Shown: piece after piece, positions 1-64,000 of the stretch
Layout: the number at the start of each line of letters is the position of its first letter
Numbering within the stretch: the first letter of the stretch is position 1
Assembly: GCA_965206775.1 (NCBI GenBank)
Contig: CBDBKU010000003.1
Span: 1,672,884 to 1,736,883 of the forward strand
Origin: Bryobacterales bacterium
Lineage (GTDB): Bacteria; Acidobacteriota; Terriglobia; Bryobacterales; UBA6623
Direction: 5' to 3'
DNA length: 64,000 nt
Position numbers and translations under genes: made by a program
The notes under the pieces: generated by a model
The model's database searches: none
Seen by the model: only the letters and a program-made list of their open reading frames with translations
Told to the model about the DNA's origin: nothing

Positions 1-1214
1 ACAAGCCCAACATCGTTTTCATTCTTGCCGACGATGTTGGAGACCAAGCGATTGGCTGCTACGGAGGGATTTCTTACGCCACGCCCCGAATCGACGCCCT
101 GGCGGCCGAAGGCGTGCGATTTCGCCACTGCTATTCGATGCCGGTGTGCCACCCGACGCGGTTCACACTCATGACGGGGCAGTATCCGTTCCGCGCCGGC
201 CATCCGCCCTGGGGAACATTTCCTCGAAACCTGGAGGCGGCAACTGTCGCGAACCGGTTGCGCGAGCTGGGCTATGCAACGGCGGTTGCCGGGAAATGGC
301 AGCTTACGTTGCTTAGGGACGACCCGGACCATCCGAGGCAACTCGGATTCGACCGCTGGTCGGTATTCGGGTGGCACGAGGGGCCGCGCTACTACCGTCC
401 GCTGATCTACGAGGACGGCAAGGTCCGCTCAGACGTGAACGATCGCTACGGCCCAGACGTGTATGTGGACCTGCTGGTCGAATTCATGCGCGCCAACCGG
501 GACAAGCCGTTTTTCGCTTTCTACTCGATGGCCCTCGCGCACGACGTGACCGATGACATCGGCACTCCGCCTCCGGTGGGGCCTCAAGGGCATTACGACA
601 GCTACAAGCGGATGGTCGAGAACATGGACGAGCGCGTTGGCCGGCTGGTGGACGCGGCGGACGAGCTAGGCATTCGAGAAAGGACCTTGTTCCTTTTCAC
701 CGCTGACAACGGCACTCCGACGGCGTACTACTACACTGCGCAGGGCAGCGACATGCTGAAGCAGCCGATCGAATTCTCGTGGGATGGAACCAAGACCCGA
801 GGAGGGAAGGGCGAGTTGACCGACGCCGGCACGCGAGTGCCTCTGGTGGCGAATTGGCCCGGAACTCTCCCGAGCGGGCAGATCGTGGACGACTTGGTGG
901 ACTTTAGCGACTGGCTGCCGACGTTCGTCGAGTTGGCTGGAGGCACGGCACCGTCCGGATTGGACGGAACGAGTCTCGCGAGTCGCTTGCGAGGAGGGGA
1001 CGCGTCGCCGCGCAAGTGGGCGTACGCCTCGCGCCAAGGCAATCGCTGGGTTCGGACGCAGCGTTGGAAGCTCTACGACGACGGCAGGCTCTTCGACATG
1101 ACCCAGAGCCGTGACGAGGTCTCGCCCGTCCCGATCAGCCAAGCCTCCGCCGACGCCCGACGAGCGAGAGATGAACTCGAGTCGGCAATGCGCGTCGTCG
1201 CCGATTCCGACTGA
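1..1214 (+). CDS. Formylglycine-dependent sulfatase (arylsulfatase family), 5' end outside window
   Basis: The frame is open from the window edge (KPNIVFILADDVGD...). It has the sulfatase signature PVCHPTRFTLMTGQYP with the C-x-P-x-R motif, and the length and C-terminus fit the family. Confidence 0.85.
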   Translation, partial: KPNIVFILADDVGDQAIGCYGGISYATPRIDALAAEGVRFRHCYSMPVCHPTRFTLMTGQYPFRAGHPPWGTFPRNLEAATVANRLRELGYATAVAGKWQLTLLRDDPDHPRQLGFDRWSVFGWHEGPRYYRPLIYEDGKVRSDVNDRYGPDVYVDLLVEFMRANRDKPFFAFYSMALAHDVTDDIGTPPPVGPQGHYDSYKRMVENMDERVGRLVDAADELGIRERTLFLFTADNGTPTAYYYTAQGSDMLKQPIEFSWDGTKTRGGKGELTDAGTRVPLVANWPGTLPSGQIVDDLVDFSDWLPTFVELAGGTAPSGLDGTSLASRLRGGDASPRKWAYASRQGNRWVRTQRWKLYDDGRLFDMTQSRDEVSPVPISQASADARRARDELESAMRVVADSD

Positions 1215-1226
1215 TACACTGCCGCC

Positions 1227-2105
1227 TTGCGGGCGATTCTGTTCGGTGCTGGGGGACAGCTTGGGGTCGACTTGGCGCGCGAGTGCCGCAAGCGGGGCCA
1301 CAGCGTGCTGGCTCTGCGCCGAAGCCAGTGCGATATTGCCGACGTTGAGGCGGTCCGCCAGAGGATTGCCCGGCAGCGGCCCGATTGCGTGATCAACGCC
1401 GCTGCGTACAACAGGGTCGACCGCGCCGAGAGCGACCCGGAGACGGCAATGCGTGTCAACGCGCTAGCCGTTCGCGCCATCGCCATCGCCTGTGAGGAAT
1501 TCGGCGCGACATTTCTTCACTATTCAACCGACTACGTCTTCGCGGGAGACAAGGATTCTCCGTACGTAGAGGAGGACGTTCCCGGACCGCAGTCAGTCTA
1601 CGGCGTCTCCAAGCTCGCGGGCGAACAGTTCGCGCGCTCCTGCTGCGTGGCGCATTACGTACTGCGCGTCTCAGGCGTCTACGGACCGCCAGGGCGCTAC
1701 ACCGACGGCGGCAACTTCCCGGAGTTCGTCTTGCGGAGATGCGCCGAAGGCGCCCCGCTTCGGGTCGTGGATGATCATATTGCGACGCCGACGTTCGGTA
1801 CGGCGCTGGCTGACCGCTCTCTAGACGTCTTGGAGCACCGAATTCCATTCGGCCTCTACCACTTAGCCGGCGGGGAGGCTATCTCTTGGTTCGATTTCGC
1901 AAGAAAGATCGCGATTGCGGCCCGCAGCACGGCAGAGATCGGCGCAACCGATCGACATGACTACAAGCCGCCGGCAAGCCGGCCGGTCTTCGCTGCGCTC
2001 TCCAACTCGAGGATCGAAGCAGCTGGCATCGAACGGATGCCTGGGATTGACGAGTCGTTGCGCGATTATATGCTCCTGAGAAAGCGGGAGCGTCCTCCGC
2101 GCTGA
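1227..2105 (+). CDS. rfbD: dTDP-4-dehydrorhamnose reductase
   Basis: 292 aa with an N-terminal Rossmann motif (ILFGAGGQLG). INAAAYNRVDRAE and HYSTDYVFAG are typical of RmlD/RfbD. The start is TTG. No rmlA, rmlB or rmlC lies in the window. Confidence 0.8.
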   Translation: MRAILFGAGGQLGVDLARECRKRGHSVLALRRSQCDIADVEAVRQRIARQRPDCVINAAAYNRVDRAESDPETAMRVNALAVRAIAIACEEFGATFLHYSTDYVFAGDKDSPYVEEDVPGPQSVYGVSKLAGEQFARSCCVAHYVLRVSGVYGPPGRYTDGGNFPEFVLRRCAEGAPLRVVDDHIATPTFGTALADRSLDVLEHRIPFGLYHLAGGEAISWFDFARKIAIAARSTAEIGATDRHDYKPPASRPVFAALSNSRIEAAGIERMPGIDESLRDYMLLRKRERPPR

Positions 2106-2698
2106 CGGCGGGATACGCCCGCCAAGCGGATTGCCGGTGCCAGTGCGCTGCGTGCCATTCGCCACCGGATTCCTGATCGTTCCGAGAATGCAGCAGCCGT
2201 CCCCAAATGATGACTGCTGGCCGCGAAATACGCCGTGCGCCAATCCGTAGCTGGGCGAGGCGTCGATTGCACTCGAGCGAAGGACTGCCAGTAGGCCGCT
2301 AAAGTGTCCGGACTAGTCCAGTGACCGCACGAATCGCGGTCCAGTCACCTCGCCGACCTCCCTCCGGTACGGAATTGGCAGTTCCTGCCGGTGAAGACCG
2401 GCGCCCGGCGCCTGTCGAGCTCGCGCGCCGCATTCCCGCCATCGCGGCGCGCGCAATGCGGATACCACGATCCAACTTGGCTCGGGAACTCGAACATACT
2501 CGATCGCGAACAGTTGCGGAGCAAGTCTTCAAGCACAACAATCGGAATTGGATGTCGCGGTGAGCGGATCGGAGCCGTTGATCCTTTCTTCAGCAATTCG
2601 GTCAAGGCCCGGTCACTTCGTTGAATCTGCGGCTCGCACGCTCCCGCGCCAGGAGCACTCTCCAAGGTTCAATCCCTACTATTCCGATAGGAATTGGG

Positions 2699-2704
2699 TA
2701 TAAT
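2699..2704 (+). promoter_or_regulatory. Candidate -10 box (TATAAT) 8 nt upstream of the sat ATG; implies a leaderless or near-leaderless sat mRNA
   Basis: A perfect TATAAT lies at 2699-2704 and the ATG at 2713. No Shine-Dalgarno sequence lies between them and I could not find a convincing -35. Confidence 0.3.
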
Positions 2705-2712
2705 GAAGCTGC

Positions 2713-3825
2713 ATGTCCGAACAAGGAGGGCAGGTGGATGACCTGCGTGTCCCGTCAGGTCCGGCCTACGAGGCGTCTTTTCGGCAGCTGAGCGACCTGT
2801 ACCTTCTGGCTGAGGGCGGGTACGCCCCGCTTCGGGGCTTCTTGAATGGCGCCGAGACCCGCTCGGTCTGCAGGACGATGCACCTCACGACTGGGGAGCC
2901 GTGGAGCATCCCGTTGCTGTTCCCGATCGACGCGCAGACCAGGGCTCGCTTGGGCTCCGCGGATCAGGTCGTCCTGATGGACGGGCGCGTCCCAGCCGGC
3001 ATCCTCCGTGTCGAGGACATCTTTCCGATCGACAAGGAGCTATACGCCAAGAACGTCTTCCGGACCCTTGACCACGCTCATCCGGGAGTCGCTTGGCTGG
3101 GCGGAGCGGGGGACTATTCGATTGCCGGGACCGTCGAGGCGTTCCAGGAATGGAACATCGACATTCCCGGATCGCTGCCGATTTCTCCGCGTGAGACTGC
3201 GGCCTTGGTGGCTGCGAAGGGATGGAACACGGTTGTCGGTTTCCAGACGCGGAACCCGATCCACAGAGCTCACGAGTTCTGCACCAAGATCGCGCTTGAG
3301 ACGGCCGACGGGTTGGTGATTCACCCGCTGCTAGGGGAAACCAAGGACGACGACACGCCTGCGGAGGTGCGCCTCGCCTGCTACGAGGTCCTGCTCCGCA
3401 AGTACTATCCGCCTGATCATGCGCTGCTCGCGGGGTTTCCTGCGTGGATGCGCTACGCGGGGCCCCGCGAGGCCATATTCCACGCCCAGGTGCGCAAGAA
3501 CTACGGAATTACGCACTTTATCGTCGGAAGGGATCATGCCGGCGTCGGGGACTACTACGGTCCGTTTGACGCCCAGAAGATCTTTTCTGAGTTTGAGAGT
3601 GGCGAGTTGGGCATCGAACCGATCTTTTTCGATTTCGTGCACTACTGCAATGCCTGCGGAGGAATGGCCTCCAAGAAAACGTGTCCGCACTCGCCCGAGC
3701 ATCACGTTCACTTGGCGGGTCGGGAGGTGCGCAAGATGCTGCGAGAAGGCAAGGTGCCTCCGAGCGAGTTCACGCGCCCGGAGGTTGCCGGGATTCTCAT
3801 CGCCGCAGCCCGGGAGGAGGAGTGA
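2713..3825 (+). CDS. sat: Sulfate adenylyltransferase (ATP sulfurylase)
   Basis: 370 aa with the motifs GFQTRNPIHRAHE and IVGRDHAGVG, which are diagnostic of the homo-oligomeric ATP sulfurylase family. Confidence 0.9.
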   Translation: MSEQGGQVDDLRVPSGPAYEASFRQLSDLYLLAEGGYAPLRGFLNGAETRSVCRTMHLTTGEPWSIPLLFPIDAQTRARLGSADQVVLMDGRVPAGILRVEDIFPIDKELYAKNVFRTLDHAHPGVAWLGGAGDYSIAGTVEAFQEWNIDIPGSLPISPRETAALVAAKGWNTVVGFQTRNPIHRAHEFCTKIALETADGLVIHPLLGETKDDDTPAEVRLACYEVLLRKYYPPDHALLAGFPAWMRYAGPREAIFHAQVRKNYGITHFIVGRDHAGVGDYYGPFDAQKIFSEFESGELGIEPIFFDFVHYCNACGGMASKKTCPHSPEHHVHLAGREVRKMLREGKVPPSEFTRPEVAGILIAAAREEE

Positions 3826-4607
3826 GCCTTCCCCGGCCCAGGTTCACCTGGCCGTCGCGCAGCGCGACAGCCGAGGAAGTCTTGCGCTGGGGAATAGAGG
3901 AGTTCGGTCAGAGCCTGGCTGTCTGCACGAGCTTCCAGGCTTCCGGCTCGGTGATCCTGGATATGGCGGCGAAACTCGTTGGCGGAGACGTCAACGTCTT
4001 TAGCATCGACACCGGAAGGCTGCACGAGGAAACGTACGAGCTGATCGGGGAGTATCGTCGTCGCTACGGGATTTCCGTTAAGTTGATCGCCCCGGACGCG
4101 GAGGAGCTGGGCTCGATGCTCACGATGTACGGCCCCAACCTGTTCTACGAGAACTCTGCCAAGCGGAAACTCTGCTGCGAAATTCGGAAGGTTCGTCCGT
4201 TGAAGCGCAGGCTTGCAACGCTCGATGCGTGGGTCACGGGCCTGAGGCGTGATCAGAATGGCAGACGCGAGCGGATCGAGAGAGTGGCGGTAGACGAGGA
4301 GCACGGCGGCATCGTCAAGCTCTGTCCTCTGGCAGACTGGAGTAGGGAGCAGGTCTTTGACTACGCCAAGCGGCACGACGTGCCATTGCATCCGCTCTAT
4401 GCAAAGGGCTATTCCAGCATTGGCTGCCAGCCATGCACCAGACCGGTGAGGCGAGGCGAGAGCGATCGCTCGGGTCGCTGGTGGTGGGAAGACGACATCG
4501 ACAAGGAGTGCGGCATGCATTTCTCGGCCGCGGGTAGGAGTCGTCGGGAATTCGATCTTCTGTTGGACGAGGTCCTGCCCGCGCGACGACCCTATTTTGT
4601 GAAATAG
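3822..4607 (+). CDS. cysH: Adenylylsulfate (APS) reductase, thioredoxin-dependent, [4Fe-4S]-type CysH
   Basis: It has the PAPS/APS reductase fold. The Cys pairs KLCCEIRKVRPL and SIGCQPCT mark cluster-containing APS reductases, and the catalytic motif is ECGMH. I chose the GTG at 3822, which overlaps the sat TGA (GTGA). The ORF-track start at 3681 overlaps sat out of frame. Confidence 0.85.
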   Translation: MSLPRPRFTWPSRSATAEEVLRWGIEEFGQSLAVCTSFQASGSVILDMAAKLVGGDVNVFSIDTGRLHEETYELIGEYRRRYGISVKLIAPDAEELGSMLTMYGPNLFYENSAKRKLCCEIRKVRPLKRRLATLDAWVTGLRRDQNGRRERIERVAVDEEHGGIVKLCPLADWSREQVFDYAKRHDVPLHPLYAKGYSSIGCQPCTRPVRRGESDRSGRWWWEDDIDKECGMHFSAAGRSRREFDLLLDEVLPARRPYFVK

Positions 4608-4661
4608 CGCCGCGAAGAACGGCGCGGAAATATCAAGCCCTGACGGGCTAGCGGAACTCAT

Positions 4662-5195
4662 ATGAAACACCAAGGAGCCACGATCTGGCTGACCGGACTC
4701 TCGGGTGCCGGGAAATCCACTGTCGCGAACCTTCTCGCGAAGCGCCTGCGAGCCGCGGGAGGCAAGGTCGAGATTCTCGATGGCGACGTCGTGCGGACCA
4801 ACCTCTCGAAGGGCCTCGGCTTCAGCAAGGAGGATCGTGACACGAACATCCGACGCATCGGATTTGTTTGCGGGCTCCTTTCGCGCAACGGAGTCATCGC
4901 GATTGCAGCGGCGATCTCGCCCTACAGCCGCGTGCGCAACGAAGTGCGTGCGACCACTGCGAACTTCGTGGAAGTCTTCACCGACTGTCCTCTTGAAACG
5001 CTCGTCAAACGGGATGTGAAGGGGCTCTACAAGAAGGCGCTGGCAGGCGAGATCAAGAACTTCACAGGGGTGTCGGATCCCTACGAGGTTCCCGAGAACC
5101 CGGAGGTTCGCACCGATTCGAGCACCCAGACCCCTGACGAGTCGGCGAATGCCGTTTGGGACTACCTCGTCGAGGCCGGAGTGGTCCAGCCCTAG
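4662..5195 (+). CDS. cysC: Adenylylsulfate kinase
   Basis: 177 aa with the P-loop [12 protein letters not shown] and the motif [27 protein letters not shown], typical of APS kinase. Confidence 0.9.
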
Positions 5196-5208
5196 CGAAC
5201 CCGCAGTT

Positions 5209-5224
5209 CCCCTCTGGCGAGGGG
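5209..5224 (+). terminator. Weak stem-loop after cysC (CCCCTC-TGGC-GAGGGG), no U tract
   Basis: A 6-bp GC stem with a 4-nt loop lies 14 nt after the cysC stop codon. There is no trailing T run. Confidence 0.25.
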
Positions 5225-5622
5225 TCAGCGCGTTGCTGCCGGTCTTGCGCCGCGCCGCAATCTGTCCTGCCCGGTCACATCGATTGGCCGTGGCACGGCC
5301 GGCTTGGCAACAGGCAGAGTGACGACCACGTGGACCGGCGAACGGGTGCGGGGTCTAAGGAAGGGCAGCGGACGCAGTGTACCGTCGGCGGACCGGAGAA
5401 GCTTAGACCCCATCGACCCGGTACAAGAATAAGCGAGCGAGCACTTCAGAGCCCCTGGCTGGCTCGCACCGAGTCAAGAGTGCTGAGCTCGTGCGGCAAC
5501 CGGCTGGCCGCTTTCTCGGCCACCCAGTTCCAGGCGCGCGCTTCCCAACCGCGCAATAAGTTGATTGGCAATGAATGCAGGTTCGCGGCGTTTCGATTAT
5601 CGCTGCGAACCAACCACGCAGC

Positions 5623-6663
5623 CTATGTCCCCGGCAGCCCCTCTGGCAGAAAGCGGTAAACGGCGACGATGTAGAGGCAGTAGCCCGCAAGAAGGACGTA
5701 TCCGAAGCCGCGCCGCAAGACGTCCTTGGATACCAACACCCCCATCCGGAAAATGATCAGAATGAAGAGCATCGCTGGGAAGAGTACCGAGAAGAAGTTC
5801 CCGCCGGCATGAAGGCCGGCTGGAGTGACCGCCGCTGCGGCGCCTGCCACGAAGAGTACGTTCAGGATATCGGCCCCGATCACATTGCCCACGGCCAGCT
5901 CGCCTTGCCCGCGACGGGCAGCAGTCACCGCCGTAACGAGTTCAGGCAGGGACGTGCCGAAGGCGACCAGCGTTGCGGCTATCACGCTCTCTGGCACGGA
6001 AACGCGCATGGCCGCCTCGGTCACGCCGGGTATGACGAAGTGTGCCGACACGACGACGAAGGCAATCGCCGCGATCAGTTTCAGCAGCGTCAGCCAGGCT
6101 GGGCTTTGCTGCGGGCTGTCCGACTTTTCCGTCCCGGACCGCTGCTGGCCCGCCCAGCGCACCGAGACGTAGAGGTAGGCTGCGAGAAGCGCTAGAAGGA
6201 CGAAACCGCTCTCCTGGGCCAGCGTACCACCCGAGGTGAACAGTTGGTCCGGACGGGTCCAAGGCACGCTCAGCAGTACCAGAAGCAGGCCTGCGCTAAT
6301 TTGGATCCAGCCTTGGCGGTTTACGATCTTGGGATCGAGTCTCAGCGGCGCGATCAGGCATGCGACGCCCAAGATCAGGCCGGTGTCAGCAATGACCGAC
6401 CCGACCGCGTTGCCCAGTGCCAGGCCGGGAGACCCCTCGATCGCTGCCAGGACCGAGACCGCCGCTTCTGGTGCCGTGGTGCCGAGGCTGACAATCGTCG
6501 CCCCGACGACCATCGGCGGGATGCGCAGGCTCGCAGAAAGCTCGACCGCTTCGTCCACGAGCACGTCGGCGGCCTTGCCGAGAACCAGCAGCGATGCCGC
6601 AATGCTGGCTAGGAGAATCGACCAATGGACCTGCGAGAAAAAATGCGCGAGCGCGTCGTCCAT
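5623..6663 (-). CDS. Ca2+/Na+ antiporter, CaCA (YrbG-like) family
   Basis: A polytopic membrane protein with the two alpha-repeats GTTAPEAAVS...GNAVGS and GTSLPELVTA...GNVIGA. The start is ambiguous: I chose the ATG at 6663 (MDDALAHFF), while the ORF track extends to 6726. Confidence 0.8.
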   Translation of the reverse strand: MDDALAHFFSQVHWSILLASIAASLLVLGKAADVLVDEAVELSASLRIPPMVVGATIVSLGTTAPEAAVSVLAAIEGSPGLALGNAVGSVIADTGLILGVACLIAPLRLDPKIVNRQGWIQISAGLLLVLLSVPWTRPDQLFTSGGTLAQESGFVLLALLAAYLYVSVRWAGQQRSGTEKSDSPQQSPAWLTLLKLIAAIAFVVVSAHFVIPGVTEAAMRVSVPESVIAATLVAFGTSLPELVTAVTAARRGQGELAVGNVIGADILNVLFVAGAAAAVTPAGLHAGGNFFSVLFPAMLFILIIFRMGVLVSKDVLRRGFGYVLLAGYCLYIVAVYRFLPEGLPGT

Positions 6664-6762
6664 TCCGAATCTAGAGTCTATCGAATCTCGAGCATTCCGC
6701 CGTGCGCGACCGTCCGGATCAGGCACTTCGCACTACAATACGGACGGGAAGGCGAGAACCAC

Positions 6763-9700
6763 ATGTATCGGTATCCGCGCCTTGGTCGGGCACTGTTCGC
6801 TCCCGCGTTGGCGTTGCTGCTTTCGCTCACGGCGGTGGCGAGTGAAGCTGGCTTGGAGCACTTCGAGAAGAAAATCCGGCCTCTCCTTGCGGAGAATTGC
6901 TACGCGTGCCACGGCGCGGACGCTCCCAGTGTCTTCGCAAACCTGCGCCTCGACAGCCGAGCCGGGCTCCTGCGTGGAGGCGACTCGGGACCAGCTGTCG
7001 TGCCTGGCGACCCGGCCGCCAGCCTCCTCCTCCGGGCCGTGCGGGGCGAGGCGAAGTCCCTCATGCCCCCCACCGGCCGGCTTGATGCTGACCAGATCGC
7101 CGACCTTGCCGCATGGGTGGCGGCTGGCTCGCCCTGGCCCGACGAGCAGGCCCTGGGCCTGCCCGATCCGAGCGAGGCATTCGACCTCGAGCGGAGACGG
7201 CGGGAGCACTGGGCATGGCAACCGGTCCGCCCGACATCACCGCCCACTGTCCGGAACGAGGACTGGTCGCAATCGACTGTCGACCGATTCGTTTTGGCCC
7301 GGCTCGAGGAGAAGGGACTGGAACCAGCCCCTTCTGCAGATCGCCACACGCTCCTGCGCCGGCTCTCGTTTGCGTTGACCGGCTTGCCGCCGACCCCCAA
7401 GGAAATCGCCGACTTTCTCCAGGACGATTCTTCCCGGGCCGAGGAAACCGTCGTGGAGCGCCTTCTGTCATCGCCTCATTTCGGCGAGCGCTGGGCCCGC
7501 CACTGGATGGATCTGTTCCGCTACACCGAGTCGCACGGCAGCGAAGGAGACCCCGACATCCCAGAGGCGTGGCGCTACAGGGACTACCTCATCCGCGCGT
7601 TCAATGACGACGTGCCGTACGACCAGCTCGTGCGGGAGCACCTCGCCGGCGATCTTCTGCCGGAACCGCGCTACAACGAAGCGCTGGGACTGAATGAGTC
7701 GCTGCTTGGTACGGCGCAATACCGGATGATCGAGCATGGCTTCCAGCCAGTCGACCCATGGGAAGACAGGGTCAAGTGGACCGACAACCAGATCGACGTC
7801 GTTTCGAAAGCGTTCCAAGGCCTGACCGTCACCTGCGCTCGGTGCCACGATCACAAGTTCGACGCGATCAGCCAGAGCGACTACTATGCCCTGTTCGGCG
7901 TCTTGGGCAGCGCGCGTCCTGTCCAGCGGGCGGTGGACAGTCCGGACTTGCTGCGCAGGCATCAAGACGCGTTGCGGCAAGCGAAAGCTGGGATTCGGCC
8001 CGCCCTTGCGGCGGTTTGGACAGAAGCTGTCGACGGAATTCCCTCGAGGCTGCGGAAGGGCGATGAGGTGATTGCCCGTGCTCTCGAAGCCGCTGCCTGC
8101 GACCCGGATAGCCCGTTGTACCCATGGTTCGACTTGGGCGATCTGTCCGGGGAGGAAATCGAGGTCGGCTGGAAGCGCCTTAGGGACGACTGGAACCGGC
8201 AGCATGCTCTGCGGGAAGCGTTCAACGACGAGAAGTTCAACGCAATCTGGCGGCTCGACGAGGGGCTTTCGGGGTGGAAGCTCCTCGGAACAGGCATCGA
8301 GCAAGGCGCGTCGGAGGCAGGCGAGTTCTCGATCCTGCCCGACGGGGACCGCGTCGTCGAGGGTATTTACGGGTCCGGCGTCCACAGCGGCCTGCTCTCG
8401 CGACGGCACAACGGTGTGCTGCAGACCCCACGCTTCACGATCGACACCAACTACATCAGCTTCCTCGTGCAGGGGTCCGGTTTCAGCGTCGTCCGCCTGA
8501 TCGTGGAGAACTATGCCGTTCCGCGTGCCGGAATTTACTGGCAGCGCTACTCGCCGAAGTCGGACGCTCCGGTTTGGGCCGGCTGGGACACCACCTATTG
8601 GAAGGGGTTCAGCGCATACCTGGAGTTCGCCACGATGCAAGACGCCACCAACTTCCTGCTGGATAGGGAGGATGCGAGGAAGAAGCCGGCGCCCAAGCCC
8701 CCGACGGACGGGCGTTCGCATTTCGGCGCGCTGGCCGTGGCGTTCCACGACGGCTCCGAATCACCTAGGGATTCCGAGACGGCGATTGCATATCTGCTCG
8801 AAGGAGATCCGCCGAAGAGCGCGGACGAGCTGGCCCAGCGTTACGCTGAGCGCCTGCGGGATGCCGTTGACGCGTGGCGCGACGGACCGCTGCCACCACG
8901 CCAGGCGGCGTATCTCGACTTCTTTGTCCGAAATGGCCTCCTTCCGGTGTCCTCGGGGACGTCGGACCGCTTAGATGGCTTGGTTTCGGCGTATCGCGCA
9001 TTGGAAGAGGAGGTGCCGATCTACCGGCGCGCGCCGAGCGTGCTCGACGAAGCCGGGCCGGACCAGCCACTGCTGGTGCGGGGCAGCCACAAGGATCGTG
9101 GCGAGCCGGTTCCTCGCCGCTACCTGACGGCTTTCGGCGGCAAGCTCTACGCCGATCCTGCGACGACGCGGTTGCGGCTTGCCGAGGAGATGACCGACCC
9201 GCGGAATCCCCTGACCGCGCGGGTCATGGTCAACCGAGTGTGGAAGCACCTGTTCGGCCGGGGCCTCGTCGCGACGGTCGATAACTTCGGGCGCGTCGGC
9301 AATGCACCGTCTCATCCCGAACTCCTGGACTACCTGGCCGATCGGTTCGTGCAGGACGGCTGGTCACTCAAGAAGCTGATCCGCCGCCTTGTCCTGACCT
9401 CGACCTACCAACTCGACAGCGACCCCTCCGCCCCGTCCTCGCAAGTGGATCCGGGGAACGTGCTTCTGCAGCATATGCCAGTCCAGCGATTGGAAGGCGA
9501 GGCCATCAGGGACAGCCTGCTCGCGATTTCGGGCAGGCTGGACTCGAAGCTGCTTGGGCCTTCCGTGAACGTTTACTACGCCTTCGCCAAGGGCAAGACC
9601 AAGGGCGACCGGGTGAAGGGACCGCTCGACGGGGACGGCCGGCGCAGTGTCTACCAAGAGATCCGGCGCAACGCGCAAAATCCGTTCCTCGAGGTGTTCG

Positions 9701-10008
9701 ACCAGCCCAAGCCGTCTTCAACACGAGGGCAGAGGGACACGACGAACGTTCCGGCTCAATCCCTGACAATGCTCAACAGCCCAATGGTTCGCGCTCAGGC
9801 GGACCTGTGGGGGCAGCGCCTCGCAGAGAGGGCAGAGCCCGCCTCCGACACGGTCAAGTCGATGTTTCTCTCCGCTTTGGGGCGTCCTCCGGCCCCGCTG
9901 GAGCTCGATCGCAGCTTGGGCTATCTTGCAGAGAAGCCCGGAGCCGACGCGTGGTCAGATCTCGCTCATGCGATGTTCAACCTCAAGGAATTCCTCTACG
10001 TCCGCTAG
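6763..10008 (+). CDS. PSCyt1/DUF1549/DUF1553 family protein (cytochrome-c-like N-terminal domain)
   Basis: The ATG at 6763 gives a signal peptide (MYRYPRLGRALFAPALALLLSLTAVA). It has the heme-binding-like motif CYACHG and DUF1549-type motifs (LLRRLSFALTGLPPTPKEI, CARCHDHKFD). The DUF1553-type motif is NPLTARVMVNRVWKHLFGRGLV. Confidence 0.85.
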   Translation: MYRYPRLGRALFAPALALLLSLTAVASEAGLEHFEKKIRPLLAENCYACHGADAPSVFANLRLDSRAGLLRGGDSGPAVVPGDPAASLLLRAVRGEAKSLMPPTGRLDADQIADLAAWVAAGSPWPDEQALGLPDPSEAFDLERRRREHWAWQPVRPTSPPTVRNEDWSQSTVDRFVLARLEEKGLEPAPSADRHTLLRRLSFALTGLPPTPKEIADFLQDDSSRAEETVVERLLSSPHFGERWARHWMDLFRYTESHGSEGDPDIPEAWRYRDYLIRAFNDDVPYDQLVREHLAGDLLPEPRYNEALGLNESLLGTAQYRMIEHGFQPVDPWEDRVKWTDNQIDVVSKAFQGLTVTCARCHDHKFDAISQSDYYALFGVLGSARPVQRAVDSPDLLRRHQDALRQAKAGIRPALAAVWTEAVDGIPSRLRKGDEVIARALEAAACDPDSPLYPWFDLGDLSGEEIEVGWKRLRDDWNRQHALREAFNDEKFNAIWRLDEGLSGWKLLGTGIEQGASEAGEFSILPDGDRVVEGIYGSGVHSGLLSRRHNGVLQTPRFTIDTNYISFLVQGSGFSVVRLIVENYAVPRAGIYWQRYSPKSDAPVWAGWDTTYWKGFSAYLEFATMQDATNFLLDREDARKKPAPKPPTDGRSHFGALAVAFHDGSESPRDSETAIAYLLEGDPPKSADELAQRYAERLRDAVDAWRDGPLPPRQAAYLDFFVRNGLLPVSSGTSDRLDGLVSAYRALEEEVPIYRRAPSVLDEAGPDQPLLVRGSHKDRGEPVPRRYLTAFGGKLYADPATTRLRLAEEMTDPRNPLTARVMVNRVWKHLFGRGLVATVDNFGRVGNAPSHPELLDYLADRFVQDGWSLKKLIRRLVLTSTYQLDSDPSAPSSQVDPGNVLLQHMPVQRLEGEAIRDSLLAISGRLDSKLLGPSVNVYYAFAKGKTKGDRVKGPLDGDGRRSVYQEIRRNAQNPFLEVFDQPKPSSTRGQRDTTNVPAQSLTMLNSPMVRAQADLWGQRLAERAEPASDTVKSMFLSALGRPPAPLELDRSLGYLAEKPGADAWSDLAHAMFNLKEFLYVR

Positions 10009-10053
10009 GAGTCCGGTGTTGGCAGTACCGAAGTCGGCGACCGGCTGCCCGAC

Positions 10054-10503
10054 ATGACTTCCGCGCACGGGCAGGGGGCAGCCGGCAGCCGGCCAATACT
10101 GGGAGTAGGAGGCTTGGTGTTCGACCGGGGCCGCGTGCTGCTCGTCAAGCGCGGCGCGCACCCGGCAAAAGGGTACTGGTCGATACCGGGAGGCAAGCTC
10201 CGAGGCGGTGAGACACTGGCGGAAGCAGTCGAGAGGGAATTGTTCGAAGAGACTGGCCTTCGAGTGCAGGTCGGTGCGCTCGTGGAAGTGTACGAGCGGC
10301 TGCCGCGCCCGGGAGCGGGCGGGGACGACGCTCACTTCGTCGTGCTGGACTATCTCTGCGAGGCGACCGGCGGCTTGCTGCGTGCGGGAGACGATGCAGA
10401 CGAGGCGCGATGGTTCTCCGTTGAGGCCCTGGAGGGCTTGCATCTGACGGCGGGGGCGGCTGGGGTTGTTCGCAAGGGGCTCCGCGTCAAGAGCAGGCAG
10501 TAG
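10054..10503 (+). CDS. NUDIX hydrolase
   Basis: 149 aa with the Nudix box GGKLRGGETLAEAVERELFEETGL. Confidence 0.85.
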   Translation: MTSAHGQGAAGSRPILGVGGLVFDRGRVLLVKRGAHPAKGYWSIPGGKLRGGETLAEAVERELFEETGLRVQVGALVEVYERLPRPGAGGDDAHFVVLDYLCEATGGLLRAGDDADEARWFSVEALEGLHLTAGAAGVVRKGLRVKSRQ

Positions 10504-10520
10504 AACACCACGAAGGCGAA

Positions 10521-12959
10521 ATGCTCTCGAATCCGTACGAGGCGCTGGAATTCGACAAAGTGGCGGCCCTGCTGCGCCGCTACACGGTCAGTCCGCTAGG
10601 CTCGGCCCGCATCGACCGTCTGGTTGCCGAGCCTCGTCTGGCTTCTCCACGCGTCGCTGACGACGAGCTTTCGGCGGTCGAGGAGGCTGTTGGGTGGCTG
10701 CAGGCGGCCGACCGCCAGGACCGGCGCGACATGCCCGCCGTGCCGAGGTTCGACGGAATCGAGGACGTCCGCGAAGCGGTGCGGCGGCTTTCGATGGAAG
10801 GGATTGTGCTCGACGCTCCGGAAGTCCGTGGCATCCTCGAGCTGCTGCACGCTGCCCAGGGCTATCGAATCGCACTGCTCAAGGACCGAGCCGGAATGCC
10901 CGGCCTGCATGCGCGCGGCGAGGGAATCCCCGACCTGCGCCTGCTGTCATCGGAACTGGCAGGCAAGATCCTGCCGAACGACGAGATTTCGAACTTGGCC
11001 AGCACCGCCCTGTCGAAGATCCGGCGCCATATCGAGAAGCAACGGCAGGTGGTCGAGACCTCGCTGGAAAGGTTCGTCAGGAAGCACTCAGACTCTGGCG
11101 CCTTGCAGGACAAGTACGTCACGATGCGCAACGGGCGCACGGTTGTGCCAGTCAAGGCGCAATGGAAGGCCCGAGTCGACGGCATCGTGCACGGCGCGAG
11201 CGCGAGCGGCCAGACGGTCTTCGTCGAGCCCCTCGACACCATCGTGCAGAACAACCGGCTCGTGCGGCTTCGCGAGGACGAGCAGGCCGAGATTCTGCGC
11301 ATCCTGCGCGAGATGAGTGCACGCCTCCGCTCGGAGCGACACGCGATATCGGTAACGGTCCGGGCGGTAGGCGAGCTCGAATACGTATTCGCCCGGGCGC
11401 GCTTCTGGCGGGCGTTCGACTGCTGCCGGCCCCGTTTCCGGGCCCCCGCCGAGGGGTGGGTCGCGATCGAGGAGGCTCGGCATCCCCTGTTGCAGGCCCT
11501 GCTGGAGGAACGTAGCCGCCGCCCCGTGCCGATGAGCATCCGATTGGACGGTGACTGTCGGACGATGATCGTGAGCGGCCCGAACGCGGGGGGCAAGACT
11601 GTCGTGCTCAAAACGGTCGGCGTGCTGGCCGCCATGGCGCAGGGAGGGATCCCGGTCCCCGCCGAAAGCGCCAACTTCCCCTGGTTTGACGGAATCCTGG
11701 CCGACATCGGCGACGCACAGTCGATCAGCGAGAGCCTGAGCACGTTCTCCGCTCACGTATCCAAGCTCACCGCGATCCTGGAACGAGCGTCGAGCGAGAG
11801 CTTGGTGGTTCTTGACGAGCTCGGCACCGCGACGGATCCGGAGGAGGGCGGGGCACTTGCCGTCGCGGTCGTGGAGCGATTGCAGGAAGCCGGCGGCTTT
11901 GCGATTGTCTCGACGCACCTGCCGGAACTCAAGATGTTCGCGTCGGGGGCGCCTGGCGTGGTCAGCGCATCGATGGGATTCGACGACGCGACTCTCAGCG
12001 TCACATACCGGTTGCAAAGCGGAATTCCCGGGCGGTCCGCCGGCCTCGAGATGGCCGAGCGGTTCGGCATGCCGGCGGAGGTGATCCGACGGGCTCGCAG
12101 CCTCAGAGGTCGCGCTGGCGACCAAGCCGCGCAATTCCTCGCGGATCTCCGAAAGCAGGCTGCGGAGTACGAGGGTCTTGCGAGAGAGGCGCGCGCGCGC
12201 AACCGGGAACTCGAAGCGCGCAAGCAGGAGCTCGAGCAGCAGTCCTCTGATCGAGCCCGCGCGCTCCGCGAGGAAGCCGATGCTCGGATCGAGAAGCTGG
12301 TCCGGAAGCTCGAAAAACGATTCCAGCTGGCCGTAGATGCGGCTGTCAAGAAGATTCAGTCGACCTCCGGCAAAGTGGACCGCTCGTTGAACCGAAAGGC
12401 TGCCCAGTCGCTCGGTGGATTCCGCAGGGCCGTGCGCGGAGACGTGTCATCCACGCTCGGGGATAGCGTTGCCGGGAATCTAGGCGATGTCGGCGACCAG
12501 TTCTCCGTCGGCGACAGGGTCCGCCTGCATTCCATGGGCGCTTCGGGCGAGATCGTGAGCAAGCTGGACGCCGGCCGCTGGGAGGTTCAGGCCGGCACGA
12601 TGCGCTTCCAGGTTTCGGACAGCGAGATTTCCTTGGCGGACGACCAGAGCGAGGGGCCGGTGCGGCTTCCAGCTGGAATCCGGCTGGAAACCTCATCCGA
12701 TCACGGCGACCTACCCTCCGAAATCAATGTCATCGGAATGACCGCTGACGAGGCGCTGCTGGACGTGGACAAGTTTCTGGACCGCGCGGTGCTGGCGAAC
12801 CGGTCGCGCCTGCGGGTTGTCCATGGTTTCGGCAAGAACGTCCTGAGGCGGGAGCTATGGCAGATGTTCGCGAGCCACGTGCATGTCGCGAAGTACTACC
12901 AAGCCGAGCAGCAAGACGGCGGCGCCGGGGTCACGATCGTCGAGGTCAGCGACAACTGA
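10521..12959 (+). CDS. mutS2: Endonuclease MutS2 (MutS domain V ATPase plus C-terminal Smr domain)
   Basis: 812 aa with Walker A GPNAGGKT and the motif VLDELGTATDPEEG. It has a coiled-coil middle region and a C-terminal Smr domain (LRVVHGFGKNVLR). Confidence 0.9.
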   Translation: MLSNPYEALEFDKVAALLRRYTVSPLGSARIDRLVAEPRLASPRVADDELSAVEEAVGWLQAADRQDRRDMPAVPRFDGIEDVREAVRRLSMEGIVLDAPEVRGILELLHAAQGYRIALLKDRAGMPGLHARGEGIPDLRLLSSELAGKILPNDEISNLASTALSKIRRHIEKQRQVVETSLERFVRKHSDSGALQDKYVTMRNGRTVVPVKAQWKARVDGIVHGASASGQTVFVEPLDTIVQNNRLVRLREDEQAEILRILREMSARLRSERHAISVTVRAVGELEYVFARARFWRAFDCCRPRFRAPAEGWVAIEEARHPLLQALLEERSRRPVPMSIRLDGDCRTMIVSGPNAGGKTVVLKTVGVLAAMAQGGIPVPAESANFPWFDGILADIGDAQSISESLSTFSAHVSKLTAILERASSESLVVLDELGTATDPEEGGALAVAVVERLQEAGGFAIVSTHLPELKMFASGAPGVVSASMGFDDATLSVTYRLQSGIPGRSAGLEMAERFGMPAEVIRRARSLRGRAGDQAAQFLADLRKQAAEYEGLAREARARNRELEARKQELEQQSSDRARALREEADARIEKLVRKLEKRFQLAVDAAVKKIQSTSGKVDRSLNRKAAQSLGGFRRAVRGDVSSTLGDSVAGNLGDVGDQFSVGDRVRLHSMGASGEIVSKLDAGRWEVQAGTMRFQVSDSEISLADDQSEGPVRLPAGIRLETSSDHGDLPSEINVIGMTADEALLDVDKFLDRAVLANRSRLRVVHGFGKNVLRRELWQMFASHVHVAKYYQAEQQDGGAGVTIVEVSDN

Positions 12960-13019
12960 CCGGGGTCGTGCCGCAACGGCCGTGGGTGGTAGAATGGCGT
13001 TTTCAGCGGAAACGCCGCA

Positions 13020-13379
13020 ATGCTCCCTGGCTTCCTCTTACCCGAAACGACCGTAAATGCAAGTGGCTCAGGCGAGCCGTTCGAGATTGGTTCTGGTGGC
13101 GGCACCGCGCTGCTCTCCCTGGGCATCACCGAGATCGTCGAGCAGCAGAGCCTGGACATCGATGTCCTGGGTTCGGTCGACGGCGAGGAATGGCTGGAGC
13201 AGCCGATTCGAACCTTTCCTCAGAAGTTCTACACCGGCGTGTGGCAAGTCCTGTGCGACTTGGACGGCTGCTCCGAAGTCCGCTTTCTGAAGGTCGGCTA
13301 CAAGGTGGCGCGCTGGGGCGTTGGCTCCCTGACGCCAAAGTTCAGGTTCTACGTGTTCGCCGAGCGCTTCGAGGCCTGA
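13020..13379 (+). CDS. Hypothetical small protein (119 aa), no family recognised
   Basis: A clean ORF that fills the mutS2-smpB gap and has a non-repetitive, balanced composition. A TAGAAT -10-like hexamer lies at 12990 and a 7-bp hairpin (GGCGTTT/AAACGCC) lies just upstream of the ATG. Confidence 0.5.
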   Translation: MLPGFLLPETTVNASGSGEPFEIGSGGGTALLSLGITEIVEQQSLDIDVLGSVDGEEWLEQPIRTFPQKFYTGVWQVLCDLDGCSEVRFLKVGYKVARWGVGSLTPKFRFYVFAERFEA

Positions 13380-13386
13380 TAGGGCT

Positions 13387-13860
13387 CTACTTGCGCGTCC
13401 GGCGCCGCTCCACTGCTTCGCGGGCCTCGGATTCCTCGATCGCCTTGCGCTTGGCGTCGCGCTTGTCGTGGAGCTGCTTTCCCTTGGCTAGGGCGATCTC
13501 GCACTTGATCCTTCCGTTTGAGGCGTAGACCCGAGTCGGTATCAGGGTCAGGCCTTTCTGGCGGGTCTTGCCTTGCACGCGGTCGATCTCCTTGCGGTGC
13601 ATGAGCAGCTTGCGAGGGCGCACTGGCTCGGCATTGCCGATCGTGGCGTGGTCGTAGGGGGAGATGTGAGCGTTGTGCAGCCAGATCTCTCCGTTCTTGA
13701 CCGCCGCATACGCGTCCGACAATTGGATCTTGCCGTTGCGGCAGGACTTCACCTCGGCTCCGCTGAGGACTATGCCGGCTTCGAACCGCTCCAGGATCTC
13801 GAAGATCCGCCTCGCCCTGCGGTTGTCGGCGAAGTCGCTGCTTCCCTTGCGCTTGGCCAT
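13387..13860 (-). CDS. smpB: SsrA-binding protein
   Basis: 157 aa with GIVLSGAEVKS, ISPY and a basic C-terminal tail, all canonical SmpB features. Confidence 0.95.
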   Translation of the reverse strand: MAKRKGSSDFADNRRARRIFEILERFEAGIVLSGAEVKSCRNGKIQLSDAYAAVKNGEIWLHNAHISPYDHATIGNAEPVRPRKLLMHRKEIDRVQGKTRQKGLTLIPTRVYASNGRIKCEIALAKGKQLHDKRDAKRKAIEESEAREAVERRRTRK

Positions 13861-13916
13861 GTCCGTTCCACGGTCGGGAGCGTTCCTTCGTCTTGCATCT
13901 TTAGGCCGTCCCTACG

Positions 13917-16364
13917 ATGCGGATTCGGACTCCCTCTCTCAGCATGCCAGTATCGGGGCGTGGCCTGCGTTGCGCGGCCGTTCTGCTGGTCTTGCCGATG
14001 GTCGTGACTGAAGCCGCGCTGGCAGGCCCGCGGAACGCCAAGAGCCTCTACCGCCAGGGTCAGGCTGCGGAGCATTCGGGCCGTTTTGACGAGGCGTACG
14101 AGAAGTACAGCCTCGCGACAAGCGAGGCGCCGAACGTCCACCGATACACCCTGGCCGAGCGCCGCATGCGGTTCGTTGCCGCGCAGGCGCACGTCGAAAC
14201 CGGGGTGCGCCTGCGCGGGGAAGGGCTGTACGAGGAAGCCCTGGCAGAGTTCGAACGGGCGGTGACGATCGATCCGGCCTCCAGCGTTGCGGTGCAGGAG
14301 CGGCGCAGGACTCTCGGCATGATCGAGGAGCGCGACCAGGCGGCAGGTGGGGCGGCGGGAAGGCCGCCCGAGGCGCTCGAGAGTGCCCTTGAAGCCGAGC
14401 GCCACGAGCGAGGCGTGCGGGTGGGCACCATCACGCCTCCGCCCGACTTGGAGGCGCTATCGAACCAGCCGATCAACCTGATGCTCAACGAGCAGTCAAA
14501 GGTGATATTCGAGACGATCGGCAAGCTCGCCGGGATCAACATGCTGTTCGATCCGGACTACTCGGACCAAGAGATCGAGATCGAAATCCGCAACGCGACC
14601 CTGCCCGAGGCTCTGGACTACGTCAGCCTGCTCGCGAAGGCCTTTTGGAAGCCCCTCACGCACAACGCGGTGCTGGTGACCAACGACAACCCGAACAAGA
14701 GGCGCGAATACGAGGACGAGGTCGTCAAGACGATATACCTCACCAACCTCTCGACACCGCAGGACCTTTCGGAAGTGTCGACCGCGATACGCGGCCTGAC
14801 GGACATTCGGCGGATGTTCACCGTGAACTCGATGAACGCCATCGTGATGCGCGGGAGCCGCCCTAAGATTGCGATTGCCGAGAAGATCGTCCACGACATG
14901 GACAAACCGCGCGCGGAGGTGATCATCGACGTGCTGGTGCTCGAGACCAGCAAGACCAGGAAAAAGACGCTCGGCCTGACCCCGCTGTCCGGAGGCACTA
15001 AGGGCCTGCAGTTCCCGCTGACGTTTACCGGCGCGGCCGAGGCGGCTGCGAGCGGGTCCGTGGGGCTGCCGCTCAACCGGCTTGGCGACGTGGGGGTCGG
15101 AAGCTGGTCGACGTCCCTGCCGGGGTTCATGCTCTCGGCAATCTTCAGCAACTCGGACACGGAACTGCTGCAGTCCCCGCGCATTCGCACGGCGGACAAC
15201 CACCAGGCCGATCTCCGCATCGGCGACCAGGTGCCGATCGCGAGCGGCAGTTTCCAGCCTGGTGTTGGAGGCGTGGGGATCAGCCCATTGGTCAATACGC
15301 AGTTCCAATTCAAGGATGTCGGTGTCAACATTTCGCTGACTCCCAAGATCCACGCCAACCGGGATGTCTCGATGCACGTTGAGATCGAGATTTCCAACGT
15401 CAAGGACGTCGTCGATTTGGGCGGAATCTCCCAGCCGATCATCGGCCAGCGAACGATTCAGCATGACATTCGCGTCCGTGAAGGCGAGGCCAGCGTCATC
15501 GGAGGGCTGAACCAGTCCCAGATCTTCAAGACGAGGGCCGGCGTGCCGTTTCTCGGCGAGCTTCCGATTGTCGGGAGGCTGTTCAGCGAGGAGGATGTCC
15601 AGCGATTGGAGAGCGAGGTGCTGCTGGTGCTCGTGCCGCACATCGTGAGGATGCCCGGAATCGAGGAAAGCAACCTGCGGACCATCGCGACAGGAACCGA
15701 ACAGAAATTCGAGTTGCGGTACGAGCAGGCGGGCAATGGCAAGCCCGCATTCCCTCCGCTGGAGAAGGAATCCCCGGCTCCTGCCGAGCCTGCAGCCCTG
15801 TCCGCACCCGAAGTCCCCGAAGCGCCCGAGGACGCGCCGGCGCCCCAGCCGGGCCCTGGCCGTGCGGAAGCGTCGGCTGCAGAGCCTGACGCTCGGCCGG
15901 CGGAAGCGCCCGCAACCGCCGAGCCCGAAGTGTCGCAGGTGCCGCGGGGTCCGCGCATGTTCCTTGATCCGCCGGCTGCCGAAGTCAGTGTCGGCCAGGA
16001 AGTCACGTTGTCATTGATGGTCGGCGGCGCGGTCGCGCTCGCGGAAATGCCGTTGCGCATCCAGTACGATCGGGAGAAACTGCGACTGACCGGAATCGAG
16101 AAGGGTCCCTTCCTCGCCGGAGCGGATGCCAGCGACATTATCTTCTCGCGAAGCATTCGGCATGCGAACGGACTGGCCGCTGTCACGATTTCGCGTTTTC
16201 GCGGGACCGGCGGCGCAGACGGGCAAGGGGAGCTCGTCACCATGACGTTTGAAGGCCTTGCTGCGGGGCCCGCGCAGCTCCGAGTGTTCGCAACCGGGCC
16301 GCGAGACGGGTCCGGCTCGGCTTTGCGGGTCGATCCCTTGGAAGCGGAGATCGCGGTCGAGTAA
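13917..16364 (+). CDS. Secretin (GspD/PilQ family) with N-terminal TPR-like region and C-terminal cohesin-like domain
   Basis: It has a signal peptide and secretin N-domains. The secretin core reads GVPFLGELPIVGRLFS...LLVLVPHIV. A Pro/Ala-rich linker follows at about 15730-15956. The 135-aa C-terminal module (15957-16361) has a cohesin-like pattern (VSVGQEVTLSLMV...LRIQYDREKLRL...GELVTMTFEG). Confidence 0.85.
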   Translation: MRIRTPSLSMPVSGRGLRCAAVLLVLPMVVTEAALAGPRNAKSLYRQGQAAEHSGRFDEAYEKYSLATSEAPNVHRYTLAERRMRFVAAQAHVETGVRLRGEGLYEEALAEFERAVTIDPASSVAVQERRRTLGMIEERDQAAGGAAGRPPEALESALEAERHERGVRVGTITPPPDLEALSNQPINLMLNEQSKVIFETIGKLAGINMLFDPDYSDQEIEIEIRNATLPEALDYVSLLAKAFWKPLTHNAVLVTNDNPNKRREYEDEVVKTIYLTNLSTPQDLSEVSTAIRGLTDIRRMFTVNSMNAIVMRGSRPKIAIAEKIVHDMDKPRAEVIIDVLVLETSKTRKKTLGLTPLSGGTKGLQFPLTFTGAAEAAASGSVGLPLNRLGDVGVGSWSTSLPGFMLSAIFSNSDTELLQSPRIRTADNHQADLRIGDQVPIASGSFQPGVGGVGISPLVNTQFQFKDVGVNISLTPKIHANRDVSMHVEIEISNVKDVVDLGGISQPIIGQRTIQHDIRVREGEASVIGGLNQSQIFKTRAGVPFLGELPIVGRLFSEEDVQRLESEVLLVLVPHIVRMPGIEESNLRTIATGTEQKFELRYEQAGNGKPAFPPLEKESPAPAEPAALSAPEVPEAPEDAPAPQPGPGRAEASAAEPDARPAEAPATAEPEVSQVPRGPRMFLDPPAAEVSVGQEVTLSLMVGGAVALAEMPLRIQYDREKLRLTGIEKGPFLAGADASDIIFSRSIRHANGLAAVTISRFRGTGGADGQGELVTMTFEGLAAGPAQLRVFATGPRDGSGSALRVDPLEAEIAVE

Positions 16365-16370
16365 GAGGCG

Positions 16371-17111
16371 ATGGCGGAACCGACGAGAGTCTTTCGCGGG
16401 ACGCGTCGAATTGCGAGGCAACTCGCTCCGGGCTCGGGCGAGGCCGGTCTGACGCTAATTGAATTGATCGTGGCCTTCAGCCTGATGCTGATTCTGTCTG
16501 TAATGGCGCTGCCCGTCGCCCGCGTCAAGATTCAGCGGGAGAAGGAACGGCGCCTGCGCTACGCGCTGCACGAGATCCGCAAGGCGATCGACCGCCACAA
16601 GGACATGGCCGACGAGGGCAAGCTCGGCATGCTGGATCCCGACAATCACGGCTATCCGGAAAGCCTCGAGACGATGGTCGAGGGCGTGCGGATGGATCCT
16701 CAGGCCGGGAATCTGGCGCCTGGTGCCGCCGGCATGGGCTCCGGCTTGGGAGGGGGCCAGACGCGAGGCTTGGACACGAGTCGGAACCGTCCGGGGGCCT
16801 TCGGATCGAGTCGTGACTCTCCGGCCGCGTTCGGTTCCGGTCGCGACCGGTCCCGGGACGGGGCATTCGGCGGCCAAGGCGATCGCTTCGGCAGAGATGG
16901 AGATCCGTTCGACCGGGATGACGAAGGGCCGGAGACGATCCGCTTCCTCCGGTCGATTCCGGTCGACCCCATGACCGGCCAGAAGGAATGGGGCATGCTG
17001 TCGATCTCCGACGATCCGCTCGCACGCAGCTGGAGTGGACGCAACGTGTTCGACGTATACTCTCTCAGCGGCGGAATCGCGCTCGACGGCACGCGGTACG
17101 GCGAATGGTAG
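16371..17111 (+). CDS. Type II secretion/type IV pilin-like pseudopilin with internal low-complexity insert
   Basis: It has a prepilin-type N-terminal methylation motif (GLTLIELIVAF) and a GspG-like C-terminus (IPVDP...DGTRYGEW). A disordered G/F/R/D-rich insert of about 77 aa lies at nt 16701-16931. Confidence 0.75.
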   Translation: MAEPTRVFRGTRRIARQLAPGSGEAGLTLIELIVAFSLMLILSVMALPVARVKIQREKERRLRYALHEIRKAIDRHKDMADEGKLGMLDPDNHGYPESLETMVEGVRMDPQAGNLAPGAAGMGSGLGGGQTRGLDTSRNRPGAFGSSRDSPAAFGSGRDRSRDGAFGGQGDRFGRDGDPFDRDDEGPETIRFLRSIPVDPMTGQKEWGMLSISDDPLARSWSGRNVFDVYSLSGGIALDGTRYGEW

Positions 17112-17509
17112 TGGCAGAGCGATCCCGTCGCAAGGCTCGAAACGCGGGCTTCACGCTGTTGGAAATGATGGTCGTGATGACCATCATCGTGACGATCGTG
17201 TCGATCGCGGTTCCTTTCTACTCTTCCGCGATCGTTCGGGCGCGCGAGAGCGTCTTGCGGTCGAACCTCTTGACGATACGATCCGTGATCGACCAGTACA
17301 CCTACGACAAGGAGATCCCCCCGCAGTCGCTCGAGGACCTGGTTAACGAGGGGTACCTTCGGGAAGTGCCGATCGACCCCATCACTAACTCGCGCGATTC
17401 GTGGGACCTGATCGTGGAGACCGGTCCGACAGGGGAGTCCGGCTTGTTCGACGTGCGCAGCGGTTCAGACGAAACATCGCTCGCTGGCACGCCGTACAAC
17501 GAATGGTGA
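17105..17509 (+). CDS. GspG-like pseudopilin
   Basis: The ATG at 17105 overlaps the upstream gene by 7 nt. It has a classical prepilin motif (NAGFTLLEMMVVMTI) and the C-terminus PIDP...AGTPYNEW, paralogous to the preceding gene. Confidence 0.8.
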   Translation: MVVAERSRRKARNAGFTLLEMMVVMTIIVTIVSIAVPFYSSAIVRARESVLRSNLLTIRSVIDQYTYDKEIPPQSLEDLVNEGYLREVPIDPITNSRDSWDLIVETGPTGESGLFDVRSGSDETSLAGTPYNEW

Positions 17510-17554
17510 TTTCGCGAGGAGCCAGGCTTCGAGGGCCAACCTATAATTAGGGTC

Positions 17555-19330
17555 TTGGAAAATTCTATGAGTTCATTCGTAAAGGGTCTCCTCGCGGGCG
17601 TCCTGCTCGTGTTCGTTGTTACGGGACTCCTTGGCGCTGTCGTCGTCCTCGCAGGCCGGAGCGAGCCCGACATACCTTCGGATTCCGCTCTGGTCGTCCG
17701 ACTCGAAGGCGGCATTCCAGAACACATCGATGCGGAGCTGCCTGGATTCTTCTCGGGACGGAGCGATGACTCTGGCACAACACTGTACGGCCTGACGCAG
17801 GCAATTCGCAGGGCAGCCGAAGACGAGAACGTGAAGGCCCTCGTCCTGCGCTGCAACGGATCGGGAGCGGGCTGGGCCAAGGCTCAGGAGGTCCGCTGGG
17901 CGATTCAGGCTTTCAAGGAGTCCGGCAAGCCAGTTTGGGCGTATCTGGCGCTCGCGGGCAGGGAAGGATACTACATCTCCTCCCTGGCAGACCGCGTTGC
18001 GATCCAGCCCGAGAGCTTCCTCAACCTGAGCGGTCTGCGCGCCGAAGTCATGTTCTTCAAGGGTGCGCTCGACAAGCTCGGCGTCCAGGCCGACCTGATT
18101 CGAAGCGGCAAGTACAAGAGCGCCGGAGAGCCGTTTACGCGCGATGAGATGTCGCCAGATTTCCGCGAGGCAATGAACGTGACGCTCGACGAGTTCTACG
18201 GCCAGCTCCTTGATGGAATTGCCAAGGGCCGCGGGCGTGATGCCGAACACTGGAGAGCGATCCTGGACGAAGGGCCCTACACGGTAGCCGAAGCTGAGAC
18301 CCACGGCCTAGTGGACGACGTCATGTACGAAGACGTGTTCTACGAGCAATTGAGCGAGGCCGTCGACGTCGAGGACGTTCACAGAATCGGCGTGGCCCGG
18401 TATGCCGGAAAAGCGGATAGCACGCGCAGCGGCGGCCGGAAGAAGATTGCGATGCTGCACGCGATCGGCAGGATCACGAGCGGGTCCAGCTGGACCGATC
18501 CGTTCAGCGGGCAGCACGAGACCCTGGGCGCGGAGACCTTTGAGTCGCAACTCGAGCGACTGCGCGAAGACGACGATGTCGAGGGCGTGATCCTGCGCAT
18601 CGACTCGCCCGGCGGTGACGCGATTGCCTCGGACCAGATGCTGCACGCCGTTCGCCGGCTTAGCGAGGAAAAGCCGCTCGTCGTCTCGATGTCCACGCTG
18701 GCCGCATCCGGCGGGTACTACATCGCGTCTGTCCCGGACGTGCCGATCGTCGCGTATCCGGGAACCTACACGGGATCGATCGGGGTGTTCACGATCCACT
18801 TCAACTTGCGGAAGCTGTATGACAAGCTTGGAATCAGCAAGGACATTTTGACGAGAGGCCGTTTCGCGGCCGTCGATTCCGACTACAAGTCGATGACTCC
18901 TGCAGAGAGAGAGAAGCTCTCCCGCTACGTGACGGCTATCTACGAAGCGTTCCTGGCGCGGGTTTCCGAAGGCCGGGGAGTCGATGCCAATTCGATCCAC
19001 GAACTGGCTCAGGGGCGCGTTTGGGTCGGCAACCAAGCTTTGGCCAACGGGCTGGTCGACGAACTTGGCGGCTACGACAAGGCCATCGAGTTGGTGAAGG
19101 AAGCAGCCGAGATCGGAGAGGACGAGGCCGTGCAGGTCGTGCATTACCCTCCGCGGCGAACGCTGTTCGAAACGCTGTTCTCGGGAGGCCGTCAAGTCGC
19201 CCTGCGGGAGGTGCTGGAGACTCCGCTGCTCGGTGAGGCCTACAGGACTTGGACCCAAGCCCTGGGCTGGGCCCGGCGGCTTCGCGGAGGTCCGATGTAC
19301 ATGGCGCCATACACGCTGAGCGTCGATTAG
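17555..19330 (+). CDS. sppA: Signal peptide peptidase SppA, 67K type (tandem S49 domains)
   Basis: 591 aa with an N-terminal transmembrane segment and two S49 peptidase repeats. The second repeat carries SMSTLAASGGYYIAS. Confidence 0.85.
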   Translation: MENSMSSFVKGLLAGVLLVFVVTGLLGAVVVLAGRSEPDIPSDSALVVRLEGGIPEHIDAELPGFFSGRSDDSGTTLYGLTQAIRRAAEDENVKALVLRCNGSGAGWAKAQEVRWAIQAFKESGKPVWAYLALAGREGYYISSLADRVAIQPESFLNLSGLRAEVMFFKGALDKLGVQADLIRSGKYKSAGEPFTRDEMSPDFREAMNVTLDEFYGQLLDGIAKGRGRDAEHWRAILDEGPYTVAEAETHGLVDDVMYEDVFYEQLSEAVDVEDVHRIGVARYAGKADSTRSGGRKKIAMLHAIGRITSGSSWTDPFSGQHETLGAETFESQLERLREDDDVEGVILRIDSPGGDAIASDQMLHAVRRLSEEKPLVVSMSTLAASGGYYIASVPDVPIVAYPGTYTGSIGVFTIHFNLRKLYDKLGISKDILTRGRFAAVDSDYKSMTPAEREKLSRYVTAIYEAFLARVSEGRGVDANSIHELAQGRVWVGNQALANGLVDELGGYDKAIELVKEAAEIGEDEAVQVVHYPPRRTLFETLFSGGRQVALREVLETPLLGEAYRTWTQALGWARRLRGGPMYMAPYTLSVD

Positions 19331-19449
19331 CATCCCGCCCGCGGCGTTCCTTGCGCCGAGGGAAATCGGAATCTGTCCCGGGCGATATAATGCCCCAAGT
19401 GCGGCGCGGTGGCTTGCGTCGCTGCGATCGGGTAGACGGGGGTTAGGAA

Positions 19450-20010
19450 TTGAACGTACAGGCAACCCAGCTTCGGCCTGGCATGGTGATCCGGTATCAC
19501 GGCGACATCTGCACGGTGCATAAGACGGAGCATCGGACGCCGGGCAACAAGCGCGGATTCGTACAAGCCAAGATGCGGAACCATCGCTCGGGAGCGATGG
19601 TCGAGGAGCGGTTCTCATCGGAGGACTTCGTCCCCAAGGTCATGCTGGAATCGCAGGAAATGCAATACCTGTATGCGGACGGCGGGTCGCACCACCTGAT
19701 GAACACCGAGACGTACGAACAGATCGAGCTGACTGGCGACCAGCTCGGCGACCAGGTGAACTACATGATTGTCGACACCGTCGTGAGGGTGCAGTTCCTC
19801 GACGGCATTCCGTTCAATATCGACCTGCCCTCGTCCGTCGACTTGCAGGTCGTGGAGACCGAGCCCGCGATCAAGGGCGCGACCGTGACGAACGTCAACA
19901 AGCCCGCGAAGACAGAGACTGGCTTGGTGGTACAGGTGCCTCAGTTCATCAAGCAGGGCGAGTCCATCCGCGTGAACACGGGGGACGGCAGCTACCTCGG
20001 CAGGGCCTGA
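19450..20010 (+). CDS. efp: Elongation factor P
   Basis: 186 aa that aligns end to end with EF-P (LRPGMVI..., KPAKTETGLVVQVPQFI). The start is TTG, preceded by AGGA. The tip of the modification loop reads TPGNKRG. Confidence 0.95.
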   Translation: MNVQATQLRPGMVIRYHGDICTVHKTEHRTPGNKRGFVQAKMRNHRSGAMVEERFSSEDFVPKVMLESQEMQYLYADGGSHHLMNTETYEQIELTGDQLGDQVNYMIVDTVVRVQFLDGIPFNIDLPSSVDLQVVETEPAIKGATVTNVNKPAKTETGLVVQVPQFIKQGESIRVNTGDGSYLGRA

Positions 20011-20029
20011 GCGGCATCGCTCTCTCCCT

Positions 20030-21427
20030 TCAGCCGTCGCGAAGAGCCGATTCAAGTTCTCTCGCGATCGCGGTTACTACCAAGTCCTCGTTAGGCCTGC
20101 CGACTATTTGCACGCCAATGGGGAGCCCGTCTGGCGACTTTCCGACAGGAACGCTAGCGGCCGGTGCGCCGAGAAGGTTGAAGACCTGGCTATAGACGAA
20201 CGCTCCTGGGTAGCCGACCCGTTCCCCGTCGATTGACCACGACCGCTGTCCGTGACGGAAGGCCGGGACCGCCGCGACCGGACAGAGCAGGATCGGGCAG
20301 TCTTGCATCTGCTCCAGCAGTTTGAGCCGCATCTGGTCCTGAAGGACCCACCCCATCAACAGATCCCGGTAGCCTGTGGCCGCTTCTTCGTCGTCGGCCG
20401 CCATCGCGTCGTACGAGAGAGCGTGCAGGCGGTAGCCATTGGGTACCGAAGACTCGATGAGCGTCTTCAGGCAGATCCCGAACTGCTGCCACCACACTCG
20501 GGGGGCCTGCTCCAAGCCTTGGAGCTCAACCCGACTGACGTGGTGCCCCTTTGTTCGCAGCGCCGCCGCGGCATCTTGCACGGCCGCGCGCGTTTCGCGT
20601 GTGGCTGGTGTGTCCCATGCATGGTCGAACCAGCCAATCCTCACCTCTCGCATGACGTTCTTGCCCGGCATTTCGAGTAGCATTTCCGGCGATGACGAGA
20701 TGTCTCCGGGATCGTATCCCGAGGTGATGGCCAGAAACAGGTCCAGGTCCTCGGCAGTTCGGGTGATTGGTCCGACGCCCGCGAGGATTGTTGAAGGCCC
20801 GGCGACGGATGGCCAGTGGCCTGTTCTCGGAATCGCTCCAGGAGTGGGCTTGAGCCCGTAGAGGCCGCAGAAGTGCGCGGGCACTCGCACCGAGCCGCCG
20901 CCATCGCTGCCGAAACTGCCGGCTGAACAGCCTGCGGCTACCGCCGCCGAGCAACCGCCGCTCGACCCGCCTGGCGTGAATGCTACGTCAAGAGGCGAGT
21001 TCGTCCGGCCGTAGATCGCGTTGTCGGTCTCGTATGCCATCAGAAATTCCGGCACGTTCGTCGAACCGATGACGATCGCTCCGTTCATCTTCAGACGGGC
21101 GACGAGCGTGGCATCCCGAGTAGCTACTTCCCCGAGCCGCAGGGGTGTCCCGCACTCGTGCCGGAAACCCTTGGCAGAGATCGAGCTCTTGACCGTCAGC
21201 GGCACGCCGTGAAGCGGTGCCGCCGGACGACTGCGACGCCACACTCTGTCAGCCTCCGCAGCCAGATCCCGCGCGCGATCGGCTTGCAGATCCGTAATGG
21301 CGTTGATTGCCGGGTTGATCTCCTCGGCGCGCTTGAGGTGCGCTTCGACGACCTCGGTAGAGGACAGCTCGCCTCGGAAGATGAGTCGGCCCAGCGCTGC
21401 CGCGCCGAGGGCGGTGATTTCTGACAT
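20030..21427 (-). CDS. Amidase (amidase signature family)
   Basis: 465 aa with the AS-family motifs GVPLTVKSSI and GGSSGGCSAAVAAG. Confidence 0.85.
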   Translation of the reverse strand: MSEITALGAAALGRLIFRGELSSTEVVEAHLKRAEEINPAINAITDLQADRARDLAAEADRVWRRSRPAAPLHGVPLTVKSSISAKGFRHECGTPLRLGEVATRDATLVARLKMNGAIVIGSTNVPEFLMAYETDNAIYGRTNSPLDVAFTPGGSSGGCSAAVAAGCSAGSFGSDGGGSVRVPAHFCGLYGLKPTPGAIPRTGHWPSVAGPSTILAGVGPITRTAEDLDLFLAITSGYDPGDISSSPEMLLEMPGKNVMREVRIGWFDHAWDTPATRETRAAVQDAAAALRTKGHHVSRVELQGLEQAPRVWWQQFGICLKTLIESSVPNGYRLHALSYDAMAADDEEAATGYRDLLMGWVLQDQMRLKLLEQMQDCPILLCPVAAVPAFRHGQRSWSIDGERVGYPGAFVYSQVFNLLGAPAASVPVGKSPDGLPIGVQIVGRPNEDLVVTAIARELESALRDG

Positions 21428-21563
21428 CCCCTCAAATTAGCAGCGGGATAGCCTGGTCCTTCCCGGAGCCACCGAACGCCGCTCCAAGTCACCGCCTTGT
21501 ACTGAATGGGAGCGTCCCGGGCCGTATGGATTGCCCCATTGGCACGGTATGCTAATAGGCGCC

Positions 21564-22199
21564 ATGAGAATGATCTTCGCCTTCTTCGTTGGCTTGGCAT
21601 GCCTAGGCTGCGGACCCTCCGGCCCGCCGCCGGAGCAGTTGTTCAACGGAACCGACATGACCGGCTGGCGTCACGTGGGACGGGGAGAGTTCTCAGTGGA
21701 GGACGGGGCGCTGAAGACCTCCGGCGGGATGGGCTTGCTCGTGTACGACGGGAAGCCGATCGGCGATTCAGTCCTGCGCGTCTTGTACAAGCCGGAGTCT
21801 CCGGATTCGAACGCCGGAGTGTTCATTCGCGTTCCCGAGGCTCCTCACGATCCCTGGTACGCGGTCCATCGAGGATACGAAGTGCAGATCCAGGACTCGG
21901 GAGACGAGTTTCACCGCACCGGCTCGATCTACTCGCTGGCACCGTCAAAGGAGTTCCCTCCGAGCGACGACGGCTGGAACACCATGGAGATCTCCATCGT
22001 CGGCCAGACCACGCGAATCGAGGTCAACGGAACGCTAGTGAACGAGTTCGAGGGCGGGCAGGACGTGCCCGAGCGGCAGAAATGGTTCGAGCCGCAGCGC
22101 GGCCCGCGTCCCGATGCGGGCTATATCGGCCTGCAGAACCATGACGAGAAGTCGATCGTGCATTTCCGAGAAGTCAGCGTCCGGCCCATCGCCAACTAG
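21564..22199 (+). CDS. DUF1080 (3-keto-disaccharide hydrolase-like) secreted protein
   Basis: It has a signal peptide (MRMIFAFFVGLACLGC). The motifs LFNGTDMTGWRHVG and GYIGLQNHDEKSIVHFREVSVRPI are typical of DUF1080. The start is chosen among several Met codons. Confidence 0.8.
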   Translation: MRMIFAFFVGLACLGCGPSGPPPEQLFNGTDMTGWRHVGRGEFSVEDGALKTSGGMGLLVYDGKPIGDSVLRVLYKPESPDSNAGVFIRVPEAPHDPWYAVHRGYEVQIQDSGDEFHRTGSIYSLAPSKEFPPSDDGWNTMEISIVGQTTRIEVNGTLVNEFEGGQDVPERQKWFEPQRGPRPDAGYIGLQNHDEKSIVHFREVSVRPIAN

Positions 22200-22234
22200 C
22201 GATCCGCCTCCCGGAGGGGGAGCAAGAGCGGGCC

Positions 22235-23092
22235 TCAGGCCGCCGATTTCCGTCGGGTCACCGACGCCCGCAGCTGGCCGACGCCCTCGATACGCGCCTC
22301 GACAGTGTCTCCCGGTTGGATTCTGGCGCCTTTCGGACACCCGGTCGAGAGGATGTCTCCGGGCTCGAACGTCATTACTCGAGTGTGAAACGCCGCGAGG
22401 TGCCACGGGCTGTGCTTCATGTTCGAGACGAAGTCACGCGAGAAGACCCGAGAATTGTGCAGCGTCTGGACCTCGAGTGCGCCCACGTCCTCGATCTCGT
22501 CGGCCGTCACGATGACCGGCCCGAACGAGAAGAACGTGTCGAAGCTCTTGGATCGCTGCAGGTAGCGCGTGTTGCGCGCCAGTATGTCCAGCGCCGTCAT
22601 GTCGAGCGCTGTCGTGTAGCCAAACAGAGCCTCCCTCACCTCTTCTAGCGGCACGTCCCGGCAGCGCTTGCCGAATACGAGCGCCAGTTCGCCCTCAGCG
22701 TCCACGTCCCGCGAGAGATCCTCGGAAGGCAGCTCGATGGCGCCCTCCGGCTCGAAGAACGACGACGAGGGTTTCATGAAGCTCCCTGGCTCTTCTGGCT
22801 GGACTTCGCTCAGATCCTCCGCATGGGACTTGTAGTTGAGGCCGATGCACCAAACCTTCCCCGGTGTCGAGTAAGGAATGCGCAACCGAGTCTCTTCAAG
22901 CGGGATCTCGGCTTCGAGGCCTTGCGCGAGCGCTGCCAGCGCCTGCCCCGATTCGGACTTGATCAGCGCGAGCATCTCGACCGGGAAGTCCGCCCCGCGC
23001 TTGGCGTTGACTTGGCTCACAGGCAGGATCTTGTCGTCGCGCAGGATCCCCGCCTCGCATGCCCCGGCATGTTCAAAAGTGCAGAGTTTCAT
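22235..23092 (-). CDS. Fumarylacetoacetate hydrolase (FAH) family protein
   Basis: 285 aa with the C-terminal motif PGDILSTGCPKGARIQPGDTVEARIEGVGQL, characteristic of FAH-fold hydrolases and hydratases. Confidence 0.85.
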   Translation of the reverse strand: MKLCTFEHAGACEAGILRDDKILPVSQVNAKRGADFPVEMLALIKSESGQALAALAQGLEAEIPLEETRLRIPYSTPGKVWCIGLNYKSHAEDLSEVQPEEPGSFMKPSSSFFEPEGAIELPSEDLSRDVDAEGELALVFGKRCRDVPLEEVREALFGYTTALDMTALDILARNTRYLQRSKSFDTFFSFGPVIVTADEIEDVGALEVQTLHNSRVFSRDFVSNMKHSPWHLAAFHTRVMTFEPGDILSTGCPKGARIQPGDTVEARIEGVGQLRASVTRRKSAA

Positions 23093-23256
23093 CGAAATCT
23101 CATCGTAGCCCGATTCAAGGGCCGTCTCGGAATCGCTCGTTTCGCTCGATGCAGGAGCCCCCGAGCATCAGAATTGCTGTTGCTCAGGCAGCGAAGACGG
23201 GACTCGAGCAACGCAGCGTCCGGCCTGGCCGAGGTGTCACCCGATCTAGCGAGCGA

Positions 23257-25905
23257 TTAGAACGCTAGTGCCAGGCTAAACTTGAACGCCCGGCCATCGT
23301 TGAGAGTGTTTGTGATCTGCCCGAAGTTCGGGGACGTCAACTCGCGGCCCGGTTCGGCGAATTGTGGGTGATTGAACAGATTCAGGCCTTCCGCTCGGAA
23401 TCGCACTCCCGTGTCCCCAGGCAGCGTCCACTTTCGGGACAGCGCGACGTTGACATTGAAGATTCCGTCCTTGCGAAACGTATTGCGCCCGAGGTTGCCG
23501 GACGAGTCAGTGGGTCGGATGAATGCGAACGCTGAGACGGGCAAGAGTCCCGCCGATGTGTCTGGGTCGTCCACGGACCGGCCGAGCAATGTCGCATCGA
23601 GCAAGTTCGGCCGGTCTCCGGGCGAGCCGTCCACGTTCCCGAAACCCTGTCCGTCCGAGCCCGCTATGACATCAAAGGGAGTGCCGGACTTCGCCAGGAC
23701 GACCGAACTCACGCTCCAGCCGCCCGCGATCGCTCTAATTGGCCCTTGATGGGAAGGCACGGTCCAGGTCGTCTTGAGCAGCAGGGCATGCGGCTGGTCG
23801 AACGAGCTGACAGCCCTCATCTCCGCGTGCGAATTGAATTCCGACTGGCTTCGTCCGAGCCGGCCCGAGCGGCCCGAAGCGGTGTTCGAGAAATCGTTGC
23901 CCAGATCGATCGCCTTGCTCCACCAGTACGACGCCTCCATGCTCAGGCTCTTCCAGTTCGGAACAGTCAGAACGACCTTCGCCGCGTCGAAGTATCCTCT
24001 GGAGCCGTTCAGCACCAAGCGGTTGTCGAAGAATCGGGAATTCGGTCGTCGCTGGTTCACGGTGCGAGTGGTCTGCGGCACGCCCGGTATTGGCTGGGCG
24101 CGGTTCGTGTACCACAGCGTTAGGAGCTTGTGCGTGCGGCTTCCTACATAGCCGAGATCGATCGTCCAGTCACCACCCAGGCCCAGCTGCCAGTCCAGCC
24201 CGTACTGATGGGAATAGGGAGTGGCGAGTTCCGGATCCAGCGAGAAGACGGTGGATCGCCCGGTCCGGTCCAGGCCGGCCGGGTCCAGCCTCCCGAGCGG
24301 GCGAACCAAATCGGGGGCCTGCACGGCGATGTTGATGTTCTGCGGAGGGCTGAACCGCGCCTGCCCGTAGGTCACGTCGAAGATCTGTCCGTGGTGGATT
24401 CCGTAGGAGCCGCGCCAGACGCCCAGCCCGTTGCCCAGTCGGTAGGCGAAGCCAAATCTAGGCGCTAGGTTGTTGCAGTCGCAGTCGTAAGGAATCGATG
24501 TGAGTCCCTGAACCTCGTTCGGGGAAGTCACTGGCTCGTAGCGGAGCCCAATGTCCAGGGTCATGGCGTTCGAGACCTTCCACTTGTCGCCTATGTAGTA
24601 CTGCATGGCCCAGTTGCGGAACCCTCGGTGGACGTTGCCGATCGCCACGCGGTAGACGCTGGGAGTGCCGAGCCGAATGTTGGTGATTGCGTCTCGACCA
24701 AAGTCGTTGCGAAAAAAGAATAGTCCGCGATGGCTTTCAGCCTCCCAACTGTTCACCTGCCTTCGGGTCAATTCCGTCCCGAATGTCCACGTGTGGTCGC
24801 CGCGCAGGTGCTCGGCACGCGCCGCGTATGTGAATCGGTTGAGCGCGCGGTCAATCGGGATGTTGGAGCTTGGGCCTAGGAACTCGACGACGAATCCAGT
24901 CAGGACCAGCGGGCCCACTGACGACTCTTCGCCGACCAAGAGGCTACCCACCCGCTCGTAACCAACCGTAACATCTGTCGTCGTCGACGAAGACCAACTT
25001 CGATTCCACCCTGCCATGGCAAGGTGGTTCTTGGTGGTGGTGTCGGGATTCTGGCCCCCCACTAGCTGGAAGGCATCGACCTTCTGCCCTGTGAAGCCGT
25101 ACTGCATGGCGATGTGGTCCCGACTGCCCGCCGCCTGTCGGAGCCGGATCGAGCCGCGGTCGTTGTCGATGCTCTGGATGTCGTTGGTGTTCAAGGCCCT
25201 TGGGTTGATGTCCGTACGATTCGGAAGCTCGTCCGGGTAGGCGTCCAAGAGCCGCTGCACGTAGGCTCGCCTGTCCGGGTCCGTCGCGAGAGGCGTGCGC
25301 TCGTCGGGCGCGGGCACAAGGACGTTGCCGTTGACGTTGCCACGCGATCTCAGCTGGTTCCCTTCGAACGTCAGCGCCGCGCCGCGCCACGCCGTCGTGC
25401 CGACCGTGAAGCCAAAGTCGTTGTCGTGCGCTGGGCGCACGCCGCCGGCTTGGAAGAACGAACGTGCGCTGCTCACGCTGTTCTGATGGGTCCAGCGGAG
25501 TTCCCCGTGCGCGTTTGCAACCGGAGTGGCAGATGCCTGCTTGAAGCGCCTCGGCGGCTGCCCGAATTCGGCGGCGAAGTACCGGTTCTCGATTCGGAAA
25601 TCTATGGGAACCGTGGCCGTGGTTCCCATGCGGGTCGTCAGCTCGCGCAGCACGTTGTTGTCGATCAACGTAATTCGCACGTTCTCGTTCCGCCGTCCCT
25701 CTCCTTCTTCCGAGTCGACCTCGCCCAGCAAATTGAGATCAGTTCGGTCGACGTCGCCCTCTGCCGAGGATTCTGACGCCGGCGGAGGACGCTCAGTCTC
25801 GGGCTCCACCGCTTGCGAAGGCTGTTGGGCCGGCATAGCCGCCGCCGCCACCAGCGCCATCGTCCAGGTTGCGATGATTCCCCTCATTCTTCGGGATTCT
25901 CGCAT
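23257..25905 (-). CDS. Outer-membrane beta-barrel protein, TonB-dependent-receptor-like (acidobacterial type)
   Basis: 882 aa with a signal peptide and an alternating beta-strand pattern. It has aromatic girdle residues and a C-terminal ...FKFSLALAF ending in Phe. I saw no clear plug or CarboxypepD_reg domain by eye. Confidence 0.7.
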   Translation of the reverse strand: MRESRRMRGIIATWTMALVAAAAMPAQQPSQAVEPETERPPPASESSAEGDVDRTDLNLLGEVDSEEGEGRRNENVRITLIDNNVLRELTTRMGTTATVPIDFRIENRYFAAEFGQPPRRFKQASATPVANAHGELRWTHQNSVSSARSFFQAGGVRPAHDNDFGFTVGTTAWRGAALTFEGNQLRSRGNVNGNVLVPAPDERTPLATDPDRRAYVQRLLDAYPDELPNRTDINPRALNTNDIQSIDNDRGSIRLRQAAGSRDHIAMQYGFTGQKVDAFQLVGGQNPDTTTKNHLAMAGWNRSWSSSTTTDVTVGYERVGSLLVGEESSVGPLVLTGFVVEFLGPSSNIPIDRALNRFTYAARAEHLRGDHTWTFGTELTRRQVNSWEAESHRGLFFFRNDFGRDAITNIRLGTPSVYRVAIGNVHRGFRNWAMQYYIGDKWKVSNAMTLDIGLRYEPVTSPNEVQGLTSIPYDCDCNNLAPRFGFAYRLGNGLGVWRGSYGIHHGQIFDVTYGQARFSPPQNINIAVQAPDLVRPLGRLDPAGLDRTGRSTVFSLDPELATPYSHQYGLDWQLGLGGDWTIDLGYVGSRTHKLLTLWYTNRAQPIPGVPQTTRTVNQRRPNSRFFDNRLVLNGSRGYFDAAKVVLTVPNWKSLSMEASYWWSKAIDLGNDFSNTASGRSGRLGRSQSEFNSHAEMRAVSSFDQPHALLLKTTWTVPSHQGPIRAIAGGWSVSSVVLAKSGTPFDVIAGSDGQGFGNVDGSPGDRPNLLDATLLGRSVDDPDTSAGLLPVSAFAFIRPTDSSGNLGRNTFRKDGIFNVNVALSRKWTLPGDTGVRFRAEGLNLFNHPQFAEPGRELTSPNFGQITNTLNDGRAFKFSLALAF

Positions 25906-26058
25906 ACCGGCCCGGAATCGTCCGCCGTACCGGGTTCAGGTCCCGAGAGTGGCGAGGCTGCGATTGCGGCTCGCGCCCTCGGGCGTGTATGATTCTGGCG
26001 CCAGTCGCCGGGCCAACAGGGGGATGCATCCTTGCGGGGCCTTGGACAAGGAGGTCTA

Positions 26059-26838
26059 ATGGACAAACTGTTGAACCGCGTGGCTCTCGTCACCGGGGCA
26101 GGACGGGGTATCGGGCGAGCGATCGCGATCGCGTTCGGAACCGAGGGCGCGAGAGTCGCGCTCGCGGCGCGAACTCGGGCCGAGCTCGACGAAGTCGAGG
26201 CCGCTGTCCGGTCGGCAGGGGCCGAGGCAATTTCGATCGAAGCCGACTTGGCCGACCGAGCCACTCCCAAGCGGCTGGCTTGCGAAGTAGCCGACCGTCT
26301 CGGGCCGGTGGAGATTCTGGTCAACAATGCGGGCGTTGGAGGAGGGACGAAGTTCAGGCCCGTGTCCGATTTCGACGACGATCATTGGCACCTGACGCTC
26401 GCGGTGAACCTCACGGCACCCTATCTTCTGACCAAGGCGGTGTTGCCGTCCATGCTGGAGCAGGGAAGGGGGCGGGTCATCACTGTCGCCTCGATCAACT
26501 CCAAGCGGGCTTCCTATCACGGCTGCGCCTATGCTGCCAGCAAGCACGGAGTGATGGGCTTCATGCGGAGCCTCGCGCTGGAGGTTGCCCCGGTAGGGAT
26601 TACTGCGAACTGCATCTGTCCGGGACCAGTAGAGACCGCCATGCTGGAGAAGAGAATTCAATACGACTCCCATCGGCTCGGCCGGTCAGCCGAGGAGCAC
26701 GTGCGACAGATGACGCCGATGGGGAAGATCCTGGTGCCGGAGGACATCGCACCGATGGCCGTCTATCTCGCATCGGATGACGCGCGCATGATCACCGGCC
26801 AGGCTTACAACGTTTGCGGCGGGATGGTCATGCACTAG
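26059..26838 (+). CDS. Short-chain dehydrogenase/reductase (SDR)
   Basis: An AGGAGG ribosome-binding site lies 5 nt before the ATG at 26059. It has TGAGRGIGRAIA, NNAG and YAASKHG, the classical SDR motifs. Confidence 0.9.
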   Translation: MDKLLNRVALVTGAGRGIGRAIAIAFGTEGARVALAARTRAELDEVEAAVRSAGAEAISIEADLADRATPKRLACEVADRLGPVEILVNNAGVGGGTKFRPVSDFDDDHWHLTLAVNLTAPYLLTKAVLPSMLEQGRGRVITVASINSKRASYHGCAYAASKHGVMGFMRSLALEVAPVGITANCICPGPVETAMLEKRIQYDSHRLGRSAEEHVRQMTPMGKILVPEDIAPMAVYLASDDARMITGQAYNVCGGMVMH

Positions 26839-26910
26839 CCGGCCACCGGAACTCGCCTGACGCAGGAAATCCTCTCGTCCCAGGACCAGTTGGTGGCAGG
26901 TCCGCGAGTA

Positions 26911-28002
26911 TCAGGCGTCGGGCTGTAGCCGCCTGATCGCGTCGTAATCGAATTCCAGCCCTAGGCCGGGCTCCTGGGATAGGACGATTTCCCCGCCGGC
27001 CATCGAGAACGTATCCGTGAACAGCGGCAGGGCCCAAGGCATGTGTTCGACGATGAGCCCGTTCGGAGCCGCCGCGACGCAATGCGCCAGAATCTCCGGT
27101 GCCAGGTGGCTGACGACCGGCTTGTTGAAGGCTTCGGCTAGGTGCGCCGCCTTCATCCAATGGGTGATGCCGCCAACTCGGAGCAGATCAACCATGACGA
27201 CGTCGACGCTGCCTCGCTCGAGCATGTGAGCGAATGGCGCGATCCCGTAGTGGTACTCGCCGGTAGCGATCGGGGTGTCCAGAGCGTCCGCGATCCGCGC
27301 TAGTCCGTCGTAGTCCTGATGATGCACCGGATCCTCGAGCCAGAACAGTCCGCTCTCCTCCATCGCACGCCCCACTCGGATTGATCGATCGACACCCCAG
27401 CCTTGGTTGATGTCGACCATCAAGTCGACTTCGTCGCCGACCGCCTTGCGCAGCGATCGCATTCGCCGGATTTCCGCAGCCGGGGATTTCTCCGCACCCA
27501 TGCGGAACTTCATCGCCCGGAAACCGCTGGCGGCCAGTTCCTCCCCCTTGGATGCCAGCATGGCGGCGTCGTAGTCTCGCCACAGGTATCCGCTGGCGTA
27601 GGCGGGAACTCGATTCGACTCGCCACCCAGGAGCCGGTACAGAGGCAGTCCTGCGGCCTTGCCCTTGATATCCCAAAGGGCGACGTCGATCGCGGCGGCG
27701 GCCGATGTCACCAGGCCCGCCGGGGCACCGAAGCCGCCGAGGTCCAGCAAGTTCGCGCTCACAGATTCGACCGCGGACGGATCCTCGCCCACCGTCCACT
27801 CCGCCAAGGCGTCGACGGTCTCGCGCAAGGGCTTCAGCATCGAGGCATTGACGAAGCCGGAATAGCCGATGCCTTCCACTCCGTCGTCGGTTCGCAGCTC
27901 GAGCGTGACGAAGTTGGCGATCTTGGTCGCGATCGATTCCTCTGTCGGATCGGCCAGCATTGCTGGACAGGCGAATTGTGTGCGATAGGACGAGATTTTC
28001 AT
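26911..28002 (-). CDS. Enolase-superfamily acid-sugar dehydratase (mandelate racemase/muconate lactonizing enzyme family)
   Basis: It has an MR/MLE N-terminal capping domain and a barrel domain, with metal-ligand-region motifs (DLMVDINQGW, WLEDP, IATGE). I chose the start MKISSYRT at 28002. Confidence 0.85.
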   Translation of the reverse strand: MKISSYRTQFACPAMLADPTEESIATKIANFVTLELRTDDGVEGIGYSGFVNASMLKPLRETVDALAEWTVGEDPSAVESVSANLLDLGGFGAPAGLVTSAAAAIDVALWDIKGKAAGLPLYRLLGGESNRVPAYASGYLWRDYDAAMLASKGEELAASGFRAMKFRMGAEKSPAAEIRRMRSLRKAVGDEVDLMVDINQGWGVDRSIRVGRAMEESGLFWLEDPVHHQDYDGLARIADALDTPIATGEYHYGIAPFAHMLERGSVDVVMVDLLRVGGITHWMKAAHLAEAFNKPVVSHLAPEILAHCVAAAPNGLIVEHMPWALPLFTDTFSMAGGEIVLSQEPGLGLEFDYDAIRRLQPDA

Positions 28003-28097
28003 GACGCCACGCTGTTCCCCCAAGCTCGCGGCGCCGTGATCGCGCCGCATCCGTTTCCGCCGATTTCGGCGAACCGGACGGGATCCTAGTTGCCCAA

Positions 28098-28556
28098 TCA
28101 GTATACGGTTTCGCCGGTCGGGTCAGGTCCCGCCGACGTGGTTCTGTTCCAGACGAGGCGCGTGCGGTACGAACGGCATCCGGAAGGGATCGGAGGCGTC
28201 TCGATGACCAGCATGCCCCCCTCGAACCGAAGATGCCGGACCTGGTCCGTGCCGACCCAGTTCGGATGCCAGCTGCCGAGAACTCGATGCGTGACCGTGC
28301 GGGCACGCTCGTCGACAATGTAGGTCCCGTAATACCCGAGGTACCCAAGAAAAGCCGCTCGTGTTTCCTCGGCCGGTGCGCGCCGCGCACTAGTGCGGAG
28401 TCGCGGGATGTCCGGTCGCATCAAGTGACCGGTGACGTAGCCGGTTGCCGTGTAGACGAGCAAGCCCTCCGGGGTTTCCCCGTAGGGAAAGTCGACCTCG
28501 CCGTCCGACCATCGGACTTCGCAGCTGACAAGACGGTAGGTGCCTTCGATTTCCAT
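28098..28556 (-). CDS. Lipocalin-like domain protein
   Basis: 152 aa. The sequence GTYRLVSCEVRWSDGEVDFPYGETPEGLLVYTATGY...YYGTY matches the lipocalin-like (PF13924-type) pattern as I remember it. Confidence 0.6.
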   Translation of the reverse strand: MEIEGTYRLVSCEVRWSDGEVDFPYGETPEGLLVYTATGYVTGHLMRPDIPRLRTSARRAPAEETRAAFLGYLGYYGTYIVDERARTVTHRVLGSWHPNWVGTDQVRHLRFEGGMLVIETPPIPSGCRSYRTRLVWNRTTSAGPDPTGETVY

Positions 28557-28635
28557 GGCGCTTTCACTAAGGCTTGCAGGTCTGGGACGATCGCTCCCAA
28601 TCCCAGCGCAGGAACGAACCCGCTGCAATCGACAG

Positions 28636-29472
28636 TTAGGGCAAGCCGGCTCCTGGGACGCCCACCCGAACGGTCTCGACGCGGGCGCTGCGCAGAGCGA
28701 CGGCCTTGGCAGGCTGCGTGGTTTCCGATGTCAGCACGAACAGAGTGCGTCGATCGGAACCGCCTAGCATGCATGCAATCGCCTTCCGTCCGACACAGAC
28801 CCGATCGGTGATCTCGCCGCCTTCGCGTACTCGCACTGCAGCCCGTTCCGTGGGAGACGCCACCCAAATGCAGCCCTGCGCGTCCAAGCAGATGCCGTCC
28901 GGAGCCATGCCGATCTCCGCCCAGACGCGACGCCGGGAAAGCGAACCGTCTCTCTCGATATCGAATGCTGTGAGCCGACGGCCGTAGCTCTCGCCTACGA
29001 CTAGCGTACGACCGTCGTCCGCTATCACCGTGCCGTTCGGGAACATCAGGTCCTCGGCCACGACCCGTGCGGTTCCGTCGGGGTCTACGGCGATGAGACT
29101 AGCCGGTCGGAAGCTGGCGTGAGCGAAGTGATCGAACCCGAAATGGCCTATATACGCGCGTCCAATTGTATCCACCACCATGTCATTGCACTCGTGGGCA
29201 GCGAGACCGCTCAAGTCGGCATGCTCGGCGAAGCCGTCAGGCTCCAGGCGCAAGAGCCGGCGGTCTGTCATGGAAACGACCAGCATCCGTCCGTTCGGAA
29301 GCCACCCGAGGCCCGAGGGCCGGTTAGGAACAGTCGCGACTACTTCGGAGACTCCGTCCGCGCCCACGGTCATGACAGCACGGCCGTGCATGTCGGAAAA
29401 CCACAGCTTTCCCTCGTGCCAGCGCGGCCCCTCGAGGAACGCGCCGCCATCGAGAAGCACTCTTGCCTTCAT
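28636..29472 (-). CDS. SMP-30/gluconolactonase/LRE family lactonase
   Basis: 278 aa with a six-bladed propeller pattern: EGPRWHEGKLWFSD, PSGLGWLPNG, NDMVVD and PDGICLDAQG. Confidence 0.85.
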   Translation of the reverse strand: MKARVLLDGGAFLEGPRWHEGKLWFSDMHGRAVMTVGADGVSEVVATVPNRPSGLGWLPNGRMLVVSMTDRRLLRLEPDGFAEHADLSGLAAHECNDMVVDTIGRAYIGHFGFDHFAHASFRPASLIAVDPDGTARVVAEDLMFPNGTVIADDGRTLVVGESYGRRLTAFDIERDGSLSRRRVWAEIGMAPDGICLDAQGCIWVASPTERAAVRVREGGEITDRVCVGRKAIACMLGGSDRRTLFVLTSETTQPAKAVALRSARVETVRVGVPGAGLP

Positions 29473-29606
29473 CAGTCCTCGTTAGAGCAGCGCGGACGGC
29501 TCGGAAGCCTCCGGGGCCTCGCCAGTTACCGTCATGTCCCTGCCAGACTTGACTCTCCGGGAGGTCGAGGCCTCGTCAAACATCTGGTCAGCGATCCGAG
29601 CCGGCA

Positions 29607-29668
29607 CGGTCACGCGATAGTCACAATACCGTAACGCGGTAGTAGCCAGAACGTAAATCACCTGTCAC
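29607..29668 (+). promoter_or_regulatory. Pho-box-like array: six direct 7-mers phased exactly 11 bp apart upstream of phoX
   Basis: The 7-mers are CGGTCAC, TAGTCAC, CCGTAAC, TAGTAGC, ACGTAAA and CTGTCAC. Their GT cores lie at 29609, 29620, 29631, 29642, 29653 and 29664. The E. coli half-site is CTGTCAT with 11-bp spacing. The array ends about 60 bp before the phoX ATG. Confidence 0.45.
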
Positions 29669-29729
29669 ATCGGATCGATAGCCTCGGTACGACGCTCCCC
29701 TCGGGGCAGTGTCCATCCAAAGGAGATTG

Positions 29730-31820
29730 ATGCCGAAACAACGACTCTTCCTGTCCGGCGATGTCGGCTTCGAGGGAGGCGAACTGCGACGCTCTTGCAG
29801 CGACACTCTCGACGAGGTGATTTCCAGGCGCATCCTGCGTCGCTCGCTCCTGAAGGGCGGCGCAATGGCCCCGCTCTTCTGCCTGGGCGCGGTCGCGAAC
29901 CTCAAGGGACACCATGCTGACGAAGGCCTTTCGTTCTCTCCTATCCAGGGCAGCCTGGACGACGAGATCGCAGTGCCCGATGGGTACAAGTGGGCGCCCT
30001 TGGCCGCATGGGGCCAGCCCTTGACATTCGACGCTCCGGACTTCGATCCGGACAACCTGGATGCCGCCGCTCAGCGACAGCAAGTGGGATACAACTGCGA
30101 CTTCGTCGCGTGGTTCGACTACATCCGCAACTCCGGCATTGTCTGTGTAAACCACGAATACACGAATCCTGACCTGATGTTTCGCAACTACTCGGCAGAG
30201 AACACAACGCAGGCCCAAGTAGACTACGAGATCGCCGCGCACGGCGTGTCGATGTTTCTCGCCTCCCGCAAGGCGGCTTCCGACGGGCCCAGCTACGGGC
30301 TCTACGGCGGCAGCGCCTTCAACCGGCGCATTCACGGAGAAACCCCGATTACGATCTCTGGACCAGTGGCGGGCAACCCGCTTCTGGTGACGGCCTCTGA
30401 CCAGACCGGCCAGACGGTAAACGGAACGTTCAACAACTGCGGCGGCGGCGTCACGCCCTGGGGCACCTATCTGACCGCCGAAGAGAAGTTCGACCAGTAC
30501 TTCGCAAACAACAAGGCCGTTTCGCACGAGATGGCCAAGACCGCGAACGATCGCTTCGGCGTGGGAGAGGAAGGCGGCAGGCGCCCTTGGTGGCGCTTCC
30601 ATCGGCGGTTTGACCTGAACTACGAGCCGAATGAGATCAACAATTTCGGCTGGGTCGTCGAAATCGACCCCTACAGGCCGAAGTGGACTCCGCGGAAGCG
30701 CACGGCGATTGGCGGGTTCAAGCACGAGGCCGCGGCTACAACTCTCTCCGCAAACAGGAATGCGGTGGTGTATTCCGGCGACGACGCTCGCTTCGAGTAC
30801 GTGTACAAGTTCGTCTCGGACGGTGTCTACAACGAAGCGGACCGCGAGAGCGCCAAGCAACTGCTCGACAGCGGGACGCTCTATGTCGCGAAGTTCAACG
30901 ATGACGGGTCCGGCGAGTGGCTGCCGCTCGTCTACGAGAACGGCTCGCTCAATGCCAGCAACGGATTCACGAGCCAGGCGGATGTTCTGCTCTTCGCGCG
31001 GCAGGCGGGAGACTTGCTGGGAGCGACCAAGATGGACCGCCCCGAGGACATTGACATCAATCCGATCACCGGCAAGGTCTACGTCGCTCTAACTAGTGCC
31101 TGCGGCGGAAGTCCGTATTTCGTTGATATCCAATGGGTTTTGGCGATTTCCGGCGGGTGAAGATTCTGCCGGGAGGTCAGGATTCGCCGGAAATCCCACC
31201 GATTCGAATGGATTCGTGCAGATCTTCGCATTTTGGAGATCAGGAGTCACCGAAGCATGAATACAAGATGCTGTATGATCGATTCGCTCCAAGGATGACA
31301 CCCCGCCCAGATTTCGGGGGTTTTGTCGCAGGCACTAACTAACAACACACGGCGCGAGCCCGGCAACGACAACGGAGCGACGACATTCACTTGGGAGATC
31401 TTCATGCTGTGCGGCGATCCCGCTGACGAGGCTCAGGGAGCCTATTTCGCGGGCTTTGACACCAGCCGCGTGCGCAAGGTCGCGAACCCGGACAACTTGG
31501 CCTTTGACCAGCACGGCAACCTCTTGATCGCCACCGACGGGCAGCCGAGGAGGGTCGGCATCAACGACGGCATCTTCTTCGTGCCAACGGAAGGTCCCGA
31601 GCGGGGCTACAACCGCCAGATCTTCAGCGGAGTCGTGGGAGCCGAGTGTGCGTCGGTGATCATGAACTCCGCGCAGGATCTGATGCTGGTATCGATCCAG
31701 CACCCTGGCGAGGGCGGAACCCGCGAGGAGCGAGTCTCGACCTTCGGCGGACCGGTAGTCAATCGGCCGACCGTCGTGGCGGTCACGCGGATGCAGGCCC
31801 CGTACCGGATCGGCGCGTAA
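29730..31820 (+). pseudogene. phoX: PhoX-type alkaline phosphatase (DUF839) interrupted by a 242-bp insertion
   Basis: An AAGGAG ribosome-binding site precedes the ATG at 29730, and the Tat-type signal is SRRILRRSLL. The N-terminal ORF ends at a TGA inside the insert (31160). The C-terminal ORF resumes at ...ALTNNTRREPG and carries DNLAFDQHGNLLIATDG. Removing the insert and one AACT copy restores KVYVALTNNTRR. Confidence 0.8.
31095..31336. mobile_element. MITE-like non-autonomous element (242 bp)
   Basis: It has perfect 10-bp terminal inverted repeats, AGTGCCTGCG (31095-31104) and CGCAGGCACT (31327-31336). It is flanked by direct AACT copies (31091-31094 and 31337-31340). It has no credible ORF and is visibly AT-richer than the flanking DNA. 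Confidence 0.75.
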
Positions 31821-31826
31821 GCGGCA

Positions 31827-32149
31827 TTACCGGGCGGCGGGTCGTCCGCCGCCCGGACAGTCTCGCGTCAATCCGGAGAGCCGACACAGGTCTGCTATCA
31901 CCGCCATGAGAATCAGATTGGCACGTTCCGAAACGCAGCCACGGAATCCTTGCTGCAAGATCTGGCGGCTGGCCGCTACGCCGTGAGCGACGCTCCGGCG
32001 GATGGCAAGCGGGGCCGTTCGCGCAAGATAGGACGGAGCGTGGGGCACCGTGCCAAGTACGGCCCGCTTGCGGGCATCGTCGGTCCGAACAAGAAGATGA
32101 GACATCAACAACAGTGCTGATCGGAACGGGAGAGACTGTAGCCACGGCT
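31827..32149 (-). pseudogene. Possible C-terminal remnant of a DDE transposase truncated by the IS at 32150
   Basis: The minus-strand frame is open right up to the IS boundary. Its tail ...QGFRGCVSERANLILMAVIADLCRL resembles the RGL...a.a.NL.RL C-terminal signature of IS5/IS1182/IS4-type transposases. The match is weak and degraded. Confidence 0.3.
31830..31856 (+). terminator. Perfect 11-bp GC hairpin after phoX (CCGGGCGGCGG-gtcgt-CCGCCGCCCGG)
   Basis: The hairpin lies 10 nt after the phoX stop codon. There is no U tract, so it is an intrinsic-terminator-like or bidirectional stem. Confidence 0.4.
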
Positions 32150-32168
32150 GCGCCCATCTTTGGAGTTT
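32150..32168. repeat. Left terminal inverted repeat of the outer IS
   Basis: GCGCCCATCTTTGGAGTTT; its reverse complement occurs at 36533-36551 with one mismatch. Confidence 0.7.
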
Positions 32169-32356
32169 CGGCCCAGTCTAGGGCTATGCCGTAGCCGATT
32201 CGCTCCGCGTTAACCGCCTGAATCGGCGATTGTATCCAAGACAATGCCGATGACAACGCCGTGCAATCTCTTTATGTTCTTGTTTGGCCTGATTTCGAGC
32301 CCCGCCCTGAATGTGCTGACCACGTGCTGTCCACTAGTGTTGACAGATTGCCTCGC

Positions 32357-34336
32357 ATGCGATATCATCGGGCTGTGTTCGTCCGGCGCGTCGAAACTCG
32401 CTCCAAAGGCTCCGCCAGCGGTGTCGCTTACCGCTTGGTCCACTCCCAGCGCCAGGGCCCCAAGGTCCGCCAGCTGATCCTCGCCCATTTCCGTAGCGGC
32501 CTCGAGCAACGCGTCCCCCAAAGCCACTGGAAGCAGCTCGCCGCCGCCATCAAGGACTCTCTCACCGGACAGGCCCGCCTGCCATCCGCGCCCGCAGCCG
32601 ACCCTGAAACTCTCGCTCTCGCCCAGCGCATCGCCACCGAGGCCGCCGTCATCGCCCCCCTCGTGCGCAGCCGCCTCCGCGACGCCGGTTACGACCTCGG
32701 CTTCCGCATCGCCGACGACACTCCGCCCCAGCCGCCGACCGAATCCCCGCTCGCCCTGCTGCCCTCCACCCTGCGCCACACCAACACGCGCGAGGCCGGT
32801 GCCGCCCGCCTGCTCGACCTGCTGGCCCGCGAGCTCGGCCTGCGCGAGTGCCTCCTCCAGTGCGGCCTGCGCCCCCGCCACGTCCGCCTGGGCCTCGCCC
32901 AGATCCTGGCCCGCGCCCTGCATCCGGGCAGCGAGCGCGAGACCCTGCGCTGGCTGCGCGAGGACTCCGCGCTCGGCGAACTGCTCGGCCTCGAGCCCGC
33001 CGATCTCTCCTCCAACTCCCTGTATGTCGCCGCCGACGCCCTTTGGAAGCACCGCGACTCCATCGAGCGGGCCTTGTTCGACCGCGAGCGCGACTTGTTC
33101 GGCCTGCAGCCGCGCATCGTCTTCTACGACCTCTCCAACACCTTCCACACCGGACGGCCCCGGCATCGCTACGCCGCCCATGGACGCTCCCAGCAGAAGC
33201 GCCACGACTGCCCGCTGGTCAGCTTGGGGCTGCTGCTGGACGGGCAGGGCTTCCCGCGCCGCTCGGAGGTGCTGGCCGGCAATGTGGGCGAGGCGGGCAC
33301 GCTGCAGGCGGCGATCGCGCGGCTGGACAGGGTCGCGGGCGAGCGCCCGACGGTGGTGTTCGATGGCGGGATCACGAGTGCGGCAAACCTAGCCTGGCTG
33401 CGGGAGCAGGGCCTGCACTGGATCACGCTCGAGCGGCGGCGCAAGCCGGCCCCGGAACGCGAGCCCGACACGGAGTGGGAGAGCGCTGGCGGTCACGAGC
33501 TGAAGATCTGGCGGCTGGCAGCGACGGAGGCCGGCGAGGCGGAGGCCTCCGCACAGGCAGCGGCGGGCGGGGAGGCGCGCCTGTGCGTGTGGAGTCCGGC
33601 CCGGGACAAGGACGAGCAGTCGCTGCTGGATCGCAAGCGGGAGCGCTTCGAGGCGGCACTGCGCTCGCTGCACGCAGGGCTGAGCGTGAAGGGCCGGCTG
33701 AAGGCCTTCGACAAGGTGACGCGCAAAGTCGGGCGGATCGAGGAGACGCACAAGCTGGTGGCGTGCCAGTACACGGTGACGGTGCAAGCCGGGGAGAAAG
33801 GCAAGGCCGCGGCGGTGCAATGGGAGCCGAACCAGCGGTACCGGGAGCGCGACCGGGTCCAAGGCACGAGCCTGCTGCGCACGAGCCGGGTGGATTGGGA
33901 CGACCAGCGGATCGTGCGGGAATACTGCCGCCTGGCCGACATCGAGGCGACCTTCCGCTCGTTCAAGGACGAGCTGGGCCTGCGCCCGATCTACCACAGT
34001 CTAGGCGAGCGGGTCGCGGGACACCTGTTCCTGACCGTGCTGGCGTACCACCTGGTGCACGCCTTGCGCTATCGCCTGCGTGCGCGAGGGATCAGCTGGA
34101 GCTGGAAGTCGATCCGGAATCGGATGCGCACCTGGATGCGGCTGACCACCACGATGCGGACGGCTCAGGGGAAGGTTTGGAGCCAGCGCCAGGACGTGGA
34201 CCCGAATCCGGAGCAGGCACGCATCGCCGCCGCTGCGGGGCTGAGCTTCCGACGCCACCCCCGCACCGTGCCCGTGGATCAAGGCAAGATCCAAACGGAC
34301 CGAGAAAGCGAGGCAAGTCCCAGCAACAAAGTGTAG
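32357..34336 (+). CDS. IS1634-family (IS4 superfamily) DDE transposase
   Basis: 659 aa from the ATG at 32357. The N-terminus MRYHRAVFVRRVETRSKGSASGVAYRLVHSQRQG follows the IS1634 pattern (FxRxVxxKxKGKxYxYxLVES.R). The C-terminus LFLTVLAYHLVHALR is typical of DDE_Tnp_1. Confidence 0.8.
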   Translation: MRYHRAVFVRRVETRSKGSASGVAYRLVHSQRQGPKVRQLILAHFRSGLEQRVPQSHWKQLAAAIKDSLTGQARLPSAPAADPETLALAQRIATEAAVIAPLVRSRLRDAGYDLGFRIADDTPPQPPTESPLALLPSTLRHTNTREAGAARLLDLLARELGLRECLLQCGLRPRHVRLGLAQILARALHPGSERETLRWLREDSALGELLGLEPADLSSNSLYVAADALWKHRDSIERALFDRERDLFGLQPRIVFYDLSNTFHTGRPRHRYAAHGRSQQKRHDCPLVSLGLLLDGQGFPRRSEVLAGNVGEAGTLQAAIARLDRVAGERPTVVFDGGITSAANLAWLREQGLHWITLERRRKPAPEREPDTEWESAGGHELKIWRLAATEAGEAEASAQAAAGGEARLCVWSPARDKDEQSLLDRKRERFEAALRSLHAGLSVKGRLKAFDKVTRKVGRIEETHKLVACQYTVTVQAGEKGKAAAVQWEPNQRYRERDRVQGTSLLRTSRVDWDDQRIVREYCRLADIEATFRSFKDELGLRPIYHSLGERVAGHLFLTVLAYHLVHALRYRLRARGISWSWKSIRNRMRTWMRLTTTMRTAQGKVWSQRQDVDPNPEQARIAAAAGLSFRRHPRTVPVDQGKIQTDRESEASPSNKV

Positions 34337-34398
34337 TGCCTTCAAATCCACTTGGCGGAATTCTTGGTCAATAGAATCAATGACTTACAAATGTGAAT

Positions 34399-34436
34399 CA
34401 CCGATTTTCATTTCCAATATAGAGACCTAATTTTGG
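34399..34436. repeat. Left terminal inverted repeat of the nested IS
   Basis: CACCGATTTTCATTTCCAATATAGAGACCTAATTTTGG aligns with the reverse complement of 36486-36521 with a few mismatches and indels. Confidence 0.75.
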
Positions 34437-34471
34437 CGATAAAGCCAAGCACGAGCGACGCCCCATGGGAT

Positions 34472-36191
34472 TCATGATCGGGAAGCTCCGTTAAAGACGA
34501 GTTGGCGGTTGCCCAGCCAGGGGATGCGCGTGGTGCCGACGGTCTGGAGGGCCTCCAGCAGGGCGGGCAGGTCCCGTTTCTTCTTCAGCGAGACGGTGCA
34601 CAGGTCCGGTGTGAGGGAGATGTCGGCGGCGGTGCAGAGGAGCTTCTCGTAGAGCGAGCGGGCGGTGAGCTGGCGGTAGCCGGGCGGAAGATCGAGGGCG
34701 AGCAGGCGCAGGAGATTGTAAGCGAGGACGGTCATGGCAAGGTCGAAATCGACCTTGATGACCATGGAGGAGGAGAGGAGGTGGAAGAAGGCGAGCTGCT
34801 CGGCAATGGATTGCTCGACGAGCCAGCGGCGGGCGTAGCGGCGCAGGATGGCGGCAAGGCTGGAGTCGAAATCGTTGGTGAGCAGCAGGGAGGGGCGCCG
34901 GTGTTCGCCGCGCAGGATGGTGATCTGGCGCAATTCGCCGCCGAAGTCGCGCAGCGCGACAGTTGCGTCGTGGGCGGTGACCAGGCGCGTGCCCGAGGCA
35001 GCGGGGACACGGATGCTGCGCAAGGAGGACTTGTCGAGAGCGCGCGCGTTGGCGAGCAGGCGCTTGCCGCGGCGGCGGACGGTGACGAACAGGATGCCTT
35101 CCTGGTCGAGGCGGGCGAGGCTGGCGTAGGTGGTGAAACGGCTGTCGAAGACGAGGTAGCGGATGGGCGGGCCGTGGCGGCGGGAGAAGTCGAGGAACTC
35201 GAGGGCGGTGCCGGCGCTGGTCTCATTGCGGACGCTGCTGGCGTCGGCCTGCAGGAGCAGGCCGGAGTCGGGGTCCTGGGCGAGGGCGGCGGAGATGCTG
35301 ACGAGGGAGCGGCCGCGAGTGCCGGACCAATGCCTTTGCAGGGTGGCGTCATCGCCCCAGTGGGGCAAGGTGGTGAAATCGAGGTTGGCGGAGTCGCCGG
35401 CGAGGCCCTTGGCGGTCCAGATGGAGGCGAGGGCACCGAGCAGGCGCTGGTTCATGGCGCGCGTGGTGCGATCGGAATACGAGGAAAGCGAGGCGGTCTT
35501 GGGCAGGACGTTGAGGCCGGCGAAGAGGCCGAGGCCGCGATCCATGCACCACAGGTCGTCGGCGCTGTAGCGGCGGGCATCGGAGAGCTTGAGGGCGACG
35601 AAGGCGAGCACCGACTGCAGGGCCGGCAGGGTGCGGGTGCCGGGGTAGCCGGCCTCGGCGATCGCGGTGTCGAGGCCGTAGCGGCGGATCCAGGGCAGCA
35701 GGCAGAGCGTGCCGGCGGCGCGCTCGGACTGGAAAGTCTCCTCCGCGCGCGGGTCGAGCAAGACGCTCGCGGGAGCGCGCAGGCGGGGCGCGGGTGCGGC
35801 GGGGCAGGCGCTGGAAGCCCTCCTCGCGCAAGACATGCCCGATCGCGCGCAGGCTGGGAGCGTCGCGCAGTTCGGCGTCGAGGCGGGCCTTGATGTCGGG
35901 CAGGGACAGGTTCGCCTTGCGCAATTCGATCACGCGCTGGCGCACGTCCGGCAGCGGCAGGACAGGAACGCGACCGGGGGCCTCGGGTGGTCGGAAGAAG
36001 AACGCGGCCTGGTCGTCCAGACGGCGGAAGTCGCGGGTCATCGCATAAACCGAGCCGATGGCATAGCCGAAGCGCCGGGCGACGGCCTCGGCGGAGAGGC
36101 CCTCGAAGCAGAAGGCGCGCAGGACTTCGTACCGCCGTTGGAGCGGGTTGGCAGGCTGGGCAAAGAATGAGGCGTCGGACTGGGAGGACAT
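34472..36191 (-). pseudogene. Transposase of the nested IS (N-terminal HTH plus DDE_Tnp_1-like core), split by a +1 frameshift
   Basis: The N-terminal frame runs from 36191 to about 35790 (MSSQSD...GFQRLPRRTR). The C-terminal frame runs from about 35764 to 34472 and is displaced by +1 nt. It carries the motif YARRWLVEQSIAEQ (Y-2-R-3-E). The junction lies in the GC-rich GCGCCCCGCC tract. Confidence 0.7.
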
Positions 36192-36485
36192 GGCGGGTGC
36201 CTGATTTAGGTTATCATATCGAATATGAAACAACTATAGCAAGTTAACTAAACACAAATCGGGTTCCGGGCCATCAGCACAGAAAGCATGCGGGATCCGG
36301 CACTTGCAGCCATTTCATGTCGCGCTGTCGGCTGCGGGGGCATGTTTTAGGCCCAACCGGGATGTCGCCTGAGCCAAGAATCGCTTGGCGTGCACCTAAC
36401 CTTCGCCGAACTCGAGAAATCCGTAAATCACTCAATTCAGGGATGTTGTGCGATCGGCGATCGATCTCAGGCCAGTCTGCGCACA

Positions 36486-36521
36486 CCAGAATTAGGGTCT
36501 AATCGGAAATGAAAATCCGTG
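36486..36521. repeat. Right terminal inverted repeat of the nested IS
   Basis: See the left repeat at 34399-34436. Confidence 0.75.
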
Positions 36522-36532
36522 TGAATTGCAAA

Positions 36533-36551
36533 AAACTCCAAAGATGGGTGC
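36533..36551. repeat. Right terminal inverted repeat of the outer IS
   Basis: AAACTCCAAAGATGGGTGC is the reverse complement of 32150-32168 (18/19). Confidence 0.7.
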
Positions 36552-36711
36552 GGTCTCATACGTGGTCACGTTGAACAAAGCCGGACATCTCGCGGAATCG
36601 GTCATTCGAGCGGTCGGAAGCTTCGATTGGTGGGCAATTTCAACCGACTCCCAGCCAGCCTTCGCCGCCGCCGGGCCTTGGCACGTTGCACACCGGCTCT
36701 AGCGCTGTTCG

Positions 36712-38196
36712 CTACAAATCCGAGCGGCCCTGCCAGATCACGACCGGCTTGCGGGCCGCCCGTGTTTCGTCCACCTTGCTTGTACGCGTGGTGACCGGAG
36801 CCTCGAGAACCAAGGCGGGATCCGTTTCTACTTCTTCAGCTATGGCCTGCATGGCCGAAACGAACTCGTCTAGCTCGTGCTTGCCCTCCGTTTCGGTCGG
36901 TTCGATCATCAAGGCGCCGCGGACGATGAGTGGGAAGCTCACGGTATATGGGTGGAAACCGTAGTCGATCAGGCGTTTCGCGATATCCCCTGTCTTCACT
37001 CCATGCTTCGCTTGCCTTGCGTCGCTGAAGATGCATTCGTGCATCGAAGGGGCTCCGAACGGCAAATCGTAGTGCCCCTCCAAGCCCTTTCGGATGTAGT
37101 TTGCATTCAGAACTGCGTCTACGGTGGCATTGCGGAGACCTTCGCCGCCATGGGCCAGGATGTACGCCAGAGCTCTCACCAGCACACCGAAATTCCCGTA
37201 GAATGCCCGGACTTTGCCGATCGACTGCGGGCAGTCCCAGTCGTAACGCAGCCCCACTGATCTTTCACGGATGCGAGGAACGGGCAGGAACGGCTCGAGG
37301 TGAGCCCTGACGGCGACCGGTCCGGCGCCGGGGCCGCCGCCCCCGTGCGGCGTGGAGAACGTCTTGTGGAGGTTCAAGTGCATGACGTCGACACCAAATT
37401 CGCCCGGGCGAGCGACTCCGACCAGCGCGTTCATATTCGCGCCATCCATGTACAGTTGAGCTCCGCGGCGGTGAAGGATTTCCGCGACTGGCGCGATGTC
37501 CTGCTCGAAGATGCCTAACGTGTTGGGATTCGTGACCATGAGCGCCGCGACGGACCCGTCAACGGCCGCCTCAAGCGCTCCGACATCGATCATGCCGCGT
37601 GCGTTAGACGCGATCTCCAAAACGTCGTACCCAGCGATGGCCGCCGTCGCTGGATTCGTGCCGTGCGCCGAGTCGGGGATCAACACGACCCGACGGGCGT
37701 CTCCGAGGGATTCCAGGTACGCCCGCACCAGCAGCAGGCCGGTCAGCTCGCCATGTGCGCCTGCGGCGGGCTGCAGCGTGACCGCGTCCATCCCGGTGAT
37801 TTCAACCAGGTACTGCTCTAGCGTCCTCTGGATGTGCAGCATGCCCTGCGCAAGGGATTCGGGCTGATACGGGTGCGCGTCGATGATCCCCTCGATGCGA
37901 GCGACCGCCTCGTTGAGGCGGGGGTTGTACTTCATCGTGCAGGACCCCAGCGGGTACAGCCCGAGATCAATCGCGTAGTTCCATGTCGAGAGTCGAGTGA
38001 AATGTCGGATGACCTCCACTTCGCTCACCTCGGGGAAGCCCTCGATGTCGGCTCGAAGATTTTCGCTACCGAGAACTTTCCTAGGGTCGATGGCCGGCAC
38101 GTCAAGACCGGGCAATTGGTAGCCAATCTTCCCCGGAGACGAGCGCTCGAAGATCAGCGGCTCCTCCAGCGTTGGGTGGGGGCGCACCCTACTCAT
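36712..38196 (-). CDS. gcvPB: Glycine dehydrogenase (decarboxylating) subunit 2
   Basis: The start at 38196 (MSRVRPHPTLEEPLIFE) overlaps the gcvPA stop by 8 nt (ATGAGTAG). The PLP-lysine region is HLNLHKTFSTPHGGGGPG. The longer ORF-track start at 38424 overlaps gcvPA out of frame. Confidence 0.9.
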   Translation of the reverse strand: MSRVRPHPTLEEPLIFERSSPGKIGYQLPGLDVPAIDPRKVLGSENLRADIEGFPEVSEVEVIRHFTRLSTWNYAIDLGLYPLGSCTMKYNPRLNEAVARIEGIIDAHPYQPESLAQGMLHIQRTLEQYLVEITGMDAVTLQPAAGAHGELTGLLLVRAYLESLGDARRVVLIPDSAHGTNPATAAIAGYDVLEIASNARGMIDVGALEAAVDGSVAALMVTNPNTLGIFEQDIAPVAEILHRRGAQLYMDGANMNALVGVARPGEFGVDVMHLNLHKTFSTPHGGGGPGAGPVAVRAHLEPFLPVPRIRERSVGLRYDWDCPQSIGKVRAFYGNFGVLVRALAYILAHGGEGLRNATVDAVLNANYIRKGLEGHYDLPFGAPSMHECIFSDARQAKHGVKTGDIAKRLIDYGFHPYTVSFPLIVRGALMIEPTETEGKHELDEFVSAMQAIAEEVETDPALVLEAPVTTRTSKVDETRAARKPVVIWQGRSDL

Positions 38197-39532
38197 CGGC
38201 TGCCTCCCGGAAGCAGTTCGTGTAGAGATCCATCGCCACTCGCGATACCGTCTCCGTAGCGCAGACCAGCAAGGCTCCCTCGAGTTCCGGATAGAACCGG
38301 CCCAAGTCGAGACCTCCGACGATCTTCGACTCGAGAGCGAGTTGGTTGACCTCGCTCCCTGACTTTCCGCGAGGACGCACGACGAACTCGTTGAAGAACG
38401 GGCCCGAGAAAGGCAATTCGGCACCGGCGGACCGGAGAGCGTCTGACAGAAAGTGTGCCTTGGCTAGGTTTTGCTCAGCGAGCTCGCGCAGCCCCTGCCT
38501 CCCAAGCAGTGTCATGTAGACCGTCGCCATCAATGCGACCAAGGCTTGATTCGTGCAGATGTTTGAAGTCGCGCGCGCCCGCCGGATGTGCTGCTCTCTG
38601 GTCGCCAGCGTCAGACAGTATGCGCGCCGGCCTTGCGAGTCCAGCGTCTCCCCGACGAGTCGGCCAGGCATCTGGCGAATATGCCTTGTCTTGGTCGCAA
38701 GTATGCCCACGTAGGGCCCGCCGTAGCTGGGCGGATGCGCGAACGATTGCAATTCACCGGCCACGATATCTGCCTCCTTCGGAGGGGCGAGCAGCCCTAG
38801 AGAAGCCGCTTCCGAGACCACCACCACGAGGAGAGCACCGTGCCGGTGGACTAGTTCAGCCACCTCGCGGACCTGCTCCACGATCCCGAAGAAGTTCGGG
38901 GACTGAACGATCACCGCTGCCACGTCCGCGGAGAGCTTGGCGTTCAGATCCAAGAGGTCCAGCTGGCCAGTGCGCGGGTCGCATGCGACTGTCTCCGCTG
39001 GCAGGTTCTGGTGCTTGTAGTAGGTATCGAGCACTTGGCGGTACTCGGGGTGAACGGTCCGCGCCACGAGCAATCGCTCTCGCCGGGTAATCCGCACCGC
39101 CATCATCCCGGCTTCCGGCACCGCTGTTGAGCCGTCGTACATCGATGCGTTTGCCACGTCCATGCCGGTGAGTTGGGCGACCATCGTCTGGAACTCGAAG
39201 ATCGTGGTCAGGATCCCTTGAGAAATCTCCGCTTGGTACGGCGTGTAAGCCGTCAGGAATTCTCCTCTCGTGGCGATGGCGTCGACGACTACCGGTCTGT
39301 AGTGGTGATAGGCGCCGGCACCCAGGAAACACGCGTATCCTCTCGAGCTCTCGCTGGCACGGGCCTCGAAATAGTCGTGGATCTCGTACTCCGACTGGCC
39401 ATTCGGAATTGCCAGAGCTTCCTTCTGCCTCAGTGCGGCCGGAATGCTGGCGAATAGGTCGTCGGGCGAGTCCATGCCCAGCTCGGCGAGCATTTCCCCG
39501 CGTTCCGCTGGGGATTTGGGAAGGTAACGCAA
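38189..39532 (-). CDS. gcvPA: Glycine dehydrogenase (decarboxylating) subunit 1
   Basis: 447 aa (MRYLPKSPAERGEMLAELG... TAYTPYQAEISQG) in canonical GcvPA order within a gcvT-H-PA-PB operon. Confidence 0.9.
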   Translation of the reverse strand: MRYLPKSPAERGEMLAELGMDSPDDLFASIPAALRQKEALAIPNGQSEYEIHDYFEARASESSRGYACFLGAGAYHHYRPVVVDAIATRGEFLTAYTPYQAEISQGILTTIFEFQTMVAQLTGMDVANASMYDGSTAVPEAGMMAVRITRRERLLVARTVHPEYRQVLDTYYKHQNLPAETVACDPRTGQLDLLDLNAKLSADVAAVIVQSPNFFGIVEQVREVAELVHRHGALLVVVVSEAASLGLLAPPKEADIVAGELQSFAHPPSYGGPYVGILATKTRHIRQMPGRLVGETLDSQGRRAYCLTLATREQHIRRARATSNICTNQALVALMATVYMTLLGRQGLRELAEQNLAKAHFLSDALRSAGAELPFSGPFFNEFVVRPRGKSGSEVNQLALESKIVGGLDLGRFYPELEGALLVCATETVSRVAMDLYTNCFREAADE

Positions 39533-39547
39533 GCCGGGATCCCTCGG

Positions 39548-39940
39548 CTATCCGGCGGTTTCGGCCGCGACATACTCCGCGTACTGCTCGGCCGTCAGCA
39601 GGGACTGAACCTCGTTGCGATCGTAGAGCGTCATCTTCACCAGCCACCCTGCGCCGTGGGCGTCCTCGTTGATTCTCTCCGGAGCGTCCATCAGTTCCGC
39701 GTTGACGTCCGTGACGTCGCCGCTGATCGGCGCATAGATGTCAGAGACCGCCTTCACCGATTCGACCGCGCCTAGCAGCCCCTCCGATTGCAGCTTGGCG
39801 CCGACGGCGGGGAGTTCGACGAAGACCACGTCGCCGAGCTGGTCCTGAGCGTGATGCGTGATGCCGACCGTCGCCACGTCTCCATCGATCTTCACCCACT
39901 CGTGCTCGCGGGTGTAGCGGTATTCCGCCGGGTATTCCAT
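39548..39940 (-). CDS. gcvH: Glycine cleavage system H protein
   Basis: 130 aa with the lipoyl-lysine motif VESVKAVSDIYAPISG. Confidence 0.95.
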   Translation of the reverse strand: MEYPAEYRYTREHEWVKIDGDVATVGITHHAQDQLGDVVFVELPAVGAKLQSEGLLGAVESVKAVSDIYAPISGDVTDVNAELMDAPERINEDAHGAGWLVKMTLYDRNEVQSLLTAEQYAEYVAAETAG

Positions 39941-39945
39941 AGGTC

Positions 39946-41061
39946 TCAGTGCCTCTTACGCTGATAGAACGGTAGCGGGACGATTTCCGCGCCGACCGCC
40001 CGTCCGCGGATCTCGATGTGAATCGGCTGGCCGTCCCGACAGTATTTGACCGGCAGCATGCACAGGCCGATGTTCGTGCCTAGGTGAGGGGCTGGCGAGG
40101 CACTGGTAACGCGACCGGCGTCCTCGCCATCAACCAGCACGGGGTAGCCGTCGCGCGCGATCCCGCGCCCTCTCATTTCGAATCCCGCTATCTTTCGGCC
40201 GATGCCTCCGGCTTTCTGGCGGGCGAGCACCTCTCGACCGCAGAAGGCCGGCTTTCCGAGCTTGACGATCCAGCCGAGACCCGCCTCGTAGGGCGTGGTT
40301 TCGGCGTCGATCTCGTGGCCGTACAAGGACATCGCCGCCTCGAGCCGAAGCGTGTTGCGGGCGCCTAGCCCGCAAGGCCGGATCGATTCGCCCCTCCCTG
40401 CTTGCAGGATGGCCTGCCACGCATGCTCTGCCGCCGCAGGAGGGAGATACACTTCGAAGCCATCCTCTCCGGTGTAGCCGGTCCGGGCAACCATTGCTGG
40501 AATGCCGGCAAAGTCGCCGTGCGCGAACCAGTAGTATCGCATCCCTGCAAGGTCGAGGTCAGTGAGCCGGCTTGCGACAGCGAGGGCCTTCGGGCCTTGG
40601 ATCGCTAGCTGCGCGTATCGCTCGCTCGCGAAGTCGACTTCCGCGTCGAATCCGTTGTTGTCGCGGAGCCAGGCGAAGTCTGCAGCTTGGTTCGAGGCGT
40701 TGACGCAGAGGAGGTAGCGGTCGGAGGCGACCCGGTGGACGAGTAGATCGTCGACGAACCCGCCTCGAGGGTTGAGCAGTCCGCTGTACTGGGCTTGGCC
40801 ATCGCGAAGGCTCGCAGCCCGATTCGAGCAGAGCGAGTCGATCAGCTCCACGCTTTGCGGACCGCGGACCTCGATCTCGCCCATGTGGCTCACATCGAAG
40901 AGACCGACTCCTGATCGCACCGCCTTGTGCTCGGCCACGATGCCGTCGTATTCGACGGGCATGTCCCATCCGCCGAAATCGACCATGCGCGCCTTTGACT
41001 CGCGGTGGACGCGATTCAACGGGGTTTGCCGAAGAGCTATTTGGCCACCGGAATCAGCCAT
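39946..41061 (-). CDS. gcvT: Aminomethyltransferase (glycine cleavage T protein)
   Basis: 371 aa with GWDMPVEY, GLFDVSHMGE and a C-terminal barrel region. Confidence 0.95.
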   Translation of the reverse strand: MADSGGQIALRQTPLNRVHRESKARMVDFGGWDMPVEYDGIVAEHKAVRSGVGLFDVSHMGEIEVRGPQSVELIDSLCSNRAASLRDGQAQYSGLLNPRGGFVDDLLVHRVASDRYLLCVNASNQAADFAWLRDNNGFDAEVDFASERYAQLAIQGPKALAVASRLTDLDLAGMRYYWFAHGDFAGIPAMVARTGYTGEDGFEVYLPPAAAEHAWQAILQAGRGESIRPCGLGARNTLRLEAAMSLYGHEIDAETTPYEAGLGWIVKLGKPAFCGREVLARQKAGGIGRKIAGFEMRGRGIARDGYPVLVDGEDAGRVTSASPAPHLGTNIGLCMLPVKYCRDGQPIHIEIRGRAVGAEIVPLPFYQRKRH

Positions 41062-41089
41062 GACGCCGAGCCACCGCCGCTCTCGAAGG

Positions 41090-41345
41090 CGGCCGGAGGG
41101 AACGAATCGTTAAAGTTAACACCCGCTCCGTACACTGTCAACTTGCCTTCGGTTCGAGCGCGGACTCAGGTTGATGCGCCCCGCCGAAACCTCCGAAATT
41201 CGTGCCGGAAGCGGCCGTTTTCGCCTCTGCGGGGCCGGTTAGGCACCGGTTCGACGCATCGAAGCCGCGTTCCGGGTTCTGCGAGGCGGGAAGCGATTCC
41301 CACCTTCGGCATTTTCGATCTGTTGTACCGCTTGCGGAATTGGCG
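41090..41345 (-). promoter_or_regulatory. Structured gcvT 5' leader; possible divergent tandem glycine riboswitch (not confirmed)
   Basis: The 307-bp leader contains two CCGAAGG motifs on the sense strand, GCCGAAGGUGGGAA at 41310-41297 and ACCGAAGGCAAG at 41153-41142. One is followed by CUCGCAGAACCCGGAAC, which resembles CUCAGGCAAAAGGAC. A long-range helix CGGAGG/CCUCCG is also possible. I did not find the conserved GGAGAG elements. Confidence 0.3.
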
Positions 41346-41368
41346 TAGAGTAACGGGAGGCCGACATC

Positions 41369-43627
41369 GTGTCTGGACACGCATCATGCTTGGTTCTTTG
41401 TTGCTGGCTGGCTTCTGGGCTACTGCAGGCCGACGAATTTCAATCCGAGATCCGCCCGGTCTTGGTGGAGCACTGCCAGGCGTGCCATTCCCAGGATTCG
41501 GAGAACAGGATCCGCTTCTTGGAAGCGGAATCGGTCGCTGATATCTCTAGTGACAGGAGCCTTTGGCGAAACGTTGCGATGCAGTTGCGAAACCGGACGA
41601 TGCCGCCGGCCGGACAGCCCCCGCCGGAGAAGGATCGGTTCCGTGTTGCGTCTTGGATCGACGAGACCCTGCGGGCCACAGCTTGCGACCTCGGCGAGTA
41701 CGCGGGACCCGTGGTAGTGAGGCGGCTGAATCGCTCGGAGTACCAAAACACCGTGCAGGACCTGTTCGGGTTGCGGATCGAAGTCGCGGAATTGTTCCCG
41801 GTCGACGGGTCAGGAGGCGAAGGCTTCGACAACAACGGCGAGACCCTTTTCTTTTCCCCTCTGCTGGCAGAGCGCTATCTCGAGGTTGCCGAGCACATGC
41901 TGGACCAGGTGATCGTGACGCCTCCGCTGGGCCGCGCGTTCGTGGCGAGGGACCTGCTTCCGGGCCGCCAAGCGGACGAGCACGACTCCGTGCGGATGGT
42001 CCGAGGAGACTCGGTCAGCCGCACTGTTTCTTTCTACGAGGACGGCGACTACGTCGTAAGCGCTTGGATTCGATCCCCGTCTGCAGACGCGAATCCCGTG
42101 GCCGAAATCCGAGTGGACGGAACGGTAGTGGGTCAGGTCCAATTCGGCTGGTCCGCTGCCGAAGCGACCGCGCGCAAGAAGACGATCACTGTCAGCAGCG
42201 GCGAGCACGAGCTTTCCTTCGTGGTGAGGGACGACAGCCCGCCGTTGCGCCTGGTGTCGCTTGATATCGATCAGGAGCGAACCGCCCCTGAGCCCGCCCG
42301 GCTCGCCGCGCATTTCCGGCTGTTCGGTAGTCAGCCTGGACAAACGGTCCTCGCACCCCGGATCACGGCGGCGCGGCTGCTCCGCCGATTCATGGCGCGT
42401 GCGTTTCGCCGACCGGTCGAAGATGGCGAGGAGGCGCAGTTCCTGGCTTTGTTCGACCGCGCACGCGGTCGGGGCGATCCTTACGAGGCTGCCGTCAAGC
42501 TCGCGCTCAAGGCAGTCTTGGTGTCTTCCGATTTCCTGTTCCGCATAGAGTCCGTGCCGGAGGCGCCCGGGCTGCATCCGCTTTCCAGCCATGAGCTGGC
42601 GACGCGTCTGTCGTACTTCCTTTGGGGATCGATGCCAGATCCAGAGTTGAGGTACTTGGCCGACTCTGGGCGGCTTGCCGATGACGGCGTTCTAGCAGCT
42701 CAGGTGGACCGGCTCCTCGACCACCCTCGCTCTCGCTACTTCGCTAGGACGTTCATCGGTCAGTGGCTGGGGACGAAGGATGTTGGCGGGCGTGTCGCGC
42801 CTACTCTGAACGAAATCCAGCACTTCTACACGCCCTTGATCGCGGCCGACATGCGCGAGGAGCCCGTGCTGCTGTTCCAGCGCATGCTTGACGAGGATCG
42901 AAGCCTGCTGGAGTTCGTCAATGCAGACTACACTTACCTGACCGAGCGCCTTGCGCGGCACTACGGCATGTCCGACGCGGTGCGGGGGAACGACTTTCAG
43001 TTAGTGGCGACCCCCGGAGGTCGTCGCGGCGGCCTGCTCGGTCTCGGCGCCGTGCAGGCGATGAACGCAGCCTACAAGCGCACCAGCCCTGTCCTGAGGG
43101 GTGTCTGGACGCTCGAGACTCTGCTGGGAACGAAGATTCCGTCGCCTCCACCAGAGATACCGGCCTTGGAGAGCGAGGAGACGAAAAAGCGCAATCTCAC
43201 GGTCCGCGAAATGCTGAACGAGCACCGCGCGAGCCCGACTTGCGCGGCCTGCCACGACGTGATCGATCCCATCGGCCTCGGTCTCGAGAACTATGACTGG
43301 CTGGGCCGCTGGCGCGAGGTCGGCGATGACGGTCGTCCGGTTGACGCGTCGGGCGTGCTGCCTTCCGGCGAAGCGTTCGACGGACCGGCGGAACTTCGCA
43401 GGCTGTTGCTGGAACGGAAGGACGAGTTGCTCCGGCACGTTACCCGCAAACTGCTCGGATACGCTCTCGGAAGGACTATTTGGGATCTGGATCATTGCGT
43501 GATCGAGCGGATTGTACGGGAACTGCAGCCTTCGAATTTCGGTACTCGCTCGCTGGTCCGCAAGATCGTGCTTAGCAAGCCTTTCAGATTCACGAACGTG
43601 GAGTCAGCTGAAGAGCCAGGGGCTTGA
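41369..43627 (+). CDS. DUF1587/DUF1592/DUF1595/DUF1588/DUF1585 multi-domain protein with cytochrome-c-like motifs
   Basis: It has a signal peptide and the N-terminal motif CQACHS. The motifs RRLNRSEYQNTVQDLFG (DUF1587-type) and RGVWTLETLLGTKIPSPPPEIP (DUF1588-type) are present. The C-terminal motif is CAACHDVIDPIGLGLENYDWLGRWR (DUF1585-type). Confidence 0.85.
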   Translation: MSGHASCLVLCCWLASGLLQADEFQSEIRPVLVEHCQACHSQDSENRIRFLEAESVADISSDRSLWRNVAMQLRNRTMPPAGQPPPEKDRFRVASWIDETLRATACDLGEYAGPVVVRRLNRSEYQNTVQDLFGLRIEVAELFPVDGSGGEGFDNNGETLFFSPLLAERYLEVAEHMLDQVIVTPPLGRAFVARDLLPGRQADEHDSVRMVRGDSVSRTVSFYEDGDYVVSAWIRSPSADANPVAEIRVDGTVVGQVQFGWSAAEATARKKTITVSSGEHELSFVVRDDSPPLRLVSLDIDQERTAPEPARLAAHFRLFGSQPGQTVLAPRITAARLLRRFMARAFRRPVEDGEEAQFLALFDRARGRGDPYEAAVKLALKAVLVSSDFLFRIESVPEAPGLHPLSSHELATRLSYFLWGSMPDPELRYLADSGRLADDGVLAAQVDRLLDHPRSRYFARTFIGQWLGTKDVGGRVAPTLNEIQHFYTPLIAADMREEPVLLFQRMLDEDRSLLEFVNADYTYLTERLARHYGMSDAVRGNDFQLVATPGGRRGGLLGLGAVQAMNAAYKRTSPVLRGVWTLETLLGTKIPSPPPEIPALESEETKKRNLTVREMLNEHRASPTCAACHDVIDPIGLGLENYDWLGRWREVGDDGRPVDASGVLPSGEAFDGPAELRRLLLERKDELLRHVTRKLLGYALGRTIWDLDHCVIERIVRELQPSNFGTRSLVRKIVLSKPFRFTNVESAEEPGA

Positions 43628-43917
43628 CGGGGCGAGTCCGCGCGAGGGATGCGGCTCGACGCGGGCATCCAGCTGGATTCATCGGATGATCCGTCTTTCG
43701 ATGGCATTGCATTCTTATTCTTCTGGTTGGCGGGTCGACTCGAAACCATGTGTCGGTCGATTGTGGCAAGCACTTCCTCTATCCGGCCTTTCAGTCGCCG
43801 GACGACCGCACGGACCTAGGTCGCGAGAAACCGAAGTAACCGTTCGAAGCCGCACTTCCGCCGTCGTCGGCAGGAAGGATCGAGGGAATCGCTCTGCGTC
43901 ACTGTCGCCGGAGCGGT

Positions 43918-44298
43918 GTGTCCGGGAGAGCGTTGCTCGAAATTCATCACGCCCCGGGGCTGGTCGGCCCGCGGCAGTCAGGCAAGACCACCCTAGTGCG
44001 AGTGATCGCTGCAGCGGACTGCGAGGAGGCGTTCTTCGACTTGGGACGGGCAGCCGAGCGGCACGGGTTGGAGGCCAGCGAACAGGCATTGTCATCGCTC
44101 GCCGGCTTCGTTGTCATCGACGAGATAGAAAGGCAGCAGGAGCTGCTCGAAGCGTTTCGGGCGAGCGAACCTCTTGAGTGCTCCTTCGGGAAGCGAGACG
44201 GCGACAGCGTTGCGGAGGGCTACGTGCTGGTCCGTCTGCGCGGCACGGCTAGCGGGTGGCCAGGCGGACGAGGCCTCCGCTCTGCCCGCGAAGACTAG
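43918..44298 (+). pseudogene. Decayed AAA ATPase (AAA_14/DUF4143-family) remnant
   Basis: The N-terminal signature is retained (LVGPRQSGKTTL... FFDL ... FVVIDEIERQQELL). The ORF ends after 126 aa whereas family members are about 400 aa. A possible C-terminal fragment (TGIEFHV) lies in another frame near 44310. The surrounding 1 kb has no intact gene. Confidence 0.55.
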
Positions 44299-44600
44299 GG
44301 CAGCGTGACGGGAATCGAATTCCACGTCCAATAGGCCACGGGCAGGTGGCACCCGCATTCTCGACGGGCAGTGCTGCGCGCGCAGGAACAGTCCTCCCGG
44401 TTCCCGGCCCATTCCAAACCTGCGAGCCCGGTGGCTATGTATCGTGCACGACACAACCCGCAAATGGCAAGGACTGAGGACCACGCCGGGCATCGTGCAG
44501 CTGAATCGTCGCCCTACGCGCGTGCTCCATGAATAAGTGCGTTCACCACTGGTTTCATGGTGTTCGGATGCCGTGATGCATTCCTATACTAGGAGCGCCC

Positions 44601-47600
44601 ATGCTGCACGTTGGCGCTGCTAAGGACACCGAGCAAAACCTGCTCGACAAGAAATCAACGACCACCCACGAGCGAGTCGGTCCGCCTGACGGCAACCGCC
44701 ATCCGTCTCGATGGGCAGTCCCGCCGAACGAGCGGAATCGCCTGTTTGCTCTTTGGATCGTCCTCTCAATTCTCCTGGTCGGGGCGTCCGCGCAGGCTCA
44801 GCAAGTCGGCGATCAGCATGCGGAGCGCATGGCTCGTGGCCTTGAGGTCTTCCGGAACGACGTCCGTCCCCTGTTGGTCAGCACCTGCCTTGCGTGCCAC
44901 GGAGACGGACAGGTTATGGGAGGCCTCGACCTGACCTCGCGCGGCTCCTTCGTCGCTAGCGGGAAGGTCGGCATGTCAGCCGAGTCGAGCGCGCTTGTCG
45001 CCGTCTTGCGACACGAGCGAAAACCCTTCATGCCCTTCGGCCAGGACAAGCTGCCCGATGCGAAAATCGACGCGGTCGCTCGCTGGATTGACCTCGGCGC
45101 TCCGTACGACCAGCCCCTAGGTGGTGGCTCCGGCCCAGAAGACACGCAAGCGGGTGAAGACTCCCAGTTCTGGTCATTCCGGCCGCTCGCGGATCCCGAT
45201 CCCCCGGCGGTTGCTGACGAGGCGTGGGTTAGGACGCCAGTCGACCGGTTCATTCTGGCAAAGCTCGAAGGCGCCGGAATCGCGCCGAATTCGCCCGCGA
45301 GCCGCCGCACGATGATTCGACGTGCCTCGCTCGACTTGCTGGGGCTGCCGCCGAGCCCGGAGCGCGTCGAGGAATTCGCCCACGACTCGGAGCCCCGTTC
45401 GTATGAGCGCCTGATTGACGACCTTCTGGAGTCGCCGCACTTCGGCGAGCGATGGGCGCGTCACTGGATGGACATCGCGCGCTTCGCCGAGAGTTACGGC
45501 TTCGAGGAGGACTACGACCGTCCGTTCGCGTACCACTACCGGGATTTCGTGATCAAGGCATTCAATCGTGACATGCCTTACGACCGGTTCGTCAGGCTCC
45601 AGGTGGCAGGTGACGAATTGGAGCCGGAGAATCCGCTCGCGCTTGTGGCAACCGGATTCATGGGACACGGACCGTTTCCGACGGAGATCACAGAGGCGGA
45701 ATTCGAGACGTCGCGCTACGACGAACTCGACGACATGATCGGCACGCTCGGGACCGCGATGCTTGGGCTGACGGTAGGCTGCGCCCGCTGCCACGACCAC
45801 AAGCACGATCCAATATCAGCTCGCGACTACTACCGGATGGCAGCGATCTTCGGTCGCACGACCCGAACCACCATCGAACACGATCCAAACCCCGGGCAGT
45901 TCAGGAGGGAAAAGAGCAAATGGGAAGTCCGGCGAAGCCAGCTGCGTGAGGAACGAAAGGAAATCGAGCGCAAGCTGGGCGGCGAGGAATTCGAGCAGTG
46001 GCTCCGAGATGGCGCGCCTGGCTCTGGTGCTGTCGACTGGCAAGTCCTGGACATCGTAGACATCAAGTCCACAAGCCAGGCACGGACGGACATGCTGGAC
46101 GATGGCTCGATTCTCTTCAGCGGCGACAATGTCGACTTCGACACCTACCACCTCACCGCGGACATTGCCGCCCCGGCAATCCGGGCACTGCGGGTCGAAG
46201 CGCTGACGCACCCCACATTGCCGTTCAACGGCCCGGGTCGCTCGCACGACGGGGAGTTCTTGCTCGGCGTCGTTACCGCGGAGGCTCGACCGGTCTCCGA
46301 CCTCGAGGCCGAACCGGCGAAGCTCGATTTCGGGAGCGCCCGCGCGACGGACCAGCTGGATGCTGACTACTCCTCGGTGGCAGCGGCCATCGGCGACAAC
46401 AGCAAAAGGAGCGGCTGGGCGCTGCCGCCCCGAGAGATCGGATCGGACCATGCCGCGATCTTTGACTTCAAGGAACCCGCCCGGTTCGATGGCGGCTCCC
46501 GGCTGGTGATCAAGTTGCAATTCGGCTACAACTCGCACCTCAGCCTCGGACGCCTTCGCTTGTCCGCGACAGGCTCGAGCGAACCTGACTTCTTGGTCGG
46601 TGAGGGCATTCCGCAAAGGCTGGCCGAAGCTCTGGCCAGGCTTCGCGCGAAGGGCGCGGACGCTCTGTCGGACGCCCAGAAGTCTGCGCTGCTCGGGGAA
46701 TTCGCTCGCAAGGATGACAAGTGGCTAGCGGCAACTGCGGCAATCCGCGACCACGAGTCCCGGGTGCCTGTGACGTCTTTCACGAAGATACAAGCGACGG
46801 CCGAAGGATTCGCCAATCCGCGGCACAATGCGAACGGAAAAGGCTATCCGCACTACTACGAGCAGACTCACGTCCTTCAGCGCGGCGACGCGAGCCTCAA
46901 GCTGGAGCCTGCGGAACCAGAGGTATTGCCGATACTCGTCCGGCACGGCGCAGGAACGGCGCGATGGCCGGCGAAGCCACCCCCAGGATGGAAACGCAGC
47001 GGATTCCATCGAGCCTCCCTGGCTAACTGGCTGACAGACCCCGAACACGGAGCGGGCGCACTGCTCGCTCGAGTGATCGTGAATCGAGTCTGGCACCACC
47101 ATTTCGGTACAGGAATCGTGGCCACGCCCAGCAATTTCGGAAAGATGGGCGCACGTCCTAGCCATCCCGAACTGCTCGACTGGCTGGCACGGGATCTTGT
47201 CCGGAGCGGCTGGCGACTGAAGCGCCTGCACCGGTTGATCATGACCAGCAGCAGCTACAAGGTAGCTTCCTCGGGCGACATCGCGAAGGCGGCCGCCGAC
47301 TCGGCCAGTCGCCTTCGGTGGCGCTGGACGCCGCGACGGCTCGAAGCCGAGGCAGTTCGCGACTCAATGCTGACCGTGTCCGAAACCCTCGATCCCACCA
47401 TGTACGGTCCCGGAGCGCAGAACGAGAGCATGCCGAGACGGAGCGTCTACTTCTTCGTCAAGCGCAGCGAACTGATTCCCTCGATGATGCTATTCGACTG
47501 GCCCGAGCATCTGGTCGGCATCGGGCGGCGACCCTCCACCACCATCGCGCCGCAAGCGCTGCTCTTCCTCAACAGCCCGCACACCCGTCGGTACGCGGAA

Positions 47601-47831
47601 GGCTTCTCCGGTCGGCTGGCTGGCTTGGACCGGGAGGCGGCGGTCGACATGGCCTATCGGATCGCATTCGCGCGCCCGCCGGGACCGACCGAGAAAGCTC
47701 AAGGGGTGGCCTTCCTCGAGCGTCAAGGGGAACTCTACGGCAAGGATGGCAAGCCCGAACCAAGCCGGCTCGCGCTTGCCGATTATTGCCAGTCCCTGAT
47801 GAGCCTGAACGAATTCCTTTACATCCGGTGA
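44601..47831 (+). CDS. PSCyt1/DUF1549/DUF1553 family protein
   Basis: It has the CLACHG motif after a transmembrane/signal segment. The DUF1549 motifs are MIRRASLDLLGLPPSPERV and CARCHDHKHDPISARDYY. The DUF1553 motif is ARVIVNRVWHHHFGTGIVATPSNFG. It is a paralogue of 6763-10008. The start is uncertain (45-aa N-terminal extension). Confidence 0.85.
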   Translation: MLHVGAAKDTEQNLLDKKSTTTHERVGPPDGNRHPSRWAVPPNERNRLFALWIVLSILLVGASAQAQQVGDQHAERMARGLEVFRNDVRPLLVSTCLACHGDGQVMGGLDLTSRGSFVASGKVGMSAESSALVAVLRHERKPFMPFGQDKLPDAKIDAVARWIDLGAPYDQPLGGGSGPEDTQAGEDSQFWSFRPLADPDPPAVADEAWVRTPVDRFILAKLEGAGIAPNSPASRRTMIRRASLDLLGLPPSPERVEEFAHDSEPRSYERLIDDLLESPHFGERWARHWMDIARFAESYGFEEDYDRPFAYHYRDFVIKAFNRDMPYDRFVRLQVAGDELEPENPLALVATGFMGHGPFPTEITEAEFETSRYDELDDMIGTLGTAMLGLTVGCARCHDHKHDPISARDYYRMAAIFGRTTRTTIEHDPNPGQFRREKSKWEVRRSQLREERKEIERKLGGEEFEQWLRDGAPGSGAVDWQVLDIVDIKSTSQARTDMLDDGSILFSGDNVDFDTYHLTADIAAPAIRALRVEALTHPTLPFNGPGRSHDGEFLLGVVTAEARPVSDLEAEPAKLDFGSARATDQLDADYSSVAAAIGDNSKRSGWALPPREIGSDHAAIFDFKEPARFDGGSRLVIKLQFGYNSHLSLGRLRLSATGSSEPDFLVGEGIPQRLAEALARLRAKGADALSDAQKSALLGEFARKDDKWLAATAAIRDHESRVPVTSFTKIQATAEGFANPRHNANGKGYPHYYEQTHVLQRGDASLKLEPAEPEVLPILVRHGAGTARWPAKPPPGWKRSGFHRASLANWLTDPEHGAGALLARVIVNRVWHHHFGTGIVATPSNFGKMGARPSHPELLDWLARDLVRSGWRLKRLHRLIMTSSSYKVASSGDIAKAAADSASRLRWRWTPRRLEAEAVRDSMLTVSETLDPTMYGPGAQNESMPRRSVYFFVKRSELIPSMMLFDWPEHLVGIGRRPSTTIAPQALLFLNSPHTRRYAEGFSGRLAGLDREAAVDMAYRIAFARPPGPTEKAQGVAFLERQGELYGKDGKPEPSRLALADYCQSLMSLNEFLYIR

Positions 47832-47836
47832 GAAGT

Positions 47837-49303
47837 ATGAAGAAACAAGTACCTAGCAGCCAGCCGATGATTTCGCGCCGCTCGTTGCTCGGCAGTTGCG
47901 GAATGGGCTTTGGAATGCTCGGCCTTGCGGGCATCCTCGCTGACGAGGGGCTGCTTGGAGCTTCTCCCGTCGGGGACCGCGCGCTCAATCCGATGGCGCC
48001 CCGCCTGCCGCACTTCGCTCCCAAAGCGAAGCGCGTGATTTGGCTCTTCATCAATGGCGGTCCCAGCCATGTGGACACCTGGGACTACAAGCCAGAACTC
48101 GCCAAGCGTCATGGGCAGGAGCTCGCGGGCTTTGACAAGTTCACCGGATTCTTCTCGCAAGAGGTCGGCGCTCTGCTGAAGTCGCCTTTCGAGTTCACGC
48201 GTCGAGGTCAGAGCGGCAAGCTCGTGTCCGAGATCTTCCCGCACTTGGGAGAGCATGTTGACCGGATGGCATTTATCCATTCCGGAATGCCGGGCTCGAA
48301 CAATCACTCTCCGGCTCTGTTCATGATGAACAGCGGGCAGACTCGAATGGGCTTTCCGAGCCTGGGATCGTGGGTGACCTACGGACTGGGGAGCGAAAGC
48401 AACGACCTACCGGGCTTCTTGGTGATGTCGGATCCCAAGGATCGCGGCTTGCCGAAGGGAAGCGCTTCCAACTGGAGCGCTGGCTTCCTCCCCGGGGCCT
48501 ACCAGGGGACGTGGCTGCGCCCGAAGGGCGTCCCAATTCACAACCTGTCTCCTCCACCCGAAATGTCGGGATCTCATCAGCGATCGCAGCTTGATCTGAT
48601 CGCACGGTTGAATGAGCACGACCTGGAACGCAATTCGCACGAACAGGAACTCGCAGCGCGCATCGAGAGCTTCGAGCTTGCCTATCGAATGCAGTCGGCA
48701 GCGCCTGAGGCCTTGGATGTGGACAGCGAGCCTGCGCACATCCAGGAACTCTATGGCCTGCACAGCGAGCGGTGCGGGCATATGGCCCGCCAGTGCATCA
48801 TGGCGCGGAGACTTCTGGAGCGCGGGGTGCGGTTTGTCCAGATCTACTCGGGTGGGATGGAGAACCAACGAGCCTGGGACGGCCACATCGACATTTTCGG
48901 CAACCATTCGCAATTTGCCGGAGAAACCGACCAGCCCTTCGCTGCGCTGCTTACCGACTTGGAGCAACGCGGATTGCTGGACGACACGCTAGTGATATGG
49001 GGTGGCGAGTTCGGCCGTCTTCCGGTCGCGCAGATCGGCACGTCGAAGCCTGGACGCGACCACAATCCGCACTGCTTCACCGCCTGGATGGCCGGCGGCG
49101 GCATCAAGGGCGGGGTCTCCTATGGGGAATCCGATGAACTCGGATTCAAGGCAGCGGTTGACAAGGTTTCTGTGCATGACTTCCATGCGACGATCCTCCA
49201 CCTGCTCGGGATGGATCATGAGCGCCTGACCTACACCTACAATGGCCGACGCTACCGGCTCACTGACGTAGAGGGCGAAGTCATCCAGAAGATCCTCGCT
49301 TGA
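47837..49303 (+). CDS. DUF1501 protein (sulfatase/alkaline-phosphatase superfamily-like), Tat signal
   Basis: The ATG at 47837 lies 6 nt after the upstream stop codon. The Tat-type signal is SRRSLLGSCGMGFG, and the motif GRDHNPHCFTAWMAGGGIKGG is present. The ORF-track start at 47318 overlaps the upstream gene out of frame. Confidence 0.9.
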   Translation: MKKQVPSSQPMISRRSLLGSCGMGFGMLGLAGILADEGLLGASPVGDRALNPMAPRLPHFAPKAKRVIWLFINGGPSHVDTWDYKPELAKRHGQELAGFDKFTGFFSQEVGALLKSPFEFTRRGQSGKLVSEIFPHLGEHVDRMAFIHSGMPGSNNHSPALFMMNSGQTRMGFPSLGSWVTYGLGSESNDLPGFLVMSDPKDRGLPKGSASNWSAGFLPGAYQGTWLRPKGVPIHNLSPPPEMSGSHQRSQLDLIARLNEHDLERNSHEQELAARIESFELAYRMQSAAPEALDVDSEPAHIQELYGLHSERCGHMARQCIMARRLLERGVRFVQIYSGGMENQRAWDGHIDIFGNHSQFAGETDQPFAALLTDLEQRGLLDDTLVIWGGEFGRLPVAQIGTSKPGRDHNPHCFTAWMAGGGIKGGVSYGESDELGFKAAVDKVSVHDFHATILHLLGMDHERLTYTYNGRRYRLTDVEGEVIQKILA

Positions 49304-49607
49304 ATAGGCGCGAAGCCAGCGTAGCCTTGAAGGTGTTTCCCCACGATGCGGGTCAGCACTCAGTCGCGCTGCCTTGCCGTCCGACCCTGCGAATTCCTGG
49401 CGTTGCGCTCGGCCTTGGAGCGTGGCGAAGAGCGGGCGCCCTGATGCCCCCGTGAACGGTGGTGCCAGTCCATGAGCCGTGAGAATGCGAAACCGTCCGG
49501 AGAGCACATTCGTGTCGCAATCGAGCCGCAAACGATCCGATCATCTGAGATCCGAGGTAGGGGCAACACCGATGTGTTAGGCTAGGGCCGATTCCGAGAT
49601 AGGTTCG

Positions 49608-50963
49608 ATGCGACAGCCAGTGTCTCGAAGGACTGTTCTCCGCGGGGCCGGCGTAAGTTTGGCTCTTCCGTGGCTGGAATCTTTCTCGCCTGCCGCAACA
49701 AGCGGTTCGCGAAAGCTCGCCGAGCCGCCGCTACGCCTAGCCTTCCTGTTCATGCCGTGCGGGGTGCGGCCGGACCACTGGTTCCCGCCCGGGGACGGTG
49801 AGGATTACCAAATCACTCCTCATCTCAAGGCGTTCGAATCGCTCAAGAGCGAGTACCTGCTTCTCGAAAACCTTTGGAACAAGAACGCGGTCGGACGCAA
49901 CGGTCACTGGGCTAAGGTGCCTGCATGGCTGTCGGGAGGCTATGTCGAGCGCTCGACCGGCAGAGACATCGATACCGGCGGTACGTCGGTCGACCAAGCG
50001 ATCGCCGCCAAAATCGGGTATCGCACGCCCCTGCCGGCGATTCACTTCGGTGTGGACGCGCCGAGAACCGGCGTCGACAACATCGGAGGTGGCTTCGCCC
50101 GAATCGTTGGATCGTACGTTTCATGGCGAGACCCTCACACTCCGGCGGCGAAGGAGATCGTGCCCCGGCTGGCTTTCGATCGTCTCTTCCGCATGGGAGC
50201 TCCCGGCTCGGTGCCCTCGGCGGTCTCGTCAAGCCATCAGGACGAGGCCAGCATCCTGGACGCAGTGCTTGAGAAGGTCACCTCGGTCCGCAGCCGCGGG
50301 AGCCGAAGGGATCAGGCGAAACTGGACGAGTACTTCGAGTCGGTACGGTCGGTCGAATTGCGCATTCAGGCTGCGATGTCTCCGCAGCCACGGTGGATCA
50401 ATGAGGGCGATCTAGGCGTGTCCCGGCCTGCGCCGGGAATTCCGGACAGTCACGAGGAGCACGTGCGGCTGATGCTCGATATCCTGCTTCTCGCATTCTG
50501 GACCGACACGACTCGGGTGGCGACCTTCATGTACGGGGACGCTCAGACCGGTCGCGACTTTTCCTTCCTGGACGGAGTGAACGGCAGCTTCCACGGGATA
50601 TCGCACCATCGCAACGAGCCGGAACGCCGTGCGATGTACGAGACGATCATCAACTGGCATACCAGTCAAACCGCGTATTTCCTGGAACGGATGCGACGGC
50701 TTGACGAAGGCGGCTCTTCCCTCCTTGACAATTCCATGATCCTGTTCGGCTCCTCGCTGAGGGACGGGAACATTCACGATCCATCAAACCTACCGTTGAT
50801 TCTCGCGGGGCGGGCCAAAGGGGCCCTGCGGCCAGGACGCAGGGTACGGACCCCGCCCGATACCCCTCTCTGCAACTTGTATCTGGCGATGATGCATCAC
50901 ATGGGGGTGCCGGATCCCGTGTCTTTCGGAGACAGCACCGGGCCGTTAGAGGGCTTGGCGTAA
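49608..50963 (+). CDS. DUF1552 protein
   Basis: The N-terminus SRRTVLRGAGVSLALPWLES and the family-length 451 aa fit DUF1552, as does HHRNEPE in FHGISHHRNEPERR. Confidence 0.9.
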   Translation: MRQPVSRRTVLRGAGVSLALPWLESFSPAATSGSRKLAEPPLRLAFLFMPCGVRPDHWFPPGDGEDYQITPHLKAFESLKSEYLLLENLWNKNAVGRNGHWAKVPAWLSGGYVERSTGRDIDTGGTSVDQAIAAKIGYRTPLPAIHFGVDAPRTGVDNIGGGFARIVGSYVSWRDPHTPAAKEIVPRLAFDRLFRMGAPGSVPSAVSSSHQDEASILDAVLEKVTSVRSRGSRRDQAKLDEYFESVRSVELRIQAAMSPQPRWINEGDLGVSRPAPGIPDSHEEHVRLMLDILLLAFWTDTTRVATFMYGDAQTGRDFSFLDGVNGSFHGISHHRNEPERRAMYETIINWHTSQTAYFLERMRRLDEGGSSLLDNSMILFGSSLRDGNIHDPSNLPLILAGRAKGALRPGRRVRTPPDTPLCNLYLAMMHHMGVPDPVSFGDSTGPLEGLA

Positions 50964-51077
50964 TCCGGAATCGACGAACCGGCTCCCACCCTGCGGCGAC
51001 TCGCCTTGGCGCTGAATCTGGATGTTCTGATCGCGTCCCAGCGCTCGCAGATGCTGTCGCTGGAGGAAGCCCGGTGA
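50964..51077 (+). pseudogene. Possible remnant of an XRE-type HTH protein (C-terminal 37 codons, no start)
   Basis: An open frame directly after the DUF1552 stop codon encodes ...EPAPTLRRLALALNLDVLIASQRSQMLSLEEAR. This resembles the recognition-helix and tail segment of HTH_3 antitoxins. It has no start codon. Confidence 0.3.
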
Positions 51078-51215
51078 GCGGCCCCCTTTGGATGGAGCGC
51101 CGCTTCAGCCCGTATGCGACAGGCGCAGCCTCTTCTCCGAGGCTTGCGCCATTCTCGGTTGCAACGGTTTGCTGGAAGGCTGGCTTGGGTTTCCTGACGT
51201 TGCGTTGGGGCGGAC

Positions 51216-51509
51216 TTACGGTTGAGCGGGTTCGCTCCCAAGCGTCGGTAGGATCTTGATCTTCTCGCTCGCGTCCTGCTCGGCGATGCGCAGATCGTAG
51301 CGCATTTGGAGGGTGAGCCAGAATTCCGCGCTGGTGCCGTAGAAGTGAGCTAGGCGTAGGGCCGAATCCGCGGTAATCGCCTCCTGGCCGTTCAGAATCC
51401 CAGCAATGCGTTTCGCGGGCACTTGGAGTTTGAGCGCGAGCGCGGCCGCGCTCATGTTGAGCTCTTTCAGTTCTTCCGCGAGATGTTCGCCAGGATGTAT
51501 TGGAGGCAC
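51216..51509 (-). CDS. higA: HigA-family antitoxin (XRE HTH)
   Basis: 97 aa. The sequence PIHPGEHLAEELKELNMSAAALALKLQVPAKRIAGILNGQEAITADSALRLAHFYGTSAEFWLTLQ is canonical HigA. Confidence 0.85.
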   Translation of the reverse strand: MPPIHPGEHLAEELKELNMSAAALALKLQVPAKRIAGILNGQEAITADSALRLAHFYGTSAEFWLTLQMRYDLRIAEQDASEKIKILPTLGSEPAQP

Positions 51510-51519
51510 GGCAGGTCCC

Positions 51520-51777
51520 CTATTCTTGATCGACGATCTCTACACTCCCGGGTCCCCGGGATCCCGCCGGCCAGTCGAAGCAGATCCGCCATTGGTCGTT
51601 GATGCGGATACTGTACTGGCCTTTCCGGTCACCCTCGAGTTCCTCGAGCCGGTTACCCGGCAAAGCGGCGAGGTCCTGCAAAGCGACGGCCGCTTGGAGT
51701 CGGTCTAGTTTCAACTGGGCGGCCTGTACGATGGCGGAAAATGCCTTGATGCTCTTTCCGCGGTAGCTTACGACCAT
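51520..51777 (-). CDS. higB: HigB-type toxin (RelE/ParE superfamily)
   Basis: 85 aa with LPGNRLEELEGDRKGQYSIRINDQWRICFDW, matching the HigB killer-protein motif. It lies upstream of higA with a 10-nt gap, the toxin-first order typical of higBA. Confidence 0.8.
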   Translation of the reverse strand: MVVSYRGKSIKAFSAIVQAAQLKLDRLQAAVALQDLAALPGNRLEELEGDRKGQYSIRINDQWRICFDWPAGSRGPGSVEIVDQE

Positions 51778-52073
51778 CCCCTAAGTACCCGATATATGCG
51801 TCTCGTAAAGGATACCGCCTGTCGCAAAGACCGTCAAGGCTAGTTCCAATGCCCCGTGGCCCTAGGATTCGTGCTGCATTTGTCCGGCCACTATTCCTGT
51901 ACTACCCACTTGAGGGCGATTGCCTCGGTTGGCTTCAGTTCTATTCGGCCCTTGGGCGGATGCTGCTAGCCCTCGGATCCGCGGAACGTTGGAGCCGGGC
52001 CTGGTCTTCGCGAGCCTGCGGCCACCAAGTCGACGTCTGCCTGTGGCGCGCTGGTGCGCGCCCGTCGTGTCCG

Positions 52074-53204
52074 CTACACCCGCTGCTGCCCGCCGAGAAT
52101 CGTTTCGTACAACGAGATGTACATTTGGATCACGGACTCGCTGCCGAACCGCGAGAGTGAGGTGTTGCGGGCGGCCGCGCTCATGCGCCGCGTTCTGTCC
52201 GGCGAGCGGAGAACTGATTCAGCGGCTTCAGCCATAGCCTCGGTATCCCCGACCGGTACCAGGAAGCCGTCGTGTCCGTCCGTGACGACTTCGGGCACGC
52301 CACCGACGCGTGTCGCAACCGGGACAGCTCCGCACGCCATGGCCTCCAGTGCGGCGAGGCCGAACGATTCCATCTCGCTTGGAAGCAGGAGCAGGTCGGT
52401 GATTCCCAGGAGAGGCGCCACGCCTTTCCACTTGCCTAGAAACTGCACGCGATTGCGAACTCCTAGTTCCGTTGCGAGTCTCTCCGCTGGCTGCCGGTCG
52501 GGCCCGTCCCCGATCATCAGCAGTCTGGACGGCACCTTCGGGACAAGTCGCGCGAACGCTTCGATGCAGTCGAGCACCCGCTTGACCGGCCGGAAGTTTG
52601 ACAGGTGCGCTATCAGTTTCTCTTCCGGGTCCGCGTAGCGGGCACGCATTGCCGGGTCGGCGAGCGGTCGGTAGATCGCGCCGTTCACGAAATTCGGAAT
52701 GACTTCGATTTCCCGGTCTGTCCCGAACACACGGAACACCTCGTCGCGCAAATGGTTGCTGATGCAGGTGACTGCCGGGCTGCTGTCGATCGCGAATCGG
52801 GTGATCGGCAGGTAGGACGGGTCAGCGCCGACGAGGGTCACGTCAGTGCCATGCAGCGTGGTGATGAAGGGCAGACGACCACCCAGCATCTGGGAGGCCA
52901 GCATGGCGCTCACAGAGTGCGGAATGGCGTAATGCACATGCAGCAAGTCGAGCTTGGCGTGCTGCGCGACACCTGCCATGCGCGACGCTAGCGCAAGGCT
53001 GTATGGAGGGTACTGGAATAGCGGGTAGCTGCTCACCTCGACCTCGTGATAGACGATGCCCGGTGTTTCGTCCGCGAGACGGATCGGATTCGCGTAGGTG
53101 ATGAAATGAACCTCGTGGCCTCGCTGGGCCAGTTCCATTCCGATTTCGGTGGCTACGACGCCGCTGCCGCCGTAGGTCGGGTAACAGGTGATGCCGACTC
53201 TCAT
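52074..53204 (-). CDS. bshA: GT4 glycosyltransferase, BshA-like (N-acetyl-alpha-D-glucosaminyl L-malate synthase)
   Basis: Similarity to Bacillus BshA runs end to end as I recall that sequence. Shared segments include GITCYPTYGGSGVVATE, TTLHGTDVTLVG, SNFRPVKRV and ESFGLAALEAMACG. Confidence 0.75.
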   Translation of the reverse strand: MRVGITCYPTYGGSGVVATEIGMELAQRGHEVHFITYANPIRLADETPGIVYHEVEVSSYPLFQYPPYSLALASRMAGVAQHAKLDLLHVHYAIPHSVSAMLASQMLGGRLPFITTLHGTDVTLVGADPSYLPITRFAIDSSPAVTCISNHLRDEVFRVFGTDREIEVIPNFVNGAIYRPLADPAMRARYADPEEKLIAHLSNFRPVKRVLDCIEAFARLVPKVPSRLLMIGDGPDRQPAERLATELGVRNRVQFLGKWKGVAPLLGITDLLLLPSEMESFGLAALEAMACGAVPVATRVGGVPEVVTDGHDGFLVPVGDTEAMAEAAESVLRSPDRTRRMSAAARNTSLSRFGSESVIQMYISLYETILGGQQRV

Positions 53205-53253
53205 TCGTCTCCGCTCTTGCCGGAACCCGCCCGGCGGCTAGAATACTGGGCTA

Positions 53254-54696
53254 ATGTCCGAAACCCGACCCAATATTATCTTCATCATCACCGACCAGCA
53301 GCGCTTCGACACGATCCAAGCACTTGGCTACCCGCACATGGATACGCCGAACCTCGATCGCCTCGTGCACGAGGGCGTCACTTTCACAAACTGCCACGTC
53401 CCCGCGGCGTCCTGCGCTCCTTGTCGCGCCAGCCTGTTCACCGGGCAGTATCCACACTCGCATGGAGTGCTGCGGAACGGCGACCGGTGGCGGCACAGCT
53501 GGGTCGAGAATCTCAAGCGATCGGGCTACAACACGATCAACATCGGCAAGATGCACACGTTCCCGTACAACGAACTGTTCGGGTTCCGGCAGCGCTACAC
53601 CGTCGAGAACAAGGATCGCCACTTGGAGGGTCGCTATTACTTCGACGAGTGGGACAAGGCCTTACGTGCCCGGGGATTGAAGAAACCTGGCCGGCTCTCG
53701 TATCGCAGCATGCCCGACTACCGCGAGCGGCTCGGAGCTTTCGAGTGGCCGATCGACGAAGACATGCATCCCGACACGTTCGTTGGAGGTCTCGCGACTT
53801 GGTGGCTGGAGACCTATCCGAAAACCGAGCCCTTGTTCTTGGAAATTGGGTTTCCCGGGCCACACCCGCCATACGACCCGCCGACGAGGTACTCCGATCC
53901 CTACATGCAGAAAGATTTGCCGTTGCTTGAAGTCACGCAGAAAGAACTCGACGGCCAGCCCGCTGCGTATCGCGGAATGATCCAGCACAACTGCGAAGTC
54001 GACCACGACTCGGTAGTCCATCAGTGGCGACCGACCAGCGAGGCGCGGCATCGACAGCGCGCGCACTATCACGGCAACGTGACTCTGATTGACGAGCAGA
54101 TCGGCAACATCATGTCGACGCTCGAATCGTCGGGCTATCTCGAGAATTCGATCGTGATCTTCACGTCTGACCATGGCGACTGCCTGACGGATCACGGCCA
54201 CAGCCAGAAGTGGACCATGTACGACACAGTCACCCGCATGCCGTTGATCGTGTGGGCTCCGAAGCGGTTTCCCGGAGGCAGGCAACTCGACGGGCTGTGC
54301 TCGCTATTGGATATCGGGCCCACCATTCTAGAGATGGCCGGCCTAGAGCCGCCGAAGAAGATGGAAGCGGAATCCTTGCTGGGATCTCTCCAGGGCGAGC
54401 CATGGAACGGACGGCAGCACGTCTTTTGCGAATCGGCCCGCGACGTCAACTTCACCACAAATGACTTCCAGACTATGATCCGCAGCCGCGACTGGAAGCT
54501 CGTGCATTTCCTTGACGCCGAGGACGGCCAGCTTTTCGACTTGGCCCGCGACCCGGACGAGGTCTGCAACTTGTGGAACGACCCTGGGAGCCAGGACAGG
54601 AAGAGGGAGCTGCTGGACGCGCTGCTAGCGTGGCGGATTCGCAGTCAGTACGACCATGCCGGCTGGGAATTCGACTACCTGGACCCGGCGACTTGA
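53254..54696 (+). CDS. Formylglycine-dependent sulfatase
   Basis: 480 aa with NIIFIITDQQRFD and the signature SCAPCRASLFTGQYP (C-x-P-x-R), plus the downstream motif FTSDHGD. Confidence 0.9.
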   Translation: MSETRPNIIFIITDQQRFDTIQALGYPHMDTPNLDRLVHEGVTFTNCHVPAASCAPCRASLFTGQYPHSHGVLRNGDRWRHSWVENLKRSGYNTINIGKMHTFPYNELFGFRQRYTVENKDRHLEGRYYFDEWDKALRARGLKKPGRLSYRSMPDYRERLGAFEWPIDEDMHPDTFVGGLATWWLETYPKTEPLFLEIGFPGPHPPYDPPTRYSDPYMQKDLPLLEVTQKELDGQPAAYRGMIQHNCEVDHDSVVHQWRPTSEARHRQRAHYHGNVTLIDEQIGNIMSTLESSGYLENSIVIFTSDHGDCLTDHGHSQKWTMYDTVTRMPLIVWAPKRFPGGRQLDGLCSLLDIGPTILEMAGLEPPKKMEAESLLGSLQGEPWNGRQHVFCESARDVNFTTNDFQTMIRSRDWKLVHFLDAEDGQLFDLARDPDEVCNLWNDPGSQDRKRELLDALLAWRIRSQYDHAGWEFDYLDPAT

Positions 54697-54816
54697 CATT
54701 CCTTGTGCTGCAGCGGACCTCACTTCCAGGTGACCGCCGAAGTTGTCGACGCTCCCTCGGACTGGCTCTCGTTCATCCCGGCCCCGGGATCGGCAAGGCG
54801 TCGTACACTTGTTCCA

Positions 54817-55629
54817 ATGGCGGACGGACTGACTCTCGGCATCATTGGTGTCGGCAATCTCGGCGGGGCACTGGCCGAAGGGGCGCTAGCTGCGGGCTCT
54901 GTTTCGCAGGTCGTCGCGGCCGACATCTCGCGCCAGCGACTCGCCGAGCTTTCGGATAGCATCGGGGACGCGTTCTCCATTGCCGGCGCGTCAGCGACGG
55001 CCTCCATGTCCGACATCGTTGTCGCGGCTGTAAAGCCGCATGTGCTTCCTGCGGTGCTAGAGGACGTGAATGACGCCATCCGCCCGGATTGCGTCTTTGT
55101 TTCCGTGGCGGCTGGCGTGCCGATCGCTCGGATCGAGCGCGGCCTTCCGGCCGAGCGGCCTGTCGTGCGAGCCATGCCGAACCTGGCACTGCTTGTGCGG
55201 GAAAGCGCGACAGCATTCTGCGCGAATCGATATGTCTCGCAGGAGCAGATGCGAACCGTAGAATCTGTCTTTCAATCTGTTGGCACCATCGTTCGGGTCG
55301 AGGAGTCGCAGATGCACGCGGTGACCGGCCTTACGGGTAGCGGACCCGCCTACGTCAGCTTGCTGGTCGAGGGCCTGGCGGCCGGCGCGGTGAGCAAGGG
55401 CCTGCAGCCAGCCCTGGCCCGGACACTGGCCTGCCAGCTGCTGTTCGGAACGGCCAAGCTCTTGCAAGAGAAGGGCTGGCATCCGGCCGAACTCAAGGAT
55501 CAGGTCACGACGCCGGCGGGCACGACGATTGCGGGCTTAAAGGAATTGGAACTGCACGCGGTGCGAGGTGCCTTGCTCGCCGCAGTCGAGGCCGCCAGCG
55601 AACGGTCCGAGGAACTGGCCGAAGGTTGA
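54817..55629 (+). CDS. proC: Pyrroline-5-carboxylate reductase
   Basis: The ATG at 54817 gives MADGLTLGIIGVGNLGGALAEG. It also has LTGSGPAYVSLLVE and the TTPAGTTIAG motif. Confidence 0.9.
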   Translation: MADGLTLGIIGVGNLGGALAEGALAAGSVSQVVAADISRQRLAELSDSIGDAFSIAGASATASMSDIVVAAVKPHVLPAVLEDVNDAIRPDCVFVSVAAGVPIARIERGLPAERPVVRAMPNLALLVRESATAFCANRYVSQEQMRTVESVFQSVGTIVRVEESQMHAVTGLTGSGPAYVSLLVEGLAAGAVSKGLQPALARTLACQLLFGTAKLLQEKGWHPAELKDQVTTPAGTTIAGLKELELHAVRGALLAAVEAASERSEELAEG

Positions 55630-55662
55630 CGCTCTCGCGTAGCGAACCCGAGGCCCGCCTGT

Positions 55663-57624
55663 CTACAACAGGACCTTCCCCTTCATGTCGAAGGGCCTCG
55701 GAATTCCGAAGAACTCCAGGATGGTGGCCGGCAAGTCCTTGATATTTGGATTCTTGTCGCTCACCGGCCGGCTGCTGAACAGGCACCCTGGCACGAGGTC
55801 GCGCGCCATCGAATGATCGCCCGCCCAGGCCCACGGATTGATGTTGAGAATCTCCTCGCCACTCTCGCCCATCACGGATTCGGAAGACGTTCTGTAGCCG
55901 GGCGTGTAACCGACAAGGAGTTCCGGCATATCGGGCGTGAACTCTCCTGAATACACCTCGTCTCGTCGGTAGACGCGGTGCACGGGTCTCTTGCCGGTCT
56001 CGGAATCGTGGATCGCTTCCAATTCCCCCGCGATTCTCTCCGAAACCCGATTCGCTTCGTCATCGCTCAGGATTCCTTGGCCCTCGCGACCGACGCGGTT
56101 CATGTACAGGCCGTTGAATCCGATCCCGTAGGCGGCCGTCTTCGACCAGTCAATGTCCTCCACGCCTGCCCTTTGCTTGCTGGCTGCTTCGTCCTTCACG
56201 ACAAGGTAGCCCTCCCGGCGCAGCCACGAATTGAGATGGAACTGCCTGCCGAACTGGGCGAATCCATGATCCGAGCAGACTAGCAGGAGGGTTTGATCGT
56301 CTGCCGCGGGCAGTATGCGGCCGATCAGCTTGTCCATCTCTTCGTACAGATGGTGGATATAGCCCGAGAACCGCACGTCGCTAGCCTTGTGCATGGGATG
56401 CGTCTCGTCCATGTTCCGCCAGAGCATGTGCGTGTCCTGGTCGGTGCTCGAGACATAGAAGAAGAACAGGCCCTCGCTGAACCGGTCCCATTCGTGCTCG
56501 AACAAGCGGAGTCGATCCGCGAGGATCAGTTCCGCCTGCTTGACGTAGCCTTCATCGTCGAGGATGCGGTAGTCGAGCGCCCTCGTGTCGGACGGCAGTC
56601 CTTTCGTCCAGAACGGGCCGATGTGACTCGCGATCTCGCCACCGACTTCCTCTGGATAAGACACCGGCATCGCCTGTGCCGACGGATCGATGTTGATCGG
56701 TGTCACGTACAGCTTCAGGTGCGGATGAGCCTGGCTCAGGTAGAAGCGGCAGATGCCGGACACTCCGACAAGCCACGACGCGAGGTCGAATCGCACCGTG
56801 ACCCACTCGCTGAATTCTCCTTGCTCGAGGAGCATTCGCTGGCCTTGGACTTCGAGCAGAACCGCGTCGTTGCTGTTGTCTATGTCGACGGTGAACGGTA
56901 CGCGGGTCTCCGCGCCATCCTTGCGAAGAGAGTTCCCGGGCCCGGAGAGCTCGGCCTCGACACGGCCGCCTTGCACCTCGATACGATGCACGACCCCGCC
57001 CGTTAGGCCCGGATAGTCCTCGTCTGGGTCCGAAGTGTAGTAGTTGAAACGGCCGAGCGAGTCCGTCAGGTCGGGTGTTCCCATGCCGCTGAGCGCTCGC
57101 GTCGCAGTGTCGTCGACCGGGAAGTTCGTCGGGATCTTGATGACCGTGGACGGAATGCCCTCGTCCGCCAGGTATGTCCAGAATGGAACTCCGACCCGCT
57201 TGTTGACGACTCCCGGTCCGCCGATTGCGATCTGGTAATCGCCCAGGCTGAAGGTGCGAGCGGGCGGCTGTGTCTCCCAAATCGAAAAGTACGGTTGATA
57301 GCTCAGAGGATCGCGCATGACGAAGTCAGCGATCGTGTGACTGCCCGGATCAGTGCCCGTAATGAACGTGCTCCATGCGACGGGGCTCAATGCGGGCATT
57401 GTCGTGCCGAGTGCGCGGAACGATCCCATCTCGGCGAGCTTGCGGAAATTCGGTGCCCGTCCCTGGTCCATCAGAGCCTTGACGATCTTGGGGTCAAGCC
57501 CGTCCAAGCCGAGCACGACAACCCGCTTGCCGGTTCCCGTCACCTGGGGACCGCCTCCGCAGGCTATCGGCATGCCGCAAGCGCCTGCCGCCAGGGAGCC
57601 TGCGAACCTGCGACGCGTGATCAT
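55663..57624 (-). CDS. Alkaline phosphatase-superfamily phosphodiesterase/nucleotide pyrophosphatase-like protein
   Basis: 653 aa with an N-terminal RRRF signal. The metal-site motifs LGLDGLDP and VCSDHGF are typical of type I phosphodiesterase (PF01663-like) proteins. Confidence 0.8.
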   Translation of the reverse strand: MITRRRFAGSLAAGACGMPIACGGGPQVTGTGKRVVVLGLDGLDPKIVKALMDQGRAPNFRKLAEMGSFRALGTTMPALSPVAWSTFITGTDPGSHTIADFVMRDPLSYQPYFSIWETQPPARTFSLGDYQIAIGGPGVVNKRVGVPFWTYLADEGIPSTVIKIPTNFPVDDTATRALSGMGTPDLTDSLGRFNYYTSDPDEDYPGLTGGVVHRIEVQGGRVEAELSGPGNSLRKDGAETRVPFTVDIDNSNDAVLLEVQGQRMLLEQGEFSEWVTVRFDLASWLVGVSGICRFYLSQAHPHLKLYVTPINIDPSAQAMPVSYPEEVGGEIASHIGPFWTKGLPSDTRALDYRILDDEGYVKQAELILADRLRLFEHEWDRFSEGLFFFYVSSTDQDTHMLWRNMDETHPMHKASDVRFSGYIHHLYEEMDKLIGRILPAADDQTLLLVCSDHGFAQFGRQFHLNSWLRREGYLVVKDEAASKQRAGVEDIDWSKTAAYGIGFNGLYMNRVGREGQGILSDDEANRVSERIAGELEAIHDSETGKRPVHRVYRRDEVYSGEFTPDMPELLVGYTPGYRTSSESVMGESGEEILNINPWAWAGDHSMARDLVPGCLFSSRPVSDKNPNIKDLPATILEFFGIPRPFDMKGKVLL

Positions 57625-57673
57625 TGTCCGCAGGCTTCCAACTCAGGGGCGTGGGGCTGCCGCACGATCGCGC

Positions 57674-59080
57674 CTAGACGCCCTCGAGTCGCAGGAATTC
57701 TCGGGCGTTGCTGAAGCACAGCCTCTGGACCAGCCCGCCGACGAGGTTTTCGTCGTTGGGAATCTCGCCATTTGCCATGTCCCGGCCGAGCAGGTTGCAC
57801 AGCACGCGACGGAAGTACTCGTGGCGCGGATACGACATGAAGGACCTCGAATCGGTCAGCATGCCCACGAAGCGAGACAGCAGGCCGACATTGGAGAGGC
57901 AGTTCAACTGCCATTCCATGGCCTCCTTTTGGTCTAGGTACCACCATCCCGACCCGAACTGCATCTTGCCCGCGATCACGCCGTCCTGGAAGTTGCCCAG
58001 CATCGTCGCGAACGTGTAGTTGTCATTCGGGTTGTTGTTGTAGAGGATCATGCGCGGCAGCGCATCCTCGCGGTCGAGGCGGTCCATGTACCTTCCGAGA
58101 GACTGGACCTGTGGCCAGTCCCCGATCGAGTCGAATCCGGAGTCTGCCCCGGCCGCCTGGAAGCCGCGGGTGTTGTTATTGCGCCGCGCGCCGAGGTGCA
58201 TCTGCTTCGTCCAGCCCTTCGCAGCGTCGAGCTGGCCGAAATAAAGCATCATGAAGGAGGCAAACTGGACATGCTCCGGGGCCGAGGCGGGGTTTCCGTC
58301 GCGAGCCGACTCGAAAATGGCCTCGGCGGTCGACTCCGCAGGGAAGTCGCTGTACACGTAGTCGAGCCCGTGATCCGACAGCCGGCAGCCCATCAAGTGG
58401 AAGAAGTCGTGCCTCTGCTCCAGCGCACCCAGAAAGTCCTGAAGCGACCGGATCTCCCGATTCGCCGACGCCTCTAGCGCAGCAACCCACGGATTGAACA
58501 GTTCCGGCCGGTCCACAGCGAGCGCCTTGTCCGGACGGAACGCCGGGTAGACCTTGGTCTCCAGGTCGGAGTTGGCGATCGCTTCGTGATGGGCGAGATC
58601 GTCAGTCGGATCGTCTGTGGTGCAAACGGCCCGCACGTCGAACTTGCGCAGGATTCCGAACACCCTCAGATCGCTGGTTGCAAGTTGTTCGTTTGCAAGA
58701 TTCCAGACGGCTGCGGCGTTGGACTCGTCGAGCAATCCGTCGAAGCCGAAATACCGTTTGAGCTCCAGATGGCTCCAGTGGTAGAGCGGGTTGCGGAGCG
58801 TGCCTGGCGTGGTCCGGGCCCACGCCAGGAACTTCCGGTAAGGATCCGCATCGCCCGTGCAGTAGGCTTCGCCGACGCCGTTAGCGCGCATCGCCCGCCA
58901 CTTGTAGTGGTCGCCCTCGAGCCAGATCTCAAATAGGTTTCGGAACTGGCGATTCGAAGCGAGGTCCTCCGGCGGCAGATGGCAGTGGTAGTCAAGAATC
59001 GGCTGGTCCTTCGCGTAGGTGTGGTACAGCCGCTTGGCCTGTTCTGTACTGAGGAGAAAGTCTTCGTGGATAAATGACAT
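57674..59080 (-). CDS. uxaC: Glucuronate isomerase
   Basis: The start at 59080 gives MSFIHEDFLLSTEQAKRLYH...PILDYHCHL...DHYKWRAMRANG, which is canonical UxaC. The ORF-track start at 59212 adds an implausible Arg/Ser-rich extension. Confidence 0.9.
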   Translation of the reverse strand: MSFIHEDFLLSTEQAKRLYHTYAKDQPILDYHCHLPPEDLASNRQFRNLFEIWLEGDHYKWRAMRANGVGEAYCTGDADPYRKFLAWARTTPGTLRNPLYHWSHLELKRYFGFDGLLDESNAAAVWNLANEQLATSDLRVFGILRKFDVRAVCTTDDPTDDLAHHEAIANSDLETKVYPAFRPDKALAVDRPELFNPWVAALEASANREIRSLQDFLGALEQRHDFFHLMGCRLSDHGLDYVYSDFPAESTAEAIFESARDGNPASAPEHVQFASFMMLYFGQLDAAKGWTKQMHLGARRNNNTRGFQAAGADSGFDSIGDWPQVQSLGRYMDRLDREDALPRMILYNNNPNDNYTFATMLGNFQDGVIAGKMQFGSGWWYLDQKEAMEWQLNCLSNVGLLSRFVGMLTDSRSFMSYPRHEYFRRVLCNLLGRDMANGEIPNDENLVGGLVQRLCFSNAREFLRLEGV

Positions 59081-59130
59081 CCGGTCGCTCCGGCGCAATT
59101 CCCATGATACGCGCCGCTGGCCGCGACCGG

Positions 59131-59514
59131 TCAGCGTAGCGGGGTCAGCGTCTTCGACCAGAACAGCAGAACGGTGAGAAGGCCCGCTGCGAGACCGAGA
59201 CCGGTAGTCCACGACACGCCAGCGCCCGCTAGCGGGAACAGTGCGTCCAGGCTGGTTGCCGCGTCATTCCACCAGAATGCCGCCAGTGTCGCGATGGTCC
59301 AGAGCACGAGGATCTCGGACCACGATTCAATTGCGGCGACCTTCGCCTGTCTCCGGTTCCGCGCATCGATTCTGGCCATCAGCAGAAGGAAGGTCAGGTC
59401 AGGGAGCTGGTCGCGCTGCGCTTCGATCTCGCACGCGAAGTCCGCCTGCATGAGAGCTTCCAAGCCTTCGTCCCCGTCGGCGGGTTGAAGCTGCAAATCT
59501 CGAAGCATCGTCAC
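59131..59514 (-). CDS. Putative anti-sigma factor / membrane protein cotranscribed with ECF sigma
   Basis: Its GTG start overlaps the sigma-factor stop codon (GTGA). It has a short cytoplasmic N-terminus followed by 2-3 transmembrane segments. I recognised no family. Confidence 0.5.
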   Translation of the reverse strand: MTMLRDLQLQPADGDEGLEALMQADFACEIEAQRDQLPDLTFLLLMARIDARNRRQAKVAAIESWSEILVLWTIATLAAFWWNDAATSLDALFPLAGAGVSWTTGLGLAAGLLTVLLFWSKTLTPLR

Positions 59515-60035
59515 GCGCTCGCCTCTTTGGGACCCTGGCCTGGCCGGGTTAGGCGATCCGATAGCTTCTTCCTAGCCCGAAACGCCAGAACCCGAACGCT
59601 GGCCGCGTTGAGATTCATGATTCTAGCAACCTCCCTGTGAGAAAAGCCTTCTGCGTACAGCAGCCACAGCAGTTGCTGCTCGCGCTTTGACAGAGTTTGA
59701 AGCGCATCTCGTAGGCCGAGATTCTCGGCCACCGGAGTTTCCGGCTCGGCCGCCGCAGGATCTGATTCCGGCCTCTCGAATCTGTTGCGCCTTTGCAGCC
59801 CGCGACCGTGGTCCGCGATGACATTCGACGCGATCCTGTATAGATATGCTCGAGCTTCCGGCGCTTCTGGAGTGCTCGCCATCCGGCTTCCTAGGAACTT
59901 GACATAGGTGTTCTGGAAGAGGTCGTCGGCGGAGTCCCGATCGCTGCAATGGCGGAGGATGTAGCCACGGATAGGAGCCGCAGTGGCCTCGTAGAACCGT
60001 CCGAGCGCATCCTCCCTTGAGACAAGCTTCTCCAT
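59511..60035 (-). CDS. ECF-type RNA polymerase sigma-70 factor
   Basis: 174 aa from the ATG at 60035. Region 2 reads DDLFQNTYVKFL and YLYRIASNVIADHGR. Region 4 reads LSKREQQLLWLLYAEGFSHREVARIMNLNAASVRVLAFRARKKL. Confidence 0.85.
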   Translation of the reverse strand: MEKLVSREDALGRFYEATAAPIRGYILRHCSDRDSADDLFQNTYVKFLGSRMASTPEAPEARAYLYRIASNVIADHGRGLQRRNRFERPESDPAAAEPETPVAENLGLRDALQTLSKREQQLLWLLYAEGFSHREVARIMNLNAASVRVLAFRARKKLSDRLTRPGQGPKEASA

Positions 60036-60064
60036 GAGTCCCGGCCTGGCGCGTTGCGGCGGGG

Positions 60065-60568
60065 CTAGAGGCCGTCCGTGTCTGCGCCTGCGGAAGCACG
60101 CATGCTGCTGGTCTTCTCTCTTTCGCCATCGCTCACTCCATCGCCGCCTCGCTCCTCGACGCGCCACATCACGTAGGTGGCCAGCGACAGGCCAAGGCCC
60201 ACCGACCCCAAGACAAGCGCGGGAACAAGAAAGTCATCGTCCTCCACCCAGCCGAGAATGAAGAAGCCAACCCCCATGGAAGTCAGAATGGATGCCGGGA
60301 TCAATAATCCTCTCCACATCTTCTTCGGCGGTTCGTCGTTCTCCAGGGCAAGCGCTTGGGCAAGCCTCGATCCCTCGGGGCCTTGGATGGCCTGGGCGAA
60401 GGCTTCGCCGGTCGAGAACTTGTCGATCATCTGACGGACGATTTCTGCCTGTCGCTCCTTCTCTTTCCTCCGAGTGGCATGGCTGAACCAAACCAGAAGC
60501 ACGACCATTGCCATGGTGCCGAGCGGCACTAGGATTGGTACCAGCAATGCCAATGTTCCTGCGAGCAT
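60065..60568 (-). CDS. Membrane protein, first gene of the ECF sigma operon
   Basis: 167 aa. A strong ribosome-binding site (GGAGGA) lies 5 nt upstream of the ATG. It has an N-terminal transmembrane segment, a charged helix and two more transmembrane segments. I could not assign a family with confidence. Confidence 0.6.
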   Translation of the reverse strand: MLAGTLALLVPILVPLGTMAMVVLLVWFSHATRRKEKERQAEIVRQMIDKFSTGEAFAQAIQGPEGSRLAQALALENDEPPKKMWRGLLIPASILTSMGVGFFILGWVEDDDFLVPALVLGSVGLGLSLATYVMWRVEERGGDGVSDGEREKTSSMRASAGADTDGL

Positions 60569-60627
60569 CTTTTCCTCCTACTCACCTGTATGCAAGTGCG
60601 TCCGGCTCACTCCCGGACCCTCTTCCA

Positions 60628-60653
60628 TTACGTCCGAGATCCGGAAAGGTTAA
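60628..60653 (-). promoter_or_regulatory. Candidate ECF-type promoter (TTAACC-N15-CGTAA) upstream of the ECF operon
   Basis: On the minus strand the sequence reads GGTTAACCtttccggatctcggaCGTAA. This has the AAC (-35) and CGT (-10) hallmarks of ECF promoters and lies about 60 nt upstream of the first ORF. Confidence 0.3.
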
Positions 60654-60759
60654 CCGGAATCGTCATCCCGAAGACCTTTGCCAGCATAGGCTGGACTCGG
60701 ACCGGGATAGATCGAGGTGCGCCGGATCCCAGCGCGTGCGGAGGAGCAGCCTGTTTCCC

Positions 60760-61896
60760 TCACAAGTCCGCAACCGTCAAGTCGATCAGCGTGTCGACCA
60801 CCTGCCTTAGGGCTTCCTCGTTCGTCGAACCCGAGCGTCTAGCTTCATCGTACGTCTCAAGCTGCGCGTGGGCGCTCGTGCCGTTCCGGGTTATTTCTCT
60901 AGCGTGCGCGATCTCGTTCCAGCAGTCGAAGAACTCCGCGTCCTGCCGCAGCAGGCCCAGCAGCTCTTCAAAAAGGTCGGCGCATGGGACGATCTCTCCA
61001 CGTCCGAAGTCCACCAATCCCTCGTCGATCCCGTATCGCTGCGCTCGCCATCGATTCTCGTCGACGAGCATTCGAACGTAGACGCGCCAGCGCTGGTTGT
61101 CACGGCGCAGCCGGTATAGCATGCGGCACAGGCAACGAAACAGAGATGCGCAGCATATCGCGTCCTCCAGCCGTGTGCAAACGTCGGTGATCCGCATCTC
61201 CAGGGTGGGGAACCGAGCGCTTGGACGGATGTCCCACCAGATCTTCGTGGCATCCTCGAGAACGCGAGATCCGATCATCAAGTCGACCGCACGCTGGTAT
61301 TCTCCGTAGCTTTCGAAGCGTTCCGGCAGGCCCGTGCGCGGCAATTCGTCAAAAACGCACAAGCGGTACGACTTGAGGCCGGTGTTGGTCCCTTCCCAGA
61401 ACGGCGAAGAGGTGCTCAGTGCCAGAAGGTGGGGCAGGAAGTAGGTGACCTGATTCAGGATGTCGATCCGGAGGTCGTTGTCGTCGATGCCGACGTGGAC
61501 GTGCATGCCGCCGATCAGCAGCCGGTTCGCCACGACCTGCATGTCCCGTTGCAGGACTTCGTACCGTTCCTTTTCGGTGTGCTTCTGGTCCTTCCATTCC
61601 GCGAACGGGTGTGTCGAGGAAGCGATCGGAGCCAAGCCATGGTTCCCGGCGATTTCCGCGACAGTGCGCCGCAAGTGGCTCAGGTTGGCCCGCACCTCGG
61701 CTATCGAATTGCAAACCGACGTACCGACCTCGATCTGGGTGCGCAGGAACTCCCGGCTGAAGTGGCCGCCGAGCCGGGTCTCGTACGCGTCGATGAGCGA
61801 TGGCGGAGGTTCGCTCACCAAGTTTCTCGATTGGCGGTCGACGAGCAGGTACTCCTCTTCGATCCCGATCGTGAAACTCGGCTCCGGGACCGGCAT
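60760..61896 (-). CDS. Carboxylate-amine ligase, glutamate-cysteine ligase family 2 (YbdK-like)
   Basis: The start at 61896 gives MPVPEPSFTIGIEEEYLLVD, the GCS2 N-terminal signature, and the length is as expected. The start codon overlaps the upstream stop codon (TGATG). Confidence 0.85.
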   Translation of the reverse strand: MPVPEPSFTIGIEEEYLLVDRQSRNLVSEPPPSLIDAYETRLGGHFSREFLRTQIEVGTSVCNSIAEVRANLSHLRRTVAEIAGNHGLAPIASSTHPFAEWKDQKHTEKERYEVLQRDMQVVANRLLIGGMHVHVGIDDNDLRIDILNQVTYFLPHLLALSTSSPFWEGTNTGLKSYRLCVFDELPRTGLPERFESYGEYQRAVDLMIGSRVLEDATKIWWDIRPSARFPTLEMRITDVCTRLEDAICCASLFRCLCRMLYRLRRDNQRWRVYVRMLVDENRWRAQRYGIDEGLVDFGRGEIVPCADLFEELLGLLRQDAEFFDCWNEIAHAREITRNGTSAHAQLETYDEARRSGSTNEEALRQVVDTLIDLTVADL

Positions 61897-62723
61897 CAAC
61901 GATCCTCGGCCATGGGCTGGAAATTCGCCAAGGCGCACTCGAGTGCATCGCCGAGCATATCGGCGTATTTCGCAACACCGCTCTCGTGCCGGATCAGGTC
62001 CTCCCGTATTTCAACCAGCGCGCTCGGGAGTCCCTTGGACGATGCGTGAAACTCTTGGGAGAAATCGAAATGATCGCGGCCGGAGTAGGGTTGATTGTCT
62101 CCCACGTAGATCCCCCCGTTGTTCCGCAGGGCCTCGATCAGCGGTACCGCGACACGAGGGTCTTCGTCCCAGAGCACTCCGTAGTGCCAAGGACGCGGCG
62201 GCCCCCCCTCTATCTTGGCCGTGAAGCTGTGTACGGCCACGTAGACCGGCGTTACGCCTGTCCGACGGAAGCCCTCTAGGACGCCCGAGATTGCTTCGTG
62301 ATACGGCCGGAACAGCTCTTCCCTCCGTCGGGACGCGTCGGCCGATCCGATGCCGATATTACCCGGAACCGCGGTCCCGTCGCTCGTTTCCACGATGGAT
62401 GATTCGGACTCGGGCGCCCGGTTGCAATCGATGACGAGGCGCGAGTAGCCGGAGAGCACGGCCGGCGAGTCGAACCGCCTACCGAGCCTCAGCGTTACCT
62501 CCGCTGCGCCGATATCCCAGCCGATGTGCCGTCGCAGGTCCCTCGGACCCAGACCGAGGTTGCCAAGGCATTTCGGTACGGCGTGCGAGGCGTGGTCGCA
62601 CGTGAACACCAAGGGCACGCCGCCATCGGCGTTCTCAATGCGGTAAGGCGATGGCTCGTCCCTGGCCAGTAGCTTCGCTCTCTGACTCGAGTGACCGTTC
62701 GTTCGCTCGACATTCCAATTCAT
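61896..62723 (-). CDS. N-formylglutamate amidohydrolase family protein
   Basis: 275 aa with FTCDHASHAVP, YSRLVIDCNR, VHSFT and LVEIREDLI, which match the FGase (PF05013) motifs. Confidence 0.85.
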   Translation of the reverse strand: MNWNVERTNGHSSQRAKLLARDEPSPYRIENADGGVPLVFTCDHASHAVPKCLGNLGLGPRDLRRHIGWDIGAAEVTLRLGRRFDSPAVLSGYSRLVIDCNRAPESESSIVETSDGTAVPGNIGIGSADASRRREELFRPYHEAISGVLEGFRRTGVTPVYVAVHSFTAKIEGGPPRPWHYGVLWDEDPRVAVPLIEALRNNGGIYVGDNQPYSGRDHFDFSQEFHASSKGLPSALVEIREDLIRHESGVAKYADMLGDALECALANFQPMAEDR

Positions 62724-62778
62724 CTGCGTTGGTCCATCGATCGTGCAGTGCGTGCCCGAGGCCGGGGGGGGATTCCGG

Positions 62779-64000
62779 TTAGGATGCCAGGAATAGGGGC
62801 TCGATGTGCCTCGCGAACAGGTTCTCCGTCACGTTTCTCGAAATCGACTCCTCGCACTCGCCTAGCATGCCGAGGTAGCGGTCGCCCATCTTGGCAGCAA
62901 TCTTGTATCCGACGTGCAGCAGCTGGCGGAAGTGCGCGTTGTACTCCGGGCAGCTCTGGTCGTGTCGTAGTGCGGCTGTGTACTGGGCTGACTCCCAGCC
63001 GGCCACTTCCGCCGGCGCTGGAAGGAGTTGAGGGTCGATGTCAATCACAGCGGCGTATGGCGCGCACAGCGACTCTCGCGCGGCGTAAGCCGCGGAGTAG
63101 ACGTCCTTGGCTAGGACCAGCCCCGCTCCTCCGGCCTCGGCCAACCCAATGAGCTCCTCCAGCCAGTTCGTGCCGGCCGTCTTGACATGCACGCCGGCTC
63201 CAAATCGCCGCGTTCCCTCCCGGATGGCCTCGTATATCGAGAACTTGTCGGAGCCCGAATGGACGCTCAGCTTGAGGCCTTCGGGCAATCCGTAGCTACC
63301 GATGGCGTGCCGGATCACGGCGATGTCGTCGGCGAATTCCTTGCTGAACTGGGCTTGGTCGCCGACATAGTCGACACCCTTGTTGAACCGGCCGGTGAAC
63401 TTGGGCGCGATGGTTTGGATGGGAATGCCTTCGTCGGCGATCGCCGCAAGGATGACGAGCAACTCCGCAGGCGTTTGCGGGTTGTCGGTCTCGTCCATCG
63501 AGACCTCCGTGATGAAGCTGCCGCGACCCTTGGCGGACTCGATGTGCCTGTAAATCCGGCCCGCCTCCTGTACGGCAAACAGGAACTGAGCGGCGCATCG
63601 CTCGACGCTTTCGCGCGTGCTTGCGAAGGGCTCATCGATGCCGTCAATTTCGATCGTTCCGATCAGCTCGGAATGGGAACGGATCAGCGCGTCAATAGCT
63701 GACGGTTCGGCTGGCTGGCCGATCGTGTAAGCCACGTCGAGAGTGAAGAAGTCGCTCGTGTCGAGATAGCCGTCGACAGTGTCAAGGTTGATGTGATCGG
63801 CGTCAACGTAGTACGGCTTGGACCAAGCGAGGTCAACTACGGCCTCGTCCGCGGCATCGCGGACGCTAGGAGGCTGAGTGCCCACGGTCAGATGCTCGCG
63901 GTGCGACTTGTTCCAGGTAGGAATCACTTCAACGCCACGCTCGGCGGCCATCATGCAAGCGCGCAGTTGGGGTTTTGCCTGGTGGGCGAATCGGTCGCCG
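62779..64000 (-). CDS. UxaE-like tagaturonate/fructuronate epimerase family protein, 5' end outside window
   Basis: The frame stays open to the window edge (GDRFAHQAKPQLRAC...). The motifs YVDADHINL, HVKTAGTNWLEE and FRQLLHVGYKIA resemble the UxaE family as I recall it. This assignment is moderate only. Confidence 0.5.
   Translation of the reverse strand, partial: GDRFAHQAKPQLRACMMAAERGVEVIPTWNKSHREHLTVGTQPPSVRDAADEAVVDLAWSKPYYVDADHINLDTVDGYLDTSDFFTLDVAYTIGQPAEPSAIDALIRSHSELIGTIEIDGIDEPFASTRESVERCAAQFLFAVQEAGRIYRHIESAKGRGSFITEVSMDETDNPQTPAELLVILAAIADEGIPIQTIAPKFTGRFNKGVDYVGDQAQFSKEFADDIAVIRHAIGSYGLPEGLKLSVHSGSDKFSIYEAIREGTRRFGAGVHVKTAGTNWLEELIGLAEAGGAGLVLAKDVYSAAYAARESLCAPYAAVIDIDPQLLPAPAEVAGWESAQYTAALRHDQSCPEYNAHFRQLLHVGYKIAAKMGDRYLGMLGECEESISRNVTENLFARHIEPLFLAS

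What the first reader, a model, noticed from the sequence alone, without database searches (positions are those of the whole stretch)
13917..17509. Secretin fused to a C-terminal cohesin-like domain, with two pseudopilins but no ATPase or platform genes
The 815-aa secretin has a normal GspD/PilQ core that ends near 15650. It continues through a Pro/Ala-rich linker of about 75 aa into a 135-aa beta-sandwich-like module. The sequence pattern of that module (VSVGQEVTLSLMV..., LRIQYDREKLRL, GELVTMTFEG, LRV) resembles cohesin domains. Placed after the secretin C-terminus, the domain would be displayed outside the channel, where it could dock dockerin-bearing cargo or matrix proteins. The only other machinery genes nearby are two GspG-like pseudopilins, overlapping by 7 nt, followed by sppA. 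I did not see GspE/PilB, GspF/PilC or a prepilin peptidase. I am not aware of a functional description of a secretin-cohesin fusion.
Basis: partly seen in the sequence, partly recalled or inferred. Interest (0 to 1): 0.6.

Follow-up and report, generated by a model that had tools for sequence, protein, structure and literature searches.

The report
Secretin with a tethered cohesin module
An outer-membrane secretion channel protein of soil and marine Acidobacteria (order Bryobacterales) carries a real cohesin docking module on a long flexible tether at its C-terminus; the fusion is conserved across the order, uncharacterised, and the module most likely sits inside the periplasm rather than on the cell surface.

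Summary
ORF 13917..16364 encodes an 815-aa protein with this layout: signal peptide, TPR module, two periplasmic ring domains, secretin core ending at aa 578-580, an acidic Pro/Ala-rich disordered tether, and a C-terminal cohesin.

- **Cohesin evidence:** Pfam scores 24.6 bits against a cut-off of 24.1. The AF2 model has pLDDT 93, and all 50 best PDB fold matches are cohesins (TM 0.65-0.80).
- **Not an artefact:** 72 GTDB species, all Bryobacterales/Terriglobia, and the cultured Paludibaculum fermentans keep the same single ORF. They also keep the layout smpB (divergent) | secretin-cohesin | long pseudopilin | short pseudopilin.
- **Missing machinery:** no ATPase, platform protein or prepilin peptidase lies in the 64-kb window. 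No GspE/PilB-type Walker A motif lies in the flanks of 77 related loci.

In solved secretins the C-terminal S-domain is periplasmic. I therefore infer that 12-15 tethered cohesins hang under the outer membrane as a docking crown, not a surface display. The partner is unknown, and no dockerin was found in about 1 Mb of related DNA.

NCBI already labels these proteins "cohesin domain-containing protein", and I found no functional study. This is a new variant of a known kind, of moderate interest.

The parts
13387..13860 (-). smpB, the divergent neighbour. It is adjacent to the secretin gene in every related locus whose contig reaches that far.
   Evidence: PF01668 SmpB. tblastn found it in 70 of 72 genome loci; the two exceptions are contig ends. 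It is also present in L076, L077, L078 and the P0228 contig.
13917..14018 (+). Signal peptide (aa 1-34, ...VVTEAALA|GPRN). There is no lipobox cysteine after the hydrophobic core.
   Evidence: Read from the sequence. The family consensus is A-x-A|G. This is an inference; no signal-peptide predictor was run.
14019..14345 (+). N-terminal TPR-like helical module (aa 35-143).
   Evidence: Pfam TPR_2 at aa 41-73 (37 bits) and TPR_8 at aa 102-121. AF2 helices span aa 14-143 with pLDDT >90. Column conservation is 0.70.
14472..14684 (+). First periplasmic ring-type domain (aa 186-256), with beta-alpha-beta-beta-alpha-beta-beta order, which is N0/STN-like.
   Evidence: AF2 secondary structure, pLDDT about 80-89. 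M. xanthus PilQ 3jc8 aligns from query aa 200. No Pfam STN hit was obtained, so the N0 assignment is an inference.
14721..14915 (+). Second ring domain (aa 269-333), Secretin_N / N3-N1-like.
   Evidence: Pfam Secretin_N at aa 272-333, 22.2 bits, below the 28.2 cut-off; homologues score up to 38 bits. AF2 gives a beta-alpha-beta-beta-alpha order.
14916..15656 (+). Secretin beta-barrel core (aa 334-580).
   Evidence: PF00263 E 4e-37. TIGR02517 GspD scores 164 bits, below the equivalog cut-off of 351. Best PDB relatives are XcpQ 5wln (E 7.6e-27) and PilQ 6ve2 (E 6e-16).
15657..15950 (+). A short conserved post-barrel segment (aa 581-612), followed by an acidic Pro/Ala-rich disordered tether (aa 613-678). 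No S-domain helices are present.
   Evidence: AF2 pLDDT <50 over aa 586-674. In 53 homologues the tether is 54-111 aa (median 67), about 49% P+A, 16% acidic and 2% basic, with conservation 0.38.
15951..16364 (+). C-terminal cohesin module (aa 679-815, plus the stop codon).
   Evidence: PF00963 scores 24.6 bits against a cut-off of 24.1; homologues reach 58 bits. The AF2 model has pLDDT 93.3. The top 50 Foldseek PDB hits are all cohesins. Conservation peaks on beta5 (0.90) and beta6 (0.94).
16371..17111 (+). Long pilin-like protein pp1 (prepilin motif GEAG|LTLIELIVAF), with a Gly/Phe/Arg/Ser-rich low-complexity insert.
   Evidence: N_methyl scores 19.4 bits, below the 21.2 cut-off, but G-1 and E+5 are present. 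It is a paralogue of pp2 at about 35% identity. The insert ranges from 0 to about 125 aa among orthologues.
17105..17509 (+). Short pilin-like protein pp2 (NAG|FTLLEMMVV), with a GspG-like layout. It is the most conserved gene of the operon.
   Evidence: N_methyl scores 29.5 bits, above the cut-off; TIGR01710 GspG scores 38 bits over the N-terminal half only. The mature length is 120 aa in nearly all 72 loci, with 59-95% identity. The 7-nt overlap with pp1 is read.
17555..19330 (+). sppA (signal peptide peptidase S49). It is a neighbour only and not part of the conserved unit.
   Evidence: PF01343 E 3e-77. It is downstream in 24 of 72 loci only. In more distant loci it is replaced by Sua5, G6PD or an AP endonuclease.

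Best explanation
**What it is.** The gene encodes the outer-membrane secretin of a split type II secretion / type IV filament-like machine in Bryobacterales (Acidobacteriota). It is co-transcribed with two paralogous GspG-like pseudopilins. The assembly ATPase, platform protein and prepilin peptidase that such pilins require must be encoded elsewhere; this is inferred.

**How it differs from a classical secretin.** The secretin lacks the classical C-terminal S-domain. In its place it carries a 55-110 aa acidic Pro/Ala-rich disordered tether ending in a true cohesin-fold module.

**Where the cohesin sits.** In all solved secretins the C-terminus leaves the barrel wall on the periplasmic side, just under the outer membrane. 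The assembled 12-15-mer should therefore carry a crown of 12-15 cohesins swinging in the periplasm on tethers of roughly 15-25 nm. This is inferred by homology.

**What it does.** The strongly conserved beta3/beta5/beta6 region, which includes three of the four strands of the canonical dockerin-binding sheet, is proposed to dock a partner protein. That would take over the job done in other secretins by the S-domain-pilotin contact or by accessory anchors such as GspB/OutB or TsaP. Possible roles are secretin targeting and assembly, anchoring to the wall or inner-membrane platform, or capture of a periplasmic client.

**Shown versus inferred.**
- Shown: domain architecture, cohesin fold, conservation, synteny, and the local absence of motor genes.
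- Inferred: periplasmic location, multimer number, docking function, and the identity of the partner.
For: - **Architecture:**
- **Cohesin fold:**
- **Conservation of the single ORF and of the smpB|secretin-cohesin|pp1|pp2 unit:** 72 species, distant (<50% identity) members, and cultured Paludibaculum fermentans.
- **All 10 long single-cohesin C-terminal hits** in an exhaustive profile search are Secretin+Cohesin. Five are full length and also carry the TPR module.
- **Conservation within the cohesin** is concentrated on beta5 (0.90) and beta6 (0.94), with the adjoining loops, beta3 and beta7 at 0.72-0.83, while beta1, beta2, beta8 and beta9 vary. The tether is variable in sequence but always present at 54-111 aa.
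- **No S-domain helices** appear in the full-length model.
- **Topology precedent:** only the beta-lip/AHL of secretins enters the outer membrane, and the C-terminal S-domain is periplasmic and binds a lipoprotein pilotin (PMC6532946).
- **No motor genes nearby:** no GspE/PilB-type Walker A motif within the flanks of 77 loci, and none of these families in the window.
Against: - No partner has been identified.
- No dockerin-like sequence was found in the operon, in the window, or in about 1 Mb of related loci. That is far from a whole genome.
- The periplasmic location is by homology only. No acidobacterial secretin has been solved.
- The secretin class is ambiguous. The core scores best with GspD but below the equivalog cut-off, whereas having two ring domains resembles PilQ.
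- The Pfam cohesin score of this particular protein is only just above the cut-off.
- Whether the ATPase and platform exist elsewhere in the genome could not be checked.
Confidence: 0.45

Rival explanations
1. Surface display. The cohesin is exposed outside the cell on top of the channel and anchors dockerin-bearing secreted enzymes or matrix proteins, like a cellulosome anchor.
For: The module is a real cohesin whose closest structural relatives bind dockerins. Its nearest non-secretin sequence relatives are multi-cohesin proteins, several of which carry T9SS sorting tails, and some carry dockerins, so they are presumably extracellular. The long Pro/Ala linker resembles scaffoldin linkers; that comparison is from my own knowledge.
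Against: In solved secretins only the beta-lip/AHL touches the outer membrane and the C-terminal S-domain is periplasmic (PMC6532946). There is no extra membrane-spanning segment between the barrel and the cohesin, because aa 586-674 is disordered, acidic and Pro/Ala-rich. No dockerin was found in the sequences available.
Confidence: 0.12
2. Non-dockerin structural role. The cohesin-fold beta-sandwich binds peptidoglycan or a polysaccharide, or associates with itself or with the protein's own TPR or ring domains. It would then form a stabilising or spacing belt around the channel, with no separate protein partner.
For: Secretins often need wall anchors or belts, for example the AMIN domains of PilQ, GspB/OutB, TsaP, and the DR_1364 belt in Deinococcus (abstracts listed). 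TPR and cohesin co-occur in every full-length member examined. No dockerin was found nearby.
Against: A 54-111 aa disordered tether is a poor basis for a rigid belt. Conservation is concentrated in a patch on beta5/beta6 and the neighbouring loops, with several invariant Arg and Asp residues, which looks more like a specific protein interface. No carbohydrate-binding family was matched.
Confidence: 0.25
3. Artefact. A frameshift or misassembly has joined a secretin gene to a separate cohesin gene.
For: A few short stand-alone cohesin fragments (100-225 aa) lie on long contigs. These could be split genes.
Against: The same uninterrupted ORF of about 770-850 aa occurs in 72 species-level genomes, many of them on megabase-scale contigs or chromosome-level records. 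It also occurs in a cultured isolate and in the 240 full-length-type hits listed from the two searches.
Confidence: 0.01

Closest known systems
Type II secretion secretin GspD (e.g. P. aeruginosa XcpQ, PDB 5wln; V. vulnificus EpsD)
   Same: The secretin core and the preceding ring domain align over aa 304-578 (E 7.6e-27). GspD is the best NCBIfam model (164 bits). The gene is encoded next to GspG-like pseudopilins.
   Different: - The score is below the GspD equivalog cut-off of 351.
- There are only two ring domains instead of N0-N3.
- An N-terminal TPR module is present.
- There is no S-domain; a disordered tether plus cohesin takes its place.
- It is not encoded with gspC/E/F/L/M.
Type IV pilus secretin PilQ (M. 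xanthus 3jc8, P. aeruginosa 6ve2)
   Same: It has two ring domains before the barrel; 3jc8 aligns over query aa 200-580. It also has an extra N-terminal module ahead of the ring domains.
   Different: The N-terminal module is TPR, not AMIN. The core scores lower than against GspD (111 vs 164 bits). There is no pilMNOP upstream, and a C-terminal cohesin is present.
Cohesin modules (non-cellulosomal A. fulgidus 2xdh; C. thermocellum type I cohesins 1aoh, 1ohz, 3kcp)
   Same: It shares the nine-strand beta-sandwich fold, with TM 0.75-0.80 and rmsd 2.6-3.2 A over about 140 columns, and it passes the Pfam PF00963 cut-off.
   Different: Sequence identity is only 11-17%. The module is a single copy fused to an outer-membrane channel and is predicted to be periplasmic. 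No dockerin partner is known, and the GTGG-rich beta6-beta7 loop is family-specific.
Secretin S-domain / pilotin and accessory anchors (PulS/AspS pilotins; TPR pilotins PilF/Tgl/TadD; GspB/OutB; TsaP)
   Same: It is a C-terminal appendage of a secretin positioned to contact a helper protein under the outer membrane. A TPR module is also associated with the secretin.
   Different: Here both the TPR and the docking module are fused to the secretin itself. The fold is a cohesin, not a helix-turn-helix. No helper protein has been identified.

Membership tests
Secretin (PF00263) | Secretin C-domain profile match above the gathering score | tested here: met
   127.8 bits against a cut-off of 27.5, over aa 410-578. 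Solved secretins of T2SS, T4P, T3SS, Tad and phage pIV all match.
GspD, T2SS secretin equivalog (TIGR02517) | Full-length match above the curated cut-off, including N0-N3 | tested here: not met
   164.2 bits against a cut-off of 351.35. Only model positions 289-593 matched, which correspond to N3 plus the core.
GspD, T2SS secretin | C-terminal S-domain (helix-turn-helix that binds a pilotin) | tested here: not met
   There are no helices after aa 587 in the AF2 model. Residues 586-674 are disordered and are followed by the cohesin.
Complete T2SS / T4P gene cluster | Secretin encoded together with the GspE/PilB ATPase, the GspF/PilC platform and a prepilin peptidase | tested here: not met
   None is present in the 64-kb window. 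No GPTGSGKT-type Walker A motif lies within the flanks of 77 related loci. Genome-wide presence could not be tested.
PilQ subfamily (TIGR02515) | Match above the curated cut-off | tested here: not met
   111.5 bits against a cut-off of 284.35.
Cohesin (PF00963) | Profile match above the gathering score | tested here: met
   24.6 bits against 24.1 for this protein. Orthologues score 24.7-58 bits. A family profile hits only cohesins at the top of the PDB list (E 0.006-0.012).
Cohesin | Nine-stranded jelly-roll beta-sandwich fold | tested here: met
   The AF2 model has pLDDT 93.3. The top 50 Foldseek PDB hits are all cohesins, with TM 0.65-0.80.
Cohesin | Calcium-dependent binding of a dockerin through the 8-3-6-5 sheet | not testable with these tools
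   Conservation peaks on beta5 and beta6 and includes beta3. However, no dockerin was found in the sequence available, and no complex prediction was possible.
Type IV pilin / pseudopilin (PF07963 N_methyl; TIGR02532) | Prepilin leader ending in Gly, a hydrophobic N-terminal helix, and Glu at +5 | tested here: met
   pp2 scores 29.5 bits against a cut-off of 21.2. pp1 scores 19.4 bits, just below the cut-off, but G|LTLIE with Glu at +5 is invariant in 70+ orthologues.
GspG major pseudopilin (TIGR01710 / PF08334) | Match of the globular domain above the cut-off | tested here: not met
   pp2 scores 38.3 bits against a cut-off of 88.85, over the N-terminal half only, and there is no T2SSG Pfam hit. 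The GspG-like motifs (GYLR.VP.DP, FDV.SGSD, terminal W) are seen by eye only.

The most novel reading that the evidence does not exclude
The crown of tethered periplasmic cohesins acts as a modular receptor that recruits specific clients to the mouth of the secretin through a cohesin-dockerin-type interaction. The clients could be cargo carrying a dockerin-like tag, or the inner-membrane platform itself. This would define a distinct acidobacterial secretion subtype in which recognition is delegated to a plug-in docking module rather than to GspC and the N0 domain.
Probability: 0.2. Interest if true: 0.75.

Novelty: new variant of a known kind. Interest (0 to 1): 0.5.

Why it matters
- **Secretion signals.** How type II-like systems recognise partners and cargo is still poorly understood, and nearly all structural work is on Proteobacteria. 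An order-wide secretin that has swapped its S-domain for 12-15 tethered copies of a high-affinity docking module would be a natural experiment in how the outer-membrane channel is coupled to other components.
- **Cohesin biology.** It would extend cohesins from extracellular cellulosome-type scaffolds to the periplasm of a diderm.
- **Tractability.** The operon is small and always sits next to smpB. It is present in the cultured Paludibaculum fermentans, so pull-downs, deletions and cryo-EM are feasible.
- **Scope.** It is not a one-off. Thousands of metagenomic homologues exist, and public annotation already flags the cohesin. The value lies in the hypothesis rather than in the discovery of the domain.

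Tried and rejected
- **Literature.** Nine full-text searches found no description of the fusion: secretin+cohesin, cohesin+GspD, noncellulosomal cohesin, Acidobacteria T2SS, Bryobacter/Solibacter, and sponge Acidobacteriota cohesin/dockerin. One search gave only the secretin topology reference. Peer et al. 2009, the survey of non-cellulosomal cohesins, is not held.
- **Dockerin search.** I ran phmmer with two dockerins taken from hits P0134 and P0147, plus a duplicated Ca-loop regex, over six-frame translations of the window and 77 loci (1.02 Mb). There were no hits. This is a weak negative because it is not a whole genome.
- **pp1 insert as the cohesin partner.** Rejected. The insert is absent in distant members and in P. 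fermentans, which still keep the cohesin.
- **sppA as part of the system.** Rejected. It is present in only 24 of 72 loci.
- **Profile search with A1 through the word-indexed database.** It returned only short fragments and was uninformative.
- **Full-length fold search.** It does not discriminate between secretin classes, because TM scores are low for a monomer model.
- **afdb50 fold library.** Not available.
- **Promoter/terminator and tRNA/tmRNA scans.** Nothing above background.
- **Frameshift artefact.** Rejected on conservation.


Full report

Yes. The six-frame ORF list gives a single ATG-initiated ORF at 13917..16364 (+) of 815 aa.

- Pfam finds TPR repeats (aa 41-73 and about 102-121), a weak Secretin_N (aa 272-333), Secretin (aa 410-578, E 4e-37) and Cohesin PF00963 (aa 686-790, 24.6 bits against a gathering score of 24.1).
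- The best solved relative by sequence is the P. aeruginosa T2SS secretin XcpQ (5wln), aligned over aa 304-578.
- The segment between core and cohesin is 51% Pro+Ala and 19% acidic.
- Two pilin-like genes follow. The first is 16371..17111, with GEAG|LTLIELIVA. The second is 17105..17509, with NAG|FTLLEMMVV. Its ATG overlaps the first gene's stop in the string ATGGTAG, which is 7 nt.
- sppA follows at 17555..19330.
- Pfam scans of the large ORFs over the window found ordinary metabolic genes, planctomycete-type PSCyt/PSD/DUF1501 genes, transposases and a sigma factor. They found no GspE/PilB, GspF/PilC, prepilin peptidase or dockerin.

**2. Is the C-terminal module a cohesin?**

Yes, at the level of sequence family and fold.

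- I aligned the last 145 aa of 47 non-redundant homologues (A1).
- The AF2 model built from that alignment is confident (pLDDT 93.3, pTM 0.86) and all-beta.
- Foldseek against the PDB returns cohesins only in the top 50. The first is the non-cellulosomal cohesin of Archaeoglobus fulgidus (2xdh, E 3.7e-10, TM 0.75). Clostridial type I cohesins reach TM 0.80.
- A profile of A1 against PDB sequences places only cohesins in its top four, though weakly (E 0.006-0.012).
- Orthologues score up to 58 bits on PF00963, so the borderline score of this protein is not a chance hit.

**3. Is the fusion real and how widespread is it?**

- A search with the whole protein finds 2150 proteins at E<1e-5. The best 120 are nearly all about 770-915 aa with TPR+Secretin, and the Pfam cohesin flag is set in more than half. 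The C-terminal domain aligns in the 121 sequences of at least 770 aa.
- An exhaustive HMMER search of 1.84 billion cluster representatives with A1 gives 6592 hits at E<1e-3.
  - All ten long hits I tested that carry a single C-terminal cohesin are Secretin+Cohesin proteins. The five full-length ones also carry TPR and Secretin_N.
  - The highest total scores belong to unrelated multi-cohesin, scaffoldin-like proteins. Five of the ten I tested carry T9SS sorting tails, and two carry dockerins.
- A scan of one genome per GTDB species finds 72 loci. All are named Bryobacterales, Terriglobia or Acidobacteria.
- A search started from a distant member (P0196) finds 2588 more hits. These include proteins that NCBI names 'cohesin domain-containing protein' from Paludibaculum fermentans, Bryobacteraceae and Candidatus Solibacter sp., and that JGI names 'general secretion pathway protein D'.
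- The frameshift or assembly-artefact reading is excluded.

**4. Gene neighbourhood**

- tblastn of the window's proteins against the 72 genome loci shows the same order everywhere the contig allows: smpB (divergent), secretin-cohesin, long pilin (pp1), short pilin (pp2).
- The same holds for members below 50% identity (P0228, P0196, P0195) and for the cultured P. fermentans.
- sppA and efp follow in only 24 of 72 loci. Elsewhere Sua5, G6PD or an AP endonuclease follow.
- pp2 is the most conserved gene, at 59-95% identity. Its mature length is 120 aa in nearly every locus, starting GFTL[LV]E and ending G[TS]xYxEW.
- pp1 and pp2 are paralogues at about 35% identity. They share the layout 'YLR.IP.DP ... 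FDV.S.S ... DGT.Y.EW'. By eye this resembles GspG, although only the N-terminal half scores on the GspG model and no T2SSG Pfam hit is obtained.
- No GspE/PilB-type Walker A motif lies in the flanks of any of the 77 loci; the only match is FtsK.
- The conserved unit is therefore a three-gene operon that always lacks its motor.

**5. Anatomy of the secretin**

The full-length AF2 model (mean pLDDT 70.9; individual domains are high) gives these parts:

| Residues | Feature |
|---|---|
| 14-143 | helices (signal peptide plus TPR, pLDDT >90) |
| 186-256 | beta-alpha-beta-beta-alpha-beta-beta domain, the strand order of N0/STN domains |
| 269-328 | beta-alpha-beta-beta-alpha ring domain |
| 334-578 | secretin barrel elements |
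| 586-674 | disordered stretch |
| 680-814 | cohesin |

- There is no helix-turn-helix S-domain.
- M. xanthus PilQ aligns from aa 200 to 580, covering both ring domains. The core scores better on GspD than on PilQ (164 vs 111 bits), and both are below their cut-offs. The class is therefore ambiguous: a GspD-like core with a PilQ-like number of ring domains.
- Across 53 homologues, column conservation is 0.79 for the core, 0.77-0.83 for the ring domains, 0.70 for TPR, 0.67 for the cohesin and 0.38 for the tether. The tether is nevertheless always present, at 54-111 aa.
- Within the cohesin, conservation is concentrated on beta5 (0.90), beta6 (0.94), the 4-5 and 6-7 loops, beta3 and beta7. The invariant residues are P42, R44, D70, I72, F73, S74, R78, G82, A84, A85, R90 and a GTGG loop. 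Beta1, beta2, beta8 and beta9 are variable.
- In cellulosomal cohesins the dockerin binds the 8-3-6-5 sheet; this comes from established knowledge and was not tested here. Three of those four strands are the conserved ones.

**6. Where is the cohesin, and what does it do?**

- In the solved T2SS secretins only the beta-lip and amphipathic helical loop enter the outer membrane. The rest is periplasmic. The C-terminal S-domain packs on the outside of the barrel and binds a lipoprotein pilotin (PMC6532946).
- Nothing between the barrel and the cohesin could cross a membrane, because the tether is acidic, Pro/Ala-rich and disordered.
- I therefore infer that the cohesin is periplasmic. The multimer would carry 12-15 copies, the range seen in the solved secretins, on tethers long enough to reach the wall or the inner-membrane platform. 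About 67 residues is roughly 15-25 nm if extended.
- The most likely function is docking of a partner protein through the conserved beta3/5/6 patch. That would replace the S-domain-pilotin contact or the accessory anchors of other secretins (GspB/OutB, TsaP; abstracts).
- The fused N-terminal TPR recalls the TPR pilotins PilF, Tgl and TadD. This is a resemblance only.
- The partner is unknown. It is not the low-complexity insert of pp1, which is missing in lineages that keep the cohesin.
- No dockerin was detected in the operon, the window or about 1 Mb of related loci. That does not test whole genomes.
- Confidence in the periplasmic docking model is about 0.45. The alternatives are surface display (about 0.12), a non-dockerin structural or wall-binding role (about 0.25) and artefact (about 0.01).

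**7. Comparison with what is known, and novelty**

- The protein is a member of the secretin family, and its C-terminal domain is a member of the cohesin family.
- It fails the curated GspD and PilQ equivalog or subfamily thresholds, and it lacks the S-domain and the clustered machinery.
- Public annotation already flags the cohesin, so the domain combination is not a discovery.
- I found no functional or structural description in the held literature.
- It is best called a new variant of a known kind: an order-wide secretin subtype with fused TPR and tethered cohesin, in a minimal operon with two pseudopilins beside smpB.
- Interest is moderate (0.5). It is surprising enough to motivate experiments in P. 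fermentans, but the mechanism remains an inference and the motor and partner are unidentified.

Noticed in passing
window 16653-16940 (within pp1, 16371..17111); also L002, L043, L064: The long pseudopilin carries a variable Gly/Ser/Arg/Gln/Phe-rich insert of 0 to about 125 aa. It is built of degenerate 'xFGxxxx' repeats, for example SFGSNRQS x4 in L002 and GGFGQQG x6 in L043. The insert sits in the loop before the 'RFLR.IP.DP' motif. It is absent in distant members and in P. fermentans. An FG-repeat-like disordered loop in a pilin is unusual and unexplained.
   Followed up: partly
window 13387-13916 and all related loci: The secretin operon is always divergently adjacent to smpB (trans-translation), with only about 56 bp between the two start codons here. 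This adjacency is conserved from the window's clade to members below 50% identity and to Paludibaculum fermentans. No functional link is known. No tmRNA gene lies in the window.
   Followed up: partly
window 29709-31820: The alkaline phosphatase PhoX appears split into two ORFs: 29709..31160 matches profile positions 2-366, and 31323..31820 matches positions 392-515. This could be a pseudogene, a frameshift or a sequencing error.
   Followed up: no
window 32261-35836: Two DDE transposase ORFs lie at 32261..34336 (+) and 34472..35836 (-). The region has raised GC (0.67-0.69) and a GC-skew spike (0.21), so these are probably insertion sequences.
   Followed up: no
window 6625-10008, 41369-43627, 44601-50963: There are several planctomycete-type PSCyt/PSD (DUF1549/DUF1553/DUF1585-1595), DUF1501 and DUF1552 (HXXSHH) genes. 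They form two apparent pairs or trios, together with sulfatases, in an acidobacterial genome.
   Followed up: no
window 13020-13379: A 119-aa ORF lies between mutS2 and smpB. It was called as a gene in the ENA contig but has no Pfam family, and it is not conserved next to the operon in distant loci.
   Followed up: no
proteins P0276, P0286, P0294, P0296: Short proteins of 100-220 aa consist only of this cohesin subtype and are encoded on long contigs (31-116 kb). They may be split secretin genes or genuine stand-alone cohesins.
   Followed up: no

Follow-up and report, generated by a model that had tools for sequence, protein, structure and literature searches.

Background

Bacterial MITEs, of which the Correia/Nemis elements of Neisseria and the RUP elements of Streptococcus pneumoniae are examples, are small non-autonomous transposons that carry terminal inverted repeats, are flanked by a target-site duplication and share their ends with an autonomous IS. 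Among the larger elements to which such sequences might be related, the ISDol1-type group is described in ISfinder as comprising ISs of approximately 1.6–1.9 kb with a duplication of 6–7 bp. The other large group that was once placed in the ISNCY category is the IS1202 family (PMC10132070). Its members encode TnsB-like transposases and have TGT/ACA ends with inverted repeats of 24–26 bp, and those of the ISAjo2 group are flanked by duplications of about 5 bp (PMC10132070).

Here we describe a 240-bp non-autonomous transposon (MITE) newly placed in phoX, the gene for a PhoX phosphatase, at positions 31096-31335 of the window, by which we mean the whole 64-kb stretch of DNA that was analysed. 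In its small size, terminal inverted repeats, target-site duplication, lack of a transposase and ends shared with an autonomous IS, the element is like other bacterial MITEs, as it is in its lower G+C content, its folded structure and its insertion polymorphism between near-identical strains. Unlike them, it has as its partner an ISNCY-category IS of the NF033593 type rather than one of the IS630, IS5 or IS200/605 type, its duplication is a 6-bp TA-NN-TA hexamer and not TA, and its subfamily lies within coding sequence, not between genes, at both loci seen. With the IS1202 family it has only the historical ISNCY label in common. Its GTGCC/GGCAC ends, its 6-bp duplication and the DDE_Tnp_1 transposase of its partner are all different, and an IS1202-like origin was rejected because the ends and transposase type disagree with the published description (PMC10132070).

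Results and discussion

Boundaries and composition of the insert

The heptamer CTAACTA is present twice around the insert, at 31089-31095 and 31335-31341, with an offset of 246 bp, and a perfect 11-bp inverted repeat is formed by TAGTGCCTGCG at 31094-31104 and CGCAGGCACTA at 31327-31337. This filled site fits three readings: a 2-bp duplication with an element of 244 bp, 4 bp with 242 bp, or 6 bp with 240 bp. Since TAACTA occurs once in the empty site and twice in the filled site, the duplication is 6 bp long and the element proper extends from 31096 to 31335. A 7-bp duplication of CTAACTA would also be possible at phoX; it is ruled out by other copies of the family. The original prediction was thus right that there is an insertion between direct repeats, whereas its delimitation as 242 bp flanked by AACT is better given as 240 bp flanked by TAACTA, a hexamer that is single in the empty sites. 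The terminal inverted repeats, predicted to be perfect over 10 bp, are indeed perfect, but their length is now 9 bp (GTGCCTGCG/CGCAGGCAC), or 11 bp when the adjoining TA is included. Features of the locus are collected in Table 1, in which the element is assigned to the + strand, the direction of the parent IS, since the 3' end of the element matches the right end of that IS.

Table 1. Positions of the phoX fragments, the inserted element and its parts in the window
Feature	Position	Strand	Basis
phoX 5' part; ATG after AAGGAG, final codons ...V A L T	29730-31095	+	ORF; P0001 begins at the same ATG; PF05787 in homologues
Left copy of target-site duplication, TAACTA	31090-31095	.	TAACTA single in empty site of L041
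Left-end block recurring at the second locus (L043 and L044; 96% over 54 and 53 nt); also homologous to left end of the Bryobacterales MITEs	31095-31148	+	
MITE core, 240 bp, ~53% G+C, without transposase	31096-31335	+	3' end resembles right end of parent IS
Left terminal inverted repeat, GTGCCTGCG	31096-31104	+	Alignment of ends
Internal perfect 11-bp inverted repeat, main internal hairpin	31145-31155 / 31185-31195	.	Fold z = -4.1 (whole element)
In-frame TGA supplied by the element	31158-31160	+	ORF 29709-31160
Right-end block, TTTCGGGGGTTTTGTCGCAGGCACT	31312-31336	+	24/25 nt as in right end of the 1844-bp ISNCY-type IS and in the 240-bp MITEs of the Bryobacterales MAG
Right terminal inverted repeat, CGCAGGCAC	31327-31335	+	Alignment of ends
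Right copy of target-site duplication, TAACTA	31336-31341	.	TAACTA single in empty site
phoX 3' part; N N T R R E P G ... stop	31342-31820	+	Same frame as 5' part

The G+C content is 53% inside the element and 63% across the window, and the DNA fold of the element is more stable than that of shuffled versions (z = -4.1), mainly owing to the termini and the internal 11-bp inverted repeat. Perfect 11-bp inverted repeats spaced 100–400 bp apart are not rare in the window, where 17 pairs were counted versus approximately 11 in mononucleotide shuffles, and the inverted repeat alone is therefore no proof of an element. The decisive support for an insertion is the empty-site allele together with the match to an IS family.

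The element has no apparent coding capacity for a transposase, all reading frames being broken or short, and a six-frame protein search returned only a chimeric gene call. Its interior likewise shows no similarity to the ISNCY transposase. A promoter scan found no sigma-70-like promoter in or near the element, and Rfam searches gave nothing relevant either for the element (at an E-value threshold) or for the whole window (at the gathering threshold). Among PLSDB plasmids, a distant search gave no match to the element, and a near search with a 24-kb stretch gave trivial matches only. There is no second copy within the 64-kb window, and the only complete copy of the exact 240-bp sequence that was found is the window's own.

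Two other ISs lie close to phoX. An IS1634-family transposase gene is located next to it (32261-34336), and a DDE transposase gene on the minus strand (34472-35836) has weak, below-cut-off scores against the IS1380, IS4 and IS701 models. We rejected both as the source of the MITE, since no match was found between their ends and its termini, and the window contains no ISNCY-type transposase. This agrees with the original prediction, in which the element could be linked to neither IS.

Filled and empty alleles of phoX

Two environmental contigs that are 99.3–99.9% identical to the window have an uninterrupted phoX, in which the insertion region reads GCTCTAACTAACAAC and TAACTA is present once. 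One of them (L041, ENA ERZ23495113, 2347 bp) matches window positions 29666-31095 with 99.93% identity and 31332-32207 with 99.77% identity, and its sequence over the junction is GTCGCTCTAACTAACAACACACGG. The other (L046, ERZ23495176) comes from a different sample and is collinear with window positions 28211-31825 minus the element. Both contigs are without the 246 bp present in the filled site. Because the flanks of the filled and empty alleles differ by less than 1%, the insertion is later than the divergence of these strains. The insertion in phoX is recent, and it is polymorphic in the environmental population.

The target codons are CTA ACT in this lineage versus CTG ACC in a close relative, so that the TA-NN-TA target arose here by synonymous changes.

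A second locus in a PDZ-domain protein gene

A concatenated six-frame translation of the element matched a PDZ-domain protein (P0121), whose first approximately 30 residues are a translation of the element's left end. Members of the P0121 cluster are encoded on two contigs of related assemblies (L043 and L044), which open with the left end of the element, over 54 and 53 nt respectively at 96% identity, and then continue with TAGCTA. In a Logan contig that is 98.9% identical (L042), the gene is uninterrupted and TAGCTA is single, which represents the empty site of the PDZ-protein locus. The empty sites of both phoX and the PDZ-protein gene thus hold the whole TA-NN-TA hexamer once. That two independent short-read contigs end 53–54 nt into the element presumably reflects the behaviour of de Bruijn assembly at a repeat. 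The visible part of the element is 54 nt, or about 90 nt by way of P0121; as only this end can be seen, the copy could be either a MITE or a full-length IS.

The original prediction had also proposed a recent event and an active or recently active family. The differences of less than 1% between flanks, a second locus with an empty site of its own, and the existence of MITEs and ISs with shared ends all support this proposal.

Related MITEs and the candidate parent family

Relatives of the element were sought by scanning 185,579 genomes, one per species, for its two 10-nt ends at a distance of 207–237 nt. There were 40 matches, which is about the number estimated by chance, and 36 of these are scattered singletons without further similarity. 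The remaining four come from one Bryobacterales MAG, CBDCOC01. This MAG contains at least six MITEs of 240 bp, all with these termini, at four loci (L005, L015, L024 and L027). Three of them are arranged in a head-to-tail tandem and have TATATA in common. The element in the window is like these MITEs in its termini, size class and TA-NN-TA duplication, and is homologous to them over the left ~120 nt (z = 3.4–4.1) and the right 25 nt. In contrast, no similarity is detectable in the central and right-central parts, and the inner left inverted repeat is ACAAAAG in the window versus GCGGAAG in the MAG.

One of the same loci carries an 1844-bp IS (L015, positions 4780-6623) with the same inverted repeats as the window element. 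Its two ORFs match the NCBIfam model NF033593 (ISNCY family transposase) over positions 1-205 (176 bits) and 212-443 (237 bits). Each score falls under the 325-bit cut-off because the transposase gene is split at a run of G residues, where there is either a frameshift or a mistake in the assembly. The second ORF also contains a DDE_Tnp_1 domain (PF01609, 29.3 bits), and an intact homologue of 493 aa (P0126) is 94% identical. At the right end, the Bryobacterales MITE has 56 nt in common with this IS and the window element has 24 of 25 nt. Within the left ~120 nt that the window element shares with the MITEs, similarity to the left end of this IS, the sole full-length IS left end compared, is limited to about the first 20 nt.

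More than 3000 homologues of the NF033593-type transposase were found at E <= 1e-30; the few with a named source are ISNCY family transposases from Bryobacterales, and intact ones are 472–500 aa long. Related IS copies are located on contigs of 1,464,792 and 3,656,389 bp, sizes that equal those of the contigs encoding the closest PhoX orthologues. The ISs in these relatives are 1.83–1.87 kb long, with ends TAGTGCTTGTGACA.AAC and duplications of TAGTTA or TATATA. They include an 1874-bp element (L054 and L055) with ends TAGTGCTTGTGACAGAAC and GTTTTGTCACAAGCACTA that is flanked by TAGTTA or TATATA, and an 1834-bp element (L053) flanked by TAGTTA. In an alignment of 17 ends, TA-NN-TA-GTGC is invariant. 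The termini, target hexamer and duplication length of the NF033593-type ISs match those of the window element, which differs from them in being 240 bp long and without a transposase. Together, these similarities support ISNCY, NF033593 type, as the putative parent family of the window MITE.

By elimination, these ISs probably belong to the ISDol1 group of ISfinder. The sizes of 1844, 1874 and 1834 bp and the duplications TAGTTA and TATATA fit the size and duplication of ISDol1-type elements.

The cognate autonomous IS is not among the full-length copies retrieved. Its expected termini are GTGCCTGCGGCGGAAG... on the left and ...GGGGGTTTTGTCGCAGGCAC on the right. The left end of the window element matches the known ISs over ~10–11 nt and a degenerate R-C-R-R-A-A pattern, and the left subterminal sequence, GCGGAAGTCC..., is shared with none of the full-length NF033593-type copies retrieved. 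We therefore rejected the ISs in the relatives' genomes as the direct parent, as their ends are related but different. The closest relatives of the transposase (P0127 and P0128, on L057 and L058) have no ends that match the window element. A scan of JGI metagenomes with the left end AGTGCCTGCGGCGGAANTCCG gave four matches, all attributable to chance, as none has the TA flank, the partner repeat or further similarity.

Origin of the insert

We conclude that the insert is very probably a 240-bp MITE that has retained, of an ISNCY-category IS (NF033593, with an IS4/IS5-like DDE_Tnp_1 transposase), only the ends to which the transposase binds. Such a MITE would have been mobilized in trans by the transposase of a full-length copy located elsewhere in the same genome. 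The transposase would have recognised termini of the form GTGCCTGCG(A/G)C(A/G)(A/G)AA, and integration would have occurred at the TA-NN-TA hexamer in phoX by way of cuts staggered by 6 bp. Repair of these cuts would account for the duplication of TAACTA, which is itself observed.

It is also conceivable that a full-length ISNCY-type IS entered phoX and later lost its interior there, in which case the 240-bp piece never moved as a unit. The finding of a single complete copy of the exact sequence is in keeping with such a history, and the terminal 54–90 nt seen in the PDZ-protein gene could equally come from a full-length IS. However, the same IS family gives rise to multicopy MITEs of the same size in the Bryobacterales MAG, and the interior of the window element is unlike the transposase gene. 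Furthermore, the left ~120 nt is shared with those MITEs, whereas similarity to the Bryobacterales IS at its left end extends over only ~20 nt, which favours descent from a MITE lineage over a fresh deletion. We consider a deletion within phoX improbable.

Much less credible is a MITE of the IS630/Tc1-mariner type (Correia- or Stowaway-like), which would have TAGTG... termini and a duplication of TA only. TA precedes every end, and the terminus TA-GTGCC..ACAAAA resembles the termini of Tc1 and Correia elements. However, if TA alone were duplicated, the insertion would have lengthened the gene by 242 bp and the empty site should read CTAACTAACTAAC, whereas the observed site reads CTAACTAAC and the filled site exceeds it by 246 bp. 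In addition, full-length elements with these ends encode NF033593/DDE_Tnp_1 proteins and not an IS630-type transposase.

A repeat fragment might instead have been misjoined into phoX during assembly, and short-read assemblies of the same population do lack the insert. A chimera would not, however, yield a precise 6-bp duplication of a hexamer that is single in the empty allele, nor perfect family-specific termini placed at TA-NN-TA as in real copies elsewhere, and we regard an artefact of this kind as very unlikely. The idea that the insert belongs to the gene itself, whether as an intron, as an intein or as a lineage-specific insert, can be dismissed as the least plausible of all, because, although insert plus duplication amounts to a multiple of three, the segment contains an in-frame stop, has no Rfam intron match, and is missing from a 99.9% identical allele and from every aligned homologue.

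Consequences for phoX

The upstream phoX ORF (29709-31160) is closed by the TGA that the element supplies, and its frame is kept in the downstream part (31323-31820). Removal of 246 bp restores a continuous translation of 621 aa that contains ...GKVYVALTNNTRREPG... and is 100% identical to an intact PhoX of 614 aa encoded by an environmental contig (P0001). These results bear out the original proposal that a MITE-like element splits phoX, that element plus duplication measures 246 bp and leaves both halves of the gene in one frame, with a stop at 31158-31160, and that its deletion restores an ALTNN segment. The repaired protein is 72–83% identical to orthologues of 636–641 aa, all of which carry PF05787, and one of these orthologues (P0002) matches structures of PhoX from P. 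fluorescens (4amf and 3zwu) with E = 5e-113. None of 11 aligned PhoX homologues (48–100% identity) has an additional segment at the insertion point. This alignment, which had been suggested as a check on the original prediction, removes the objection that the insert might correspond to a native segment.

In the filled allele, PhoX is cut after residue 455 and continues for ~21 residues encoded by the element (22 counting a Ser codon that spans the junction of duplication and element). The insertion thereby parts the N-terminal 455 residues from the last ~160, which hold a conserved QHPGEGG. The N-terminal part includes a putative export signal, the stretch SRRILRRSLL, which reads as twin-arginine-like. 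The introduction of a stop and the separation of N- and C-terminal parts suggest that phoX has been inactivated by the insertion. In annotation, the phoX fragments are best treated as a single gene broken by a mobile element and not as two proteins.

The insertion may not have been the first lesion in this gene. Relative to all ten other aligned homologues, in which the region has the form ..NPRxPNxxGHIxE.., 23 residues are missing from the window allele and from the empty one alike. The missing segment, ..AGSENGPNPRAPNPMGHIVEIVED.., corresponds to 69 bp that begin five codons past the insertion point and have CGG microhomology at their edges; in the P. fluorescens PhoX chain 4amf it corresponds to residues ~406-435. 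This in-frame deletion of 23 aa predates the insertion in this lineage. With 23 conserved residues already lost, the insertion may have struck a phoX that was impaired or altered, and if the gene was impaired beforehand, the insertion would be selectively neutral.

Conclusions

What is new here is a MITE lineage of Acidobacteriota-like bacteria that is tied to ISNCY elements of the NF033593 type and whose duplication is a 6-bp TA-NN-TA hexamer. In kind the lineage is ordinary, and the insertion in phoX leaves the current understanding of MITEs unchanged. In the literature that we searched, no paper was found that links MITEs to the NF033593-type IS group in its title or abstract. A broader and more tentative suggestion is that this might be the first recognisable MITE lineage of the barely characterised ISNCY (NF033593, ISDol1-like) transposases, currently active in uncultured, Bryobacterales-like populations of Acidobacteriota, and that its strict TA-NN-TA targeting, which leaves a fresh target on either side of each insertion, would give rise to head-to-tail arrays of MITEs and ISs.

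Near-identical contigs of related environmental assemblies include both filled and empty alleles, the filled one being that of the window itself. This points to ongoing transposition, with a phosphate-scavenging enzyme knocked out in some members of a natural population. For the biology of ISs, the locus and its relatives provide the ends, the 6-bp TA-NN-TA target and the MITE derivatives of an abundant ISNCY group that is listed as "not characterised yet" in ISfinder.

Features of phoX and its upstream region

The target hexamer of the MITE is found in the phoX gene of the window lineage only because of the synonymous codon choices made there. The window reads CTA ACT (31088-31093), whereas the 83%-identical orthologue in the syntenic relative L056 reads CTG ACC (approximately 7357-7362). 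In addition, phoX of this lineage has a 69-bp (23-amino-acid) in-frame deletion at approximately 31364, directly following ...CGCGAGCCCGG and five codons 3' of the MITE. This deletion has CGG microhomology at its borders and is common to the MITE-interrupted and the intact alleles. The segment lost, NPRxPNxxGHIxE, is kept in all ten of the other homologues aligned.

In sample ERZ23495113, the first 51 nucleotides (1-51) of the phoX contig L041 are unrelated to the window. The neighboring contig in this sample, L047, ends at window position 29663, and the site concerned is window 29664-29666. Contigs from other samples (L046 and L048) are collinear with the window. The contig sequences suggest that the ERZ23495113 population carries another polymorphic insertion upstream of phoX.

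The interval between phoX and gcvPB

The window is syntenic with L056 from 24204 to 41144, with DNA identity of 77-83%. The order of gcvPB, gcvPA and gcvT is the same in both, and L056 additionally carries gcvH between gcvPA and gcvT. The gap separating phoX from gcvPB is approximately 4.9 kb in the window (31825-36723) versus approximately 200 bp in L056. The 19-nucleotide inverted repeat listed in the table may represent outer ends within this interval. The empty-site contig L041 ends at window position 32207.

Annotated features downstream of phoX
Feature	Window positions	Strand	Remarks
19-nt inverted repeat	32150-32168 / 36533-36551		
IS1634-family transposase gene	32261-34336		Inside the phoX-gcvPB interval
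Second DDE transposase gene	34472-35836	minus	Weak scores against IS1380, IS4 and IS701 models
Glycine-cleavage genes gcvPB, gcvPA, gcvT	36712-41061	minus	Downstream of phoX

Other insertions and tandem arrays

The second MITE-end insertion likewise lies within a coding region, approximately 63 codons into a gene for a PDZ-domain protein (contig L043, 1-60; empty-site contig L042, 8755-9801). Gene callers produce a chimeric protein at this locus (P0121), whose start is inside the MITE (MRARSASSSPAGNRQNPLDINEIRISAAGTS...).

Locus L015 of the Bryobacterales MAG holds the 1844-bp IS, whose transposase gene is broken into two overlapping frames at AAAGGGGTGA (approximately 5655-5666). Unsplit homologues of 493 amino acids exist (P0126), and the split may be due to a mutation that shifts the frame, to programmed frameshifting or to misassembly of a homopolymer.

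The same MAG carries three head-to-tail MITEs that have TATATA in common (L027, 2581-3308), and a MITE that directly adjoins the full-length IS, with TAGTTA in common (L015, 4536-6623). Every insertion leaves a fresh TA-NN-TA on either side of the element, so tandem arrays seem to be built by new insertions into an existing TA-NN-TA duplication.

Follow-up and report, generated by a model that had tools for sequence, protein, structure and literature searches.

Two insertion sequences (ISs) lie one inside the other in a 64,000-nucleotide stretch of a Bryobacterales contig (the window), and the arrangement raises the question of which of them arrived first and whether either can still move. Nested "IS-in-IS" insertions are common in IS-rich bacterial genomes. 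Here, the insertion site is the spacer of ~490 bp between convergent phoX-like and gcvPB genes. Our analysis indicates that the nested insertion is real but ordinary biology, and that the reading given in a first-pass annotation is essentially correct. The structure very probably results from two successive transpositions into the phoX-like/gcvPB spacer, of an IS1634-family element first and of an inner element, which is now defective, second. The features of both elements are listed in Table 1.

Table 1 Features of the nested elements, in window coordinates (TSD, target site duplication).
Feature	Position	Strand	Remark
Left outer TSD copy, TGCG	32149..32152	.	Identical 4 bases directly outside both ends
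Left terminal inverted repeat, CCCATCTTTGGAGTTT	32153..32168	+	16/16 with right end
Left 2246 bp of outer IS, through original TGAAT target	32153..34398	+	
Promoter-like site TTGACA-17-TATCAT	32340..32368	+	11/12 consensus matches; putative function
Outer transposase gene, intact	32375..34336	+	653 aa from GTG; 659 aa from ATG 32357
Conserved non-coding subterminal block of outer IS	34337..34388	+	Right-end alignment, five copies
Left TGAAT copy, outer-IS sequence	34394..34398	.	Adjoins inner IS
Inner IS, 2123 bp, defective	34399..36521	-	Homology to solo copy L003 covers exactly this interval
C-terminal (DDE) inner transposase frame	34472..35790	-	Pfam DDE_Tnp_1, 39 bits
23-bp deletion site, frameshift	35787..35791	-	Ambiguous by ~4 bp, CGCC microhomology
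N-terminal (helix-turn-helix) inner transposase frame	35791..36191	-	tblastn, P0122 residues 1-135, 81% identity
Right TGAAT copy	36522..36526	.	Adjoins inner IS
Final 22 bp of outer IS	36527..36548	+	Includes right inverted repeat 36533-36548
Right outer TSD copy, TGCG	36549..36552	.	

Ends and target duplications of the outer element

With the inner element included, the outer IS spans 32153-36548, a nested unit of 4396 bp. The window copy was compared with four uninterrupted relatives, L001, L002, L005 and L006. Homology starts and stops at identical bases (32153 and 36548) in all five copies, which occupy unrelated sites; the solo copies that the first-pass annotation had proposed as a check on the termini thus end where our refined window ends do. 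Excision of 34399-36526 in silico, which leaves a single TGAAT, yields an element of 2268 bp, equal in length to the closest solo relative L002, and homology to the four relatives is colinear across the excision. End to end, the excised copy (32153-34398 joined to 36527-36548) is 92.7% identical to L002, 85.6% to L001 and 77% to L005 and L006 at the nucleotide level, and the relatives are 2256-2286 bp long.

The refined ends differ slightly from those annotated initially. A 19-bp inverted repeat, GCGCCCATCTTTGGAGTTT, had been placed at 32150-32168 and, as its complement, at 36533-36551. The repeat is present with 18 of 19 matches, but three of its 19 bases belong to TGCG, which leaves a 16-bp repeat and moves the outer ends inward by 3 bp. 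The inner IS, described as sitting 25 bp inside the right outer end, is 22 bp from the refined terminus. No further copy of GCGCCCATCTTTGGAGTTT was found elsewhere in the window, with 0 expected in shuffles. A partly palindromic target duplication can masquerade as additional inverted-repeat bases.

The 4-bp outer duplication is a direct repeat in four of the five copies (TGCG in the window, CGCA/CGCA in L001, CGCG/CGCG in L005 and CGAG/CGAG in L006); in the fifth, L002, it is imperfect (TGCG/CGCG), with three of the four bases matching. L005 and L006 are 98.6% identical to each other and have unrelated flanks as well as different duplications. The three non-palindromic cases are direct, not inverted, repeats. 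The duplication is short, unlike that of IS4 proper, which measures roughly 10 bp.

The outermost bases (GCG...CGC) look palindromic, and the first-pass annotation had raised the alternative that the 19-bp repeats mark a palindromic target or hairpin in the chromosome, the inner element alone being mobile. We assign this reading a negligible probability and regard it as excluded, since the 2.27 kb between the repeats is homologous, at 77-93% identity, across five unrelated sites and has the same stop bases at each; moreover, the enclosed gene encodes an IS1634-family transposase.

The outer transposase and its family

The open reading frame at 32357-34336 is uninterrupted and its product matches IS1634 transposases, as annotated before, but its length is probably 653 rather than 659 aa. 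The most likely start codon is the GTG at 32375; homologs begin with MFVRR at this position, and the codon is ATG in L001, L005 and L006. The protein is 91% identical to P0001 (653 aa), matches Pfam DDE_Tnp_1 and scores 268.2 bits against the NCBIfam model NF033559 (transpos_IS1634; cut-off 100, E = 1.6e-79). Residues D258, D336 and E530, shared by 17-19 of the 19 homologs in the alignment, are all found in the window copy. The YREK-type motif reads YCRLADIEATFRSFK, corresponding to Y-x2-L-x3-E-x6-K. Searches of PDB sequences with the outer and inner transposases returned nothing significant.

A promoter-like site precedes the gene. Its -35 hexamer does not vary among the five aligned outer copies, each of which also has a -10-like hexamer. 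With only 6 nt between the end of the conserved -10 box and the likely start codon, a leaderless transposase transcript may be used.

The IS1634 family, formerly the IS1549 group, is an emerging family that was split from IS4 (De Palmenaer, Siguier and Mahillon 2008, PMC2266710). The outer element resembles its members in encoding one long DDE transposase, which scores above the cut-off of the NCBIfam IS1634 model. Its YREK-type motif is without the canonical arginine, which is missing in most IS1634-family members (PMC2266710). The refined ends, both CCCATCTT, fit the family consensus C-----YT (PMC2266710), whereas the ends claimed earlier (GCGCCCAT) would not. Two properties set the element apart. 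At 2268 bp, it is longer than the 1500-2000 bp given for the family (PMC2266710), a modest excess that is due to the long transposase and ~220 bp of 5' non-coding sequence. Its duplications are 4 bp long and GC-rich across the five copies, in contrast to the 5-6 bp, AT-rich duplications of the family, and unlike those of IS1634 and IS1549 themselves, which are long and variable (PMC2266710).

The closest relatives of the outer IS come from soil-type metagenome genomes of uncultured organisms, one of them a Bryobacterales MAG. In GTDB species genomes, the outer transposase as query found one relative only, L001; the source genome lies outside that collection. The scan of IMG/VR gave one remote relative of the outer element. 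In an exact-protein look-up, the outer transposase of the window was not on record; look-ups of P0002 and P0134 found no record either.

Structure and defect of the inner element

The inner inverted repeat CACCGATTTTCATTTCC was recovered as first described, with 16 of 17 matches between 34399-34415 and 36505-36521 and an extension to roughly 38 bp if indels are allowed; without gaps, 34399-34418 and 36502-36521 match at 18 of 20 positions. Both copies of TGAAT directly abut the inner element and lie within outer-IS sequence, again in agreement with the earlier description. A solo copy, which had been suggested as a means of confirming the termini, is provided by L003 (2670-4822, 88% nucleotide identity), which shares the ends at 34399 and 36521. 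The duplication is 6 bp (TTGAGG) in this single solo copy examined, as against 5 bp here. For L007, an 82% identical relative, the right end was found; the left end was unrecognisable, and no duplication could be read.

The inner transposase is divided between two frames. Its C-terminal part is 89% identical to residues 131-582 of P0122; the N-terminal part occupies another frame. In a three-way DNA alignment, 23 bp that are kept in L003 and L004 are lost from the window copy, which also carries a 6-bp in-frame deletion near 34779 relative to the same two sequences. The inactivating 23-bp deletion is absent from the first-pass reading of the inner element.

Programmed ribosomal frameshifting occurs in IS3 and IS1, and the overlapping N-terminal helix-turn-helix and C-terminal DDE frames resemble an orfA/orfB layout; on this reading, the split would be functional and the inner element autonomous. 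We consider this very improbable. Full-length homologs, relatives at 72-91% identity among them, are encoded as one uninterrupted protein of ~580 aa, the change of frame coincides with the CGCC-flanked 23-bp deletion that L003 and L004 do not have, and a conserved NR dipeptide is also lost from the window copy. With the frameshift, the inner IS is now non-autonomous; both its ends survive, and it could move only in trans.

In its DDE_Tnp_1 match, which is above the Pfam cut-off, its short duplication of 5-6 bp and its terminal inverted repeats of ~17-38 bp, the inner element is like members of the IS4 superfamily, near IS1380, IS701 and IS4. The transposase differs from those of these three families in its length, ~580 aa in relatives, and in an extra N-terminal helix-turn-helix region, which weakly matches N-terminal regions of IS481 and IS630 transposases. 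Profile scores were 43 bits for IS1380 (cut-off 180), 35 for IS4 (cut-off 115) and 22 for IS701 (cut-off 170), and none of the NCBIfam IS-family models reached its cut-off with either P0122, a full-length relative, or the window fragment. A tblastn search of PLSDB plasmids revealed no homolog of the inner transposase, and a scan of IMG/VR no relative of the inner element. The outer and inner elements are not closely related: when their transposases were compared directly, a marginal local match (26%) around the C-terminal catalytic region was all that emerged.

Order of insertion and history of the locus

TGAAT is present in single copy at the homologous position of the solo outer copies L001 and L002; the window has two copies, one on each side of the insert. 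Since it is single in uninterrupted relatives, the outer element was there first, which bears out the order of events proposed initially. As in the usual IS-in-IS arrangement, one element is interrupted, the inner TSD is made up of bases of the outer element and the structure reveals which insertion came first. There is no difference of principle; here, the transposase gene and both inverted repeats of the outer element are spared.

The proposed history has three steps. A 2268-bp IS1634-family IS with perfect 16-bp inverted repeats and a 653-aa DDE transposase would have inserted first, duplicating TGCG. An unrelated IS of 2.1 kb would then have entered its non-coding right end, 22 bp from the terminus, duplicating TGAAT. 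The inner copy would have lost 23 bp, causing the frameshift, and a further 6 bp in frame, before or after its arrival. The transposase gene of the outer element is intact, and its two inverted repeats and conserved promoter-like site are still in place. As the inner insertion spares the gene and the repeats, the outer IS is not obviously inactivated, and it may still be mobile, with the inner IS as 2.1 kb of cargo. The subterminal block at 34337-34388 is now 2.1 kb from the right terminus.

IS elements are classic misassembly sites and are prone to such errors, and an assembly chimera formed from collapsed repeats would be another source of such an arrangement. We judge this highly improbable. 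Two short-read metagenome contigs, L008 and L009, are 99.6-99.7% identical to the window. Both run from the right flank through TGCG, the outer end and ATTCA into the inner IS, of which they include 55 bp before stopping at the same base, a pattern typical of a k=55 assembly breaking at a repeat. Because these contigs, independent assemblies from two studies, reproduce the junction of right flank, outer end and inner end, the nested right junction is not an assembly artefact. In addition, perfect target duplications surround both elements. The left outer junction was seen in the window only. A third contig, L014, is 99.4% identical and ends 2 bp into the inner IS; because this is just 2 bp past the TGAAT duplication, it fits either the nested or the un-nested state.

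The nesting could also have taken place elsewhere, with the whole 4.4-kb unit later transposing to the present site and making the TGCG duplication. TGCG flanks the entire 4396-bp unit, both outer repeats and the outer transposase are intact, and the structure alone fits such a composite arrival as well as it fits the simple order. We nevertheless think this unlikely. Neither the window nor JGI metagenome contigs yielded a second nested junction, and L014 ends at the last base common to the nested and un-nested states, which hints at polymorphism of the inner IS at this locus. If so, the inner IS would have arrived here, although the hint is weak because the coverage of the contig is 3.7x. A sequence continuing with ATTCACATTTGTAAG past window position 36520 would correspond to the predicted outer IS without the inner element at this locus. 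No empty site for either the outer or the inner insertion was recovered here; JGI metagenomes, when scanned for the predicted sequence of such a site, gave no match.

With two successive insertions at this site as the preferred reading, the surroundings can be described briefly. The locus is a small insertion hotspot, with three insertions within 5.5 kb, one of which knocks out a phoX-like phosphatase gene; a sister strain has an intact copy of this gene. Across the entire window, Rfam and tRNA scans found nothing.

Both IS elements are apparently undescribed, and their host appears to be an IS-active soil bacterium. It is conceivable, though doubtful on present evidence, that the outer element belongs to a soil Acidobacteriota-like IS1634 clade that combines a distinct geometry and target choice with a leaderless transposase, and that the window copy is mobile with a dead inner IS as cargo. 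Such a clade may cut its target with a 4-bp stagger, choosing CG-rich, near-palindromic sites (YGCG, CGCR, CGAG). The nested pair leaves the current understanding of transposition unchanged; the exact ends, target duplications and coding status of the two ISs can serve annotation and an ISfinder submission.

Ends and family of the outer element

The locus holds two DDE-transposase insertions, an outer one that came earlier and an inner one that came later, each with its own target duplication. The limits of the outer element were drawn from five copies: that in the window and four related copies that lack an insert and come from unrelated places, one in a Bryobacterales MAG (L001) and three on long ENA metagenome contigs (L002, L005, L006). 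In-silico excision of 34399-36526 (the inner element and one TGAAT) leaves 2268 bp, the length of L002, colinear end to end with the four relatives and 92.7% identical to L002, 85.6% to L001 and 77% to L005 and L006. The first-pass annotation had bounded the element by a 19-bp inverted repeat, and GCGCCCATCTTTGGAGTTT at 32150-32168 does pair with 36533-36551 at 18 of 19 positions; neither arm was found a second time in the 64-kb window, and shuffles gave 0 matches. However, the tetranucleotides flanking CCCA...TGGG differ among the five copies and are arranged as direct repeats (in all three non-palindromic cases direct, not inverted). L005 and L006, 98.6% identical, have unrelated flanks and different tetranucleotides. 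Because of this variation, we place the element at 32153-36548. Its inverted repeat is 16 bp long and perfect, and it is flanked by a 4-bp target duplication, TGCG, that had been overlooked; the outermost three bases of the 19-bp repeat lie outside the IS. The one mismatch of that 19-bp repeat (G versus A) arises because TGCG is imperfect as a palindrome. The solo-copy check envisaged for these termini was run and the relatives end where the window copy ends, which excludes a palindromic target as the source of the repeats.

Features of the outer element, its flanking tetranucleotides, and genes adjoining relatives of either IS
Feature	Position or copy	Description
Outer transposase ORF	32357-34336	659 aa from ATG; open frame, Pfam DDE_Tnp_1
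Promoter-like TTGACA-17-TATCAT, near-consensus	32340-32368	end 6 nt upstream of GTG 32375
Outer 4-bp flank	window	TGCG/TGCG
Outer 4-bp flank	L001	CGCA/CGCA
Outer 4-bp flank	L005	CGCG/CGCG
Outer 4-bp flank	L006	CGAG/CGAG
Outer 4-bp flank	L002	TGCG/CGCG, 3/4 match
IS neighbours	L002	HsdM/N6_Mtase, GmrSD
IS neighbours	L006	MmeI, integrase
IS neighbours	L007	HsdM, ResIII/RE endonuclease

The outer transposase gene is intact. Its product has the DDE residues, reaches 268 bits with the NCBIfam IS1634 model (cut-off 100) and carries the motif Y-x2-L-x3-E-x6-K, the arginine-less YREK variant described for that family (PMC2266710). The ends CCCATCTT fit the family's terminal consensus C-----YT, which those first proposed would not (PMC2266710). 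The transposase, its catalytic motif and the terminal consensus thus all place the element in the IS1634 family, although it is longer (2268 bp versus a published 1500-2000 bp) and its duplication is 4 bp and GC-rich rather than 5-6 bp and AT-rich (PMC2266710). The earlier description of an intact IS1634-type transposase therefore stands in all but length: the protein most likely has 653 aa and starts at GTG 32375, since homologs begin MFVRR and the codon at this position is ATG in L001, L005 and L006 and GTG in L002 and the window.

Upstream of the gene, the TTGACA -35 is invariant and a -10-like hexamer lies at an equal position in all five copies. Because this conserved hexamer ends just before the start codon, the arrangement suggests a transcript that would be leaderless or nearly so. 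A conserved block, CTGAATGTGCTGACCACGTGCTG, precedes TTGACA (window 32308-32377 and homologous positions in the four relatives), and the region is perhaps a regulatory or binding site.

Landing site and inactivation of the inner element

The inner element has its own inverted repeats: CACCGATTTTCATTTCC at 34399-34415 and its partner at 36505-36521 agree at 16 of 17 positions; the match is 18/20 ungapped and reaches ~38 bp if two small indels are allowed. A solo relative, L003 (88% nucleotide identity), matches the window over exactly 34399-36521, which confirms the termini originally proposed. The position-4 mismatch between the repeats (CACGG versus CACCG) is found in L003 too and is therefore an ancestral asymmetry, not decay. 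TGAAT directly abuts both inner ends (34394-34398 and 36522-36526) and is single at the corresponding place in L001 and L002, which bears out both the reported 5-bp duplication within outer sequence and, with the colinearity of the excised copy, the order outer first, inner second. In L003 the duplication reads as 6 bp.

In the five-copy alignment, the outer right end comprises, from the terminus, a conserved 19-bp block, ~10 bp of poor conservation and a conserved non-coding block that extends as far as the stop codon. It was the poorly conserved part that the inner element entered, 22 bp inside the outer end, sparing the outer inverted repeat and transposase gene; the subterminal block (34337-34388) now lies 2.1 kb away from that end.

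Full-length relatives of the inner transposase are single proteins of ~580 aa with a helix-turn-helix region at the N terminus and a DDE_Tnp_1 domain at the C terminus; in the window, the two halves of the protein are in different frames. A three-way DNA alignment of the window with L003 and L004, another relative, shows a 23-bp deletion near 35791 with CGCC microhomology on its flanks; near 34779 a further 6 bp are lost in frame. Both deletions are absent from L003 and L004. The gene is thus mutationally inactivated, a point missed by the first-pass annotation, and because the 23-bp deletion separates the frames the copy is non-autonomous. Programmed orfA/orfB frameshifting was rejected, as the split comes from this deletion. 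With the inner transposase, every NCBIfam IS model stays below its cut-off (best, IS1380, 43 bits versus 180), and searches for plasmid and PDB homologs returned none; the element is a member of the broad IS4-like DDE_Tnp_1 superfamily without assignment to a family.

Insertion of one IS into another is commonplace. A second IS-on-IS rearrangement, from another metagenome, is seen in L004 (2556-6368), where a 94%-identical inner-IS copy, truncated at its transposase-proximal end (L004:4816), lies ~860 bp downstream of a transposase gene of another type, DDE_Tnp_1_4 (2556-3959).

Independent contigs, neighbouring insertions and mobility

Exact-protein look-ups with neighbouring genes yielded short-read metagenome contigs, from two studies, that are 99.4-99.9% identical to the window. 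On L008 and L009 the right flank leads through TGCG, the right end of the outer IS and ATTCA into 55 bp of inner IS, and the nested right-hand junction is therefore real. Both break off at one base, window 36467, as contigs of a k=55 de Bruijn assembly do at a repeat, which suggests that the inner IS is multicopy in these populations. L014, a 2115-bp SPAdes contig (sample ERZ6104093, 3.7x coverage), ends at window position 36520 (...GCAATTCACA), the final base at which nested and un-nested outer right ends still agree (...ATTCACA); this hints weakly at a graph branch from inner-IS polymorphism at the locus, or may be chance at such coverage. Arrival of the composite at this site already nested is improbable. 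JGI metagenomes yielded neither an empty site nor a second nested copy.

To the left, a phoX-like gene (29709-31820; PhoX phosphatase, PF05787) is split at 31094-31337 by a 244-bp non-coding element that ends in perfect 11-bp inverted repeats (TAGTGCCTGCG) and is present only once in the window. In L011, a contig from a strain 99.3-99.6% identical, the 614-aa PhoX gene is intact and the empty site reads GTCGCTCTAACTAACAACACACGG, so that the insert is 246 bp with its duplication, which is ambiguous at 2, 4 or 6 bp (AC, AACT or TAACTA). This looks like a MITE-type insertion that is recent and polymorphic among strains. Within the window, just one further internal similarity was seen, between 7461-7631 and 45422-45592 (69% identity over 171 bp); it falls in two large ORFs (6625-10008 and 44601-47831) and presumably marks paralogous domains. 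Elsewhere, relatives of both ISs adjoin restriction-modification or defence genes in L002, L006 and L007, a contig with an inner-element relative, and the outer-IS relative in L005 interrupts a TonB-dependent-receptor-like gene.

The outer element may still be mobile, since transposase, inverted repeats and promoter-like site are all intact, in which case the inner element would travel with it as cargo. Intact copies elsewhere could mobilise the inner element itself in trans.
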